Program-made: the position numbers and the translations under genes | Notes under the pieces: generated by a model | The model's database searches: none | The model's input: the letters and a program-made list of their open reading frames with translations, nothing else | What the model was told of the DNA's origin: nothing | Part shown: in pieces, positions 1 through 64,000 of the stretch | Layout of the letters: every line of letters starts with the position of its first letter | Numbering within the stretch: the stretch's first letter is position 1 | Assembly: GCF_006345805.1 (NCBI RefSeq) | Contig: NC_042998.1 | Coordinates: 34,534,001-34,598,000 of the forward strand | DNA: 64,000 nucleotides | Direction: 5' to 3' | From: Octopus sinensis | Lineage: Eukaryota

Positions 1-44
1 GCCAGCCTGATCTGGCACCTGTGTCGGTGGCACATAAAAACACC

Positions 45-1245
45 ATCCGAGAGACCCGGCAAGACTAGTCAGGCCATAACCAACCCGTGCCCTCTACCTG
101 GGACGTAGTCATTCCACCTGTGCATACCTTCCTTCTTTCTTGTGACACTTGTGAAGACCTGTTGAGACAAGTGATCAAATCAAATCAAAATAGATGAACA
201 TCAATGGAATTTGTATCTTTGTGGTACCAGTGCCGGTGGCACACAAGAAAACCATCCGAACGTGGCCGTAGCCAGTACCGCATTGACTGGCCTCCGTGCT
301 GTGGGCACGTAACAAACACCATCCATCTGGCACCTGTATCGGAGACACATAAAACATCATCCGAAGACCCGGCAAGACTAGTCAGGCCATAACCCGTGGC
401 CTCTACCTGGGACGTAGTCAGTCCACCTGTGCATACCTTCCTTCTTGTGACACTTGTGAAGACCTGTTGAGACAAGTGATCAAATCAAATCAAAATAGAT
501 GAACATCAATGGAATTTGTATCTTTGTGGTACCAGTGCCGGTGGCACACAAGAAAACCATCCGAACGTGGCCGTAGCCAGTACCGCATTGACTGGCCTCC
601 GTGCTGTGGGCACGTAACAAACACCATCCATCTGGCACCTGTATCGGAGACACATAAAACATCATCCGAAGACCCGGCAAGACTAGTCAGGCCATAACCC
701 GTGGCCTCTACCTGGGACGTAGTCAGTCCACCTGTGCATACCTTCCTTCTTGTGACACTTGTGAAGACCTGTTGAGACAAGTGATCAAATCAAATCAAAA
801 TAGATGAACATCAATGGAATTTGTATCTTTGTGGTACCAGTGCCGGTGGCACACAAGAAAACCATCCGAACGTGGCCGTAGCCAGTACCGCATTGACTGG
901 CCTCCGTGCTGTGGGCACGTAACAAACACCATCCATCTGGCACCTGTATCGGAGACACATAAAACATCATCCGAAGACCCGGCAAGGACTAGTCAGGCCA
1001 TAACCCGTGGCCCCTACCTGGGACGTTGTCAGTTCCACCTGTGCATACCTTCCTTCTTCTTGTGACACTTGTGAAGACCTGTTGAGGCAAGTGAAAATCA
1101 AATCAAATCAAATCAAAATAGATGAACATCAATGGAATTTGTATCTTGTGGTACCAGTGCCGTGGCACACAAGAAAACCATCCGAACGTGCCGTAGCCAG
1201 TACCGCATCGACTGGCCTCCGGGCTGGGGGCACGTAACAAACACC
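45..1245 (+). repeat. Tandem array of a 305-bp unit derived from RTE 3' UTR (about 3.9 copies)
   Basis: Identical ORFs recur at 175/480/785 and 204/509/814. Sequence looks identical at period 305 from about 140 to 980; the outer parts are diverged. Confidence 0.95.
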
Positions 1246-2717
1246 ATCCGTCGTGGCCCGTTTTCGTCAGCCTCCTGTCTGGCACCTGTTTCGGTTGGCA
1301 CATAAAACACCATCCGAGCGTGGCCGTTCGCCAGCCTCGTCTGGCACCTGTGTCGGTGGCACATAAAAACAACACCATCCGAGCGTGGCCGTTCGCCAGC
1401 CTCGTCTGGTACCTGTGTCGGTGGCACATAAAATCACCCACTACACTCTCGGAGTGGTTGGCGTTAGGAAAGGCATCCAGCTGTAGAAACACTGCCAGAT
1501 CTGACTGGCCTGGTGCAGCCTTCGGGCTCCCCAGACCCCAGTTGAACCGTCCAACCCATGCTAGCATGGAAAGCGGACGTAAATGATGATGATGATGATA
1601 CATATACACACACACACACACATCTATATATACATATATTTACAATTATACAAAGCATGACATTCCTGTAAAGTCTTTCTCTTTTCTTCCATTCATGTTG
1701 TTTAGATACTCTTGCACTCCTTCCTCTTCATTCTGCCTTTCCTTTTCCTTTTCCTTTCTCCCACTTTTTCTTCTTTATTCTCTCCTTTTATCTCTCTTTA
1801 CTCTTCCCTGCTTCTCCATTTCTTCTCAAATTCTCAATTGTTTTATATATTTCTTTCCTGTCTTCTAGTTTTCCTTTCCCTTGCTTCATACTTTCTCCTC
1901 AATTACTTTTTACCTTTTCTTCTTTGCTGGTTCTTTTATTTTCTCTCTTTCTCTCTTGCTTCCATTCTATATTTTCTCCCAAATTTCTTTGCTAACTCAT
2001 TTTCCTCTCTCCTCACTGGGTCCCTGCATTTCCTCAACAAGTCAATAACTAACCAGCCATGTGAATCTTCATGGATGACTTGATGGTGACAAGAAAAATG
2101 GTGCTAGGAACCAAATGGATCCTCTAGGGATTACAGAACTTCATATTGTGAACTACTATAGGCATGGGGATGGTTTGAAGTTTGTTGCCCCAACCATATA
2201 CTTTGGGGTTCAGTTCCACTGCATGGCACTTTGGGTGAGTGCCTTCTACTATAACCTTGGGCCAACCAAAGCCTTGTGAATGGATTTGGTCAACAGAATG
2301 TGAAAGCCCCTCATATACATACATATATGTGTGTGTGTGTATATATATATATATGCAACTTATAAATAAGGGCTAAAGAAAATTATTTCAATGCCAATAT
2401 GCTGATAACAGACTTTTAAATCGTCAATTTCCACATATTATTTACTTGCTACAGAAAAAAAACACGAAGAACTGAAATTGGGGAAAGCCGGCCGATAGAA
2501 TTCTTTTTAAAAAGTTCGTTATTTCTATATTGAATCAATTTCGGAATTAGTCTCATATGTATATATATATAGTTGGAATTTCCAAAAATCAAAAGACGAA
2601 GACAGGTGTCTGAACAACAAACAGGTGTACTAGTTTAACGCTTGGGAAGATGAGAAAGTGTTTTATGTTGCGAGATTATGCTCTTCAAAAGAAAGGAACA
2701 CGACATATATATATATA

Positions 2718-2776
<59 letters not shown>

Positions 2777-2831
2777 GATATATACACATATATAATGTAT
2801 ACATATGTACGTGTATATATATATATATATA

Positions 2832-2866
<35 letters not shown>

Positions 2867-2929
2867 AGTCCAACCCATGCTAGCATGGAAAGCGGACGTT
2901 AAATGATGATGATGATGATGATATGATGA

Positions 2930-3190
2930 TATAGACAGATATAGATATATACACATATATAATGCATACATATGTACCTATATATATATAATATATATAT
3001 ATTATATATATATATATATTATATATGTAGAGTGGCTGTGTAGTAAGTTTGCTTCCCAAAACACATGGTTCTGGGTTCAGTCCCACTGCATGGCACCTTG
3101 GGCAAGTGTCTTCTACTATAGCCTCAGGCCGACTAAGCCTCCTGAGTGGATTTGGTAGATGGAAACTGAAAGAAGCCTGTCATATATATA

Positions 3191-3245
<55 letters not shown>

Positions 3246-3297
3246 TATATAACGATGATGATAGTGATATACACATATATAATGTATACATATGTAC

Positions 3298-3334
<37 letters not shown>

Positions 3335-3568
3335 GATATAGATATATACACATATATAATGCATACATATGTACCTATATATATATATATATATTTACAT
3401 ATATATATTATATATGTAGAGTGGCTGTGTAGTAAGTTTGCTTCCCAAAACACATGGTTCTGGGTTCAGTCCCACTGCATGGCACCTTGGGCAAGTGTCT
3501 TCTACTATAGCCTCAGGCCGACTAAGCCTCCTGAGTGGATTTGGTAGATGGAAACTGAAAGAAGCCTG

Positions 3569-3600
<32 letters not shown>
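2930..3600 (+). repeat. 389-bp-period tandem duplication of (AT)n plus a SINE 5' half
   Basis: About 160 bp of SINE sequence look identical at about 3024-3187 and 3413-3576, including private variants. Confidence 0.85.
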
Positions 3601-3610
<10 letters not shown>

Positions 3611-4689
3611 CTTTATTGCCCACAAGGGGCTAAACATAGAGGGGGGACAAACAAGGACAGACAAAGGGATTAAGTTGATTACATCGACCCCAGTACGAAA
3701 CTGATACTTTATTTATTGACCCCGAAAGGATGAAAGGCAAAGTCGACCTTGGCGGAATTTGAACTCAGAACGTAACGACAGACGAAATACTGCTAAGCAT
3801 TTCGCTTGGCGCGCTAATGTGTCTCCCAGCTTGTCACCTTCGATATATATATATGTTTGTGTGTGTTTCCCCCCCCCATCATCCCTTGACAACCTATGTT
3901 GGTGTGTTTACATCCCCATAACTTAGCAGATTGGCAAATGAGACCGATAGAATAAGTACCTATTTCTTTACTACCCACAAGGGGGACAAACAAGGACAGA
4001 CAAACGGATTAAGTCAATTACATCAACCTCAGTGCGTAACTGGTACTTAATTTATCGACACCGAAAGGATGAAAGGCAAAGTCGACCTAGGCGGAATTTG
4101 AACTCAGAATGTAACAGCAGGCAAAATACCGTTAAGCATTTCGCCCGGCACGCTAACATTTCTGCCAGCTCGCCGCCGATAGAATAAGTACCAGGTTTGC
4201 AAAGAATAATTCCTAGGGTTGATTCATTTGACTAAAGGCGGTGCTCCAGCATGACCGCAGTCAAATAACTGAAACAGTTAAAGGAATAAAAGTATATGTA
4301 CATATCTGTGTGTGTGTGTGTGTGTGTGTGTGTCCTTTTTGTATTTGTGTTTGACAACCAGTGTTCGTGTGTTCACATTCCTGTAACTTAGCAGTTCAGC
4401 AAAAGAGACTGATGGAATAAGCACCAGGCTTAAGAAAAATTAGGATCAATTTGTTTGACTAAACCTTTCAAGGTGGTGCCCCAGCATGGCCACGGTCTAA
4501 TAACTGAAATGATTAAAGATAAAAGATTTCATGAGTTTCAAAGCCAGTGGGTGGGGACAGTGAAATGCTTCTTGGATAGAAGTTGAGGCATGATCATTTG
4601 GCGTCAGGGTTGCCTGGAGGACAGTGTTATATTGTAACTCACTAACAGACCGTAATTGCAGGCTACAGCACTGATAATGTTTCCATTTA

Positions 4690-4798
4690 TTTCATTTGCG
4701 AAAGGTATGAAAAGCTATATATTTGCATATATACAATTGTGTGTGTGTGTATGCATATCTATATCCTTGTATATTTATGGACACACACACACACACAC

Positions 4799-4863
<65 letters not shown>

Positions 4864-5420
4864 TATGTATGTGTGCATGTATGAGTGTGTGTGTATATAT
4901 ATAAATGCATATATGTATATATATATATATAGGTGCATATATGTGTGTGTGTGTATATGTATATATGCGTGTGTGTGTGTGTGTATGTATGTACTCACAC
5001 ACATAGATGCTCATATGTGTTAGCATTTTCTATGGCTCCAGCAGTTTGATTTTTCTAATAATTATACACACACTCACACTTACACACATACACAAACCAA
5101 TATGTGCTTATACTTGAAACAATGGAGCGTGAGGGCATATGCTTATATATATATGCGAATGTATGTTATATGTACCTGTGTATATGTGTCTATATATATA
5201 TATATATTAGTATGTGTGCATCTGTCCTTCCAAGTATATATACATATATATTTTATGTATATATTTTATACATATATATTTTATATATATATGTATATAT
5301 TTTATACATATATATTTTATGTATATATTATATATATATATGTATATATTTTATACATATATATTTTATATATATATGTATATATAGCTGTGTGTTAATG
5401 CATATGTGTATGATTACAGC
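4690..5420. repeat. Compound (AT)n/(GT)n/(CA)n microsatellites; similar tracts at 2540-3610, 21420-21580 and 44590-44960
   Basis: Seen directly; source of the YI/CV/HT-rich ORF artefacts. Confidence 0.95.
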
Positions 5421-5667
5421 TTCCTGACACTCAATACAAAGGATGTTACTGGAGGCCATTCTTTGAATAAAAACTATCATTCTGAGAATTGATTTCATTG
5501 TACTTTCTGTTTTTCTCTTGTATTTTTATAAATACATGATATCGACACAACATTAAATGCTTTTGTTTCTTCTGTTTATGATTTTCCACAATCTAAAGGT
5601 TACGGCAAATCAATAGCGGCTTCAGATACTTTAGCTTCTGTAGAAGGTGTTTAGGGATTCATTTAAG

Positions 5668-5735
<68 letters not shown>

Positions 5736-7215
5736 CTCTTTTTTTTCTTCTTTTGTTTTTGTTCTTCTCAATATTCATTCCGAACGAATTAATGTATAAG
5801 AACAATAGACAGCAACACTAATATGTAGAAGAAATGTCAAATCTTTTATTTAGCTGTCATTAAATTATTGTCTGGAACTTTTGAAACAACGAAGTAATTA
5901 TGCTTAGCTTTTTTTATGTTTGTTCGTTTGTTTTTGCCTCTGTCTCTCCCTCTGTTACTGTTCACCATAGTTGTGTGTTTTGAGGGATTTACAAACAAAT
6001 CAAATATTTGGATTGAAGCTGTGCCATTCAGTGTGGGATGTTCCGTTCTAAAGATGGGTGATCAGTTGTTTTCTTTCTCTCCAGCTAAACTAGTTTATAG
6101 TAAATACGGTGCTGAAAATGGTGCCGATCTATGTATTCATACAATAGCATGGCTGTGTGGTAAGAAGCTTGCTTCTGAACCACAAAGTTCTGGGTTCAAT
6201 ATGCATAAGGTGGCGAGCTGGCAGAATCGTTAGCATGCAAGGCGAAATGCTTGGGAGTGTTTTATCTGCTGTTACGTTCTGAGTTCAGATTCTGCCAAGG
6301 TCGACTTTGCCTCTCATCCTTTCGGGGGAGGTTAAGTAAGTACCAGTTGTGCACTGGGGTCGATGTAATCAACTTTATCCGTTTATCTGTTCTTGTTTGT
6401 CCCTTCTATGTTTAGCTCCCTGTGGGCAATAAAGAAATAAATATGTACTCATTGAATCTCTGGGTCACATCTCACCAATGGCATCACTGGTTTTAAGCAG
6501 AATAAATATTCACATGTGTTTGTGTGTGTGTGTACATATATGTATGTATTTATATATGTTTGTATGTATGTATGACTTTTAACTGTGCAAGCTTCGTACC
6601 AGGCTTAGAAAAAAATAAGTACTGGTATTGTTCCATTTGACTAAAACCCTTCAAGATGGTGCATGCATGGCTGTGTGACTGAATGTGAAACCACATGGTT
6701 CCAAGTTCAATCTGACTGCATGGAACTTTGGGTAAACCTCTTCTACTGTAGCCCTAGGCCGGCCAATGTCTCTCAAGTGAATTTGGTTGACAGAAACCAA
6801 TTGGAAGCTCATCATGTGTGTGTGTGTGCATGTGTGTCTTTTCTTTATTACTTGTTTCAATCATTAGACTGTGGCCATGCTGGGACACTGCCTTGAAGAA
6901 ATTTTAGTCAAAATGAATCAACCCTAAGACTTAATTTTTTAAGCCTGGTCCTTAATCTGACTCTTTTGCCGAAAGCTAAAAGGGTTTCAGTTGTTATAGA
7001 ACCATGTTCTCCTGCTAGTCACTACCCAAACATTCTTTTAGATGAAGACTAGATAAACAGTCTTACATGGAATTAAATAGAATTCTTATCTCACCACCTT
7101 CACACTATAATTAGATTAAAATGTTAACATGTATTTATATACACGCACCAATTACTTACAAGTGAAGTTTATATTCATCATTTGGAAACTCTCCTTATAA
7201 CACAATGCCTCACTA

Positions 7216-7271
<56 letters not shown>

Positions 7272-7554
7272 AAGTGCATAATGCATATATTCCAAGAATG
7301 GTTCACTTGGTGATTAGCACCAAGACTAAAACTTGCTAGTAAGCAATTCAGAGCCAGTAGTTATGAGAATAAAATTATAGCTTTAATTTTAAACTTCATT
7401 AGAATAATCTCAGAGTAGCATAACAGACATCATAGAGTTCTGAAGAGGCTTACTTCAAACTTAATCAGGTCACTCTCTCTCTGATGTTTATCAACAATAA
7501 GTACAGCCAACCAGAATGCACATACCAGTAATTGTCTTCCAACATCCTCACCAC

Positions 7555-7700
7555 CATGCATCATCATCATCATCATTATCATCATCATCAACATCATCAT
7601 CAACATCATCATCATCATCATCATCGTCAACATCATCGTCAACATCATCATCAACATCATCATCATTATCATCATCATCATTATCATCATCATCATCGTC
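7555..7700. repeat. (CAT)n microsatellite
   Basis: Seen directly in the sequence. Confidence 0.95.
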
Positions 7701-10700
7701 CTATTGGGTGACTTGCTCAGACTAATGCAACTCTTCTAAGGTAGCTGTTCAGACCTTCCGCAGGTGTAGGAGTGGCTGCGTGGTAAGAAGTTTGCTTCCC
7801 GACCGTATGGTTCCAGGCTCAGTCCCATTGTGTGGCATGTTGAACAAATGTAAGTGCCAGGATTAAAAACAATAATTACTGGGGTTGACTGACTGGTTCA
7901 CATGCCGGTGGCACATAAAAAGCATCCGCTACACTCTCAGAGTGGTTGGCATTAGGAAGGGCATCCAGCTGTAGAAACACTTCCATTCTGCTGTAGGTAT
8001 GAGGCCTTAGATTTTGAGGGGACCTGGTGCAGCCTCCTGGCTTCCCAGACCCCAGTTGAACTGTCCAACCCATGCCAGCATGGAAAACGGACATTAAACG
8101 GTGGTTGTGGTGGTGGTGGTGATGATGATGATGGTGGTGGTGGTGGTGGTGGTGGTGGTGGTGGTGGCAGCGGCGGCGGTGGTTCATTTGAAATAGAAAT
8201 TCTTCTTGTGACAAGCGATGTATAACAACATCTGATAGTCTGGTTGATTCTGTGATGAAGTGATGAAGACAGAAAGAGAGGGATTAGTGTTGATGGTTTA
8301 GAAGGAGTGGGAAATGTGATAGAATGATCTATAGGGGATACGGCGGCGAGCTGGCAAAATCGTTAGAACGCCGGGCGAAATGCTTAGCAGTATTTTGCCT
8401 GTTGTTACGTTCTGAGTTCAAATTCTGCCGAGGTCAACTTTGCCTTTCATCCTTTCGGGGTTGATTAAATAAGTACCAGTTACGCGCTGGGGTCGATATA
8501 ATCAACTTAATCCGTTTGTCTGTCCTTGTTTGTCCCCTCTGTGTTGTGGGTAGTAAAAGAAATAAGAATGATCTATAGGGGAGTGATAGATGTGAGATAG
8601 TAATTGTAGGGAAAGGATAATAGCTGATCATAATGAGAGAAAAAGAAAGGCAGACATTGCAGTGGTTAGTAGGAGAGAGAGAGAGAGGAGAAAGAGAGAG
8701 AGAGAGAAAGTAGGTAATGGTTGTTGTAGAAATGGTTGACAGTAAGAGATGGATGAGAGTTGATAATAGAGAGATGAGGTGGTAAGAGTTGTAAAAATGG
8801 TCAATGGACATAAATAAATGAGTGGCATGGAGTGGGGAGCGAGTGTGGCTGGCCATATTGAAGGGTAATGTTAACTGGTAATGGTGGGGGGGGAGAGCAT
8901 GAGTGATGAGTGGTGTGATGGTAATGCTAAGAGTGTAATAAATGTCAGTAAAGGCATGGCTTGAGGGAAGGAGAGTCATGGCGGGGCAGGGAGAAGCAAG
9001 GGAGAAAGCTGACAGATGAAAACTTCTCTTTAAGCAATAACAAAATACAAAACAAATGACAAAGACCAAAAAAAAAAAATAATAATTTTCTGATTGGTTT
9101 TCCTGAAGAGTTAATTAAAATCCAATTTGTCATGTCATAGCTAGACTCTTGTGTCTTTACCAGTCTGGTGGTCAAATATCCAATTTTAAATTTCTTCATT
9201 CCCTGTCATTTATAGGAAGAAAAAGTATTCCTAATCCGTTTTTTTTTTTCCTGCTTCTCTCTCGCTCTCTCTCTTTTGTTTTTCTAAATCATCATTATCA
9301 AAATTATTACTGTGATTGATGTTTCATTTCCAAGCAATTTAATATTATATCCGTAATCCTATTTTCTTAAATGGATTTATTTCTTGCTTTGCCAGCTGAC
9401 AATCTGACCTATTTGTAAAGATTTAGAAATTGTCATCTTATTTTCCTTAGAATTAAACTGGATGTGTCTTCGTCATCTTGGGTCAATTTACATGTGAGTG
9501 TAAAACAGTTGTCTTTGGAGTAAATTAGTTTAATTACAGGCCATGTAAAACGAGTGGCGGTAATAATATTGTTCTTCTTAGATCAGATGAAATGAAACTG
9601 CACCTCTTTGCACCTTCTGTTTCACTCATTAGGTTGTGGTCATGCTGGGGCTGCCTTGAAGAGTTTTTAGTCAAAGGAATTGACACCAGTACTTATTTAT
9701 TATTATATTTTTAAAGGCACCTGTGCCGGTGGCATGTGTAAAAAGATTCAAGTGGCACATAAAAAGCACCCACCACACTCTTGGAGTTGTTGGCGTTAGG
9801 AAGGACATCCAGCTGTAGACACTCTGCCAGATCAAGATTGGAGCCTGGTGCAGCCATCTGGTTCGCCAGCCCTCAGTCAAAATCGTCCAACCCATGCTAG
9901 CATGGAAAGCAGATGTTAAACGATGATGATGATGATTTTTAAAGTTTGGTACTTATTCTATCAATCCCTTTTGCCAAACCATTAACTTACAGGGATGTAA
10001 ACACACCAACACCGGTTGTCAAGCATTGGTGGGGAACACACACACAAATATATGATAGGGCTTCATTCAGTTTCCATGTACCAAATCCACTCAAGGTTTT
10101 GGTCAGACTGAGGCTATAGAGGAAGACACTTACTGAAGGTGTCATGCTGTGGAACGGAACCCGAAACCATGTGGTTGGGGAGCAAGCTTCTTACCACACA
10201 GCCACACCTCTGCTTAAAAGTGGCCAGCAAGCCACTACATAGGCTCGAACCCTGAACCTCTCTAATCCTGGCTGACCACTCTGTACCATAAAGTTAAGTG
10301 ACCCTTGCGTGTGGAATAATTGTTAAAAATGCAAATTATTGTTTTCTCTTACATTTACTGAAACATCATTCACCAGAAGAAAAAAACCCCCAAAAAATAG
10401 TCTGTTCAGAAAATTTTGTTTACATCAAAGAAGTATTAAAAAGGCGTGGCTGTTGCATGTTTCTACAAGTTGTATGGTTACCGGTGCTATTATATCTTAT
10501 AAATGATACAATAAACTCTAACCAGTCCAAAGAATTTGACAATATAATCTGTTTATCATGCATAAAAACACACATGTACTCACACACACAAAGAAAGAAT
10601 TCTAAATAGCATTAGTTACATTTCAATATGCCAAAGTATTAGAAAATAGGTTGACAAGTTTTCGGAAACAGCTGTGAGTTGTTAGTTTTGTTTGAAGATG

Positions 10701-11639
10701 ATCAGATAACTTGTCAGAAACGGAAAATCTCTCATCTGAATTCCTAGGTAATTGATGTTTGTAAGAAAGTGGCAGGAAGCCAATGTTTTGCTAGTACCAA
10801 AGAAAGGAAACTTTCTTAAAGACTCTGAAATGCGAAGGAAAACTAAGATTAAGATTGCGAAAGATTTGCCAATTGTTTCCATTATTATTCAGAATGGTTT
10901 TCCATTGAACTATGGAGATAAAACTGACAGCATATAAGTGGGATAAAGAAATAATATAGAAATTATATATTAAATGTATTCCATAAATTGTGATGTGTTG
11001 ATAGCAGTTATAAAAAAAAGATGAAGAGGAAAATTATACGAAAAGAAACCAGAAAAGGATAATAATAGACAGATTCCAAAACTGTGTCTGTAAAAGGATA
11101 ACAGAAAACTTATAATTTAATAGCTTTAATCTTTATATCAGAAATTTAGACTTCTCCTGAGAACTTCTTTGTCTAGATAATATTCAAAGCATTTCCGTTT
11201 ATCCATATATTTAATATTTATATTTTTCAGTCAAAACTTGTTGATAATGATTTAATTATAGGTTATTTAATCAGGAAACTAAAAGTTCTTACATTTTTCT
11301 TTTTATCAAGATCTATTTGCCAAAAGCTTCAGTCCTCATAAGTTCATCAAATTTGAGCAATCTTCACGAGAAGTGTGTATGTGTCTATTAGTGGATGTTA
11401 TTTTGAAGAGAGATATATCTACAGTTCACAAGGAGATCGTAAAAAATAAAAAGGATAAATAATACTGAAGATGCAAGATGCCTCAAAAGACAAATAATGC
11501 TGGCAAAATCTGCATTCTCAGAATTGTATAGCATCTTGAGAAACGACACCCTGAGCATCAGACCAAGATCTGTATATTGTAATGAGATGCTTGGAGAGCT
11601 GTGAAATATACAGAACTGGTGAATAAATTACACAGAAAT

Positions 11640-12300
11640 TAAAATAACACCGACATCTCATTTTAACAGATATATTTACCAAAATTACATAAAAATATCT
11701 TGAAATAACTAAAGATAAATTTATTCAAAAAAACGCAATTGGCTTCAACCACAGCCTCCATATGACTTTGGAATCGCCAGCAACTCTTCTGGATGATTTC
11801 CTTGTTTAAGTTGGTGAATGCTGCCATTATCCTTGCCTTCAGTTCATCTTTGGTGTTAGAAGGAGTTTTGTTGGTCTCTCGCTCAACTGTGCCCCACACA
11901 TAATAATTAAGGGAGTTGCAGTCTGGGGAGTTAGGCATGATGTGGTCGCAGAAATTTTCTGACAGCCATGACTGGGATCTCCTGGTATGGTGCAGAGTCC
12001 TGTTACCGGACATAGGGTCTTCCAGCAGCCACCCTCTTCACACAGGGCAGCCTCCGTATTGAGTCTGAGGCCATGTGGGAAAATGAATGGAGACATGCCT
12101 TCGCCATCATTAGTGATCAGTTCAAACACCATGATGTTGATTGGATGTTTGATTTTTATTACTCTCGGTACATGTCCTCAGATTGCATTGTCCTCAGATT
12201 GACACCCAAACACTCTGAAATGTTCGTATTAGAGAGCTTCTGGTGTGAATGCCAAGCAGTACAGCATGTCATTTCCAAATTTCTGGCAGTGTGAATTGCA
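11640..12300 (-). mobile_element. Decayed IS630-Tc1-mariner transposase (maT/DD37D-like), C-terminal half
   Basis: MVFELITNDGEGMSPFIFPHGLRLNTEA and PNSPDCNSLNYYVWGTVERETNK...ELKARI...FQSHMEAVVEAN (SPDLNPLDY-type motif); frameshifted. Confidence 0.75.
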
Positions 12301-13244
12301 TCATGGTGTTGTTTTTCTCATAGACTGTGCCCAACTGACCCTACTATACTGTGTAGTTGACAAAATCAAAAGTAAACAATGTACATGTGCGAAATTGAAG
12401 ATATAAAATGGTGACAATTTACCCATAAATGAGTTGGTGAAATGCCAATGCCTTTCTTTAGGGCATTTGTGATATGTATAGTGAGATAGCTTCAAACCTG
12501 TTTAATCAATTCTCTTCAATGTTATATAGACTGATTGTTTCTCAAGCAACAATCTCAGTGCTCTTTGGTGATTGCCATAAGTTAGCATAAGAGAAATAAA
12601 TATTTTAATAACAGAATATTGTTTAATTATTCTAAGTCATTTAGATTATGTAAATATTGTGACTAGCTTTGTACACAAGGTAGAAAGTACATAATTTGCA
12701 CGAGAATTGTTTTTCATTTGTAATTAGATGTGCATTTATTATGAGATTTTGTTAAATCAGAAAGCTACAAATGAAAGAATTAAAAATTCAATTCATATTT
12801 TCTTTTATTTACTGCTTTGTTCAACTCCTGTATCATCAGAAGCACAAGTAACGTTCTTTAATGTTTTTCACATCAACTCTTCTGAGAGAATTTCCAGTTT
12901 TATGATGCAAAATTGTTTTAAAGTGTTCGTGTTGAAATTAAAATCTTTCATTAAAAGAAAAAACCCACATTTTGTCATGTTATATTCTAATACTAGTTTA
13001 ATCATAAAAGAGCTGATTATTTTACCAAAATCCCTTCAGGCTGTTGAGTATTTCCAGCACCCAACGCACTCTGTAAAGTGGTTGGTGTTAGGAAGGGCAT
13101 CCAACCGTAGAAAGTATACCACAACAGACAATTGGAATCTGGACAGTTCCCTAGCTGGCCAGCTCCTGTTAAACTGTTGAATTCATACCAGCTTTGAAAA
13201 CAGACATTAAATGGTGGTAGTGGTGGTGGCAGTGGTCATCATCA

Positions 13245-13570
13245 TTGTCATCGTCGTCGTCGTCGTCGTCGTCTTCTTCTTCTTCTTCTTCTTCTTCCTC
13301 CTCCTTCTTCTTGTCCTCCCCCTCCTCCCCCTTCTTCCTTCCTCCTCCTTCTCCTCCTCCTCCCCCTCTACTACTTCTCCTCCTCCTTCTTTCCTCCTTC
13401 TTGTCCTCCTCTACTACTTCTCCTCCTCCCCTCCTCCTCCTCCTTCTTTCCTCCTCTACTACTTCTTTCCGCCTCCTTGTCCTCCTCTACTTCTTCTCTC
13501 CCCTCCTCCTTCTTTCCTCCTCCTTCTTGTCCTCTACTACTTCTCCTCCTCCTCCTTCTTCTTCTTCTAT
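13245..13570. repeat. (CGT)/(CTT)/(CCT) low-complexity tract with internal duplications
   Basis: Seen directly; produces the spurious poly-S/P/L ORFs. Confidence 0.95.
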
Positions 13571-13784
13571 TAAGAATTTAATTACAAATGGTCTCAGCTA
13601 CTGCATGAACATTCGGCAGCCTTCAAGCTGTCATATATATATTATTCTCAGTGTGTATAAGTTATTTTTCTTGTGCTTAAAATGAACTTACGTTTCAGAA
13701 ATCATAATCTACTTTGAAACAAACGAATTGAAGCTTAACGAGTTGATTTCATTTATTTCTGTAAAGCAAATGCAACTGACTTAC

Positions 13785-13845
13785 CTGTCTCCATAAAAGG
13801 AACAACCAGGTAACCAACGAAGAATCCTGTTTATTGTCACATGAC
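13785..13845 (-). CDS. Candidate 61-nt exon of an unidentified minus-strand gene
   Basis: Acceptor tttttttactctcAG, donor CAG|GTAAGT, two open frames (HVTINRILRWLPGCSFYGD or SCDNKQDSSLVTWLFLLWRQ). Confidence 0.35.
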
Positions 13846-14347
13846 CTGAGAGTAAAAAAAGCCATCAAATCTCCATCATATCAAAATAGATGGTCATATT
13901 TGATAATGTTGTCTAGCTGTAAGAATTACTGGAATGGTCATAGCTAAAATGTCTTTGATCGATAAAGTTTGCTTGGTAAGCATTGGCAAGGGGGTAAAGA
14001 AACAATAGAAAAAATTTGCAGTGGATGAATAAACTCTACAGATGCCTTCATCATTCTTGTCATTTAATATCCACTTTTCCATGCTTGCATGGGTTGGACA
14101 GAATTTGTTGAGGCAGATTTTCTATGGCTGAATGCTCTTCCTGTCATCAACCATCACTTGTTTCCAAATGAGGTATATTTTTCCCCATGACCAGACATGT
14201 TTTCACAGCAGATTGGAAATAGACAGCAATTGCATGTTGTGAAGACACTCACAACAATTACACAATGTTGAGGTAAGAGTTAGTAACACACACACACATA
14301 TATATATATACATATATATATCTATACATATAGATATGTAAAAAGAT

Positions 14348-14685
14348 AAAGACCCCTTTGAATCATGACTGACCATGGGATTGCACCTAGAAAGTTACCC
14401 TCCCAGGCACAAGTCCGGGCAAGGTTGTTTTTATGGAAGACCAGCAGTCACCCATGTATACCAGCCTCCCCTCTCTACACCACTGATGTTATCCAAAGGA
14501 AAGGCAAAGGAGCCAATACAGTTTGGCACCAGAGTGACATCACAACTCATTTCTACAGCTAAGTGAACTGGAGCAATATGAAATAAAGTGCCTTGCTCAA
14601 GAACAACACACAGCCCGGCCCAGGAATCGAACTCACTACCTCATGATTGTGAGCTTGACACTCTAACCACTGAGCCATGTGCCTT
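14348..14685 (-). mobile_element. tRNA-derived SINE family 3
   Basis: Minus strand ggcacatggctcagtggttagagtgtc...gagttcgattcctggg...ttgagcaaggcactttatttc...; the tail differs from families 1 and 2. Confidence 0.7.
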
Positions 14686-15649
14686 CATATATATATATGT
14701 GTGTGTGTGTAAATATATATATATATATATGTACACACATACACACACGTATATATACATATATATACACACACACATACATAGAATAAGCTTCTTTCAG
14801 TTTCCACCAATCAAATCCACTCACAAGGTATTGGTTTGCCCAAGACCATAGCAGAAGACACTTGCCCAAGGTGTCACGCAGAAACCGTGTGGTTGTGGAA
14901 ACAGATCTATTACGACACAACCATGTTTGTGCCTTATTATCTGAAATCAGCTCTGACTTATATCAGTTTTAATCAGATGAATCATCACAGACATTTACTG
15001 GAAATGGTGTTAATATCGGAGAACATGGGAAAATGTCTGAATTCACAATTAGCAAACTCACCAGAACATATAAACTACATTGGCTTTGAAAGTTAGCATT
15101 GTTATTATAATTAGTGGGTCTTCTTTGATTGATTTTAATGAAAATACTGAACGTAATTAGAAAGCTTTTAAATATATATTACCCAAAATATCTTAAGTAT
15201 GGTCCTAAATTTTAATCTCCCATGATCAGTTAACATTTATCTTTCCATTAAGACATAGATTTAACAGCATCTCTAATTCAAAGTAGAATTTTGCACTATT
15301 CTACCAACATCTTTGAGACGTATTGCTTTAAAGTTTCCAGAAAGCCTCCTGCTAATCGACACTTCCACATTCGTTTACACTGAATGAAACAAATATTACT
15401 GTTTAATTTATGGCATTCATTCTTAACTTCATTTTGTTTATAAAGGGCAGACCCTATTCCCCACTAAAAGAACGAATAAAGAAAAAGCACAATTTCTTCA
15501 ATATTTGGTTATTACTATCTTCCATCAGCCTTACTCTCTCCATCACTTCTCACTCTTCTCCTCTGGTTCTTTTCCATATACTTCTACTACTTTCACCCCT
15601 TATTTATATCCCTATCTCTTTATCTTTTATTTGTTGCAAACTATCTACT

Positions 15650-15864
15650 TCTCTTCTCTCTTCTCTTCTACTTGTTTCAGTCATTTGACTGTGGCCATGC
15701 TGGAGCACCGCCTTTTAGTCGAGCAAATCGACCTCCAGGACTTATTCTTTGTAAGCCTAGTACTTATTCTCTTGGTCCCTTTGCCAAACCGCTAAGTTAC
15801 GGGGACGTAAACACACCAGCATCGGTTGTCAAGCGATGTTGGGGGGAAAAACACAGACATACAA

Positions 15865-15897
<33 letters not shown>

Positions 15898-16010
15898 CAT
15901 ATATACGACAGGCTTCTTTCAGTTTCCCTCTACCAAATCCACTCACAAGGATTTGGTTGGCCTGAGGCTATAGTAGAAGACACTTGCCCAAGATGCCACG
16001 CAGTGGGACT
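15650..16010 (-). mobile_element. SINE family 1 copy
   Basis: Reverse complement of the 22362-22790 consensus, 5'-truncated. Confidence 0.8.
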
Positions 16011-16669
16011 TCTATTTTATTAATACATCTCTCTCTACTGGATTCAAGCACTTCTATTTACATTTCTTTTTATTTATATTAAAAGTGTCTTACTAACTAA
16101 ATTGTTTCCCATTTGATGATGGGTTAGCCTGCTTACATAATACATCTACTTCATGTATATGTAGGCACATTGCACACATAACTGTTTATAATGTACACCC
16201 GTTCCAGAAACAGCTGTAAAGAACAACCTGCACTTTGCAATCCTTTACTTGAGATATTTTCACTAGTGATTTCCAGGCTTCTTACTAATTTAGGTTGAAC
16301 GAATGTGAAGGACTTCTCAAATTTCATCAATGGCATTACTGAATTTATACCTGGTGGTGAGGGAACACAATGACCTTTTCTTTGTCTGGATTTTCTTGGT
16401 TTTCTGCTAAATTTATGTTTCTTACTCTCTTGTGCATAAATATGTTATAAATGATTTGATACTTTTCAACTGCTTGTCCCGTTTTTCAGTACTTACTTTA
16501 GCTTGACCTTTACATTGCCTTTAGATATTTCCATGGATCCTCTATTCTTTTATTCAATGTTGGATTTTAAACACTTGGTTTGGTCTGAGCACTTATAGTG
16601 TGTAATTTTTGTTATTATGCCATTTTTTGACATTTTCTTACCTATATGCATACACATTTAAATATGTAA

Positions 16670-17330
16670 TAATAATAATAATATATTATTATTATTATTA
16701 TTTTTATTATTATTTCCTTTCAATTTTATTTCCATTTCTTGCCGAGTGTCTTCCCAACACCTAGAGCAAAGAAACTCACTGTATACATTGGTAGGCCATC
16801 AAAATAAATACACCAGATTGTTCATTTACAAAGTCATGTGATTGAAAAAAAGGGGGAAGAAAAACAGTGAGAAAAAGTAAAGAAATAAAAAAATAAAAAA
16901 ATAAACAAATAAAATAAAGGGGCGAAAAAGGGAAAAAAAATTTCCAGCAGCAATGCTCTTCTCAATACATGTGACCAGTTGCCAGTTAAGACAATCTTTT
17001 GCACTTCCTGCATGGATGGTAAACCAGGGATCATTCTTAAATAATTTTCAGTTCCTTTTTTTGATAATTCCAAGCGTTCCTACAATCACTGGTATTGTAA
17101 CTGTCTTGAGATGCTACATCTTTTTGATTTCAATCAGCAAATCTTTATATTTTCTGTGATTATCAAATTGTTTTGCCGAGATATTATGGTCACAGAGTTT
17201 GCTCATGTCAATCAATAAATAGACTTCATTGTTTTGATCTTTCACAATATTTGGTTTATTAACTTTGATGGTGCATTCTGTATTATGCATGAATTCACTT
17301 GAACATTTTTTGCTTTTCTTCATGACAGAA
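16670..17330 (-). mobile_element. R4/Dong-like non-LTR retrotransposon 3' fragment (RLE domain, 3' UTR, (TAA)n tail)
   Basis: TIKVNKPNIV...LLIDMS...NISAKQFD...KYKDLLIEI, then ENYLRMIPGLPSMQEVQKIVLTG..HVLRRAL. (TAA)n at about 16670-16710. Confidence 0.65.
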
Positions 17331-19232
17331 TGAAGCTTTTTATGTCTCCTGTGGTTTTCAACGAGTCTTTATCATCCAATCATTAAATATACAAGATATT
17401 TGGCATCAGATATAGTCATGTTTGATACCAGTGTCGTGTACCTGGCATGTAAAAAGCACCCTTCGAACGTTGGGTGATATGCTGTGAGAAGACCTGTCAA
17501 GCCAAGTAAAATCTTTGTTGTGGCTGGTGACAAAAAGCGCCGTTTGAATTTTGGGCTTCATGAAGGCAATGACAAAGGTCTGAGACCTTTGGCAGAACAC
17601 CATGCTTAAGAAGATCTGTCAAGCCAGGTGAGCTTGTAGTCATGGTCGATACCAGTGTCACATAACTGGTACATTAAAAGCACACACTACAGTCTTGGAG
17701 TGGTTGGTGTTCAGAAGAGCTTCCAGCCATGGAAACCATGCCAAATCAGACTGGAACCTGGTGCAGCTCCCCGGCTTACCAATTCTCAGTCAAACTGTCC
17801 AACCCATGCTGACATGGAAAGCAGACATTCAATGATGAGTGGCTGAGGTGCACAATTATTATTATTATTATTATTATTATCGTTATTATTAAGACAGTGA
17901 GTTAGGCAGACTCATTAGCATGCTGGGAAAAATGCTCAGCAACATTTTGTGTCTTTACATCCTGAGTTCAAATTCCACTGCGGTCAACTTTGCCTTTCAT
18001 CCTTTCGGGGTCTGTAAAATATGTACCAGTTGAACACTGGAGATTGATGTAACCGATTCACCTCCTCTTGACAATTTCAGGCACATGCCTACAGTAGAAA
18101 GGATTATTATTATTATTAGCTGCATATCATTGGTTTGACTATTTTCTTTTATTGTTGCCTTCATTCAAGAACAATAAATTTCATTGGGTGTTAGAGTTCA
18201 AAGAGGTACAATGAACTTAGTCAATGGCTTATTGAATCATTTATGTTTCTAACTTCCCCTGTAATTCCATTGCCATACTCCATTTGACAAATCTATATGT
18301 CATATCTCCACAAATACAATTAACACGGAGTCACTGAGAGCTATTGATTAAAACTTAAATAAAAGCAGTCAAAACAATAGGCTCAGAAAACAAAAACTGA
18401 AAATTACACTTGTTGTATGTTTGTTTTGACATTTAATATAAAGAAAAACATATTTAATATAAAGGAAAAATATTTATTTGAGTTTTTCCACATTTTTATC
18501 CTCGTTTTTGTTGTTAGGTTTATTTTTTTAATATCTTTTATATGCATCTCCATTAATGCCTGACTTTCTACTGCGTTTCTCTCTCTCTTTCGCCCATTAT
18601 TGTATTGTTATTAATACAAGGGAATGATTTCAGCTTAAAGCGTTCTTAGTCTGCTTTCCCGTATGAACTCTATAATTCTACGTGTCAAGGAAATCTTATC
18701 AAAAAATGAAGTAATGTTGACAATCTAGTAATTACATGAGAGACAATGGTTAATATCTGTATTGGTATTAACAAATCTCTTTTCTACAGGTTTATGAAAT
18801 AATACTGTGTTGATTACTTCTGACTATGCTCAAGGCCAGTTCTTGTAGAGGAGGGAAAGAAGAGAACTTAGTGCGTTACTGGTACTCTTGGCATTGACCT
18901 GGATGATATGGAACGCAGTGGCAGCCGGAGTAGGATTTGAACATATGCAGAAGAATGAAGCTACATGTAATAGACATTATCATGATGGGTCTAAGTTTGC
19001 GAGTCTAAAATATGTATTATGTATTATGGTGCCATGTAAAAAGCACCCAGTCCGCTCTGTAAAGTGGTTGGTGCTAGGAAGGGCATCCAGCTGTGAAAAG
19101 CCATGCCAAAACAGACAACTGGAGTCTGGTGCAGCTCCCAACCCACCCCACCCACCGCTTACCAGCCCTGGTCAAACCGTCCAACTCATGCCAGCATAGA
19201 AAATGGACGTTAAATGAAGATGATGATGTGTA

Positions 19233-19890
19233 ATGTCAGTGTGCGCACACGACAGTGTAAGTGCCCTCTGTGAAGTGTTGGACATAAGAAGCATCGGATG
19301 TGGAGTGCAAGAGAGACGTTTGCATTGGTATGGTCATGTACTATGGATGGATGAGGAGAGCTGTGTTAAGAAGTGCCACTCCCAAACAGTGGAAGGAATC
19401 TGGGGTAGAGGGAGACCCAAGAAGACATGGGATGAGGTGGTTGAAGCATGACCTTCGAACATTGGGCCTCACATAGGTAATGATGAAAGACTGAGACCTC
19501 TGGAGATATGCTGTGACTGCAAAGACCTGACGAATAAAGTGAGTTCACAGCTGTAACCTACACCAGTGTTGCATAATCAGCCGACTCAAAAGTACCTTGG
19601 ATCGTAGGGCGACACAATCTGTACTTGAGGAGACCTATTGAGTCAAGTACATCAAGACCAGCAATATCAAAATCAAAATCAAATGGAAATTGTAGTTGTG
19701 GTCCTCGTGTTAGTGGCACATAAAAAGCACCACCCGAATGTGGCCAATGCCAGCACCACCTTGACTGGCTCCTGTGCCGGCAGCACGTAAAAAGCATCAT
19801 CCAATCATAGTCGATGCCAGTCCTCTCTGGCCCCTGTGCCGGTGGAAAATGGCATGGAAAACAGACGTTAAACGATGATGATGATGATGA
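19233..19890 (+). mobile_element. RTE-clade LINE 3' end: ORF C-terminus, 3' UTR and (GAT)n tail
   Basis: ORF ...QERRLHWYGHVLWMDEESCVKKCHSQTVEGIWGRGRPKKTWDEVV (RLxWYGHV and GRPKKTW motifs), contiguous with the ggcacataaaaagcac repeat family and a gatgatgat tail. Confidence 0.8.
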
Positions 19891-20404
19891 TCATCATCAT
19901 TGTCATCATCATTTTAAGGGGTTGTATTGGATCTAATTTAGAAACAGCAATCAGTTTTATTCTCTGGATAAGAAAATGGACAGCAACTGTGGATACGTCG
20001 AGTTATTCTCCATTATTATTTAGCTTCTCTGGGATTTTAGTTCCTTGAAAATAATCAGATTTTCTGAAATTAGACAACGTTCATATCTGAAGCAAATTTC
20101 TTTTATCTTTCATTCATTCGTTCAATCACTCAACTTTCAGCCACATTCGAAAGCTGTGTCGCTTACTTTCACTTCTGCTCTGCTCTGTCTTCAATGTTGT
20201 CTGGTTAGCCTCAGGCTGTGCATAGCTATACATGTGCAAATGAGAACATGTATAGTGTAATGTGACTGCTACATGTCTTAGAGGTTGTGAAAAGAGTCTG
20301 GTGTTTGAGAATCACCTTCCATGATAGTTTTGTTTGTGTGTTGCAATGTATGTATGGGAAATGTGAAGTTTCATGTGTGTGTGTGGGGGGGTTGTGTATA
20401 TGTG

Positions 20405-20660
20405 TGTCATTGTAGTGGTTAAGAGTGCGGGCTACTAACCCCAAGATTCCGAGTTCGAATCCAGGCAGTGACCTGAATAATAATAATAATAATGATAATA
20501 ATAATAACAATAACAACATCGAAAAATAGCTTAGGAATGAGAATCCAGGTTCAAAATTTCCCCCAAGACACCTGATGAAGGCTGGAGCATATATCAGCCG
20601 AAGCGTGTTAACAACAAACAAAACGAGGACAAATATCCGTCAAATGTAAATAATGTTAGA
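20405..20660 (+). mobile_element. Penelope 3' module copy (tRNA-like head, (TAA)n, hammerhead-like core)
   Basis: Same sequence as the 3' UTR of the 32395-32985 element. CTGATGA at 20572, stem ggctg/cagcc; the GAAAC part is mutated. Confidence 0.7.
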
Positions 20661-22329
20661 TATGATTGTCTTCATTTTTCTTATGTTACTTTTCTTACTG
20701 GTTTCAGCCAGAGTGGTCCACGGTGTCCTGAAATAATTAACTAAAAGACTTTTCCAGGTGGTGCTATTGAGTTAGTCATGGCCAAAACCAATCTAAGTTT
20801 TTATAATCAGAGACGTTTTGCTCTTGACTATTCTGCCTTATGCTTTTTATAAGTAGTGTATCCAATGTGTTATTCTTTTCCTTTCAAGGTGATGCTGTTT
20901 GATTTGAAAGGAAGTTGGCTGCCATTGCTAGCTGATCAAACATCTCTAAGTAGTTTCCTCATTTGCTGAGGCTTATAGCCTTTGGAAGTGGTTGTGGTTA
21001 TATTTATTGCATTCCTCAAACCAGGACACTTCATCTTACAGCGTATCCAGCAGCAATATTGGATTTTATTTATGGGGATTAAATGGTGCATGTATTTCTA
21101 TTACATGTGTGTGAAACATATTTGACAGAGAAAAAGAGAGAGAGAGAGAGAGAGTAAGCCATTTATGTAGCATCTTATATTTTAGCATCTACCTTTCCAT
21201 GCTTGTATAGCCATGGCAAAATTTGGTGAGGCAGATTTTCTACAATCAGATGTTCACCCTGTTTCCAATTCGTGTCCAAGCTAAGTAATATTTCCTCCAG
21301 CCCTTGAACATGAACAGCACAATGGCCTGACATGTTTTCTCTGCAGATTGCAAACAAACAATACTACTTATATTTCAATGACATTTCTTTACACTTGTCT
21401 TATGATGTGAAGACAAAGAAATACATATACACACACATATATATATGTATATACATACAAATTCAGATATATATATATACATATATACACATATGTACAT
21501 ATACATACATATGTGTGTATGTGTGTGTGTATATATATATATATACATACATAGGGTGTATAGGGTATATATATAATGTATAAAGAAAGGAAAAAAATTA
21601 TATAGGTGTAGACGATCTTTGGTACAAATCCAATATAAATTCTACAAATTGTATTGGAATTTAATTAATTCCAAAGGCAAAAACGAAAAACTTTTCTTGA
21701 AATAAAAATTAGATTCTTCATCAGGTATGAATAATTACAACCAACTAAAAATATGAAAATACCTTTTATAGCGCAGGCAGGAACAAACAATCAAATAATG
21801 ATAGAAGGAAAATTACCAGACTGCCAACCATTCAAAACAAGAGCAAAAAAAATATTGTACATATATATTCTTTACTTTGATTGTACAAGTGGACTTGGAT
21901 GTTTGACATCCCTTTGAAGGGATTTTTATATTCTATGATCGAATGCTACGCATCCATTTCCGAGTTTGACATATATATCATAATCATCATCATCATCGTT
22001 TAATGTCCGCTTTCCATGCTGGCATGAGTTGGATGGTTTCACTGAGAACTGGTGAGCCAGAGGCTGCACCAGGTTCGATTTGATCTGGCAGAGTTTCTAC
22101 AGCTGGATGCCCTTCCTAACGCCAACCACTCCGAGAGTTAGTAGGTGCCTTTATATGTCACCGGCATGAGAGCCAGTCAGGCAGTTCTGGCAACGACCAT
22201 GCTGGAAAGCTTGAATGTTGTTTTCCACGTGCCACCAGTACATGTGCCAGTAAGGTGATGCTGGCAACGATCACACTTGAATGGTGCTTTTCTCATGTCA
22301 CCGGCATGGGAGCCAATCCATGGGCCTGG

Positions 22330-22361
<32 letters not shown>

Positions 22362-22364
<3 letters not shown>

Positions 22365-22790
22365 CGCAGGAGTGGCTGTGTGGTAAGTAGCTTGCTAACC
22401 AACCACATGTTCCGGGTTCAGTCCCACAGTGTGGCATCTTGGGCAAGTGTCTTCTGCTATAGCCCCGGGCCGACCAATGCCTTGTGAGTGGATTTGGTAG
22501 GCGGAAACTGAAAGAAGCCTGTCATATATATGTATATATATATATATATATGTATGTATGTGTGTGTGTGTTTGTGTGTCTGTGTTTGTCCCCCTAGCAT
22601 TGCTTGACAACCGATGCTGGTGTGTTTACGTCCCTGTCACTTCGCAGTTTGGCAAAAGAGACCGGTAGAATAAGTACTGGGCTTACAAAGAATAAGTCCC
22701 GGGGTCGATTTGCTCGACTAAAGGCGGTGCTCCAGCATGGCCACAGTCAAATGACTGAAACAAGTAAAAGAGTAAAAGAGTATATATATA
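22362..22790 (+). mobile_element. tRNA-derived SINE family 1, full-length representative (about 20 full or partial copies in the window)
   Basis: A-box-like tggctgtgtggtaag, B-box-like ggttcagtccc, ccttgggcaagtgtctt, internal (AT)/(GT) microsatellite, 3' gtcaaatgactgaaacaagtaaaagag. Confidence 0.85.
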
Positions 22791-23419
22791 TATATATATA
22801 TAGTGAGGTATACTGAACCTCTCTTTTTTAACTGGTGAATGTGCTAAGATCACTGCTTGATAGGTTTTTGAGTTTTGCATTCAATGATTTGATAAGAATC
22901 GAGAGCTTTTGTTTTTAAAACACCTAAGATTATGATTGTGTGACCAATCCATAACAGCATGGAAAAGTTAAAAAGTATCATTAAACAAAAGAACATTCAA
23001 GAAAGGAAATTTGTGAATATATAGCACCATCTTTCCTTCTCTCTGTCTTTTACAGCATTGGTTTTCTTCTCGTATATTTCTCTCCTTTCGTTGCTTGTTC
23101 CTTAGAATCTAAAATGTCCTGTTTAACCTTTTAGCATTCAGGTTTCTCTTGTTTATTCGGTTTTGAAATAATCACGCATTATTTTCGAGCTCTGAGATTT
23201 CAATGATGGAAATTGTTTTTTTAGAATGACATTATAGGATAGGTTGTGAGAGACTAAATCTAGCCACTTTGAACATAAAAGTGGCAGAACTCTTTGACAG
23301 AATGGAAACAAGAGACAAGAACTAGAAATGAAGACTGACTTCTGACTTGCATAATGGAAAAATGTGACAGATTTGTATTGGATGATATTACAACAAAAAT
23401 TAAAGAATACAGTTCTATA

Positions 23420-24030
23420 TTTAAGAGATGAGGAATTACGTTCATTATTTACATTTGATGGATATTTGTTATTACATCTTATTACGGAGATGTACTTGCA
23501 TAGCAAGTGACCTGATCTGAGATCGTGTGCTGGAACGAAAACAATTGCAGCGTGGAAAGTGTTTATAAGCCATTTAAGAAACACACAAAAACCGTTAGAT
23601 TCACTTCAACATTTAAATTTCTCATCTTGTTTGTTGTTAACGCAACGTTTCAGCTGGTATAGCCTCCAGCTTTAATCAGGTGTCTTGGGGAAATTTCGAA
23701 CCTGGGTTCTCATTCCTAAGGTATATTTCAATGTTATTATTATTATTATTATTATTATTTAGATATACCCACGAGCATATGGCATAGTGATTAAGAGTGC
23801 GGATTACTAACCCCAAGATTCCGCGTTCGATTCCAGGCAGTGACCTTAATAATAATAACAACAATAATAATAATAATAATAACATCGAAAATTACCTTAG
23901 GAATGAGAACCCAGGTTAGAAAATTTCCCCAAGACACCTGATGAAGGCTGGAGAGTATATCAGCCGAGACGTTGTGTTAACAACAAACAAGATGAGGACA
24001 AATATCCGTCAAATGTAAATAATGTAAAAA
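23420..24030. mobile_element. Head-to-head inverted pair of Penelope 3' modules, with a second repeat nested at about 23485-23620
   Basis: Minus copy at about 23620-23760 and plus copy at about 23770-24030. The nested gagatgtacttgcatagcaagtgacc...acatttaaattt repeat also occurs at 44290-44430. Confidence 0.7.
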
Positions 24031-25344
24031 TTAAAGAATCCACAATCAAATATAATACAATGCAAGCAAGCATATATAAATCATATCCGACAACAGATTT
24101 GTATTGGCTGCTATTTCTAGTAGGTTGTGCAACCATGTAGAGATCTCCTCGTTGTCTGGTTATCAATGTTTTGTGTCTGTATGAGTTGCACTGCAAGTAG
24201 TAAGATGCCTTACTGTGTTTTTGGATTGTGTCTGTTTGTCTTTCTATTATCTTACACTTGTTCCTGGCATTAGGCTGCGGCCATGCTGGGGCACCGCCTT
24301 GAAGAATTTTTAACTGAATGAATCGACCTCACTACTTATTGTATTTTTGGTTCTTATTCTGTCAGTTTCTTTTGTTGAACTGCTAAGTTATGGGGATGTA
24401 AACACACCAATACCTATTTCTTTACTACCCACAAGGGGCTAAACACAGAGAGGACAAACAAGGACAGACAAACGGATTAAGTCGATTATATCGACCCCAG
24501 TGAGTAACTGGTACTTATTTAATCGACCCCGAAAGGATGAAAGGCAAAGTCGACCTCGGCGGAATTTGAACTCAGAACGTAGCACAGTTGTCAAGCGGTG
24601 GTGGGGATAAATGCAGACACACACACACATATACAACGGGCTTCTTTCAGCTTTCGTCTACCAAATCGACTCACAAAGCTTTGGTCTGGCCAAGTAAAAG
24701 ACACTTGCTCAAGGTGCCACACAGTGGGACCGAACCCAGAACCATGCGGTTGAGAAGCAAATTTCTTACCAAACAGCCACACCTGCACCTATTGTATACT
24801 TGAAATGATGAGCAATTAAAATTCTTATATTTCACGAGGTTGTTTTGTGTACCTGTGTTTGTGTGTGTGTGTATATGTGCACACACGTGTGTGTACATGC
24901 ATGTGTGTCCTTGCCATTATCGTTTTCCCATCCACTTTCCCATGCTAAGACGGGTTGGGTATGTCTATTCCAGTACAGCATCCCACCATTTGTTGTGTTC
25001 CTTTGCCATCTCCTTTGCGGAGTTCAGCATCCCAAGATCAGCGTTCATCCACCATACAACTACTTTTATGAGCTTCCACCATTCAACATCTTCGAAATCT
25101 TGACATCACATTCTAATTGATTTCACCTGTGAACATTGATTAGCTTAACTGAATAACAAATTTCAGTGAATGATTAGTGAAATGTGTAATAGCTAATTTA
25201 TACTTACAATTACTATTACTTGCACCTGTGTTTGAAGTGAGGGATATTTCACCATTTCTTCAAAGAGTTTAATGAGCATGCAGATTGTTAATTTTTAAAT
25301 GATCATCATCATTATCATCATCATCCAGTTTCATCGGAGCCTTG

Positions 25345-25515
25345 TGCAGCTCCTGGCCTTGCTAGCTCCTGGCCTTGCTAGCCTCTGGTCTTGCTACTCC
25401 TGGCCTTGCCAGCTCCTGGCCTTGCTAGCTCCTAGCCTTGCCAGCTCCTGGCCTTGCCGGCTCCTGGCCTTGCCAACTCGTGGCCTTGCCGGCTCCTGGC
25501 CTTGCCAGCTCCTGT
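25345..25515 (+). repeat. About 16-bp minisatellite (gctcctggccttgcca) within an RTE 3'-UTR fragment
   Basis: About 10 imperfect units directly upstream of the tcaaactgtccaactcatgccag tail sequence. Confidence 0.85.
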
Positions 25516-26687
25516 CAAACTGTCCAACTCATGCCAGTATGGAACACAGTTGTTAAATGATGGTGGTGGTGTTGATGGTCCACACCTAAAGTAAGGCCAT
25601 CCAACTGACTGGTATGAAGTCTCTCGCACCACTGACACGCTGCTTCCTGCCTCAGCTGTAACCCTTGTCCCTCAGAGTTGAGTGGCCTTGTGTCTGCTTC
25701 ATTTAGACACTTTCAGCTCATTAATTTATCGTTAAGTCTTTTCATTTTTTCACCCTGAATTAGTGACTACTTCCCACCCCTTCAATCATGTTTACTTCTA
25801 GAAGTCTCTAAACAACCAAATTCTTCCTCTTGTTACCTAATTATAGCTTTCCAAAAATGCATTAGTTGTTGCTCGTCCTTCTCTGTTTTTCTCCTTTCTC
25901 AGAATATTGATCTTCTTGAATTCCATCATTGCATGTGTTTCTCCTGCAGCCATTGGCTTGCAACTTTTCATAAAGTTAAGTGCATTCATTTCAGTGGTCT
26001 TAATGAGTTTTCAAACATCAATGAAAACAATCTCTTCCTCCAGAATGAAATAAAATTTGTCCCTGAAGAGATGTCAATCTTACTCTGGTAATATCTCCTG
26101 AAAATCTGATGTTTTCTGAACATTTTGGCAAATTGAAATATTCTGGCCAAAAGCACCATGTTTAAATAACTATGGCAGAAATATAGCCAAGATCTGTGAT
26201 TTGTCTACACCCAACCATCCCAAGAAATGTTGACTTGTGTTATTCAAGTTTTATAAAAATTTCCTTTAATTAGGAACAACGACCATTTTTATAGACAAGA
26301 AAATGTCATTAGATAAATCAGCAGCAGCAGCATAGAGCATAGGTGTGACTGTGTGGTTAAAATTTTCAGTCTGCAACTCCAAGGGTGTGGGTTCAATCCT
26401 ACTGTGTGACATCTTGAGAAGGTACTTTTTATCAATGCTTCACATCAACCAAGCTGTGCGAATGAAATTTGGTAAACAGATGATGCAGAGGACCATCATA
26501 AGAATTGTTCCTATTCTTTGGGATCCCTTGCTCAGTTTAACCCTTTTGTTACCACATTTGGGCAGATGTATATTAGAACCAGTTGGAAGGATGTGCATTG
26601 AAGGAAATTTTGGCTATTATTTCTAGCATATAAAGTGACCGCACTGATGTCTCTTTCTCTCATGTCTTCTGCTGATTATTTTTCTTC

Positions 26688-27656
26688 TTAACTCTTTTGT
26701 TACCATATTTCTGTTGAGATGCTCTGTGTTTCTTTCAGTTAATTTTAAATATAACAAAGAATTTAGTAAAATAACTTAGTTATCATTCAGTTAGTGTTAG
26801 GAACATAAATTGTGACTACGGTTTGGTGGAAGATTTTAATTCAGAACTTTTGAAAACAAAACATCTGTACTACAGAGCCAGAGGTGGTTTCAGTCAGGTT
26901 GGTACCAAAAGGGTTAAATGCTAAAGTGTTAATCCCTCAACCTGCACAAAGGCACCTCCTTCAGTACTTTTCCATCTCCCAGCTGAGGGCTTTTTGTCTT
27001 GCAATTTACTTGGTGCCACAAACAAAGCACCAGTGTTAATGCCAGTGTTAACACCCAGTGCACTCCTTAACCCTTTCGTTACTGTATTTATTTTGAGATG
27101 CTTTGTGTTTCTTTCAACTAATTTTAAATATAACAAAGAATTTAGTAAAATAACTTAGTTATCATTCAGTTAGTGTTAGGAACACAAATTGTGACTAAGG
27201 TTTGGCGGAAGATTTTAATTCAGAATTTTTGAAAACAAGACGTTTGTTCTACAAAGCTAGAGGTGGTTTCAGCCGGGTTAAGAATTGTGTCTCTATTATA
27301 TATTTTAACCCTTTTGTTACCACATTTCTGTTGAGATGCTCTGTGTTTCTTTCAAGTACTTTAAATATAACAAAGAATTTAGTAAAATAACTTAGTTATC
27401 ATTCAGCTAGTGTTAGGAACATAAATTGTGACTAAGGTTTGGTGAAAAATTTTATTCCAAAACTTATGAAAGCAAGACATTTGCACTATAGAGCCAGAGG
27501 TGGTTTCAGTCATGTTGGTATCAAAAGGGTTAGGAATTGTTTCTCTATTATATATTTTAACCCTTTCTTTACCACATTTCTGTTGAGATGCTGTGTTTCT
27601 TTCAATTACTTTAACAAAGAATTTAGTTTCTACCAGGTTGGTAGTGAAAGGGTTAA
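26688..27656. mobile_element. Cluster of four piggyBac-type MITE copies
   Basis: TTAA|CCCTTT.GTTAC ... GTA.C.AAAGGG|TTAA termini. Copies at 26688-26917, 27067-27281, 27305-27533 and 27557-27656 (deleted); partial copies at about 26538 and 45672-45790. Confidence 0.65.
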
Positions 27657-27787
27657 TGTCGCCATCTTCCTCTTAGGAACCTTTCGCACAGTCCACTCTG
27701 TTGCGAGTATTTTGGTAAAGTCTTTGGGCTGTCTGAGGATAATGCTCACTTTCCTAACATCATTCTCTGGCCTTCTTTCAATATATC

Positions 27788-27850
<63 letters not shown>

Positions 27851-28904
27851 TTTAATGATATTGGCTTAACTGAGAAGAATGAAGATCAAAGAAAACAAAA
27901 ATTGATTGATCAGAATGGTATGAAAGGGAAACAATGAATTAATTGTTGGATCAGATTTAGAATAGGGTTAGAAGTTTATGTATTCAATAAGAGAAGAAAT
28001 GGCCTTTTAGGCTTAAAAATAAATCTTCTATTTTTATAACTTTCTAACGTGACTTTTAGTGGGGAACCTTTTGTCGTCCAGGCAGACTGAGATTAAATTA
28101 AAGCAATGTATCTTACTTAGTAGCTGAACACTGGTTATAATAAGGTTTGGGTTCATAATCACATGTCCAGTTGTGCAGTATTTTTACCCCTAAGTGGACG
28201 CAGCTGACAAAAATGAGTTGTAGCTGCAATTGAAAGGGGCCAGCCTTGTCACATCCTGTATCTTGCCGAATCTCCCTGAGAACTATGTTAGGGGTATGCA
28301 TGCCTGTGGAATACTCAGCCACTTGCATGTTAATTTCATGGGCAGGTTGTTCCATTGTTCGGATCAACTGGGACCCTTGTCATTGTAACCAATGCAGAAG
28401 GAGGGGGCAACTTTTATTCCAATACCAATTTTTATTCAGTGAAGACAGAATCGGTGGAGTTGGTTTGTAAAAAGGAACCATGGAATGTCTGTCTTTTCTG
28501 TTTAACTTATTTCAGTCATTAGACTACGGCCATGAAATTGACCCACCACCCCAGTAAACTATAGAATAAGCCTGGAACTTATTCTAGTGGTCTCTTTTAC
28601 TGGACCACTAACTTACAGGGTCATAAACACAACACTTGTTATCAAGCGGTGGTTGGGGACAACAGCAGACACAGACATACACACATTCACACATACATAC
28701 ACAACAAGCTTCTTTCAGTTTCCGTCTACCAAATTCACTCACAAGGCTTTGGTTGGCCTAAGGCTATAGCAAAAGACACTTGCCCAAGGTACCACACAGT
28801 GGGACTGAACCTAGAACCGTGTACTATATAGCCATGCCTGCACCTATGCTTTTTTTTCCCCCTTTGGCAAATGTTTTAATTTCTAGACCTTTCAAACTTA
28901 CAGT

Positions 28905-29385
28905 TTAGAGATGAGGAATTATTTACATTATTTGCATTTGACGATATTTGTTCTCATCTTGTTTATTTTTAACACAATGTCTCAGCTGATATACCCTCCA
29001 GCTTTCATCAGCGGTCTTGGGGAAATTTCGAACCTGGGTTCTCATTCCTAAGGTATTTTTCGATACTATTATTATTATTATTCAGGTTACTGCTTGGAAT
29101 CGAACTCGGAATCTTGGGGTTTGTAGCCTGCGCTCTTAACCACTACAGGCATATGGTATAGTGGTTAAGATTCCAAGCTTGATTCCAGGCAGTGACCTGA
29201 GTAATGATAATAATGATGATAATAATAATAATAACATTGAAAAATACCTTAGGAATGAGAACCCAGGTTCAAAATTTCCCCAAGACACCCAATGAAGGCT
29301 GGAGGGTATATCAGCCGAAACGTTGTGTTAACAACCAACAAGATGAGGACAAATATCCATCAATTGTAAATAATGTACTTTCAAA
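28905..29385. mobile_element. Head-to-head inverted pair of Penelope 3' modules
   Basis: Minus copy 28905-29150 and plus copy 29150-29385, centred on ggcatatgg. Both carry mutated hammerhead cores. Confidence 0.7.
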
Positions 29386-30376
29386 CCTCCATTGACATAT
29401 AAAAATAGAACAAATGAAAATGAAATGAAAATTCAACAAACGAGACATTTCCAATATGGTCAATTGTCTGCATTCTTGTCACACTCTGAGCTATTGTATT
29501 GGTGAAAATCTGTGGAATGGGTAATTGATTCTTGCATTTCCTTTAAAATGCCATTTAGAACCATATTAATTACTATCCTTTTATTAATGTTGCATTGTTT
29601 ATTATTGTTATTATTGTTATTTCTAATAATTCTAGAACAAGACTTTATGATTATCTTGTCATTAATCAAAACTCCGTTGTGACTTTAGTGCAAAGGGCAC
29701 ATTTATTTACTCTTTCTGTGACCTTTTATTATTTCAAAAGTTTCTTTATAAATTCTTCTTCATCTCTCATTCAGATTATTTCTAAAAATACCTTTGGGTT
29801 TATTGCTTTCTTGAGTTTCTTTAATTACTCTCGGCTTGACTGTTTTATAATTTTACTGACGGCCGGAGTTTTAATAGTTCATGATTTGATTAAAATGAGT
29901 GTATATAACGAAGAGAAACAATAAGATATCCTCTTTTGATAGTTTCGTTTATCTCTGAACTGTATCCATGGAGTGTATAAATTTCAAATTATTCTCCATC
30001 TTCCCCTTTTGTCTGTAGAAATGCAATTGTTTGTGTTTTTGTTTTTGCTTGTCCCAAAGTTTATATTCTAAATATACAACTCTTGAGTCAGTGATTTAGA
30101 TCTTTTGCTTGTTTCAGTCATTAGGCTGTGGCCATGCTGGGGCACCACCTCAATGAATTTTAGCAAAGTGACCAACCCCAGTATCTATTTTTTTTTTAAA
30201 CCTTGTACTTGTTCTTATTGACCCTTTTTTTATGTTGAATTGCTTGGTTACAGGGAAGCAAACACACCAACACCAGTTTTCAAGTAGTGATGGGAGACGA
30301 GCACAGGCATACACACACACGTGTGTGTGTATATGTATATATATATATATAAGTAAATTAGAGATAGGTTCTCATT

Positions 30377-30459
30377 CTTTCCTGATGAGAAGATTGCATT
30401 TTATACTGTTTATTCCTTTGGAATAAAACCAATGTTGTCTTTGAAACATATGTCGAAAG
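30377..30459 (+). ncRNA. Type I minimal hammerhead ribozyme motif, near-intact
   Basis: ctttc-CTGATGA-gaagattgcatt...aatgttgtcttt-GAAAC-atat-GTC-gaaag. Stem I is ctttc/gaaag. Stem II has 11 of 12 positions paired, plus an inner tttattcc/ggaataaa hairpin. Stem III is 2 bp with palindromic ACATATGT. GUC cleavage triplet ends at 30454. Confidence 0.75.
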
Positions 30460-30679
30460 TAAAAGAATTTGAATAGCATCTGCGTTCAACTCCATTTATT
30501 TACTTATACTACACAAATTACTGTACATTAACCCGGAGTTTCTACCTTTGAATAGGTCACTTCATCCGTGTTACTTGCGTGAATTTTGCTACCCTGGTAA
30601 CTGTTTATTGAATTTTCCATGTTAACAGTAAACAAAGGATAATTCATTCATCCATTTATATATATATACATATATAAAT

Positions 30680-31050
30680 ATATATGACTGGCTTTTTCAG
30701 TTTCTGCTTACCAAATCCACTCACAAGGCTTTGGACAGTTGTAATACAGGGTGTTCAAAAAGTCTCTCTACAGTGAAGGAAGTGCCTAGAAAGTGCTCAC
30801 ACGGCAGTAAAAAAGAAATTAAATTTTATGTATTAAAAATGAAGGACAACATTTTCAACACCTTATATAGTTTTTTTAAAGTATTCTAAAGTCTAATATA
30901 TTCTTTTGTAGTCTTATAACCATCTTATAAATAATTATTTTGCAATAAAATACTTACTGTGGAGAGATTTTAGAAGACACTTGCCCAAAGTGCCACACAC
31001 CATGATTGAACCAGGAACCATGTGGTTGGAAAGCAAGCATCTTATCACAC
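30680..31050 (-). mobile_element. SINE family 1 5' half, interrupted by a mariner MITE
   Basis: ttttcagtttctgcttaccaaatccactcacaaggctt ... gaagacacttgcccaaagtgcc...aagcaagcatcttatcacacag. Confidence 0.75.
30747..30980 (+). mobile_element. MITE / internal-deletion derivative of the 48552 transposon family, inserted in a SINE
   Basis: Same left TIR, TA|cagggtgttcaaaaagtctctctacagtg. Shares internal cac.ggcagtaaaaaagaaattaaattt with about 48993. Degenerate right TIR actgtggagagatttt. Confidence 0.6.
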
Positions 31051-31979
31051 AGATACGCCTACACTTAGATGTTAAACATTTTTTTAAAAATATTTTTCCA
31101 AAACTACTGAGTTAAGCATCAATCTAGTTGAATTAATTGAAATCCAAATGATTAATATTTATTTATACTCAATATTTATTGATTTCATAAATTTTAGTTT
31201 CGAATTATTCATTGTCAATATTATATTTTGCTTCCCTTTATTGCAATGTTGACATCGCTTAGACAAGATATTGCTATGGCTATAATCTATAACAAATCAC
31301 AATAAAGCAGTCTATATATATCTGATCTAATTGCCTTTATTTTGTTCAAGCTTACATTGATTTGTCAAATAGTTCAGATTGTTGCATCGCATTCTCCACC
31401 CAACCAATATTAATTCGTTTAAAATAATTAGTATACATTTAATTTAAACATAAAACATTATTTCCAGTAAAACACACAATGTCTACAATTTATGTATAAT
31501 ATATACACCCCTCATGTTTAAAAATATTAAAAGTGTTTTTTTTATTTTCATTTTTATAATATTTTTATTGGAAAACTTACAACAGAGGTTTATTGGAAAC
31601 AGTATTCTTCTGTGACTGCTCTTCATAGAATTTACTTAAGTGGATATTTCTATAATCATCATCATCATCATCAATGTCTGTTTTCCATGCTGGCGTGGGT
31701 TGGACATTTTGACAGGAGCTGGCAAGACCAGGAGCCATGCCAGGCTCTGTGGTCTGTTTTCGCTTGGTTACTATGGCTGGATGCCCTTCCTAATGCCAAC
31801 CAGAGTGTATTAGATGCATTATACATGGAACCATCATCAGTGCTTCTTATGTGGCACCAGTACCGTATATTTTTAGACTGTTAATTGCAGATTTATGCAA
31901 TTAATTCAGAAGTTTTTTTTCTTTTTTTTGCAACATATATAAATAAATGATTATAACTGTTTTTTTTCTTCTTCTTCAG

Positions 31980-32028
31980 GTATAAAGGATTTATGAAAGA
32001 TTGCCCAGATGGCAAGCTGACGTTAGAG
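31980..32028 (+). CDS. Internal 49-nt coding exon of a neuronal calcium sensor family gene (EF-hand 1 region); subfamily unresolved
   Basis: Acceptor ttataactgttttttttcttcttcttcAG (branch-like ataac plus long pyrimidine tract) and donor GAG|GTAAGA. Phase 2 start, phase 0 end. Translation (TG|G=W) Y K G F M K D C P D G K L T L E matches the family hallmark WYKGFxxDCPxGxL, including the Cys-Pro that disables EF-1. Confidence 0.9.
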
Positions 32029-32394
32029 GTAAGATGTTCTAATTCATAAACTCCAATCCATTTGGATTACTAAATCTTTATTTGACTGCAATTTGCTTCA
32101 TTTTTTAACAATATTCTTTAAAAGTACATATTTTAAAATATTCTTTGTATTTCCTTTCATTCTTGTCAATAGAATTCAATCACTTCCATTCTTTTCATGG
32201 GGGTTAGGGTCAGGGTTAGGCAGAATTCCACAATGTTGTTTCAATGACATATTAATGGTTGCAAGACATCTCATAAAATATATCCATTACTGGCTCATAA
32301 CATTGTACAAGAGAAAAGAAACAAGGCAGTTTAAAATAACAAACCATTTATTATGTTATTTATATTATTTACATTTGTATTTATATTATTTACA

Positions 32395-32985
32395 TCTTGT
32401 TTGTTGTTAACACAACTTTTCGGCTGATATAACCTAAGCCTGAGTTCTCATTCCTAAGGTATTTTTCAATGTTATTATTATTATTAAGGTCACTGCCTGG
32501 AATCAAACTCAGAATCTTGGTGTTAGTAGCCCGCACTCTTAACCACTACACCATATGCCCGTGGGCAATTATGGAATGAATTTTAGGGCTTATAAATCTA
32601 ATATTCTCCTATCCTTCCTTAATACCGGTTCCCATATGTTATTCATATCTGCACTCGGTCTGCTTAGGAAGTTGTTGTGTCCTAACATATATGCTGCTTC
32701 TTTTAGTTCTCGTATTTTCCATTGGTGTTCTCTGTCTATTATTTTAACTTCATCCCACAGGGGGAGGTGGTCTCCATTTTTCCATACATGATCAGCTATA
32801 CCTGATTTACCAATACCTCCTCGTGTCACAGCTTTGCGATGTTCCTCTACCCTTATTTTGAGGGGCAGCATGTTTCACCTTTGTATGACCTACCAAAGCT
32901 GCAAACAAGATGAGGACAAATATCCAGCAAATGTAAATAACATAAATAATGTACATAATTCCTCATCTCTTAAATATAGAAAAGC
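32395..32985 (-). mobile_element. 5'-truncated Penelope-like retroelement: GIY-YIG endonuclease C-terminus, 3' UTR with tRNA-like segment and broken hammerhead, and an inverted terminal-repeat piece at 32900-32985
   Basis: ORF 32590-32871 (LKIRVEEHRKAV...KSGIADHVW...WDEVKIIDREHQWKIRELKEA) is a typical PLE GIY-YIG tail. It runs directly into the gtagtggttaagagtgcgggctactaac module. An inverted copy of the repeat end sits at the 5' junction, the pLTR-like PLE hallmark. Confidence 0.8.
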
Positions 32986-33439
32986 ATTTAGTATTGTAAA
33001 ACATTATTTATTGAAATCTATCATCTACATAGAAGAGCTTGCTAATGGTTTTTTTTATAATCATTTGTAGCAAATGGAGGATTTTGTAGTTGAAGACTAG
33101 TGTTACAGATTGGTAGGAATATTGTGATACCATTCCCATAATAGTATTTATTATTATTTACTAAACACTAAACACAACAGTAAAATTTAATTTACTGCTG
33201 CCTACACTCTGAAATTAGAATAGCATTTTATGACTTGAAACTTGCAGTTTTGTTATAAAAATACATGTTTTTATCATATTTAGAGTCGGTTCTTCTCTGT
33301 ATAAACAACATTTCTATTTTGTTCTGTCTTAAAAATTTGTGGTTTGTGTTTTTGTGGGTTTTCACTTATAGCATACTTCATACTCACCTTTTAAACAAAT
33401 TGACATCAAAAGTATTTTAAATCTATCTATTAATCATGC

Positions 33440-33720
33440 ACCATTCAAGTGTCATCATTCATCATTGTTTGACCGTGGTCGAGACAATGGTGTTTGCTAT
33501 GTTACGCCAGACTTCAAGGTCCATCATAGCATTACTGAGGTCCTGTTGCTGGATGCCTGTATCCCTGGAGATTACATCAAGGTAGGAGAGTGTGCGCCCT
33601 CTGGTATCGCGAGCAGATGGCTTCCAGAGGAGAAAAGTAGAAATTACCTCGTTTTCAGCTCTACAAGAATGTCCAGCAAACTGGACTCTTCTACCTTTCA
33701 TAAGAGATGATACAGGTGGT
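33440..33720 (-). mobile_element. RTE-like LINE 3' fragment
   Basis: RRVQFAGHSCRAENEVISTFLLW...SYLDVISRDTG...AMMDLEVWR, followed by a short (ATGA)n-like tail. Homologous to 55010-55410. Confidence 0.7.
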
Positions 33721-33935
33721 AATTTTCCATATATTTGTACATTGGTTGGATGCCGAAATAGGTAATTTTGTGAGAAATATCCCTCATGAGTTTGGGCTTT
33801 TTGTTTTCCTTTTAGCTAGAAAACTTTAATGTAAATATAGACCGAGTCACTACCAATGCCTGTCGCTCAAAATAATGAGTTCTTAACCATCCTTTTATGT
33901 TTTACAGTTCAGTTTCCGGCTGGTACTTTACTTAC

Positions 33936-34012
33936 TTTCTTTTATTTCTTTGTGTATTTTCTTCTGGTCCTGACTAGTCTTTGTATTTCTTGAATGTAAT
34001 ACACTTAGCTGT
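33936..34012 (-). CDS. Candidate 77-nt exon of an unidentified minus-strand gene
   Basis: Acceptor cttttctattattacAG, donor GTAAGT, one open frame (QLSVLHSRNTKTSQDQKKIHKEIKE). No homology recognised. Confidence 0.3.
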
Positions 34013-34199
34013 CTGTAATAATAGAAAAGGCTAAGCAGGAGAAGATTGTTATTAAAATGAGAGATAGAAACAATCTGAGAACAAAACCAGTTCCTCAACT
34101 CTGCTGTGTGGCCTTGATTTAGGTCATTCACAGAGAAACACGGCAGAAAAACAGAAACTATGGGTTGTTTTATATCGTTAATATTTATGATATTAAAGA

Positions 34200-34850
34200 A
34201 GGGCAAGTCAGCAAGCCGGCAAAAACGTTGGCACGCCAGGTGAAATGCTTAGCGGGTATTTTGTCTGTCTTTACTTTCTGAGTTCAAATTCCGCTGAGGT
34301 CGACTTTGCCTTTCATCCTTTCATGATCAATAAATTAAGTACCAGTTACATACTGGGGTTGATCTAATTAACTGTCCCCCTCCCCCAAAATTTTGGGCCT
34401 TGTGCCCAGTGTAGAAATGATTCTTAAAAAGGCGGCGAGTTGGCAAAATGTTAGCACCACGCCAGGTGAAATGTTTAGCAGCATTTCATCCGTCTTTATG
34501 TTCTGAGTTCAAATTCTGCTGAGGTCGACTTTGCCTTTCATCCTTTCAGGGTTGACAAATTAAGTACCAGTTACGTACTGGGGTCAATCTAATTGACTGG
34601 CCCCCTCCTCCAAAATTTCAGGCCTTGTGCCTAGAGTAGAAAAAAATATTAAAAGCAGCAAGCTGGCAGAAATGTTAGCACGCCAGGCAAAATGCTTAGC
34701 AGTATTTCGTCTGTTTTTACGTTCTGAGATCAAATTCCATAGGGGACAACTTTGCCTTTCATCGTTTCAGGATCAATACAATAAGTACCAGTTAAGCACT
34801 GGGTGGTGGTGGTGGTGGGCAATGTAATCAACTTAACACCTCTGGCCTTG
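34200..34850 (+). mobile_element. Three tandem SINE family 2 copies
   Basis: Heads at about 34215, 34430 and 34655, with the same core. Confidence 0.8.
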
Positions 34851-35215
34851 TGCCAGAATTTGAAACCAATCGCTTCCCAACCACCAAGTTTTGGGTTCAG
34901 TCCCACTGCATGGCACCTTAGGCAAGTGTCTTCTACTATAGCCCCAGGCCGACTAAAGCCTTGTGCGTGGATTTGGTAGACAGAAACTGAAAGAAGCCCG
35001 TGTGTTTGTGTGTCTATGTTTGTACCCCCACCATTGCTTGACAACCAGTGTTGGTGTGTTTACATCCCCCTGTAACTTAGCAGTTCGGCAAAAGACACCT
35101 ATAGAATAAGTACTAGGCTTACAAAGATTAAGTCCTGGGGTCAATTTGTTTGACTAAAGGCGGTACTCCTGCAAGGTCACAGTCAAAATGACTGAAACAA
35201 ATAAAAGAGTAAAAG
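34850..35215 (+). mobile_element. SINE family 1 copy
   Basis: Matches the family consensus from ttcccaaccacc to gactgaaacaaataaaagag. Confidence 0.8.
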
Positions 35216-35354
35216 AGTTTAAAGAATTTAATTTTGGTTGAGTTCTTTTGACAGATTATAAAATATGAAGATCATCACCATCGCCATCATCATCATATCG
35301 TTACCAAAATCCTCAGAAGTCTCTTACTCTTCCTCTACTCACAGAATCTAATAC

Positions 35355-35710
35355 TCTTTTACTTGTTTCAGTCATTTCACTGCAGCCATGCTGGAGCCCC
35401 ACCCTTAGTCTAACAAATCGACCCCAGGACTTATTCTAAGCCTAGTACCTATTCTATCGGTCTCTTTTGCCGAACCACTAAGTTACGGAGATGTAAACAC
35501 ACCAACATCAGTTGTCAAGCAAGAGTGGCAGGGGGACAAACACACACACAGACATAAACATATATATGACGGGCTTCTTTCAGTTTCTGTCTATTAAATC
35601 CACTCACAAGGCTTTGGTTGGTCCAAGGCTAGAGTGGAACGCAGTGGGACTGAACCCAGAACTATGTGGTTGGTAAGCAAGCTACTTACCACACAACCAC
35701 TCATGTGCCT
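35355..35710 (-). mobile_element. SINE family 1 copy, inverted relative to its neighbours
   Basis: Reverse complement of the family consensus. Confidence 0.8.
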
Positions 35711-35949
35711 AATGTATTTTAAAGGGTGAAAATGAAACATTGCTGTCACAAGCCCTACTCTGGGGCACAACATGACAGCTTTAATAAGATTTGAACTTAC
35801 TTAATGAAATTGTTAACTATTTTGGTGGAAAAATGACCATGTGGGAGTATTTTTGAATTTATGATGCAGTGAAATGGTCAGCCTGACAAATTGTAAGCAC
35901 TGCAAATTTTTGGAATTGGAGAAACTTCTTGAAATGAATTTGCCTGTAA

Positions 35950-36330
35950 TAGGCACAGACGTGGCTGTGTGGTAAGAAGTTTGCTTCCCAGCCACATGGT
36001 TCAGGGTTCATTCTCCCTGCATGGCACCTTGGGCAAGTGTCTGCTGTCATAGCCTCGGGCTGACCAAAGCCTTGCGATTGGATTTGGTAGATGGAAACTG
36101 AAAGACGCCTATCACATATGTGTATATATCTATGTGTGTCATTGTGTCTGTCCCCCCTTCCTCCACCACTGTTCAACAACCAGTGCTGGTACATTTACAT
36201 TCCCATAACTTAGCAGCTCAGCAAAAGAGACATGCTTCAGAAGAATAAGTACTGGGGTTGATTCAGCTAAAATTCCTCCAGGCAGTGCTCCAGCCTGGCC
36301 GCAGTGTAATGACTGAAACTAGGAAACAAT
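35950..36330 (+). mobile_element. SINE family 1 copy
   Basis: aggcacagacgtggctgtgtggtaagaag ... gactgaaact. Confidence 0.8.
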
Positions 36331-36429
36331 AAAGACAACCGAAATAAACATGGTGAACCGGCCCCTAAATTTGTACTAAATCTCTAAATTGACCCTTAAT
36401 TTAATCTACAGCAGATTACACAGTACATG

Positions 36430-37095
36430 CTTCTGTGGCCTATGCCAGAAGCGTAACCAGCCCGCTTATGCGTACCCTTTCCCTTCTTTGGTCACTAAAC
36501 TCTGCTTGCGAAGACCTGTTGAGACAAGTGAAATCAAAATCAAATTCGACCACTGGCATCCGTGCTAGCGGGGTGCAAAGAGCACCAAAAGAGCACCATA
36601 TGAGGGTGATCGTTGACAGAGCAGCTAACCAGCTTCCGTGCCAGTGGCACATAAAAGGGCACCATTCGAGTGTGATTGTTACCAGTGTCACCTTACTGGC
36701 ACTTGTGCCCGTGCTAGTAGGGTTCCAAGAGCACCATCCAAGCGTGATCGTTACCAGAGCAGCCAACTGGCTCCATGCTGGTGGCACGTAAAAGGGCACC
36801 ATTCGAGTGTGATCATTACCAATGTCACCTTACTGGCACCTGTGCCGGTGGCATGTGTAAAAGATTCGAGCGAGGTCATTGCCAGTACTGCCTGACTGGC
36901 CCCCGTGCCGGTGGCATGTAAAAAGCACCCACTACACTCTTGGAGTAGTTAGCGTTAGGAAGGGCATCCAGCTGTAGAAACTCTGCCAGATCAAGATTGG
37001 AGCCTGGTGCAGTCATCTGGTTTGCTAATCCTCAGTCAAATCGTCCAACCCATGCTAGCATGGAAGTCAGACGTTAAACGATGACAATGATGATG
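36430..37095 (+). mobile_element. RTE 3'-UTR-type element, representative of about 19 copies ending in (GAT)n
   Basis: gaagacctgttgagacaagtgaaatcaaaatc, ggcacataaaagggcacc subrepeats, and the ggaagggcatccagctgtagaaac...catggaa...gacgttaaacgatga tail. Confidence 0.75.
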
Positions 37096-38389
37096 CTTCT
37101 CTGAGGAAGACAAACTTAATAAGATTAACAGTTAATGAAACAAGAATAGGAAGCGTATTTGTCCACTTGGAAGTCGATGAAAGACATATGCCATGATTTT
37201 GGTTGGCGTTTGTATTTCATGATGTTGAAAGCTTTAGTAATTTAGCATCCTGTTAGCACATCTCTCATTGTTGTTATTGCAATTAATTTGTTCCTTATTC
37301 CAAAACTCTTAATGAGGATTAGCTTGTAATTCAAGCCTCATTTTTGTTGCAATGGTTTTATTTCTCTTTTATTTCAGCGTGAAAGACAAATTGGATTTGA
37401 TAATTTGATATGCTAACAGATATTAATTATCTCCCCCTTTCATTGTTATTGTTAACACGTTCTTGCTTTCCACAGCTGAATTCATTGATAGATATACATC
37501 TTTCTCACATGAGAACCAGTATTTATAACATTACTAACCCTTGACCTCAATCTTTTAATTATTGTTATTTTATCACTGCCTGACAATTACCTGCACAGCA
37601 GAAGGTAATCTTCTTTCCGTTCGTTCGAACAACTTTATTAACTGGTTTCAATTCTTTATTATCGTGTGTGTATGTGTGTCCGTGCCTCTCTGCCTATGTG
37701 TAACCCTGGTTTCAAACCTGCTGTCGTTGTTTCTGTCACTTCTCATTGCATCTTGTAAATTATTGGTTTGACGAATAGAGTGTAATAAAATAAGTGCCAG
37801 GCTGAAATAAGTATTGGGGGGGGGGGTGATATGATCCATCATCATCATCCTCATCATCATCATATGTCCATTTTCCATACAGGCATGGGTTGGACAGTTT
37901 GACAGGAGGAGCTAGCAAGGCCAGGAGCCATACTTGGTACTGTTGTCTGTTTTGGCATGGTCTTTACAGCTGGATGCCTTTCCTGGTGCCAACCGCTTTA
38001 CAGAGTGTACTGGGTGCTTTGAATGTGATACTGGCACAGGTGCCTTTTTACATAGCACCATCTGACAAATAGAGTTTTCCTGAAACACTATGAAATTATT
38101 TGTAAAATGTAATTCAGACGGTAATTAAATGGAGGAAGCAAACCAAAATCAGTCGATAGAATAAAGAACACCTAAAACACTCGAGGAATAAACATTTTAG
38201 TAACAACAACAATAATAATAGTAATAATAATAATAAATATACTTCTGATAAAGATCTGAAATTAGCCATGGGGTATGGTTGAACACAATCTATACATAAT
38301 TTCTCTGAGCAGTTGAGACTCTTAAAAATTTTAATTTGTCGATACTAATTGGAGTATGTTTTACATTTATTTTGTTATTTTTCTCTTCG

Positions 38390-38765
38390 GTAGGCACAGG
38401 AGTGGCTGTGTGGTGTGTAGCTTGCTTATCAACCACATGGTTCTGGGTTCATTCCCACTCCATGGCACCTTGGGCAAGTGTCTTCTACTATAGCCTTGTG
38501 AGTGGATTTGGTAGACGGAAACTGAAAGAAGCCTGTCATTTATATGTGTATATATATATGTATATATGTATGTGTGTGTATATGTTTGTGTGTCTGTGTT
38601 TGTCCTGCCAACATCGCTTGACAACCAGTGTTGGTGTATTTACGTCCCTGTAACTTAGCGGTTTGGCAAAAGAGACCGATAGAATAAGTACTAGGGTTAC
38701 AAAGAATAAGTCCTGGGGTCAATTTGCTCAACTAAAGGCGGTGCTCCGAAACAAGTAAAAGAGTA
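38390..38765 (+). mobile_element. SINE family 1 copy
   Basis: aggcacaggagtggctgtgtgg ... gaaacaagtaaaagag. Confidence 0.8.
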
Positions 38766-40429
38766 CTTCAGCAAGTTTGCTTATGTCTATATTCTGCTGA
38801 AGAAGTCTAATGATAATCAAAAGTTGCCTCCCATATTCGTGAAGATAATTTAAATAATATTAATCAATGACTAATGTCATTTTTTCCTTATTGTATAGTT
38901 AATTCTTGTTAACTTTTTAATGCTCTCTGCATAATCATATCAATATTAACCCAACTTCCACAGAGGTCAACTTTGCCTTTCATTCTTTCGGGGTCGATTA
39001 AATAAGTACCAGTTACACACTGGCGTTGATGTAATTGAATTAAACCACTTATCTGTCCTTGTTTGTCCCCTCTGTGTCCCTTCTATGCCCCCTGTGGGCA
39101 ATAAAGAAACAAATATTAACCCAACACATTCTAAGTCTACCTGGCAAGTTGTAGAATATGCCAGGTAAAATTCATGTTTTATGATAGTGACCCCGTTTTG
39201 AACAACTCTGACAGGCCTTCTTTTCTTTTGTTTAATGTGTTTTCACTTCTCAGGACACTAAGAAAAAATCTATGTAAAAATCTGTTTTCGTTTTTCAATC
39301 TAATTTTTGAATGAGCCCTAAAAACTAAGTCATATTTATCATAAAGTATTGACTTTTTTCTTTTATATTTTATTAAAATAAATTTCTCTGTCTTCACTGC
39401 CATTTTTGCTATAAATGACACCAGAAATTCAAAATGTCTAAGCTATCTATAGTAAAAGTAAAACATTTTTTTACTCAGTATTTTCAATATCCTGAGCCAA
39501 AAAAATCACCAAGCTGTCTTTGGAATTGATTTTTCTTACTGTTGCGTAGCTCCAGATTAATGTCATGTAGGAAGCCAACAGAACATCTCGATGTAACCAG
39601 ATCAACTATACAATTACATAGCTGAGGGCCATACTGCATACATGCTGGCATACAGTGGATTGTTTTGTGATGTGCTGTCTGATAGCCTGAACTGATGCTC
39701 TTTCCACTGTTTATTTCTGTGTCTCTAGATTATATTACAGATCATAGCAGAAATAGTCAAAGTGTTCATATACATACATACACTTATGTGTGTGTGTGTT
39801 GCATTTTCTTGCCACAGTTCATGTCAGTCCAGTATTAAGGAACATGCATACACACTTAGAATTTTAGTATTATATATGTGGGTGTTTGTGGGTGATACTA
39901 AAATTCTGTGTGTTTATTCCTTAATTTTAGACCAAGCTATGAATTGTTGCAGGAAAATATTTTTGATTTATGCTACCTTAGACATGTGTCCGTATTAGAA
40001 AAAAACTCCAAAAACACTCAAGTACATCTGACTTTTATAAACCCCAAAATAACAGGGTTTTTTTTTTTTTTCATTATTATATAAACATGTTCAGAAAAAT
40101 TTATTCTGAGTGTGATGACAAAAAAAATGAAAAGAACACGTTGACCTCCACCCATGAATAGACACAAGGTTGAGACAGACAGTCATACATAACAAATGAA
40201 TGTACCTGAAAATACACACAAACGCATGCATAAATACACACATATATACACAAACACACATACATACACATTCACACACTTTTCAACAATGTGTGCTTTT
40301 AGTGAGTGAAGAAGGAACATCTGTCTTGGTCTTTTCTTCTTTTATTCTTTTACTTGTTTCAGTCATTTGAATGTGGCCATGCTGGAACACCACCTTTAGT
40401 TGATCAAATCGACCCTGGGACTTATTTTG

Positions 40430-41730
40430 GTGGAGAGGGCCAGTCAATTAGATCAATCCCAGTATATAACCGGTACTTAATTTATCGACCCTGAAAGGAT
40501 GAAAGGCAAAGTCAACCTCAGCCGAATTTGAACTCAGAACATAAAGACAGACGAAATACCTATTTCTTTACTACCCACAAGGGGCTAAACACAGAGAGGA
40601 CGAACAAGGACAGACAACTGGATTAAGTCGATTACTTCAACCACAGTGCGTAACTGGTACTTAATTTATTGACCCCGAAAGGATGAAAGGCAAAGTCAAC
40701 CTCAGCCGAATTTGAACTCAGAACGTAAAGACAGACAAAATACCGCTAAGCATTTCACCTGGTGTGCTAACGTTTCTGCCAGCTTGCCGCCCTATTCACA
40801 CATATATCTAAAACTACATACATACACAATCACGCATACATGCTCTCATGTAGATTTAGATATATATATGTGTGTGAATAAGGCGTTGAGCTGGCAGAAA
40901 CGTTACCATGCTGGGCAAATGCTTAGCAGTATTTCATCTGTGTTTATGTTCTGAGTTCAAATTCCACCAAGGTTGACCTAGCCTTTCATCCTTTCGGTGT
41001 TGATAAATTAAGTACCAGTTGCATACTGGGGTTGATCTAATTGACCGCCCCACTGCCCCCAAATTTCAGGCTTTGTGTCTAAAGTAGAAAAGGATGTTAT
41101 TCTTAAGGCAGCCAGCTGTCAGAAAAGTTAGCACGCCAGAGAAATTGCTTAGCTGTATTTTGTCAGTTTTTACGTTCTGAGTTCAAATTCTACCAAGGTC
41201 AACTTTGCCTTTCATCCTTTCAAGGTTGATAAATTAAGTACCAGTTGCATCCTGCAGTCGATCTAATTGACTGGTCCCTCTCCCCAAAAATTTCAGGCCT
41301 TGTGCCTAGAGTAGAAAAGATTATAGTAAGGCAGTGAGCTGGTAGAAACGTTAGCACACTGGGCAAAATGCTTAGCGGTATTTTGTCTGTTTTTACATTG
41401 TGAGTTCAAATTCCGCCGAGGTCGACTTTGCCTTTCATCCTTTCGGGGTCGATAAATTAAGTACCAGTTACGCACTGGGGTCGATGTAATCGACTTAATA
41501 CCTATGTCTGTCCTTGTTTGTCCGCTCTGTGTTTAGCCCCTTGTGGGTAATAAAGAAATAGGTATTTTGTCTGTTTTTACATTCTGAGTTCAAATTCCAC
41601 TGAGGTCGACTTTGCCTTTCATCTTTTCAGTGTCAATAAATTAAGAACCAGTTGCATACTGGGGTCAATCTAATCAACTGCCCTCCCTCCCCTAAAATTT
41701 CAGGCCTTGTGTCTAAAGTAGAAAAGAATA
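40430..41730. mobile_element. SINE family 2 cluster (minus copies 40430-40790, plus copies 40870-41730)
   Basis: At least six core repeats, including a variant that re-enters its own sequence (taaagaaataggtatttt.tctg). Confidence 0.8.
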
Positions 41731-43683
41731 TTTATGCATAGTTTTTATATGGTATTTCTTTGGGATTTTTTATTTTTAATATATTTCAATTCACTTTTTT
41801 ACTTTTAATGACTTATGCTATAAATGATTTTTACTTTTTACTATTCCTTCCATCTACCTTAATATATAAATCTTCCTTTTTTTTCTGTGTTAAATCATTC
41901 TATTGTGGTGTTCACTTGATGTTTTCAACCAGAGGGATTTAGGCTGAGCCAAAATTATGTTGAACGTGGATCAGTATCTCAGAAGCCACACCCTCTTCTG
42001 TGTTTATCTAGAAGACTATAGAAAAGTCTTGTGATTGGCTGTTCACAAAAAATGCTTAACTGCTCCTACTCAGTGCATAACTTAATGTTGTTATCTTTTT
42101 TTCCTCTTGTAATAATTTGATAATCAATGTAGCATTCAGTTTCATACTTCTTGGTTTGTACCTGATGAAGAGGCAGATTGCATCATAAATTACAAAGTAA
42201 TTACACTCATAATATGAGGTGTCTTTCAGCCTTGGAAACGTTTGTAGCACTTAACTACATTTGTCTGTTCCTTTTTTTTTTTTTCATATCTTGATCGCAC
42301 CCGTGTGTGTGTGTTCTCTTCTGTCTTTGGTTATTTAAATTCTTCCTCTGAGGAAGGAGCTGGTTTCTGACAAAGATTCAAAGCTGCACCATTGAAATGT
42401 TGATACCAAACAACAATATTGCATTTTAAACTTGAGAAAAGTCTTGCATATTTTTACTGTTCCACTTATAGATTTTTTTTTTGTAACATGCAAGTTGGTT
42501 TGTTGATTTCTTTTTCTGAAAATCCTAGCTTATCCAGATTGCCGCTGAGGCATTTAATCACGAAATCAGGTGCACCAATTACTATAAAAGTGATTTTATA
42601 ATCTGGATATAGATGCTGGGGGTTTCCAAAGAGTTTTCCATATGTATGTACGTAGGTATGTACGTATGTATTATATCTGCAGATGTCTATACATGTGTGT
42701 GTGCATTCATATGCATATATATATATTTGTCCCTAAGGTAATATCTCTGACACTACTAGTGTGTGTATATTATGTATGTATGTGTGTGTGTGTGTGTGTG
42801 TGGGGCATGTAAAAAGCACTATTCGAGTGTGGCCGATGTCAGTGCTGCCTGATAAGCACTCGTGCCGGTGGCACATAAATAGCACCATTCAAGCATGGCT
42901 GATGCCAGTATCGCCTGACTGGCTGCCTTGTTGTGGCACATAAAAAGCACCCACTACACTCTCGGAGTGGTTGGTGTTAGGAAGGGCATCCAGCTGTAGA
43001 AACTTTGTTAGATCAGATTGGTGCCTGGTGCAGCCTTCTGGCTCGCAAGTCCTCAGTCAAACCATCCAACCCATGCCAGCATGGAAAGTGGACATTAAGC
43101 GATGACGATGATGATGATGAACCTCCCGTGCAGTCTTCATTCTCTGCTGGTGTGCCAAGTCATATTGTATTATCAGCATTATGCACCATCCAGTACTTGA
43201 CTTCAAATCCAAAATGCCATTCTTGTTTGACATGGATTCAGTTGATGAGTTACTCTTTTACTTGTTTCAGTCATGTGACTTTGGCCATGCTGGAGCACTG
43301 CCTTTAGTCAAGCAAATTGACTGCAGGACTTATTCTTTTTAAGCTTAGTACTTATTCTATCAGTCTCTTTTGCCGAACCGCTAAGTTTCCGTCTATCAAA
43401 TCCACTCACAAAGCTTTGGTTGACCCGAGGCTATAGTAGAAGACACTTGCCCAAGGTGCCATGCAGTGGTACTGAACTCGGAACCAAGTGGTTGGTAAAC
43501 AAGCTACTTACCACACAGCCACTTCCATATTTTCCTTCCAGGTAACTGACAATTTCCAACTGCCTACTCAACAACATTTTGCTCCAAATCTGGCCACTTA
43601 TGAGGATGACCTCACGCAGCAAACTGTTTATTTTGTATTGTCTGAAGTTTATTCCATATCTTTCACCAATTTCTCTCAAATAC

Positions 43684-43760
43684 CAAATTCTTCAATTGCA
43701 ACACAGTTATATGTTTTCTTGACTACTTCAGTAACTTTTAGCTTAAATGTTTCATTTTTG
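43684..43760 (-). CDS. Candidate 77-nt exon of an unidentified minus-strand gene
   Basis: Very strong acceptor (long T run then gttacAG), open frame KNETFKLKVTEVVKKTYNCVAIEEF, donor G|GTATTT just before an in-frame stop. Confidence 0.3.
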
Positions 43761-44130
43761 CTGTAACAAAAAAAAAAAAAGAAAGACAATAAATTTTAAA
43801 GCCAAAACTACCACAAATAGATTTTACAAGTGCTCCATTGTAATTAACATCAGCTGTTAATCAACTAAGATTAGGTGGTAAATTTGACTATTTTGTTAGT
43901 GCAATCCTTCTGATTGTGATAACTGATAGGAATGGTAATACTGGTAACTCTGGTATCAGTGAGTGAAATGTTGCAGCTTTTGTCACCTATAGACAATGCT
44001 TCTGTGCGTGAGTGTGCATCCGTGTATTTGCATAAGTGTGAATGTGTGTGGTGTGCATGCATATGTATCTATTTCTCCCCCCCCTCTCTCTCTATATATA
44101 TATATATTTATATATATATAAAATAGCAGC

Positions 44131-44430
44131 ATAAGCCATTTAAAATACAAAATCCGTTAGATTCCCTTCAACACTTCAACATTTAAATTTAATTTGTCAA
44201 AATATTTTCGTCACTTTGAGACTGCGACCTGTTCACTGACAAAGCAGCATGGAATTTTGTCAGTGAACAGGTGCAGTCTCAAATATTTTGGTAAATTAAA
44301 TTTAAATGTTGAAGTGAATCTAACGGTTTTTGTGTGTTTCTTAAATGGCTTATAAACACCTTCCACACTGCAATTGTGTTCATTCCAGCACACAATCTCA
44401 GATCAGGTCACTTGCTATGCAAGTATATCT
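44131..44430. repeat. Long imperfect palindrome (foldback element)
   Basis: Arms of about 105 bp (aagccattta...ccgttagattc...acttcaacatttaaatttaattt...ttgagactgc.acctgttcactgacaaa and its reverse complement) around a loop of about 12 nt near 44250. Confidence 0.7.
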
Positions 44431-44784
44431 CTATAATATATATATATATATATTTATACATATGTAGGTTCAGAACTTAAAATATGTGTATATGTATATT
44501 TTTTTTAATTAATATTTAACAGAAGCAAAAGAGTTACTCTCAGCATTTGAGTTATTCTGTAGCTTCTGCTAAATATTAATAAAAATTAAGATAAATGAAT
44601 GTATATATATCTACACACACACACACACACACATATCAGGAAGATTAAGCATGTGGAATGTTCCATGTATCTCATGTAAAAGTCAACTCTCGTTTTTCAT
44701 AAATGATAGTGTGTATGCACTCACAGACAAACCACACACACAAATGTGTATATATATATATATACTCAGATATTTATCATCATC

Positions 44785-44854
<70 letters not shown>

Positions 44855-47259
44855 GCATATATGTGTGTGTGTGTGTGTGCGTGTGCATATATGTGTGTGT
44901 GTGTGTGTGTGCATATATATGCAAGTGTGTGTGTGTGTGTTCATCTATACGCACATACGTATGGACATTCCTTTTGGATTAATTAAGAGTTAACATTTTC
45001 ATGGACCGAATACTGAATATTAAACCTTTGCAAACACCAAACTGAGAATGAGAAAGAAAGAAAGCACACAAAAGCCTGATGTGCTTCAAGCCCTCCGACC
45101 ATATCACTTGTTACATCACACTGCACATGCTTTCATTGCCATCTGAAATTAGATTCTGTAAGCTTATATGCTTTAACCAAACTAATACAGTTTCTCTACA
45201 TCTGACTTGCATCACTTGTAATAGACCAGCATCCTCAGCTGTATGCAAGTGACTGTAACATAGGATGCTATTCAGTTTCATGTTGATACTTTTGCAGTTG
45301 CCCAGCAGTTAATGCATGGTTTGAATCCAACAGTTATTTGGTTCGTCTTTCTATAAGTGTTTAAAAAAAAGTATAAGCTTTAATACAGTATGTTCTCTTC
45401 TGCTTTTAATTACTTGAATTCCTCCTCTGAGGAAGGAGCTGGTTTCAAACCCTAACAAAGATTCAAAGCTCCATCGTTGGAATGTTGATAACGAAAACAA
45501 TGTTACTTTCTAAACTTGAGAAACATCTTGCATATATTTACTGTTCCACTTACAGGTTGTATTCATAATGTACAAGTTAGTTCGTTGATTTCTGTTTCTG
45601 AAAACCCTGGCTTACCCAGACTGCCACTTAAGCATTTACTCACAGAGCCAAATGCACCGATTTTATTGGTTTTAACCCTTTCATTACCATATTTCTGTCA
45701 ATTAATTTTAAGTATAACAAAGAATTTAGTAAACTAACTTAGTTACCATTAAGCTAGTGTTAAGAACATAAATTGTGACTAAGGTTTGGGGAACAGTTAT
45801 TCCCCAATCAATATATGCTGATATCATTAAAAAGCTCCTGTTTCTCAGCATGCTGTCATTTGTTGGATGATTTGACAGGGGCTGGCAAGGCTGGAGAGCT
45901 GCACTGGGTTCCATTGTCTGCTTTGGCATGGTTTCTATACCTGGACGCTCTTCCTAACGCCAACCACTTTACAGAGAGTATCAGGTGCTTTATACATGGC
46001 ACCAGCACCAGTAGGGTTGCCAAGTAACTCACAAGACAAATACTTCATAGTTGGGAGAGGGGGGTGGAACCGAGAGAAGTGGCTATGTGCCAGGTGAGAG
46101 GTTAGAGTAAGATAGAAGGAGAGAGTGGCCACTCCAGTAGAACAATGGAAGAGATGACCGAGATATAACATAGCTGCAGTCTAATGACTGAAACCAGTAA
46201 AAGATAAAGATATTTTGTGAAAAATGTTAGAACATTAGTCTTGGACTGTATTCATACCTGAACCTAATTGTTCTAAGTTCAAATGTCACTAGAACCAATC
46301 TTGTCTTTCACCCTTCATAAATAAAAAAAAAAAGAGAGAGAGAAGGCATAAAAATCATCAGTAATATACTAGGTTAGTTCAGTTGCTTTAGACTTGTGGA
46401 AAGAAAAGAATAAGAAGAGTTCAGATATATTCTTCACTTTTACCAAAAATTTAATTTTTGGCTGTTTTTATATAACTCTCATCGTTAACAAGCATTTGCA
46501 TCTGCTTTCGATGTCTTTTATACTGTAAATGTGTTGTTTTACATTTTTTCTTTTTATTTATGATACTTTTATCTTTCCCAGTCTTATTGATTTTTATCAA
46601 TCAGTTGAAGATAATTTGGTGAAACGGTAAAGAAAAAGAAAAACAGTTCTTAGAGACTATGAACAGTTCCTTTTATGTAAAACGACTGAAGTCTATTTAC
46701 AATATTTAATAGGTACTGTATTTATGTAGTAGAATAACTAGCAAGGCAAAAGTTTTAGGCAGAAGATGTGAAGGCTATTCTAACTATCAATTCTAAATTG
46801 TATATTAAGAAGTATAATGTACAATAATAGTCAAAATAAAAAGTAGGGTTTTTTTTTTTTTTTTCAGTTGAAATATTAAATTTGATGGCATGTGAAACAT
46901 GATAAAGGACATTCCAATTGATAAGAACTTTTAAAAAGAGAGAGATAGCCCAAAGATGGCTCGTTTTGGCACAGTAAAAAAACAACAACCCAATAATCAT
47001 GTTTTATTTTTTTCAAATAAATTTCCTCAAAGTTTTTCAAGTCATCTCCTGAAATGAAGGAAAACAGTTTTTTTTTTATCCTGAAATTTTCTGGTTTGGT
47101 TTGTTTTGTTATAGAATTTTGGACCTTTTGTTCAACCATGTTTTTTTTAAAGCAAGCTTTCAAGGATTTCTTAGAAAGAATAAATTAGTAATGACAGTAG
47201 CACTACCGAAATCTTCACCACCACAATAACAGGTCGTGTATATTTTCATCATCATCTCT

Positions 47260-47490
47260 TTCTTTACTACCCACAAGGGGCTAAACACAGAGAGGACAAA
47301 CAATGACAGACAAACAGATTAAGTCGATTATATCGACCCCAGTACGTAACTGGTACTTATTTAATCGACCCCGAAAGGATGAAAGGCAAAGTCGACCTCG
47401 GCGGAATTTGAACTCAGAACGTAACGACAGACGAAATACGGCTACGCATTTCGCCCGGCGTGCTAACGGTTCTGCCAGCTCGCCGCCTTA
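47260..47490 (-). mobile_element. tRNA-derived SINE family 2, young-looking representative (about 20 copies in the window)
   Basis: ggcggcgagctggcagaaccgttagcacgccgggcgaaatgc (A box), ctgagttcaaattcc (B box), and central gcctttcatcctttcggggtcgattaaataagtaccag, resembling a widespread metazoan SINE core domain (not verified). Confidence 0.85.
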
Positions 47491-47899
47491 ATTTTCATCA
47501 TCATCATTTAACATCCTCTTTCCATGCTGGCATGAGTCGGATGGATTGACAGGCGTTGGCAAAGCCAGGAGCCACATCAGCTTCCATTGTCTGTTTTGCC
47601 ATGCTTTCTATAAATGAATGTCCTTCCTATGGAGCACCCTCTCCACTGCTCTTAACATGGCACCATCACCATTGCTTTGCATGTGGCACCAGCACTGCTG
47701 CTTTTTATATTCTTTTGCGTTTTGTTCTTCGTTATCTCTTCTTTTTTTTTATTATTATAAGGTATAAACTGGATATGGCTGCATTTAGAAGCAAAATATA
47801 GTTCCTAATTCATGGGTTCTCCGTAGTTTATGCTAATTTTATTTGACACCCTCTGAAAAACGGTTTTGTTACCATCAACATCATCTTCGTTTACATCAG

Positions 47900-48105
47900 A
47901 GGCAGCAGCAGCAGTAGTAGCAGCAACAACAACAGTAATAGTAGCAGAAGGATATCACTATTATTATTATTATTATTATTATTAGTATTACTGTTATTAT
48001 TATTATTACTGTTATTATTATCATTATCATTATTATCATCATTATCATTATTATCATCATTATCATTATCATCATTATTATTATTATTATCATTATTATT
48101 ATTGC
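47900..48105. repeat. (CAG)/(ATT)/(ATC) compound microsatellite
   Basis: Seen directly in the sequence. Confidence 0.95.
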
Positions 48106-48551
48106 CAGATCGTGTATTTAAATACAAGTTGTTGGTAAAGTAAATACAATAGAGTTATTTTTCCCTCCGGGAATGTTGTACAGTGTGTGTGTGTGTGTGT
48201 GTGTGTGTATGTAGTTTATGCCAGTGTGTGGGATGTGCAAATAGTAACTTGATTTAATGATATTGCTCCATTCCCCCCACCTCACCTTATAAAAAGGATA
48301 TTTCCATGGCTCAGGTTCTACCTAAAAGTACAGTTTCTATTTGTAGTTCTGAAGATGTGGCCAAATGCTTACAATTTTCTGCTTTTTTAACCTTCTCCGT
48401 TACATTTAATGATTGTGTTACTATAGATACTACAGAACTAACTATGCTTTATAGATTTGCTGCCTCTAAGAATTACCATTTTGGTTATTTTTCTGCTTCT
48501 TTTTATGGTATATTTCTTCCTCGTAAATGTAATACAATAATTTGTAGATTA

Positions 48552-49455
48552 CAGGGTGTTCAAAAAGTCTCACCACAGTGAGAATTTTTTTCATCCTGTG
48601 CGTGCGCAACATGGATATTACTGCGTGAGTGGCCGGGTGTCACCACTGTCTTCTCAATCGTTGTGTACCCCGCAGCGTGTCGACATGCTAACCATTGAAG
48701 AACGTACGTTTTGAGTTGAATGGATGTTTCGAGCTGGAAACAAATACTCAGATACTGTGAAACAGAAGTTCAGGGAAACTTTTCCAAATACTGTTGATCC
48801 ACATCGTGACACTGTGAGGGATTTGATATGAAAATATAGAAACACAGGTTCAGTGGAAGACGCAGCAAGAAGCGATAGGCCTACTGTTCTTTCAGACGAA
48901 ATACTCTCCAATATTTCTGATAAACTGTTGGCAAGCCCGTCAAAGTCCTTACACAAATTGTCACAGGAAAGGGAAATCAGCCTAGGAAGCGTTCACATGG
49001 CAGTAAAAAAGAAATTAAATTTCTTTCCATACAAAGTGCTGACCAAGTGCTGAATTGAAGACTACGGATCATGTTAAAAGGCTTCATTATTGTCATTGGT
49101 TCCAAAACTTTGTTGCCGAAAAAGGTATAGAAGTGCTGGGTGGGTGTTTTTTTCACTGATGAGGCTTGGTTTCATCTGTCGGGACACATAAATTCATAAA
49201 ACACAAGGTTATGGACCATTGAGAATCCACATGTTACGCATGAAAAACCTCTGCATCCCGAAAATGTTGCAGTATGGATAACAATTTCAAGAAAGCATAT
49301 TGTGGGACCTGATATTTTTTTTGCTAAGACACCATCAACACCAAGAGACATTGCTCAAATGTTGTCTCTCCATTTCTAGGCCAACTCACTAAAAGTGAAA
49401 TTAATAATGCATACTTTCAGCAAGATGGAGCTACAGTACATACTTCACACATCAT
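48552..49455 (+). mobile_element. Decayed IS630-Tc1-mariner transposon: left TIR and most of the transposase
   Basis: TA|CAGGGTGTTCAAAAAGTCT terminus. The frameshifted ORF gives RNTGSVEDAARSDRP, FFTDEAWFHLSGHINS, ENPH..HEKPLHP and YFQQDGATVHTS. Confidence 0.8.
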
Positions 49456-50657
49456 GCTCAAGTGGTGCTTGTTCAAATTCTGCCAAGGTCAGCCTTGCCT
49501 TTCTTCCTTTTGGGGTCAATAAAATAAGGACCAGCTGAGCATTGGGGTTGTTGTAATTGACTTACCCCCCCCCAAAAAAAATTGCTGGCCTTGTGCCAAA
49601 AATGGAAACCATTATTTACCCTTTCAGTTTGTGGCATCTTTCAGTGTTTTTTTTTGTAATTTTATTTTATTTCTACGGCTTTTTTTATTAATTTATTGTT
49701 GCTTTTTTCTGATAAAATTCTCGTTTTCACCCAGAAATTTTCGGCATGTAGTCGAGAATGTTTTCACAGTTTCTGTTGTCTGTAAACAGATCCTTGTCTT
49801 GACAAGTTTGTGGGTGCTGATGTCATCGAACTGTCCAACCTATGCCAACATAAAAAAAGAATGAACATTAAGTGATGACGATGGTGCCAATCATGATCGT
49901 TATCGGTAAAACATTCCAATACTAGTTATTTCAAACATTGGCTTCCATGCCAGTGGCACATAAAAAGCACCAACCATTCGTGGCCATTGCCAGCCTACCC
50001 TGGCACCTGTGCCAGAGTAGGCCGGTGGCAAATATAAAGCACCATCCATATGTGGCCGATGCCAGTGCCGCCTTGACTGGCTTCTGTGTCAGTGTCACGT
50101 AAAAACCATCAACCGATCGTGGCCATTGCCAGCCTCCCCTGGCACCTGTGCAGGTGGCACTTAAAAAGCACCTACTACACTCACGGAGTGGTTGGTGTTA
50201 GGAAGGGCATCCAGCTGTAGAAACACTGCCAGATCAGACTGGAGCCTGGTGCAGCCTCCTGGCTTCCCAGACCCCGGTCGAACCATCCAACCCATGCTAG
50301 CATGGAAAATGGATGTTAAACAATGATGATGATATCTTCTATTCACACAAGGCCCTCATCTTCCATATTTGTGTTTGTAAGCAGAAAGTAAACACCTGTT
50401 CCTCCATAATGGCTCTCAGTTTCATAATAGTCCATATCTAGTTTGCGTATTTTTTTATTCGTTTCAGTCATTTGACTGCGGCCATGCTGGAGCACCACCT
50501 TTAGTCAAACAAATCGATTTATTCTTTGTTAGCTTAGTACTTATTCTGTTGGTTTCTTTTGCCAAACTACTAAGTTACAGGGACATAAACACACCAACAT
50601 CAGTTATCAAGCAATGGTCGGGGGACAGACACATACATATGTGTGTGTATATATATA

Positions 50658-50697
<40 letters not shown>

Positions 50698-52501
50698 GGA
50701 GTAAACACATAAATGTGAAACAAGGTGGAAAAAAGAGTACTCAAATACCAGTGGTAGAGTAATATGCTTTATTTAAAGCAGCAGAAAATTCAACAAAACC
50801 TGTTACTCTGAGTTTCACGTTGCCCCTCATCGGACAGTTTTTCTAGCAAAAACTGTCCGATGAGCAGCAGTCCTAGCATTGATCATGATTGGATGGTGTT
50901 TTTTACACGCCACCCACATGGGGGCCAGTCAGGCAATCCTGGCATCGATCTATATTTAACAAATTTCCTTCTCTTTCTAAATTATTTTTTATGTACGTGT
51001 TCCACTTTCAATTCTGCAACACATTATTACATTGATTCGACGTTCTATTTTCCACATACCTTATCTAATTGACTTTGTAAAGCACAAAATATACAAACAT
51101 TTTCCATAACATTTCTGCAACATAAATTATTTAATTGAGTCACTGACATACATTTTCACATGTCTGTCTCTACATTCTTTCTTACTTTAACCTACATTTA
51201 TAAAACCACATGTAGTGTTCTTAGTTCAGCATTATTTTATCTTTGAGATTCATCAAGATCTATATTTAGGAAATAAGAAGAAAACTGATAAACAATCAAT
51301 TTTTGCTGTTGTAGCCACAAACAATCTTTGAATTAGCTAAACAGAAGTTCAGTGTCTTAAATTATGTTTACCTCAGTCATCCTATTAGAGTTAGGAGTTT
51401 ATAGGTTTGCTTGGGGGTCACACATGATAGATTTATAGATCTGGGAGCTTCAGCTGTTTCTCCCTTTTTTTATTCAACAGCTCTGTGTGTCCCTTTTTAT
51501 CTCCAATGTTTCTTTTTCTTGGATTTTCTATTAATAAACCGAAATCTTTGTATTGACATTCCCACAAAAATATTTCTATTAACATTCATGCATTACATAT
51601 CGTTGTTTGAACCAGATGCATCAAGCCATATCATTCCCGAATGTTTTCCATTTTCTTTCTCCTCACATTCTCTCTACCATCATTTTTTGCGGCCTCCCTT
51701 TCTTGCAGTTTTATCCATGAGCTATCCCAATCCATTTTAAATGTTCTCTTTTTCTGCATGGGTGTTTCCCAAAATGCCTTCATTTCTCACTTTTTGATGA
51801 CTTATACGTATTTTTTTTTTTGTGATATATGTCTCCAGAGACTTATTCCTTGTTATTGAGAGTAGTTTGTTTTGCCCAAATTACCGTATTCCTCACATCT
51901 TTCTGTTGCTTGTATTTGTTGTTTTAACCACTCTTTGATTCCAACTATATTGGATTGGAGACTCTCTGTGGCTTTCTTTGAATATTCCTTCTTTCCGTTT
52001 TGTTTCCCATTCGTTGATAGAACACTGTTTGTTGTGAACTTCAATCAAAATTCAAAAGCTCTTTTCTTTTTACTTATTGCATTTTCTGTCTTCCATTTCT
52101 ACTCTAGACTTCCATTTTCTTTGAATATAAAAAAATATTTTTATATTCATGTATGTTTATTTATAATAGTGGCAAACACTCACACACATTTGCCTAAACC
52201 TTGTATGATTTATTCAGCAGCCAGGCAGACTGCACTTATTTCTTTGTTTTTATCAGTGAAGAGTAATTTTGATATCAATTTCTTCATTTTGAATTATTTT
52301 TTATTTTCCAAATTTGATTTTTATCTTACTTGATAAACACACTCACACACAAATGTGTATATGTGTGTTTATGTTCATCTTAGATCCTGGTAGGGGATAA
52401 AGGTATGAACAAATCATTAAAGATTTCTTTGTTTTCTTATTATTTGAATTATGTATATGTCTGTCTGTCTATCTATCTATCTCCCTCTATCAATCTATCT
52501 A

Positions 52502-52534
<33 letters not shown>

Positions 52535-54254
52535 CTGAGGGTGTGTGTATGTAAACTGGCAGAACTTCTGAAGTTCACAACTGATTTTCTCCACACTTGG
52601 AACATGTATTACTTTTGTTCCAGAAATGGTTTTACACTCTTAAAATTTTTCATATGAGTAATGGGGCCCCTGTGGGACAGAAAACCCCCTTTCCTGGTGT
52701 ATGTATGACTCCTGCATGGTCCACACATTGCTTCTGTTCAAACTGGAAAATAACAGCTTCTGAAATGATAAAAGTAAGTTGTATTAAATGGATGAACCGA
52801 TGTAGACTTCAGACAGTATTGTCGAAGTGGTAGCAATAATACCTTGTTCCCATAGTACCACAGGTAGCAATTTGTTGGAATAAAAACATTCATCTGTAAA
52901 AACCTTGCCTAAACTGACTTCGCTTGTGTTTGTGCCACATAAAAAGCACCAAGTCCACTCTGTTGAGTGATTGGTATTAGGGAGGGCATCCAGCTGTAAA
53001 AACCCTCCCAAAACAGTCACAGAAGTCTGGTGCAGGCTTCTGCCTGGCCAGCTCTTGTGAAACTGTCCCACCCATGCTAGCATGGAGAGCAGATGTTAAA
53101 CAATGATGTTGATGATGATATAGTTAAATAAGATTGGGGTAGAAACCTTGTAGAATGCTAAGCAAAGTTCATCCACAGCTATTGGCTATCTGATGTCATC
53201 ATGCAGTTGAACTGCTCCTGCTACAGGATATACATCAAGAATTCCATAGTAACCATAGAGTTTAGATAAGCAGATAAATAATAGAAAATGGAATGAAGTC
53301 ATGTGATTATTATCATGTGTCCAAAGTATTGTGAAAGACATAAGGTAATTTAGTTCCTTCCCAGAAATAAACACTTGGTAAGTACTAAAATGGTCAGCCT
53401 TCATCACTTTATTATCTCTAAATGGTTAATTTTATTCTTCATTTTGTTTTGTACTTTCTTACTTATAATCTGACCATGAAGATAGAATTGTAATTTAAAG
53501 TCAACCTGGCCCCCTTTGCATGTCTGTTTCTTTGTTTCTGTATTTTGAATTTCAATTATAAATGTATTTTACTTGGGTTTAGTTTGTCTGTAAACTGCTG
53601 AAAACGTGACACTGCTTTGAGTATGCATTCTCACACTGAATAAAATAATGTTAGGATCTAATAAAGGACATATTTAAACAATCACCTGAGGAGGGGTATT
53701 TTGTACTTTGGATGCAAGATAATGATTACACAACATCTCACCAATGTACTACACGTATAACAATGTGTCGAAACAATTGTAGTGATTGAATACAGAATAC
53801 CATTCACTCCATTTTGTATCATATATCTATTTATATATCTGTGTGTGTGTATGTGCATGCACATACATACACCCATACACACATATATATAATTGTGATG
53901 TTCTGGAAATGTACTGAACTTAGTTGATGCATTTATTACTTTCTTAGGCTTAGATTTATCTTTTTGTTTTCTTCTGTTCTTTTCAGTTTCTTTATTGTGT
54001 TCTGTTTGTTTTCTTTTTTTATTTTGTTGGTGTTTTCTTTTAGCATGACATTTTGCTGGATTGCTACCATTAATGTCACTTTTTTTTCCTCTCTCATTTG
54101 CCTTCTTTATCCATAAGCAATTCTGTTTCTCAAAGTACTTTTTCTAATTATAACTTAGCCAATGCGTGTTCATTGTTCAGCATCTATATTTAATCATTTG
54201 CTTGTGTTTCCTCTCTCACCATATTCTATAAGTCAGTCTGCCGATGGCTAGGAT

Positions 54255-54470
54255 TCTTATTTACATTTGACGGATATTTGTCCTCATCTTGTTTGTTGTT
54301 AACACAATGTTTCGGCTGATATACCCTCCAGCCTTCATCAGGTGTCATGCGGAAATTTCAAACCTGAGTTCTCGTTCCTAAAGTATTTTTCGACATTATT
54401 ATTATTATCATTATTATTACTACACCATATGCTCGTGGGCATAGTGGTTAAGAGCGTGGGCTACTAACCC
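54255..54470 (-). mobile_element. Penelope 3' module with hammerhead core one substitution from the family consensus (54301-54347)
   Basis: Minus strand reads gacac CTGATGA a ggctg gagggtatat cagcc GAAAC att gtgtt; the consensus has GAAAC gtt gtgtt. Confidence 0.7.
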
Positions 54471-55009
54471 TTTCCTAATGCAATACACCTTTTCTGCCCC
54501 TCAATACTACTCCCACCCCCACCCCAATGGTGGTGTCTTGTTCTGCAAACTTACTTGCAGAATCTTTAGAATGCCAGGCAAAATGCTTAGCAGCATTTTG
54601 TCCATCTTTACATTCTGAGTTCAATTTCAGTTGAGGTTGACTTTGCCTTTCATCCCTTTCAGGGTCAATAAAATAAGTAGCAGTTGGATACTGGGGTCAA
54701 TGTAATTGACTTACTCCACTCCCCCCACAAAAATTCATGCCTTGAGAGAAGACCTGTCAAGCTGACCAAAATCACCATTGTGGCAGGTACCAGTGTCACA
54801 CAAATGGCACCCATGCCAGTGGAATGTAGAAGCACTTGTTACACTCTCAGAGTGGTTGGCATTAGGAAGGGCATCCAGCTGTAGAAAACCATGCCAAATC
54901 AGACTGGTCTCTGGTGCAGCTTTCCAGCCCTAGTCAAACCGTCCGACCCCTGCCAGCATGGACAATGGACATTAAAGGATGATGATATACCTCTAAGTAT
55001 AAAAGTACT

Positions 55010-55410
55010 TAGAAACATTGAGCCGGTCCTTCGCTATGGATCAGAGACCTGGACCTTATTGGCTCCCTTAGAAAAACAAGATGGAACATATACCAACCTG
55101 CCCAGAAAGATACAGAACATCAGTTGGAGATCACGCTCAATACTTAGTAACAGCTACGGAAATCTAATACCAATATCCCTCAAGCTAAAGCGGAAACGGC
55201 TATAATTTGCTGGCCACTGTCATCAAGCAGAGAAAGAGGTTATCTCATCCCTGCTCCTTTGGCTTCCCTCTGGAAGTGTTTTCTCCAGGAAACTGACATT
55301 TCCAGATAGTATATCTCGGGACTCAGGGCTGGATATTAGAGATCTGAGCACAGCAATGCAGGACCTTGTAATGTGGAAAGGGATTGTCAATGGAGTTCTG
55401 ACCAACCATT
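55010..55410 (+). mobile_element. RTE-like LINE 3' fragment, degenerate
   Basis: EPVLRYGSETWTL...KRKRL*FAGHCHQAEKEVISSLLLW...SISRDSGL...AMQDLVMW; the YGSETW motif is typical of RTE. Confidence 0.7.
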
Positions 55411-57984
55411 GGGTGACGTACCTGTGAGTAGAAAGAGTTAATAGTATATGAGTAGTATTAAGGCAGCAAGCTGGCAGAAACATTAGCACGCTGGGCGAAA
55501 TGCATAGCCGTTACGTTCTGAGTTCAAATTCTGCCGAGGTCAACTTTGCCTTTCATCCTTTCGGGGTCGATTAAATAAGTACCAGTTACACACTGGGGTC
55601 GATGTAATCGACTTAATCCCTTTGTCTGTACTTGTTCCTCTCTGTGTTTAGCCCCTTGTGGGTAGTAAAGAAACATGTATATGAGTAGTAACATGGTTTA
55701 GGCTTTGTGCACAGCACTTCTGCAGTCGACATCTTTGATATTGTTCATCTTAAATTCGTAACGTAGCCATTGCAAGTGTGTGTGTGTGACTGCTTTACAT
55801 ATCTCTTGGAATAATGGTTATTGTTTGTTAGTATGATTTTAATTAAACTATATTGTGCACCCTGAATATTCCCTTTAACCTTTTAGAATTTAAACTGGTC
55901 AGATCCAGTTCAAATATTCTACCTGTTTTATGTTAAAACTGAACAGATCCAACCTCTGACACTAACTTGACAAGGTCGTTCTAAAGTTAGGCAATCACAC
56001 CATTGCATTCTCAAAGCTACAAGATAAAGCATTGATAATTGAAAACCAGTGTGAATAAATATGCATTACATTTGACAGAGCAATCGGAATGCTAAAGGAT
56101 TAAGTTATGAAAGCATGAAAAAGTAGACATTAAAACAACGATGATGGTGATGATGTATTTATATAAATACTCTCCAAGTGAATCCACACACCTGACAATC
56201 AAAGGGTCAACGGTTCAGCCTCGTTAGGTCTCATTCATCATTCGCGCTGGGCTTGTTGAATCTTCAGCCATTTTTGGATTTGTTTCGTCAAAAATCTAAA
56301 CTTTATTTATTGATGTCTTCTGCATTTTTTCTCATGATTCCTCTTTGCATTTCTTCGTGTTCTTCAGTTCATTGAACTTGTAATTTATTATATCAAAGCT
56401 GTCACTAATTACTTGTGTTTATGTTAATTACATTATTGTTGACATTGAATTTAATTTCTGGTGCAAATTAATTTGCCAGCAACACGCTTTTTCTTTTCCA
56501 TCTTCCTACATTTAAAAATTATTTTCTTCAATGCCTGACGGTATTTTTTTTTTAGTTTCCCATTAAAAAGCTTTATGTAATTATTGTTATAATTGTCATG
56601 GCGTTATTGTAATTATAGTTGTTTATTTATCACCAGTTGACACTGCTCTCTCGTTTTGCAGTCTTCATATTCTGGCCTGTTCTGTGAACCCTAAGAGCAA
56701 TTAAAAAATCTTCAATTAAACAAACAGTTTAATTGCTAGGGATGTGACATCATAAGTGAATCAAAAAGATTTAACGTGCAACTTTCACAGCATTCGTCAT
56801 CATCATTATCCTTATCATCATCATCATCATTTGATGTCCATTTTCCATGCTGGCAGGAGTTGGACAGTTCAACAGGAGCTGACAAGCCAAAGAGCTTTCT
56901 GCAACTGGATGCCCTTCCCAATGCCAACCACTTTGCAGAGTGTCCTGGGTGCTTTTTAATGTGGCACCAGCACAGTTGCTTTTGACGTGGCACCAACACC
57001 AGCACTTTATACATGATACCATCACAGGTGCTTTATACATGACACTGTCATGGGTGCTTTATATGTGGCACCAGCACCTGCAAGCTTGCAACACAAGGAC
57101 CTCTCAGCTGAGAGAAGGAGTTGAACCATGAGATTAGAGTAAGATAGAGAGACAGAGATAGCCCTCTTGCTGTTGAGGAGATATTTGCCTATCTCAGTTG
57201 GTCAAGGAAAGAGAGGAAGTCAGTTGAGTGTTAGAGAGAGAGAGAGAGACTGTCAGAGTGAGGGAGCCTGTAGTGTTAAAAATAATCTTTTTTACTCTAG
57301 GCACAAGGCCCAAAATTTTGGGGGAGGGGGCCAGTCAATTAGATTGATCCCAATATGCAACAGGTACTTAATTTATCGACCGCAAAAGAATAAAAGGCAA
57401 AGTCAACCTTGACAGAATTTGAACTCAGAACATAAAGACAGATGAAATACCATTAAGCATTTCAACCGGTGTGCTAACGTTTCTGCCAGCTTGCTGCCTT
57501 TTGAATTACATATTAATGAAGGCTAAGTAATAGAACCATATATATTTATTTCTTTATTGTCCACAGAGGGCTAAACATAGAGGGGACAAACAAAGGGATT
57601 AAGTCAATTACATTGACCCCAGTGCATAACTGGTACTTAATTTATCAATCCTGAAAGGATGAATGGCAAAGTCGACCTCGGCAGAACGTAAAGACAGACA
57701 AAATACCACTAAGCATTTTGCCCGGTGTGCTAACATTTCTGCCAGCTCGCCGCCTTGACACACAGAAATATCCTTTTCTATTCTAGGCACAAGGCCTGAA
57801 ATTTTTTGTGGGGGAAGGGGGCCAGTCAATTAGATTGACTCCACTTACTGGTTATCTACATCTCCCAATCTTTATATTTCTATTTTTCTTTTAGTGGTAT
57901 ATTTAGCACTGACATGTTGATTTGGAAGAAATGCACTATTATCTCAGAAATTGTATACCTTCTGAATCAAAGGGCATGTCCCAA

Positions 57985-58467
57985 CATCACCATCATTATT
58001 CCTTCAAAACACAGTGTAGGTAAAAATGCACCAGAGACTTCAGTCATCTGTCAAGTCACAACAAGGACCTCAGACAGATAATACTTTCCTTAAGATGTCC
58101 ACTGTGCCCAATAAGGCTACTTTTTGCAAAACATCAATCTTGCATGGGATTTCCAGTTGCCTTAAGAAGTCTTGAAGTTTCAATGGGATTCAGCCCAACG
58201 CTCCGATCGTCACTGGTATCACTGTTACATTACCCTCTTGCATTCCATACAGTCTTGCCATTTCTGCTTCCAATTCGGAGAACTTGGTGATTTTTTTCAA
58301 CCTTTCTTTACTTACAACATCCATGTCAGTTGGTATGGCTACATCAACGATCTGACAGTATTTGTTTCTCTTATTCAATATGACAATATCCGGCCAACGG
58401 TGTTCGATTACACGATCCGTCTGAAAATCATAGTCCCAGAGTATCGTTACTTTTCCATCTTCTTGCA
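57985..58467 (-). mobile_element. R4/Dong-like element 3' end, copy A
   Basis: GKVTILWDYDFQTDRVIEHRWPDIVILNK...IVDVAIPTD...VIPVTIGALG...IDVLQKVALLGTVDILRKVLSV*, a PD-(D/E)xK restriction-like endonuclease C-terminus. Confidence 0.75.
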
Positions 58468-58810
58468 TTATTATTATTATCATTATCATCATTATTTCTG
58501 TCATTGCACAGCTTCTAACGCTGGAGATGTACTACAGTGTCAGCTGTTCACTACCAGTGAGCTAAAGTAACACCTCTTATTTTTCGAGCACCTTTCAGAG
58601 TATTCAAGCGGTTCCAAGCAGTGCTGTTTTCTGCAAGTGCTCCACTCTTATTGCAGCCCCTATTTGTTCCATGTACTTCTCAAGATTTTTACTCACTGTT
58701 CCCAGGGCTCCAACAACTATTGGTACTACTTCCACCTTTACAACTGCTTAACCTCCCAAGCTAACCTGTCGTATCTATCAACTTTTCTGTCTTATTATTA
58801 TTATTATTAG
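58468..58810 (-). mobile_element. R4/Dong-like element 3' end, copy B, flanked by (TAA)n on both sides
   Basis: KVDRYDRLAWEVKQL*RWKVPIVVGALGTVSKNLEKYMEQIG...LQKTALLGTA*IL*KVLEK*. TAA arrays at about 58468-58497 and 58791-58809. Confidence 0.75.
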
Positions 58811-59994
58811 TTGACTCTCATACTGTGAAGACAATGTTTTTGCTTTTCCTGTCAAGAAATGTTTTACTCAATTATTACCAAAGAAAGTATTTTGTGGAGT
58901 ATTTTTGAAAAGAACTTTAATCCACTAAGGAAGATTTGCCCTCAATACCCCAGAGAAGGCAAACAAAAATGAAGACTTTTTTTTTTCTCAAACTTTTAAA
59001 ATTTTCTTCATGCACATTACATTTCCAGGTATATAATGTCTACCAAATATAATTATCTCACATTTCAAAGCTCTACAAAGGCTAAAAAATGCCCCACAAA
59101 ATTGAACACACGATTAAATGTACGAGAGAAAGACGAAAAAGAAATAGTGTTGTGAGCAATAAATGGAAGAAAATGTTCCAAAAAACTCAAACAAGTTGGA
59201 AGAGAGCAAGAGTAACAACAACAACAATCACTGTGTAAATATAAATCTTCTCTCAAAATGAATCGATAGAATATTTGGATCTATGACTGTTATAAGAAAA
59301 ACAAAAATGTGGGTTGGAACATTTTGTAAAAATCTAACAGCAGTTCTTTTGCTAGAGAAAAAAATCCAGAAGAAGACAAAGAAAAAAAATCTTGTACCTC
59401 TGCTTATGGAAAAAAGGAAGTTGATTAAATTTCTCCTCATATTAAGTAGTGCAAAAAGTTCTCCAAGACATATCAGGAAACGTTTCTCAATTGAAAAATA
59501 CAAAATCTACAACACTATTTGCTGTGCCTTTCAAACTGAAGATACAGCTAAAAGACAGGCAGAAATTTTCAGACATATCTCTGACAATGCATTGGCAGCT
59601 CATTGGAAATGGATCAAAGGAACACAACAACAATACACAAGAAGAGATGTTAGACACAGCATAAATTCAATGGAAACTGGCCAAAATAACATGTGATCAG
59701 GGGATGTCAAATTGAACTTGCTGGTCCTAGTGATCCCATAAAGGCAACAGGGCCATACTAGATCTGCACCCAGTGTAGAAAACTGATACAAAGAGTATAA
59801 GATTGATTATACACAGTTGAAAGTCTACTTGTTTATATTTGATAGAACTAAATACCTCAAAGAACTGGGAAATTTATGCAAAAACAGCAAAAATGAAAAT
59901 AGCAAAATCAACACCAATAACACAAAGAACAACCGCCCCAGGTTTTCAGGGTGCCACCTGCCAAAAGTCTGAAGACAGCAAAGATTATTTACAG

Positions 59995-61360
59995 AGGGGG
60001 AGCGCTAAGCAGTGATAAGTGAAATTGCAATGTTGTTACCTGTTTGAATATGCTTGATGCACGTTCGAACTGGGGAACAAGCTGCTCACAGCGTTTTGTT
60101 ACGGAGAATATATCTCAGTTGTTGACAAACAGTTTGTCCACACCTAGATCAGCTCACAGTCCCACCTACCTACACTGTGAGATGTTAACATTTCGGAGTA
60201 GTTATCTCCTCATTGGTAAAACATACTAAGCAAATGACACTATGAGCTGAATTAAGAGATTACCTCTCTTATCCGTTTCTAGTCACCACACGATGACTGG
60301 TAGTGCTATACAGCAGCTCACCATAAGTAAATTATGGAGGGGGAGTGCTAAGAGCAGTCATCATCGTCATCATCGTCCTTTAACGTCCGCTTTCCATGCT
60401 GGCATGGGTTGGACGGTTTGACTGAGGACTGGCAAGCCAGAAGGCTGCACCAGGCTCCAATCTGATCTAACAATGTTTTTACAGTTGGATGCCCTTCCTA
60501 ACGCCAACCACTTTGAGTGTGTAGTGGGTGCTTTTTATGTGCCACCTGCACGAGGGCCAGTGTCAGACAGTACTGGCATCAGCCACGCTTGAATGGTGCT
60601 TTTTACATGCCACCGGCACGGGAGCCAGTCAGGTGACACTGGCAATGACCACGCTCGAATGATGCTTTTTACATGCCACCGGCACGGGAGCCAATCAGGT
60701 GACATTGGCAATGACCACACTCGAATGGTGCTTTTTACATGCCACCGGCACGGGAGCCAGTCAGGTGACACTGGCAATGGCCACACTCGAATGGTGCTTT
60801 TTACATGCCACCGGCACGGGAGCCAGTCAGGTGACACTGGCAATGACCACACTCGAATGGTGCTTTTTACATGCCACCGGCACGGGAGCCAGTCAGGTGA
60901 CACTGGCAATGACGATGCTCGAATGGTGCTTTTTACATGCCACCAGCACGGAAGCCAGTCAGGTGACACTGGCAATGACCATGCTCGAATGGTGCTTTTT
61001 ACATGCCACCGGCACGGAAGCCAGTCAGGTGACACTGGCAATGACCACGCTCGAATGGTGCTTTTTACATGCCACTGGCACATAAAAAGCAGTGATAAAT
61101 AAAATTGCAATGCTATTAACAGTCCAAACATGTTTGATGCACATTTGAACTGGGGAATAAGCTATTCACAGGTTTTGTCACAGAGATTATATCCCGTTTG
61201 TTGACAAATGATGTGTATACACCTAGATCAGTTCACTGTGAGTCTAGGTAGATGGCACTGCAAACTGATATATTTGTCAACAAGTGAGATATATTTTCTG
61301 TGAGAAAGCACAGTGAATGGTTTGTTTCCCAGTTCAAACGTGTATTAAGCATAACAACAT
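59995..61360. repeat. Two related foldback-type repeats; the second is interrupted by an RTE 3'-UTR insertion
   Basis: 60012-60160 is similar to 61092-61240. 61125-61360 is self-complementary (tttgaactgggga/ttcccagttcaaa, ttgttgacaaat/atttgtcaacaa, acctaga/tctaggt). Confidence 0.55.
60593..61082. repeat. 66-bp minisatellite (7 full units plus a partial) inside a minus-oriented RTE 3'-UTR element (60359-61087)
   Basis: Unit starts at 60593, 60659, 60725, 60791, 60857, 60923, 60989 and 61055. Confidence 0.95.
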
Positions 61361-61564
61361 GGCAAAGATAATATCTTTAGGCCCAGTATCGCAAACAGAT
61401 ATGCAAATATTTCATCCCTTAAGAGTACTAATCTGTATTACTGTGCCTTCGTTATTGTGATGAGGAAGAAATGATTAATGGTGAAAATATGAAGGGGGGA
61501 AAAAGAGGAAAACCATTACAGGAAAAAACTGAATATAAAGCAATAACAGGTGAAAGACGAACAA

Positions 61565-61930
61565 AGTGGCTATGTGGTAAGTAGCTTGCTTACCAACCAC
61601 ATGGTTCTGGGTTCAGTCCCATTGCGGGGCAATCTTGGGCAAGTGTCTTCTACGATAGCCTCAGGGCGACCAAAGCCTTGTGAGTGGATTTGGTAGACAG
61701 AAACTGAAAGAAGCTCGTCGTATATGTTTGTGCGTCTGTGTTTGCCCAACCAACATCGCTTGACAACTGATGCTGGTGTGTTTACGTACCCGTAACTTAG
61801 CGGTTCGGCAAAAGAGACTGATAGAATAAGTACTAGGCTTACAAAGAATAAGTCCTGGGGGGGGCGATTTGCTCGACTAAAGGTAGTGCTCTAGCATGGC
61901 CGCACTCAACTGACTGAAACAAGTAAAAGA
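61565..61930 (+). mobile_element. SINE family 1 copy
   Basis: Matches the family consensus. Confidence 0.8.
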
Positions 61931-62709
61931 ATAATGAAATCCTTCTTCGGGAAAATAATGGAAAAAAAAAAATGCAGAGGATAATCAAACTGTACGTAGA
62001 CAAAATTACACAGCATTGGTGCCATGGAGTCTCAGAAGGATTTCTAATGGCACAAAAACTGTTACATGCAGAATGTAAACATTATGCTAAAGATAGATTT
62101 CTAGCAAATTAAAACATCACGAAAAAAGGGGAAAGAATACCCTGAAGATGTTGCCGATTTTAGCACCAAACTCTAAAAATGTTCAATAGTGCACAGGTCA
62201 CGAAGTACACAATAAGCTTTCGTCTATTATTTCTTGAAATTATATTTTTTGTTTTTATTCTTGCGTATCTTATTGTCCTTTTTTTTTTTTACTTATTTTT
62301 GTGTGTATGTATATGTGTGCATACATATGTGCGCATATGTGTACGGTACTCCCCCACATTTTGGAAGTGATGTGTTCCTGAAAATCTTGTAAAGAAAAAT
62401 GCATTCTGATGTTTTTGCTTTTTTTTATGTAACAAGAAAATACAAACAACACAACCATTTTCTATGCATGAAAATAACGATTCTAAATATAAACATAGAA
62501 TCATTTCACAAGAAATGCTTAAAGGAATAAATAAGTATCTAAATCAGAGGTCCTCAACTGAGGTCTGTATGTCCCTTGGAGGTCCTTAAACATGAAATGT
62601 TTATGAGGGTCAATCTGTATAGTATAGGTGAAACGGTAATCCTATGGCCACAAGTCCACTGCCCTAACCACTGGGCCATTGTGTCTCCACACACACATAA
62701 ATGTATACA

Positions 62710-63140
62710 TCGTCTGATCACAAAGTATCAGGACTGTTGCTATTGACATTCAACTCTGTCGTGCAGGCACTCTGAGTTATGTTGTTTGTAGAAGTGCTCA
62801 GAAGTGTGTTGAGTGTGGTTGTCTCAGAAAGGAGATCAGAGTTTGAGCTGCACAGGATCTCCTTGAATTGTGTCAAGGATAATGAAAACTTTTTGAAAAT
62901 GGTCATAACAACAACAGGTGATGAATTGTGGGTCTGTGGCAATAACCCTAAAACTAAGGCTTAGTCTTTGCAGTGATAGACTACCCCACCCTGCAACAAG
63001 ATTTCAAGACATTTAGGAAATCCAAGAGACTGGAATGGGGCAGCTGCATGCTGTCCCAAAAAGGAAGTTCCAAAAATGCTTCCATCAATAGAAATAATGC
63101 TGGATAAAATGTGTGGCTTCCAGAAAGAGATTACTTTGAT
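62710..63140 (+). mobile_element. Internally deleted mariner (DD34D-like) remnant
   Basis: NFLKMVITT-TGDELWVCGNNPKTKA*SLQ resembles ITGDETWVYGYDPETKAQS. The 3' part resembles FQKCF...WDKCVASQGDYF. Confidence 0.6.
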
Positions 63141-63454
63141 TAACTGTTAAACTGAATTATGTCGTAGTTATTTTATTAGGGTTATTTCTACAGAAATTAT
63201 AACCAGCAATGTTCTTTTGCTCCATATTGGGACATCAGATGTAAACCACACAATGAGATCAGAGTCAAAAATGGGTAATGAGTGTATGTGCCATATTTTG
63301 GGTGGTGGGGGACTTTGCTCTCATTCTTTGTTTGCATGCTGGCTATAATTTCTATGGAATATCTGTAGAAAGAACCTTAATAAAAAATGTAAAATCGCAC
63401 TGCTAACACAGTAGAACATGGTTTGACTTATAAAAGCATTTAATACTCTCTCTC

Positions 63455-63855
63455 ACTTTTACTTGTTTCAGTCCTTTGACTGTGGCCATGCTGGAGCACT
63501 ACCTTTAGTTGAGCAAATCGACCCCAGGACTTATTCTTTGTAAGCCCAGTACTTATTCTATCGATCTCTTTTGCCGAACCGCTAAGTTACAAGGATGTAA
63601 ACACACCAGCATCAGTTGTCAAGCGATGTTGGGGGGAAAAACACACACACACTAACATATATATACACACATATATATATATATATATACATATATGTGA
63701 CAGGCTTCTTTCAGTTTCCGTCTACCAAAGCCACACACAAGGCTTTGGTCGACCCGAGGCTATAGTAGAAGACACTTGCCCAAGGTGCCACGCAGTGGGA
63801 TTTGAACCTGGAACCATGTGGTTGGTAAGCAAGCTACTTACCACACAGCCACTCC
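63455..63855 (-). mobile_element. SINE family 1 copy, full length
   Basis: Reverse complement of the family consensus. Confidence 0.85.
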
Positions 63856-64000
63856 TATAATCTATATTTATAGCATAGTATGGTTGTATAACCAAATACC
63901 AAGTACCTACAAATCATTAATTTGTAAATTTCTCTACAGAACACCATTCCCAATACTTTTTGATCAGACTTCAGGTTTGTGTGTGTGTAATTGTGTAAAC

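What the first reader, a model, noticed from the sequence alone, without database searches (positions are those of the whole stretch)
30377..30459. Near-intact hammerhead ribozyme on the sense strand of the neuronal calcium sensor intron, 1.5 kb upstream of the EF-1 exon
Seen: all core nucleotides (CUGAUGA, GAAA, GUC) in order, a 5-bp stem I, an extended stem II with an inner 8-bp hairpin, and a 2-bp stem III with self-complementary ACAUAUGU. The only clear deviation is G-U instead of G-C at 10.1-11.1. Established: minimal type I hammerheads with palindromic stem III are typical of Penelope-like elements and usually cleave as dimers; intronic self-cleaving ribozymes are known in vertebrate genes (e.g. 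CPEB3). Inference: this copy differs from the other hammerhead family here, is far better preserved, and would be transcribed with the NCS pre-mRNA, so it could be a co-opted intronic ribozyme affecting splicing or turnover of a neuronal gene. It could equally be a recent passive insertion.
Basis: partly seen in the sequence, partly recalled or inferred. Interest (0 to 1): 0.7.

Follow-up and report, generated by a model that had tools for sequence, protein, structure and literature searches.

The report
Lone hammerhead-like motif in an intron
A single sequence matching the hammerhead self-cleaving RNA consensus lies in an intron of a calcium-sensor gene, inside a ~300-base insertion in an older repeat, and is most likely a transposon leftover or a chance match rather than a ribozyme the gene uses.

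Summary
The motif is at 30377-30459 (+) exactly as described. It has all 15 core bases, a 5-bp helix I, a 54-nt imperfect helix II with G.U at its base, a palindromic ACAUAUGU helix III, and a cleavage site after C30454. It is on the sense strand, 1.5 kb upstream of the window's only calcium-sensor exon.

A match this good is rare per window: 1-10 of 3000 shuffles, and 0 of 2519 permuted-core decoys. That rate still predicts tens of chance matches in a 2-3 Gb genome.

No Rfam hammerhead model reports it, even when only 106 nt are searched.

It sits in a ~304-nt, 32% GC stretch that occurs once in the window and interrupts the (TA)n tract of an old SINE-like repeat. The stretch has no terminal inverted repeats and no poly-A. 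Its size, GC content, helix III shape and AT-rich target fit a solo retrozyme or Penelope-like fragment. The lack of a tandem partner, the very long helix II and unremarkable folding do not fit.

As a monomer, helix III is essentially unformed. Two copies would fold into the textbook dimeric hammerhead, but there is no second copy.

I found no evidence for co-option. Genome copy number and octopod orthologues could not be reached with these tools. Verdict: ordinary passenger or chance motif, low interest.

The parts
30377..30381 (+). Helix I, 5' strand (CUUUC); pairs with 30455-30459
   Evidence: Read. Pair probabilities are 0.78-0.85 in the 83-nt fold.
30382..30388 (+). Core box C3-A9 (CUGAUGA)
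30389..30442 (+). Helix II: a 54-nt imperfect hairpin. G10.1.U11.1 wobble at the base, 6 bp, a U.U mismatch, 5 bp, an 8x3-nt internal loop, then 8 bp (UUUAUUCC/GGAAUAAA) closed by a UUU loop.
   Evidence: sub-fold -11.5 kcal/mol. This is far longer than the 4 bp of canonical helix II or the 7-8 bp of PLE helix II (PMC4209133).
30443..30445 (+). Core G12 A13 A14
30446..30453 (+). Helix III, ACAUAUGU: A15.1-U16.1 and C15.2-G16.2 closing an AUAU loop. It is a perfect 8-nt palindrome that can pair with a second copy.
   Evidence: Pair probability is 0.01 as a monomer. Two copies co-fold into the dimeric hammerhead (-34.0 kcal/mol against 2 x -14.0).
30454..30454 (+). C17, the predicted cleavage site (3' of this base; new 5' end at G30455)
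   Evidence: Position derived. Cleavage itself was not tested.
30455..30459 (+). Helix I, 3' strand (GAAAG)
30352..30655 (+). The ~304-nt, 32% GC insert that carries the motif. It occurs once in the window, has no terminal inverted repeats and no poly-A, and is flanked on both sides by (TA)n.
   Evidence: Absent from the other SINE-like copies (alignment A1). No other copy in the window. Ends examined. GC content and folding.
30100..31100 (+). Host: an old SINE-like repeat copy, about 70% identical to at least 9 other copies in the window. It is interrupted by the insert at 30352-30655 and by a second insert at 30735-30970.
31980..32028 (+). The only neuronal-calcium-sensor exon in the window (G + YKGFMKDCPDGKLTLE), bounded by AG and GT.
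   Evidence: The same 16 residues and exon borders occur in two distant assemblies.

Best explanation
The motif is a solitary, dimer-type (short palindromic helix III) type-I hammerhead-like sequence. It arrived as a passenger on a ~300-bp piece of DNA inserted into the (TA)n tract of an older SINE-like repeat in this intron.

The most likely source is a hammerhead-bearing retroelement of the Penelope-like / non-LTR retrozyme kind. In that case the insert is a solo monomer or a truncated end of such an element.

It is transcribed with the pre-mRNA because it is on the sense strand. With one copy only, an AU-only 2-bp helix III, a G.U pair at the base of helix II, and a 54-nt helix II that cannot make the usual loop-loop contacts, it is expected to cleave slowly or not at all. 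It is expected to have no role for the host gene.

What is shown: the anatomy, the insertion, the single copy in the window, and the folding.
What is inferred: the retroelement origin and the low activity.
For: - The full core and all three helices are present. A match this good is rare per window.
- Helix III has the AC-NNNN-GU palindromic form seen in cloned invertebrate retrozyme hammerheads: coral ACAGUACUGU and mussel ACGCGCGU (supplement of PMC7229834; text).
- The motif lies in a discrete 304-nt, 32% GC insert. This is within the 150-450 bp, <45% GC range of non-LTR retrozyme monomers (PMC7229834).
- The insertion point is a (TA)n tract. PLEs show an insertion bias for microsatellites including (TA)n (PMC8557442), and a PLE endonuclease cuts AT-rich DNA (PMC11167929).
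- The insert has no terminal inverted repeats and no poly-A. That argues against a MITE or an ordinary SINE.
- Cephalopod genomes do hold type-I hammerheads: 235 Rfam Hammerhead_1 hits in the giant squid (PMC6962438).
- Two copies co-fold into the canonical dimer, while monomer helix III has probability 0.01.
- A natural hammerhead with a mismatch at the base of helix II and a 2-bp helix III (axolotl Amex2) cleaves only 22% in 1 h as a monomer.
Against: - No Rfam hammerhead model reports the motif, even at E<=10 on 106 nt.
- Helix II is 54 nt, against 4 bp in canonical and 7-8 bp in PLE hammerheads (PMC4209133).
- There is no tandem partner, no second copy and no reverse transcriptase or GIY-YIG open reading frame in the window.
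- The insert is not unusually self-paired: z = -1.0 as a circle, against -2.3 to +0.8 for seven neighbouring control stretches. Retrozyme circles are described as highly self-paired.
- The 83-nt motif folds no better than shuffles (z = -1.55).
- Copy number in the genome, which would settle the origin, could not be measured.
Confidence: 0.5

Rival explanations
1. Chance match. The inserted DNA has nothing to do with hammerhead-bearing elements, and an AT-rich stretch happens to satisfy the relaxed hammerhead descriptor. It is not a ribozyme and never was one.
For: - No Rfam hammerhead model reports it.
- The per-window chance rate of 0.03-0.3% for an equally good hit scales to tens of hits per 2-3 Gb genome. 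Loose hits occur in 6% of shuffled windows.
- All stems are short and AU-rich, and CAUAUG palindromes are common next to (TA)n.
- Folding energy is ordinary.
- The literature warns that relaxed minimal-motif searches mostly returned false positives (PMC6155905), and that min-HHR searches gave an 'overwhelming number' of hits (PMC4209133).
Against: - 0 of 2519 permuted-core decoys reach the strict level on the real window.
- Several features outside the bare consensus agree with real invertebrate type-I hammerheads: the AC-NNNN-GU helix III, the 5-bp helix I, and a possible internal loop plus closing stem beyond helix I.
- The ~300-bp, low-GC insert at (TA)n is what a retrozyme or PLE fragment would look like.
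Confidence: 0.4
2. Co-opted intronic ribozyme. The motif self-cleaves in the calcium-sensor pre-mRNA and modulates its splicing or turnover, as proposed for the amniote intronic hammerheads.
For: - Sense strand, inside an intron, intact core.
- There is precedent in RECK, CTCL and DTNB (PMC6155905).
- Some hammerheads with a 2-bp helix III cleave as monomers, for example mussel at kobs ~0.1 per min.
Against: - It lies in a nested insertion inside a repeat.
- There is no partner for dimer folding, and monomer helix III probability is 0.01.
- The G.U base pair and the 54-nt helix II leave no canonical loop-loop contacts.
- There is no hammerhead in the 10 kb upstream of the same exon in the distant relative L001.
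- Retrozymes are reported as depleted from introns in Xenopus (bioRxiv 10.64898/2026.07.22.740005). That suggests such insertions are tolerated at best.
- From established work on ribozymes placed in introns (exon tethering; only fast-cleaving ribozymes abort processing), a slow hammerhead should have little effect. This rests on my own knowledge and was not checked here.
Confidence: 0.04
3. Intronic C/D-box snoRNA. UGAUGA would be the C box next to a short terminal stem.
For: UGAUGA follows a 5-bp terminal stem. Rfam gives a weak alignment to a fungal C/D snoRNA model (Afu_328, 14.9 bits against a gathering score of 70, E=2.8).
Against: There is no CUGA D box before the 3' strand of the stem; the sequence there is AUGUC|GAAAG. 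The Rfam score is far below threshold. Nothing reaches the gathering score of any snoRNA family.
Confidence: 0.01

Closest known systems
Type-I hammerheads of metazoan non-LTR retrozymes (coral, mussel, axolotl; Cervera & de la Pena 2020, PMC7229834)
   Same: Type-I topology, full 15-nt core, and a helix III of 2 bp closing a palindromic tetraloop (AC-NNNN-GU). The carrier sequence is ~300 bp with low GC. Activity is helped by dimer formation through helix III. A weak base pair at the foot of helix II also occurs in axolotl Amex2.
   Different: Retrozymes occur as tandem repeats in many copies, their helix II is ~4 bp with a small loop, loops 1 and 2 often interact, and the circular RNA is highly self-paired. 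Here there is one copy in 64 kb, a 54-nt helix II, ordinary folding, and no Rfam Hammerhead_1 match.
Minimal hammerheads in the pseudo-LTRs of Penelope-like elements (Cervera & de la Pena 2014, PMC4209133; Craig et al. 2021, PMC8557442)
   Same: Short helix I (4-5 bp), a helix II longer than canonical, dimer-type architecture, low intrinsic activity, and insertion into microsatellite or AT-rich targets.
   Different: PLE hammerheads usually lack helix III altogether, have a 7-8 bp helix II with an unpaired base at its 5' end, and lie next to a reverse transcriptase / GIY-YIG reading frame or a second pLTR. None of these is seen here.
Conserved intronic hammerheads of amniotes (HH9/HH10; RECK, CTCL, DTNB; reviewed in PMC6155905)
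   Same: Type-I hammerhead on the sense strand of an intron of a protein-coding gene, thought to derive from retroelement hammerheads.
   Different: Those are ultraconserved across classes, have canonical helices and loop-loop contacts, and are captured by their own Rfam models. This motif is in a nested repeat insertion, has no such contacts, is not matched by any model, and has no conservation evidence.
CPEB3 intronic ribozyme (HDV-like)
   Same: A self-cleaving RNA in an intron of a neuronal gene.
   Different: It is a different ribozyme class and fold, and it is conserved across mammals. It is only a conceptual parallel.

Membership tests
Hammerhead ribozyme, type I | Conserved core in order: C3U4G5A6N7G8A9, G12A13A14, A15.1-U16.1, H17 | tested here: met
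   CUGAUGA, GAA, A..U and C17 at 30382-30454.
Hammerhead ribozyme, type I | Three helices around the core, with helix I open | tested here: met
   Helix I is 5 bp and helix II has a 6-bp proximal plus distal pairs, both with probability >0.78. Helix III is only 2 bp with probability 0.01 in the monomer; it forms in the two-copy co-fold.
Hammerhead ribozyme, type I | G10.1-C11.1 pair at the base of helix II | tested here: not met
   It is G.U (G30389, U30442). Natural exceptions exist (U.U in axolotl Amex2), but they go with weaker cleavage.
Hammerhead ribozyme, type I | Match to a curated covariance model (Rfam Hammerhead_1, _3, _II, HH9, HH10) | tested here: not met
   No hammerhead hit at gathering score or at E<=10 on 1.2 kb, in the 150 listed matches of the 64-kb scan (24 lower-scoring not shown), or on 106 nt.
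Hammerhead ribozyme, type I | Loop 1 - loop 2 tertiary contacts of full-length natural hammerheads | tested here: inconclusive
   A 54-nt helix II puts its loop far from helix I. A possible internal loop and closing stem beyond helix I appears only in the MFE, not in the centroid. No 3D test was possible.
Hammerhead ribozyme, type I | Site-specific self-cleavage 3' of H17 | not testable with these tools
   Needs in vitro transcription or RNA end mapping.
Non-LTR retrozyme | Head-to-tail tandem repeats, each unit carrying a hammerhead | tested here: not met
   No tandem array at the site, and no second copy in the window. Solo monomers are described, however.
Non-LTR retrozyme | Unit of about 150-450 bp with low GC (<45%) | tested here: met
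   The insert is 304 nt with 32% GC.
Non-LTR retrozyme | Unit RNA highly self-paired as a circle | tested here: not met
   Circular fold z = -1.0, with 64% of bases paired. This is within the range of neighbouring control stretches.
Non-LTR retrozyme | Many copies in the genome | not testable with these tools
   No cephalopod genome was reachable. Every route tried found no relative of the insert.
Penelope-like element pLTR hammerhead | Linked to a reverse transcriptase / GIY-YIG reading frame or a paired pLTR | tested here: not met
   No long open reading frame of that kind among the 21 ORFs >=110 aa. The insert is only 304 nt between SINE halves.
Penelope-like element pLTR hammerhead | Insertion into microsatellite or AT-rich target without a clear target-site duplication | tested here: met
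   (TA)n on both sides. Literature basis.
Penelope-like element pLTR hammerhead | Helix II of 7-8 bp with an unpaired 5' base; helix III absent or minimal | tested here: not met
   Helix II is 54 nt. Helix III is minimal, which does fit.
Domesticated intronic hammerhead (HH9/HH10-like) | Sense strand of an intron | tested here: met
   The exon at 31980-32028 is on the + strand.
Domesticated intronic hammerhead (HH9/HH10-like) | Positional and sequence conservation across species | tested here: inconclusive
   Only two distant relatives were retrievable. Their introns are not alignable, and L001's 10 kb upstream holds no hammerhead.

The most novel reading that the evidence does not exclude
The motif is an active, octopod-conserved intronic hammerhead, domesticated from a retrozyme or PLE insertion, that cleaves the calcium-sensor pre-mRNA and tunes its output in neurons. 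It would be the first invertebrate counterpart of the amniote RECK/CTCL/DTNB intronic hammerheads, with an unusually long helix II.
Probability: 0.04. Interest if true: 0.7.

Novelty: new member of a known kind. Interest (0 to 1): 0.2.

Why it matters
If the motif is only a passenger or a chance match, it matters little. Isolated hammerhead-like motifs are expected by the hundreds in repeat-rich animal genomes.

Two small points are useful. First, the case shows how a consensus-perfect hammerhead can pass a descriptor and still fail every covariance model. Second, the local context (a nested insert in a (TA)n tract) is more informative than the motif itself.

It would matter only if the insert proved to be conserved and catalytically active across octopods. 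That would extend ribozyme domestication in introns beyond amniotes.

Tried and rejected
- **Rfam at four depths**: no hammerhead hit was reported. The matches listed were microsatellite-driven miRNA noise.
- **C/D snoRNA reading:** rejected because there is no D box.
- **MITE or DNA-transposon reading of the insert:** no terminal inverted repeats beyond the (TA)n flanks.
- **Retrozyme 'rod-like circle' test:** not met.
- **Other hammerheads in the window.** With a one-mismatch core, only two poor candidates appeared (38242-38317 + and 32665-32798 -, 3-bp stems). I also found the four-copy repeat with CTGATGA..GAAAC boxes. It has no convincing helix I and shares no sequence with the focal insert.
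- **Reaching cephalopod DNA.**
  - Exact look-ups of four window ORFs found nothing.
  - A homology search with the 45-aa ORF covering the motif found no candidates.
  - A search of 1.84 billion representatives with the 50-aa frame from the rest of the insert gave 0 hits.
  - Exact-pattern scans of viral and metagenome contigs gave 0 hits.
  - My first exon-based protein search used insect-like flanks that I had typed in, and it returned only insect-like exon ORFs.
  - A second search with the exon repeated three times found the same exon in two assemblies. Both are distant: 80-82% nucleotide identity in the exon, introns not alignable, and for L001 none of the window's repeats.
- **tRNA scan of the window:** nothing. 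The 'tRNA-derived' label for the other repeat family is only an inference from a T-arm-like GAGTTCGATTCC.

Full report
**1. Observation**

The + strand at 30377-30459 reads CUUUC CUGAUGA [54 nt] GAA ACAUAUGU C GAAAG.
- the 15 core bases in order;
- a 5-bp helix I (30377-30381 with 30455-30459);
- a long helix II (30389-42) that starts with a G.U wobble and ends in an 8-bp hairpin, UUUAUUCC/GGAAUAAA;
- a helix III of two pairs whose eight bases are a perfect palindrome;
- a GUC triplet that puts the predicted new 5' end at 30455.

A descriptor I wrote for the type-I topology finds this site and no other on either strand of the window. With one core mismatch allowed, only two poor 3-bp-stem candidates appear.

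The calcium-sensor exon G+YKGFMKDCPDGKLTLE lies at 31980-32028 (+) between AG and GT. It is the only such exon in the 64 kb. The motif is therefore intronic, on the sense strand, 1.5 kb upstream.

**2. Is it more than chance?**

I ran 3000 dinucleotide-preserving shuffles of the window:

| Criterion | Shuffles with a hit (of 3000) |
|---|---|
| Loose hit | 179 |
| Helix I >=5 and helix II >=5 | 10 |
| Helix I >=5 and helix II >=6 | 4 |
| As above, plus a short helix III | 1 |

As a control that keeps the real sequence, I ran 2519 decoy descriptors with permuted core boxes. They gave 35 loose hits and none at the strict levels.

For one window the motif is therefore unlikely by chance, at about 0.03-0.3%. 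The same rate predicts on the order of 10-50 equally good chance matches in a 2-3 Gb genome.

Against membership, no Rfam hammerhead model is reported in any search. This holds at gathering score, at E<=10 on 1.2 kb, among the 150 listed of 174 matches for the whole window, and on just 106 nt.

The 83-nt fold is not unusually stable (z = -1.55), nor is the 149-nt context (z = -0.49).

**3. Context**

The motif is not in unique intron sequence.
- Positions 30100-30351, 30656-30734 and 30971-31100 are three pieces of one old SINE-like repeat. It is about 70% identical to at least nine other copies in the window, and those pieces are contiguous in the other copies.
- The family carries an internal (CA)n(TA)n tract.
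- In the focal copy that (TA)n tract is split by about 304 nt (30352-30655), which contains the motif near its 5' end. A second, unrelated insert lies at 30735-30970.
- The 304-nt insert has 32% GC and no other copy in the window. It has no terminal inverted repeats beyond the TA flanks and no poly-A.

So the motif came in with a discrete insertion that is younger than the SINE copy.

**4. What the insert resembles**

Published descriptions give the yardsticks.
- Canonical metazoan type-I hammerheads have a 6-bp helix I and a 4-bp helix II. Their helix III is 1-2 bp, capped by a small palindromic loop, and they act as dimers. PLE minimal hammerheads have a 4-5 bp helix I, a 7-8 bp helix II and low activity (PMC4209133).
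- Non-LTR retrozymes are tandem units of about 300 bp with <45% GC. Invertebrate versions have a 2-bp helix III with a tetraloop (PMC7229834).
- Cloned coral and mussel units read GAAAC-AGUACU-GUC and GAAAC-GCGC-GUC. The focal GAAAC-AUAU-GUC has the same form.
- PLEs insert preferentially into microsatellites, including (TA)n (PMC8557442). A purified PLE enzyme cuts AT-rich DNA (PMC11167929).
- The giant squid genome has 235 Rfam Hammerhead_1 hits (PMC6962438).

The insert's size, GC content and target site, and the shape of helix III, all fit a solo retrozyme unit or a truncated PLE end.

Several things do not fit:
- the 54-nt helix II;
- the absence of a tandem partner or of any reverse transcriptase / GIY-YIG frame in the window;
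- the ordinary self-pairing of the unit (circular fold z = -1.0, controls -2.3 to +0.8);
- the Rfam miss.

**5. How it would behave**

In the monomer, helices I and II form with probabilities of 0.78-0.97, but helix III has probability 0.01. The minimum-energy fold instead pairs A6U7G8 of the core with CAU of helix III. The hammerhead secondary structure costs -11.1 kcal/mol against an MFE of -14.0.

Two copies co-fold into the textbook dimeric hammerhead with an 8-bp intermolecular helix III (-34.0 against -28.0 for two monomers). There is no second copy nearby, so dimer formation would need two transcripts.

The published analogues are informative:
- the mussel monomer with a 2-bp GC helix III cleaves at about 0.1 per min;
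- axolotl Amex2, with a 2-bp helix III and a mismatch at the foot of helix II, cleaves 22% in an hour as a monomer and far better as a dimer;
- PLE minimal motifs barely cleave.

The focal motif combines the weak features: an AU-only helix III, a G.U foot, and no plausible loop-loop contact. I therefore infer slow or no cleavage. From established work on ribozymes engineered into introns (my own knowledge, not checked here), slow cleavage has little effect on splicing.

**6. Co-option**

I could not reach any close relative. Exact look-ups and homology searches with window ORFs found nothing. Collection scans found nothing either.

Using the exon as bait, I retrieved the same 16-residue exon, with the same borders, from two assemblies. 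These are L001 (ENA ERZ25073293, 20 kb) and L002 (Logan SRR27941445, 1 kb). Both are distant:
- the exon is 80-82% identical at the nucleotide level;
- the introns are not alignable;
- in L001, the two repeat families tested and the 304-nt insert give no match;
- neither locus has a hammerhead, even by a very relaxed descriptor or by Rfam.

This rules out deep positional conservation, but it says nothing about octopods.

A 2026 preprint reports that retrozymes are depleted from introns in Xenopus. That is the opposite of what routine co-option would predict.

**7. Verdict**

| Reading | Probability |
|---|---|
| Passenger hammerhead-like motif delivered by a ~300-bp retrozyme/PLE-type insertion, weak or dead, no host role | about 0.5 |
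| Pure chance match inside unrelated inserted DNA | about 0.4 |
| Co-opted intronic ribozyme | about 0.04 |
| C/D snoRNA (no D box) | about 0.01 |

Under the two leading readings the biological conclusion is the same: there is nothing here that the gene is likely to use. The closest known kinds are retrozyme and PLE hammerheads. Amniote intronic hammerheads (PMC6155905) are the proper precedent for the co-option idea.

Membership in the hammerhead family is met for the core and the topology. It is not met for G10.1-C11.1 or for the covariance models, and it is untested for catalysis. Interest is low. The decisive tests are genome copy number, the orthologous site in other octopods, and monomer versus dimer cleavage in vitro.

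Noticed in passing
window 20440-20700 (+), 23806-24070 (+), 54200-54473 (-), 28870-29143 (-): Four copies of a short repeat with a T-arm-like GAGTTCGATTCC head, a (TAA)n tract and a ~150-nt tail. They all carry CTGATGA-A-GGCTG(9-nt loop)CAGCC-GAAAC, that is, both hammerhead core boxes and a good helix II with an extra unpaired A. There is no convincing helix I. Helix III appears only in a type-III reading (7 bp and GUC in copy 54341; AUC in the other three). No hammerhead is among the 150 Rfam matches listed for the window, and ARAGORN finds no tRNA. A SINE tail borrowed from a hammerhead-bearing element is a possibility I did not test.
   Followed up: partly
window 22327-22771 (-), 63456-63857 (+), 15664-15956 (+), 24249-24791 (+), 50453-50669 (+) and others: An abundant old SINE-like family (consensus starts CTTTTACTTGTTTCAGTCATTTGACTGTGGCCATGCTGGAGCACCGCC) with an internal (CA)n(TA)n microsatellite. 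There are at least nine copies in 64 kb, about 70% identical to the focal copy. The microsatellite is the insertion point of the hammerhead-bearing insert.
   Followed up: partly
window 30735-30970: A second nested insert in the same SINE copy. It shares 32-43-nt pieces (91-94% identity) with 48550-48581 and 48980-49022, so it belongs to another repeat family.
   Followed up: no
window 11663-12013 (-): A 116-aa ORF that looks like the C-terminal end of a mariner-type transposase (...YVWGTVERETNKTPSNTKDELKARIMAAFTNLNKE...). The identification is by eye only.
   Followed up: no
window 10-1257; 27067-27614; 40879-41494; 60527-61081: Tandem arrays of 305 bp x4 (95% matches), 237 bp x2.2, 223 bp x2.7 and 66 bp x8.4. 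None contains a hammerhead by my descriptor, and none has an Rfam match at gathering score.
   Followed up: partly
window 31980-32028; L001 10138-10200; L002 641-703: The 49-nt exon encoding YKGFMKDCPDGKLTLE is identical at the protein level, with the same splice borders, in two distant assemblies whose introns are otherwise not alignable. The window holds only this one exon, so the introns on both sides exceed 30 kb.
   Followed up: yes
window-wide, e.g. 14688-14760, 4831-4931, 21467-21546: (CA)n/(TA)n microsatellite hairpins give dozens of sub-threshold Rfam 'miRNA' matches (mir-297, mir-3149, mir-466, mir-1277), up to 61 bits against gathering scores of 81-100. These are composition artefacts, not miRNA genes.
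   Followed up: no
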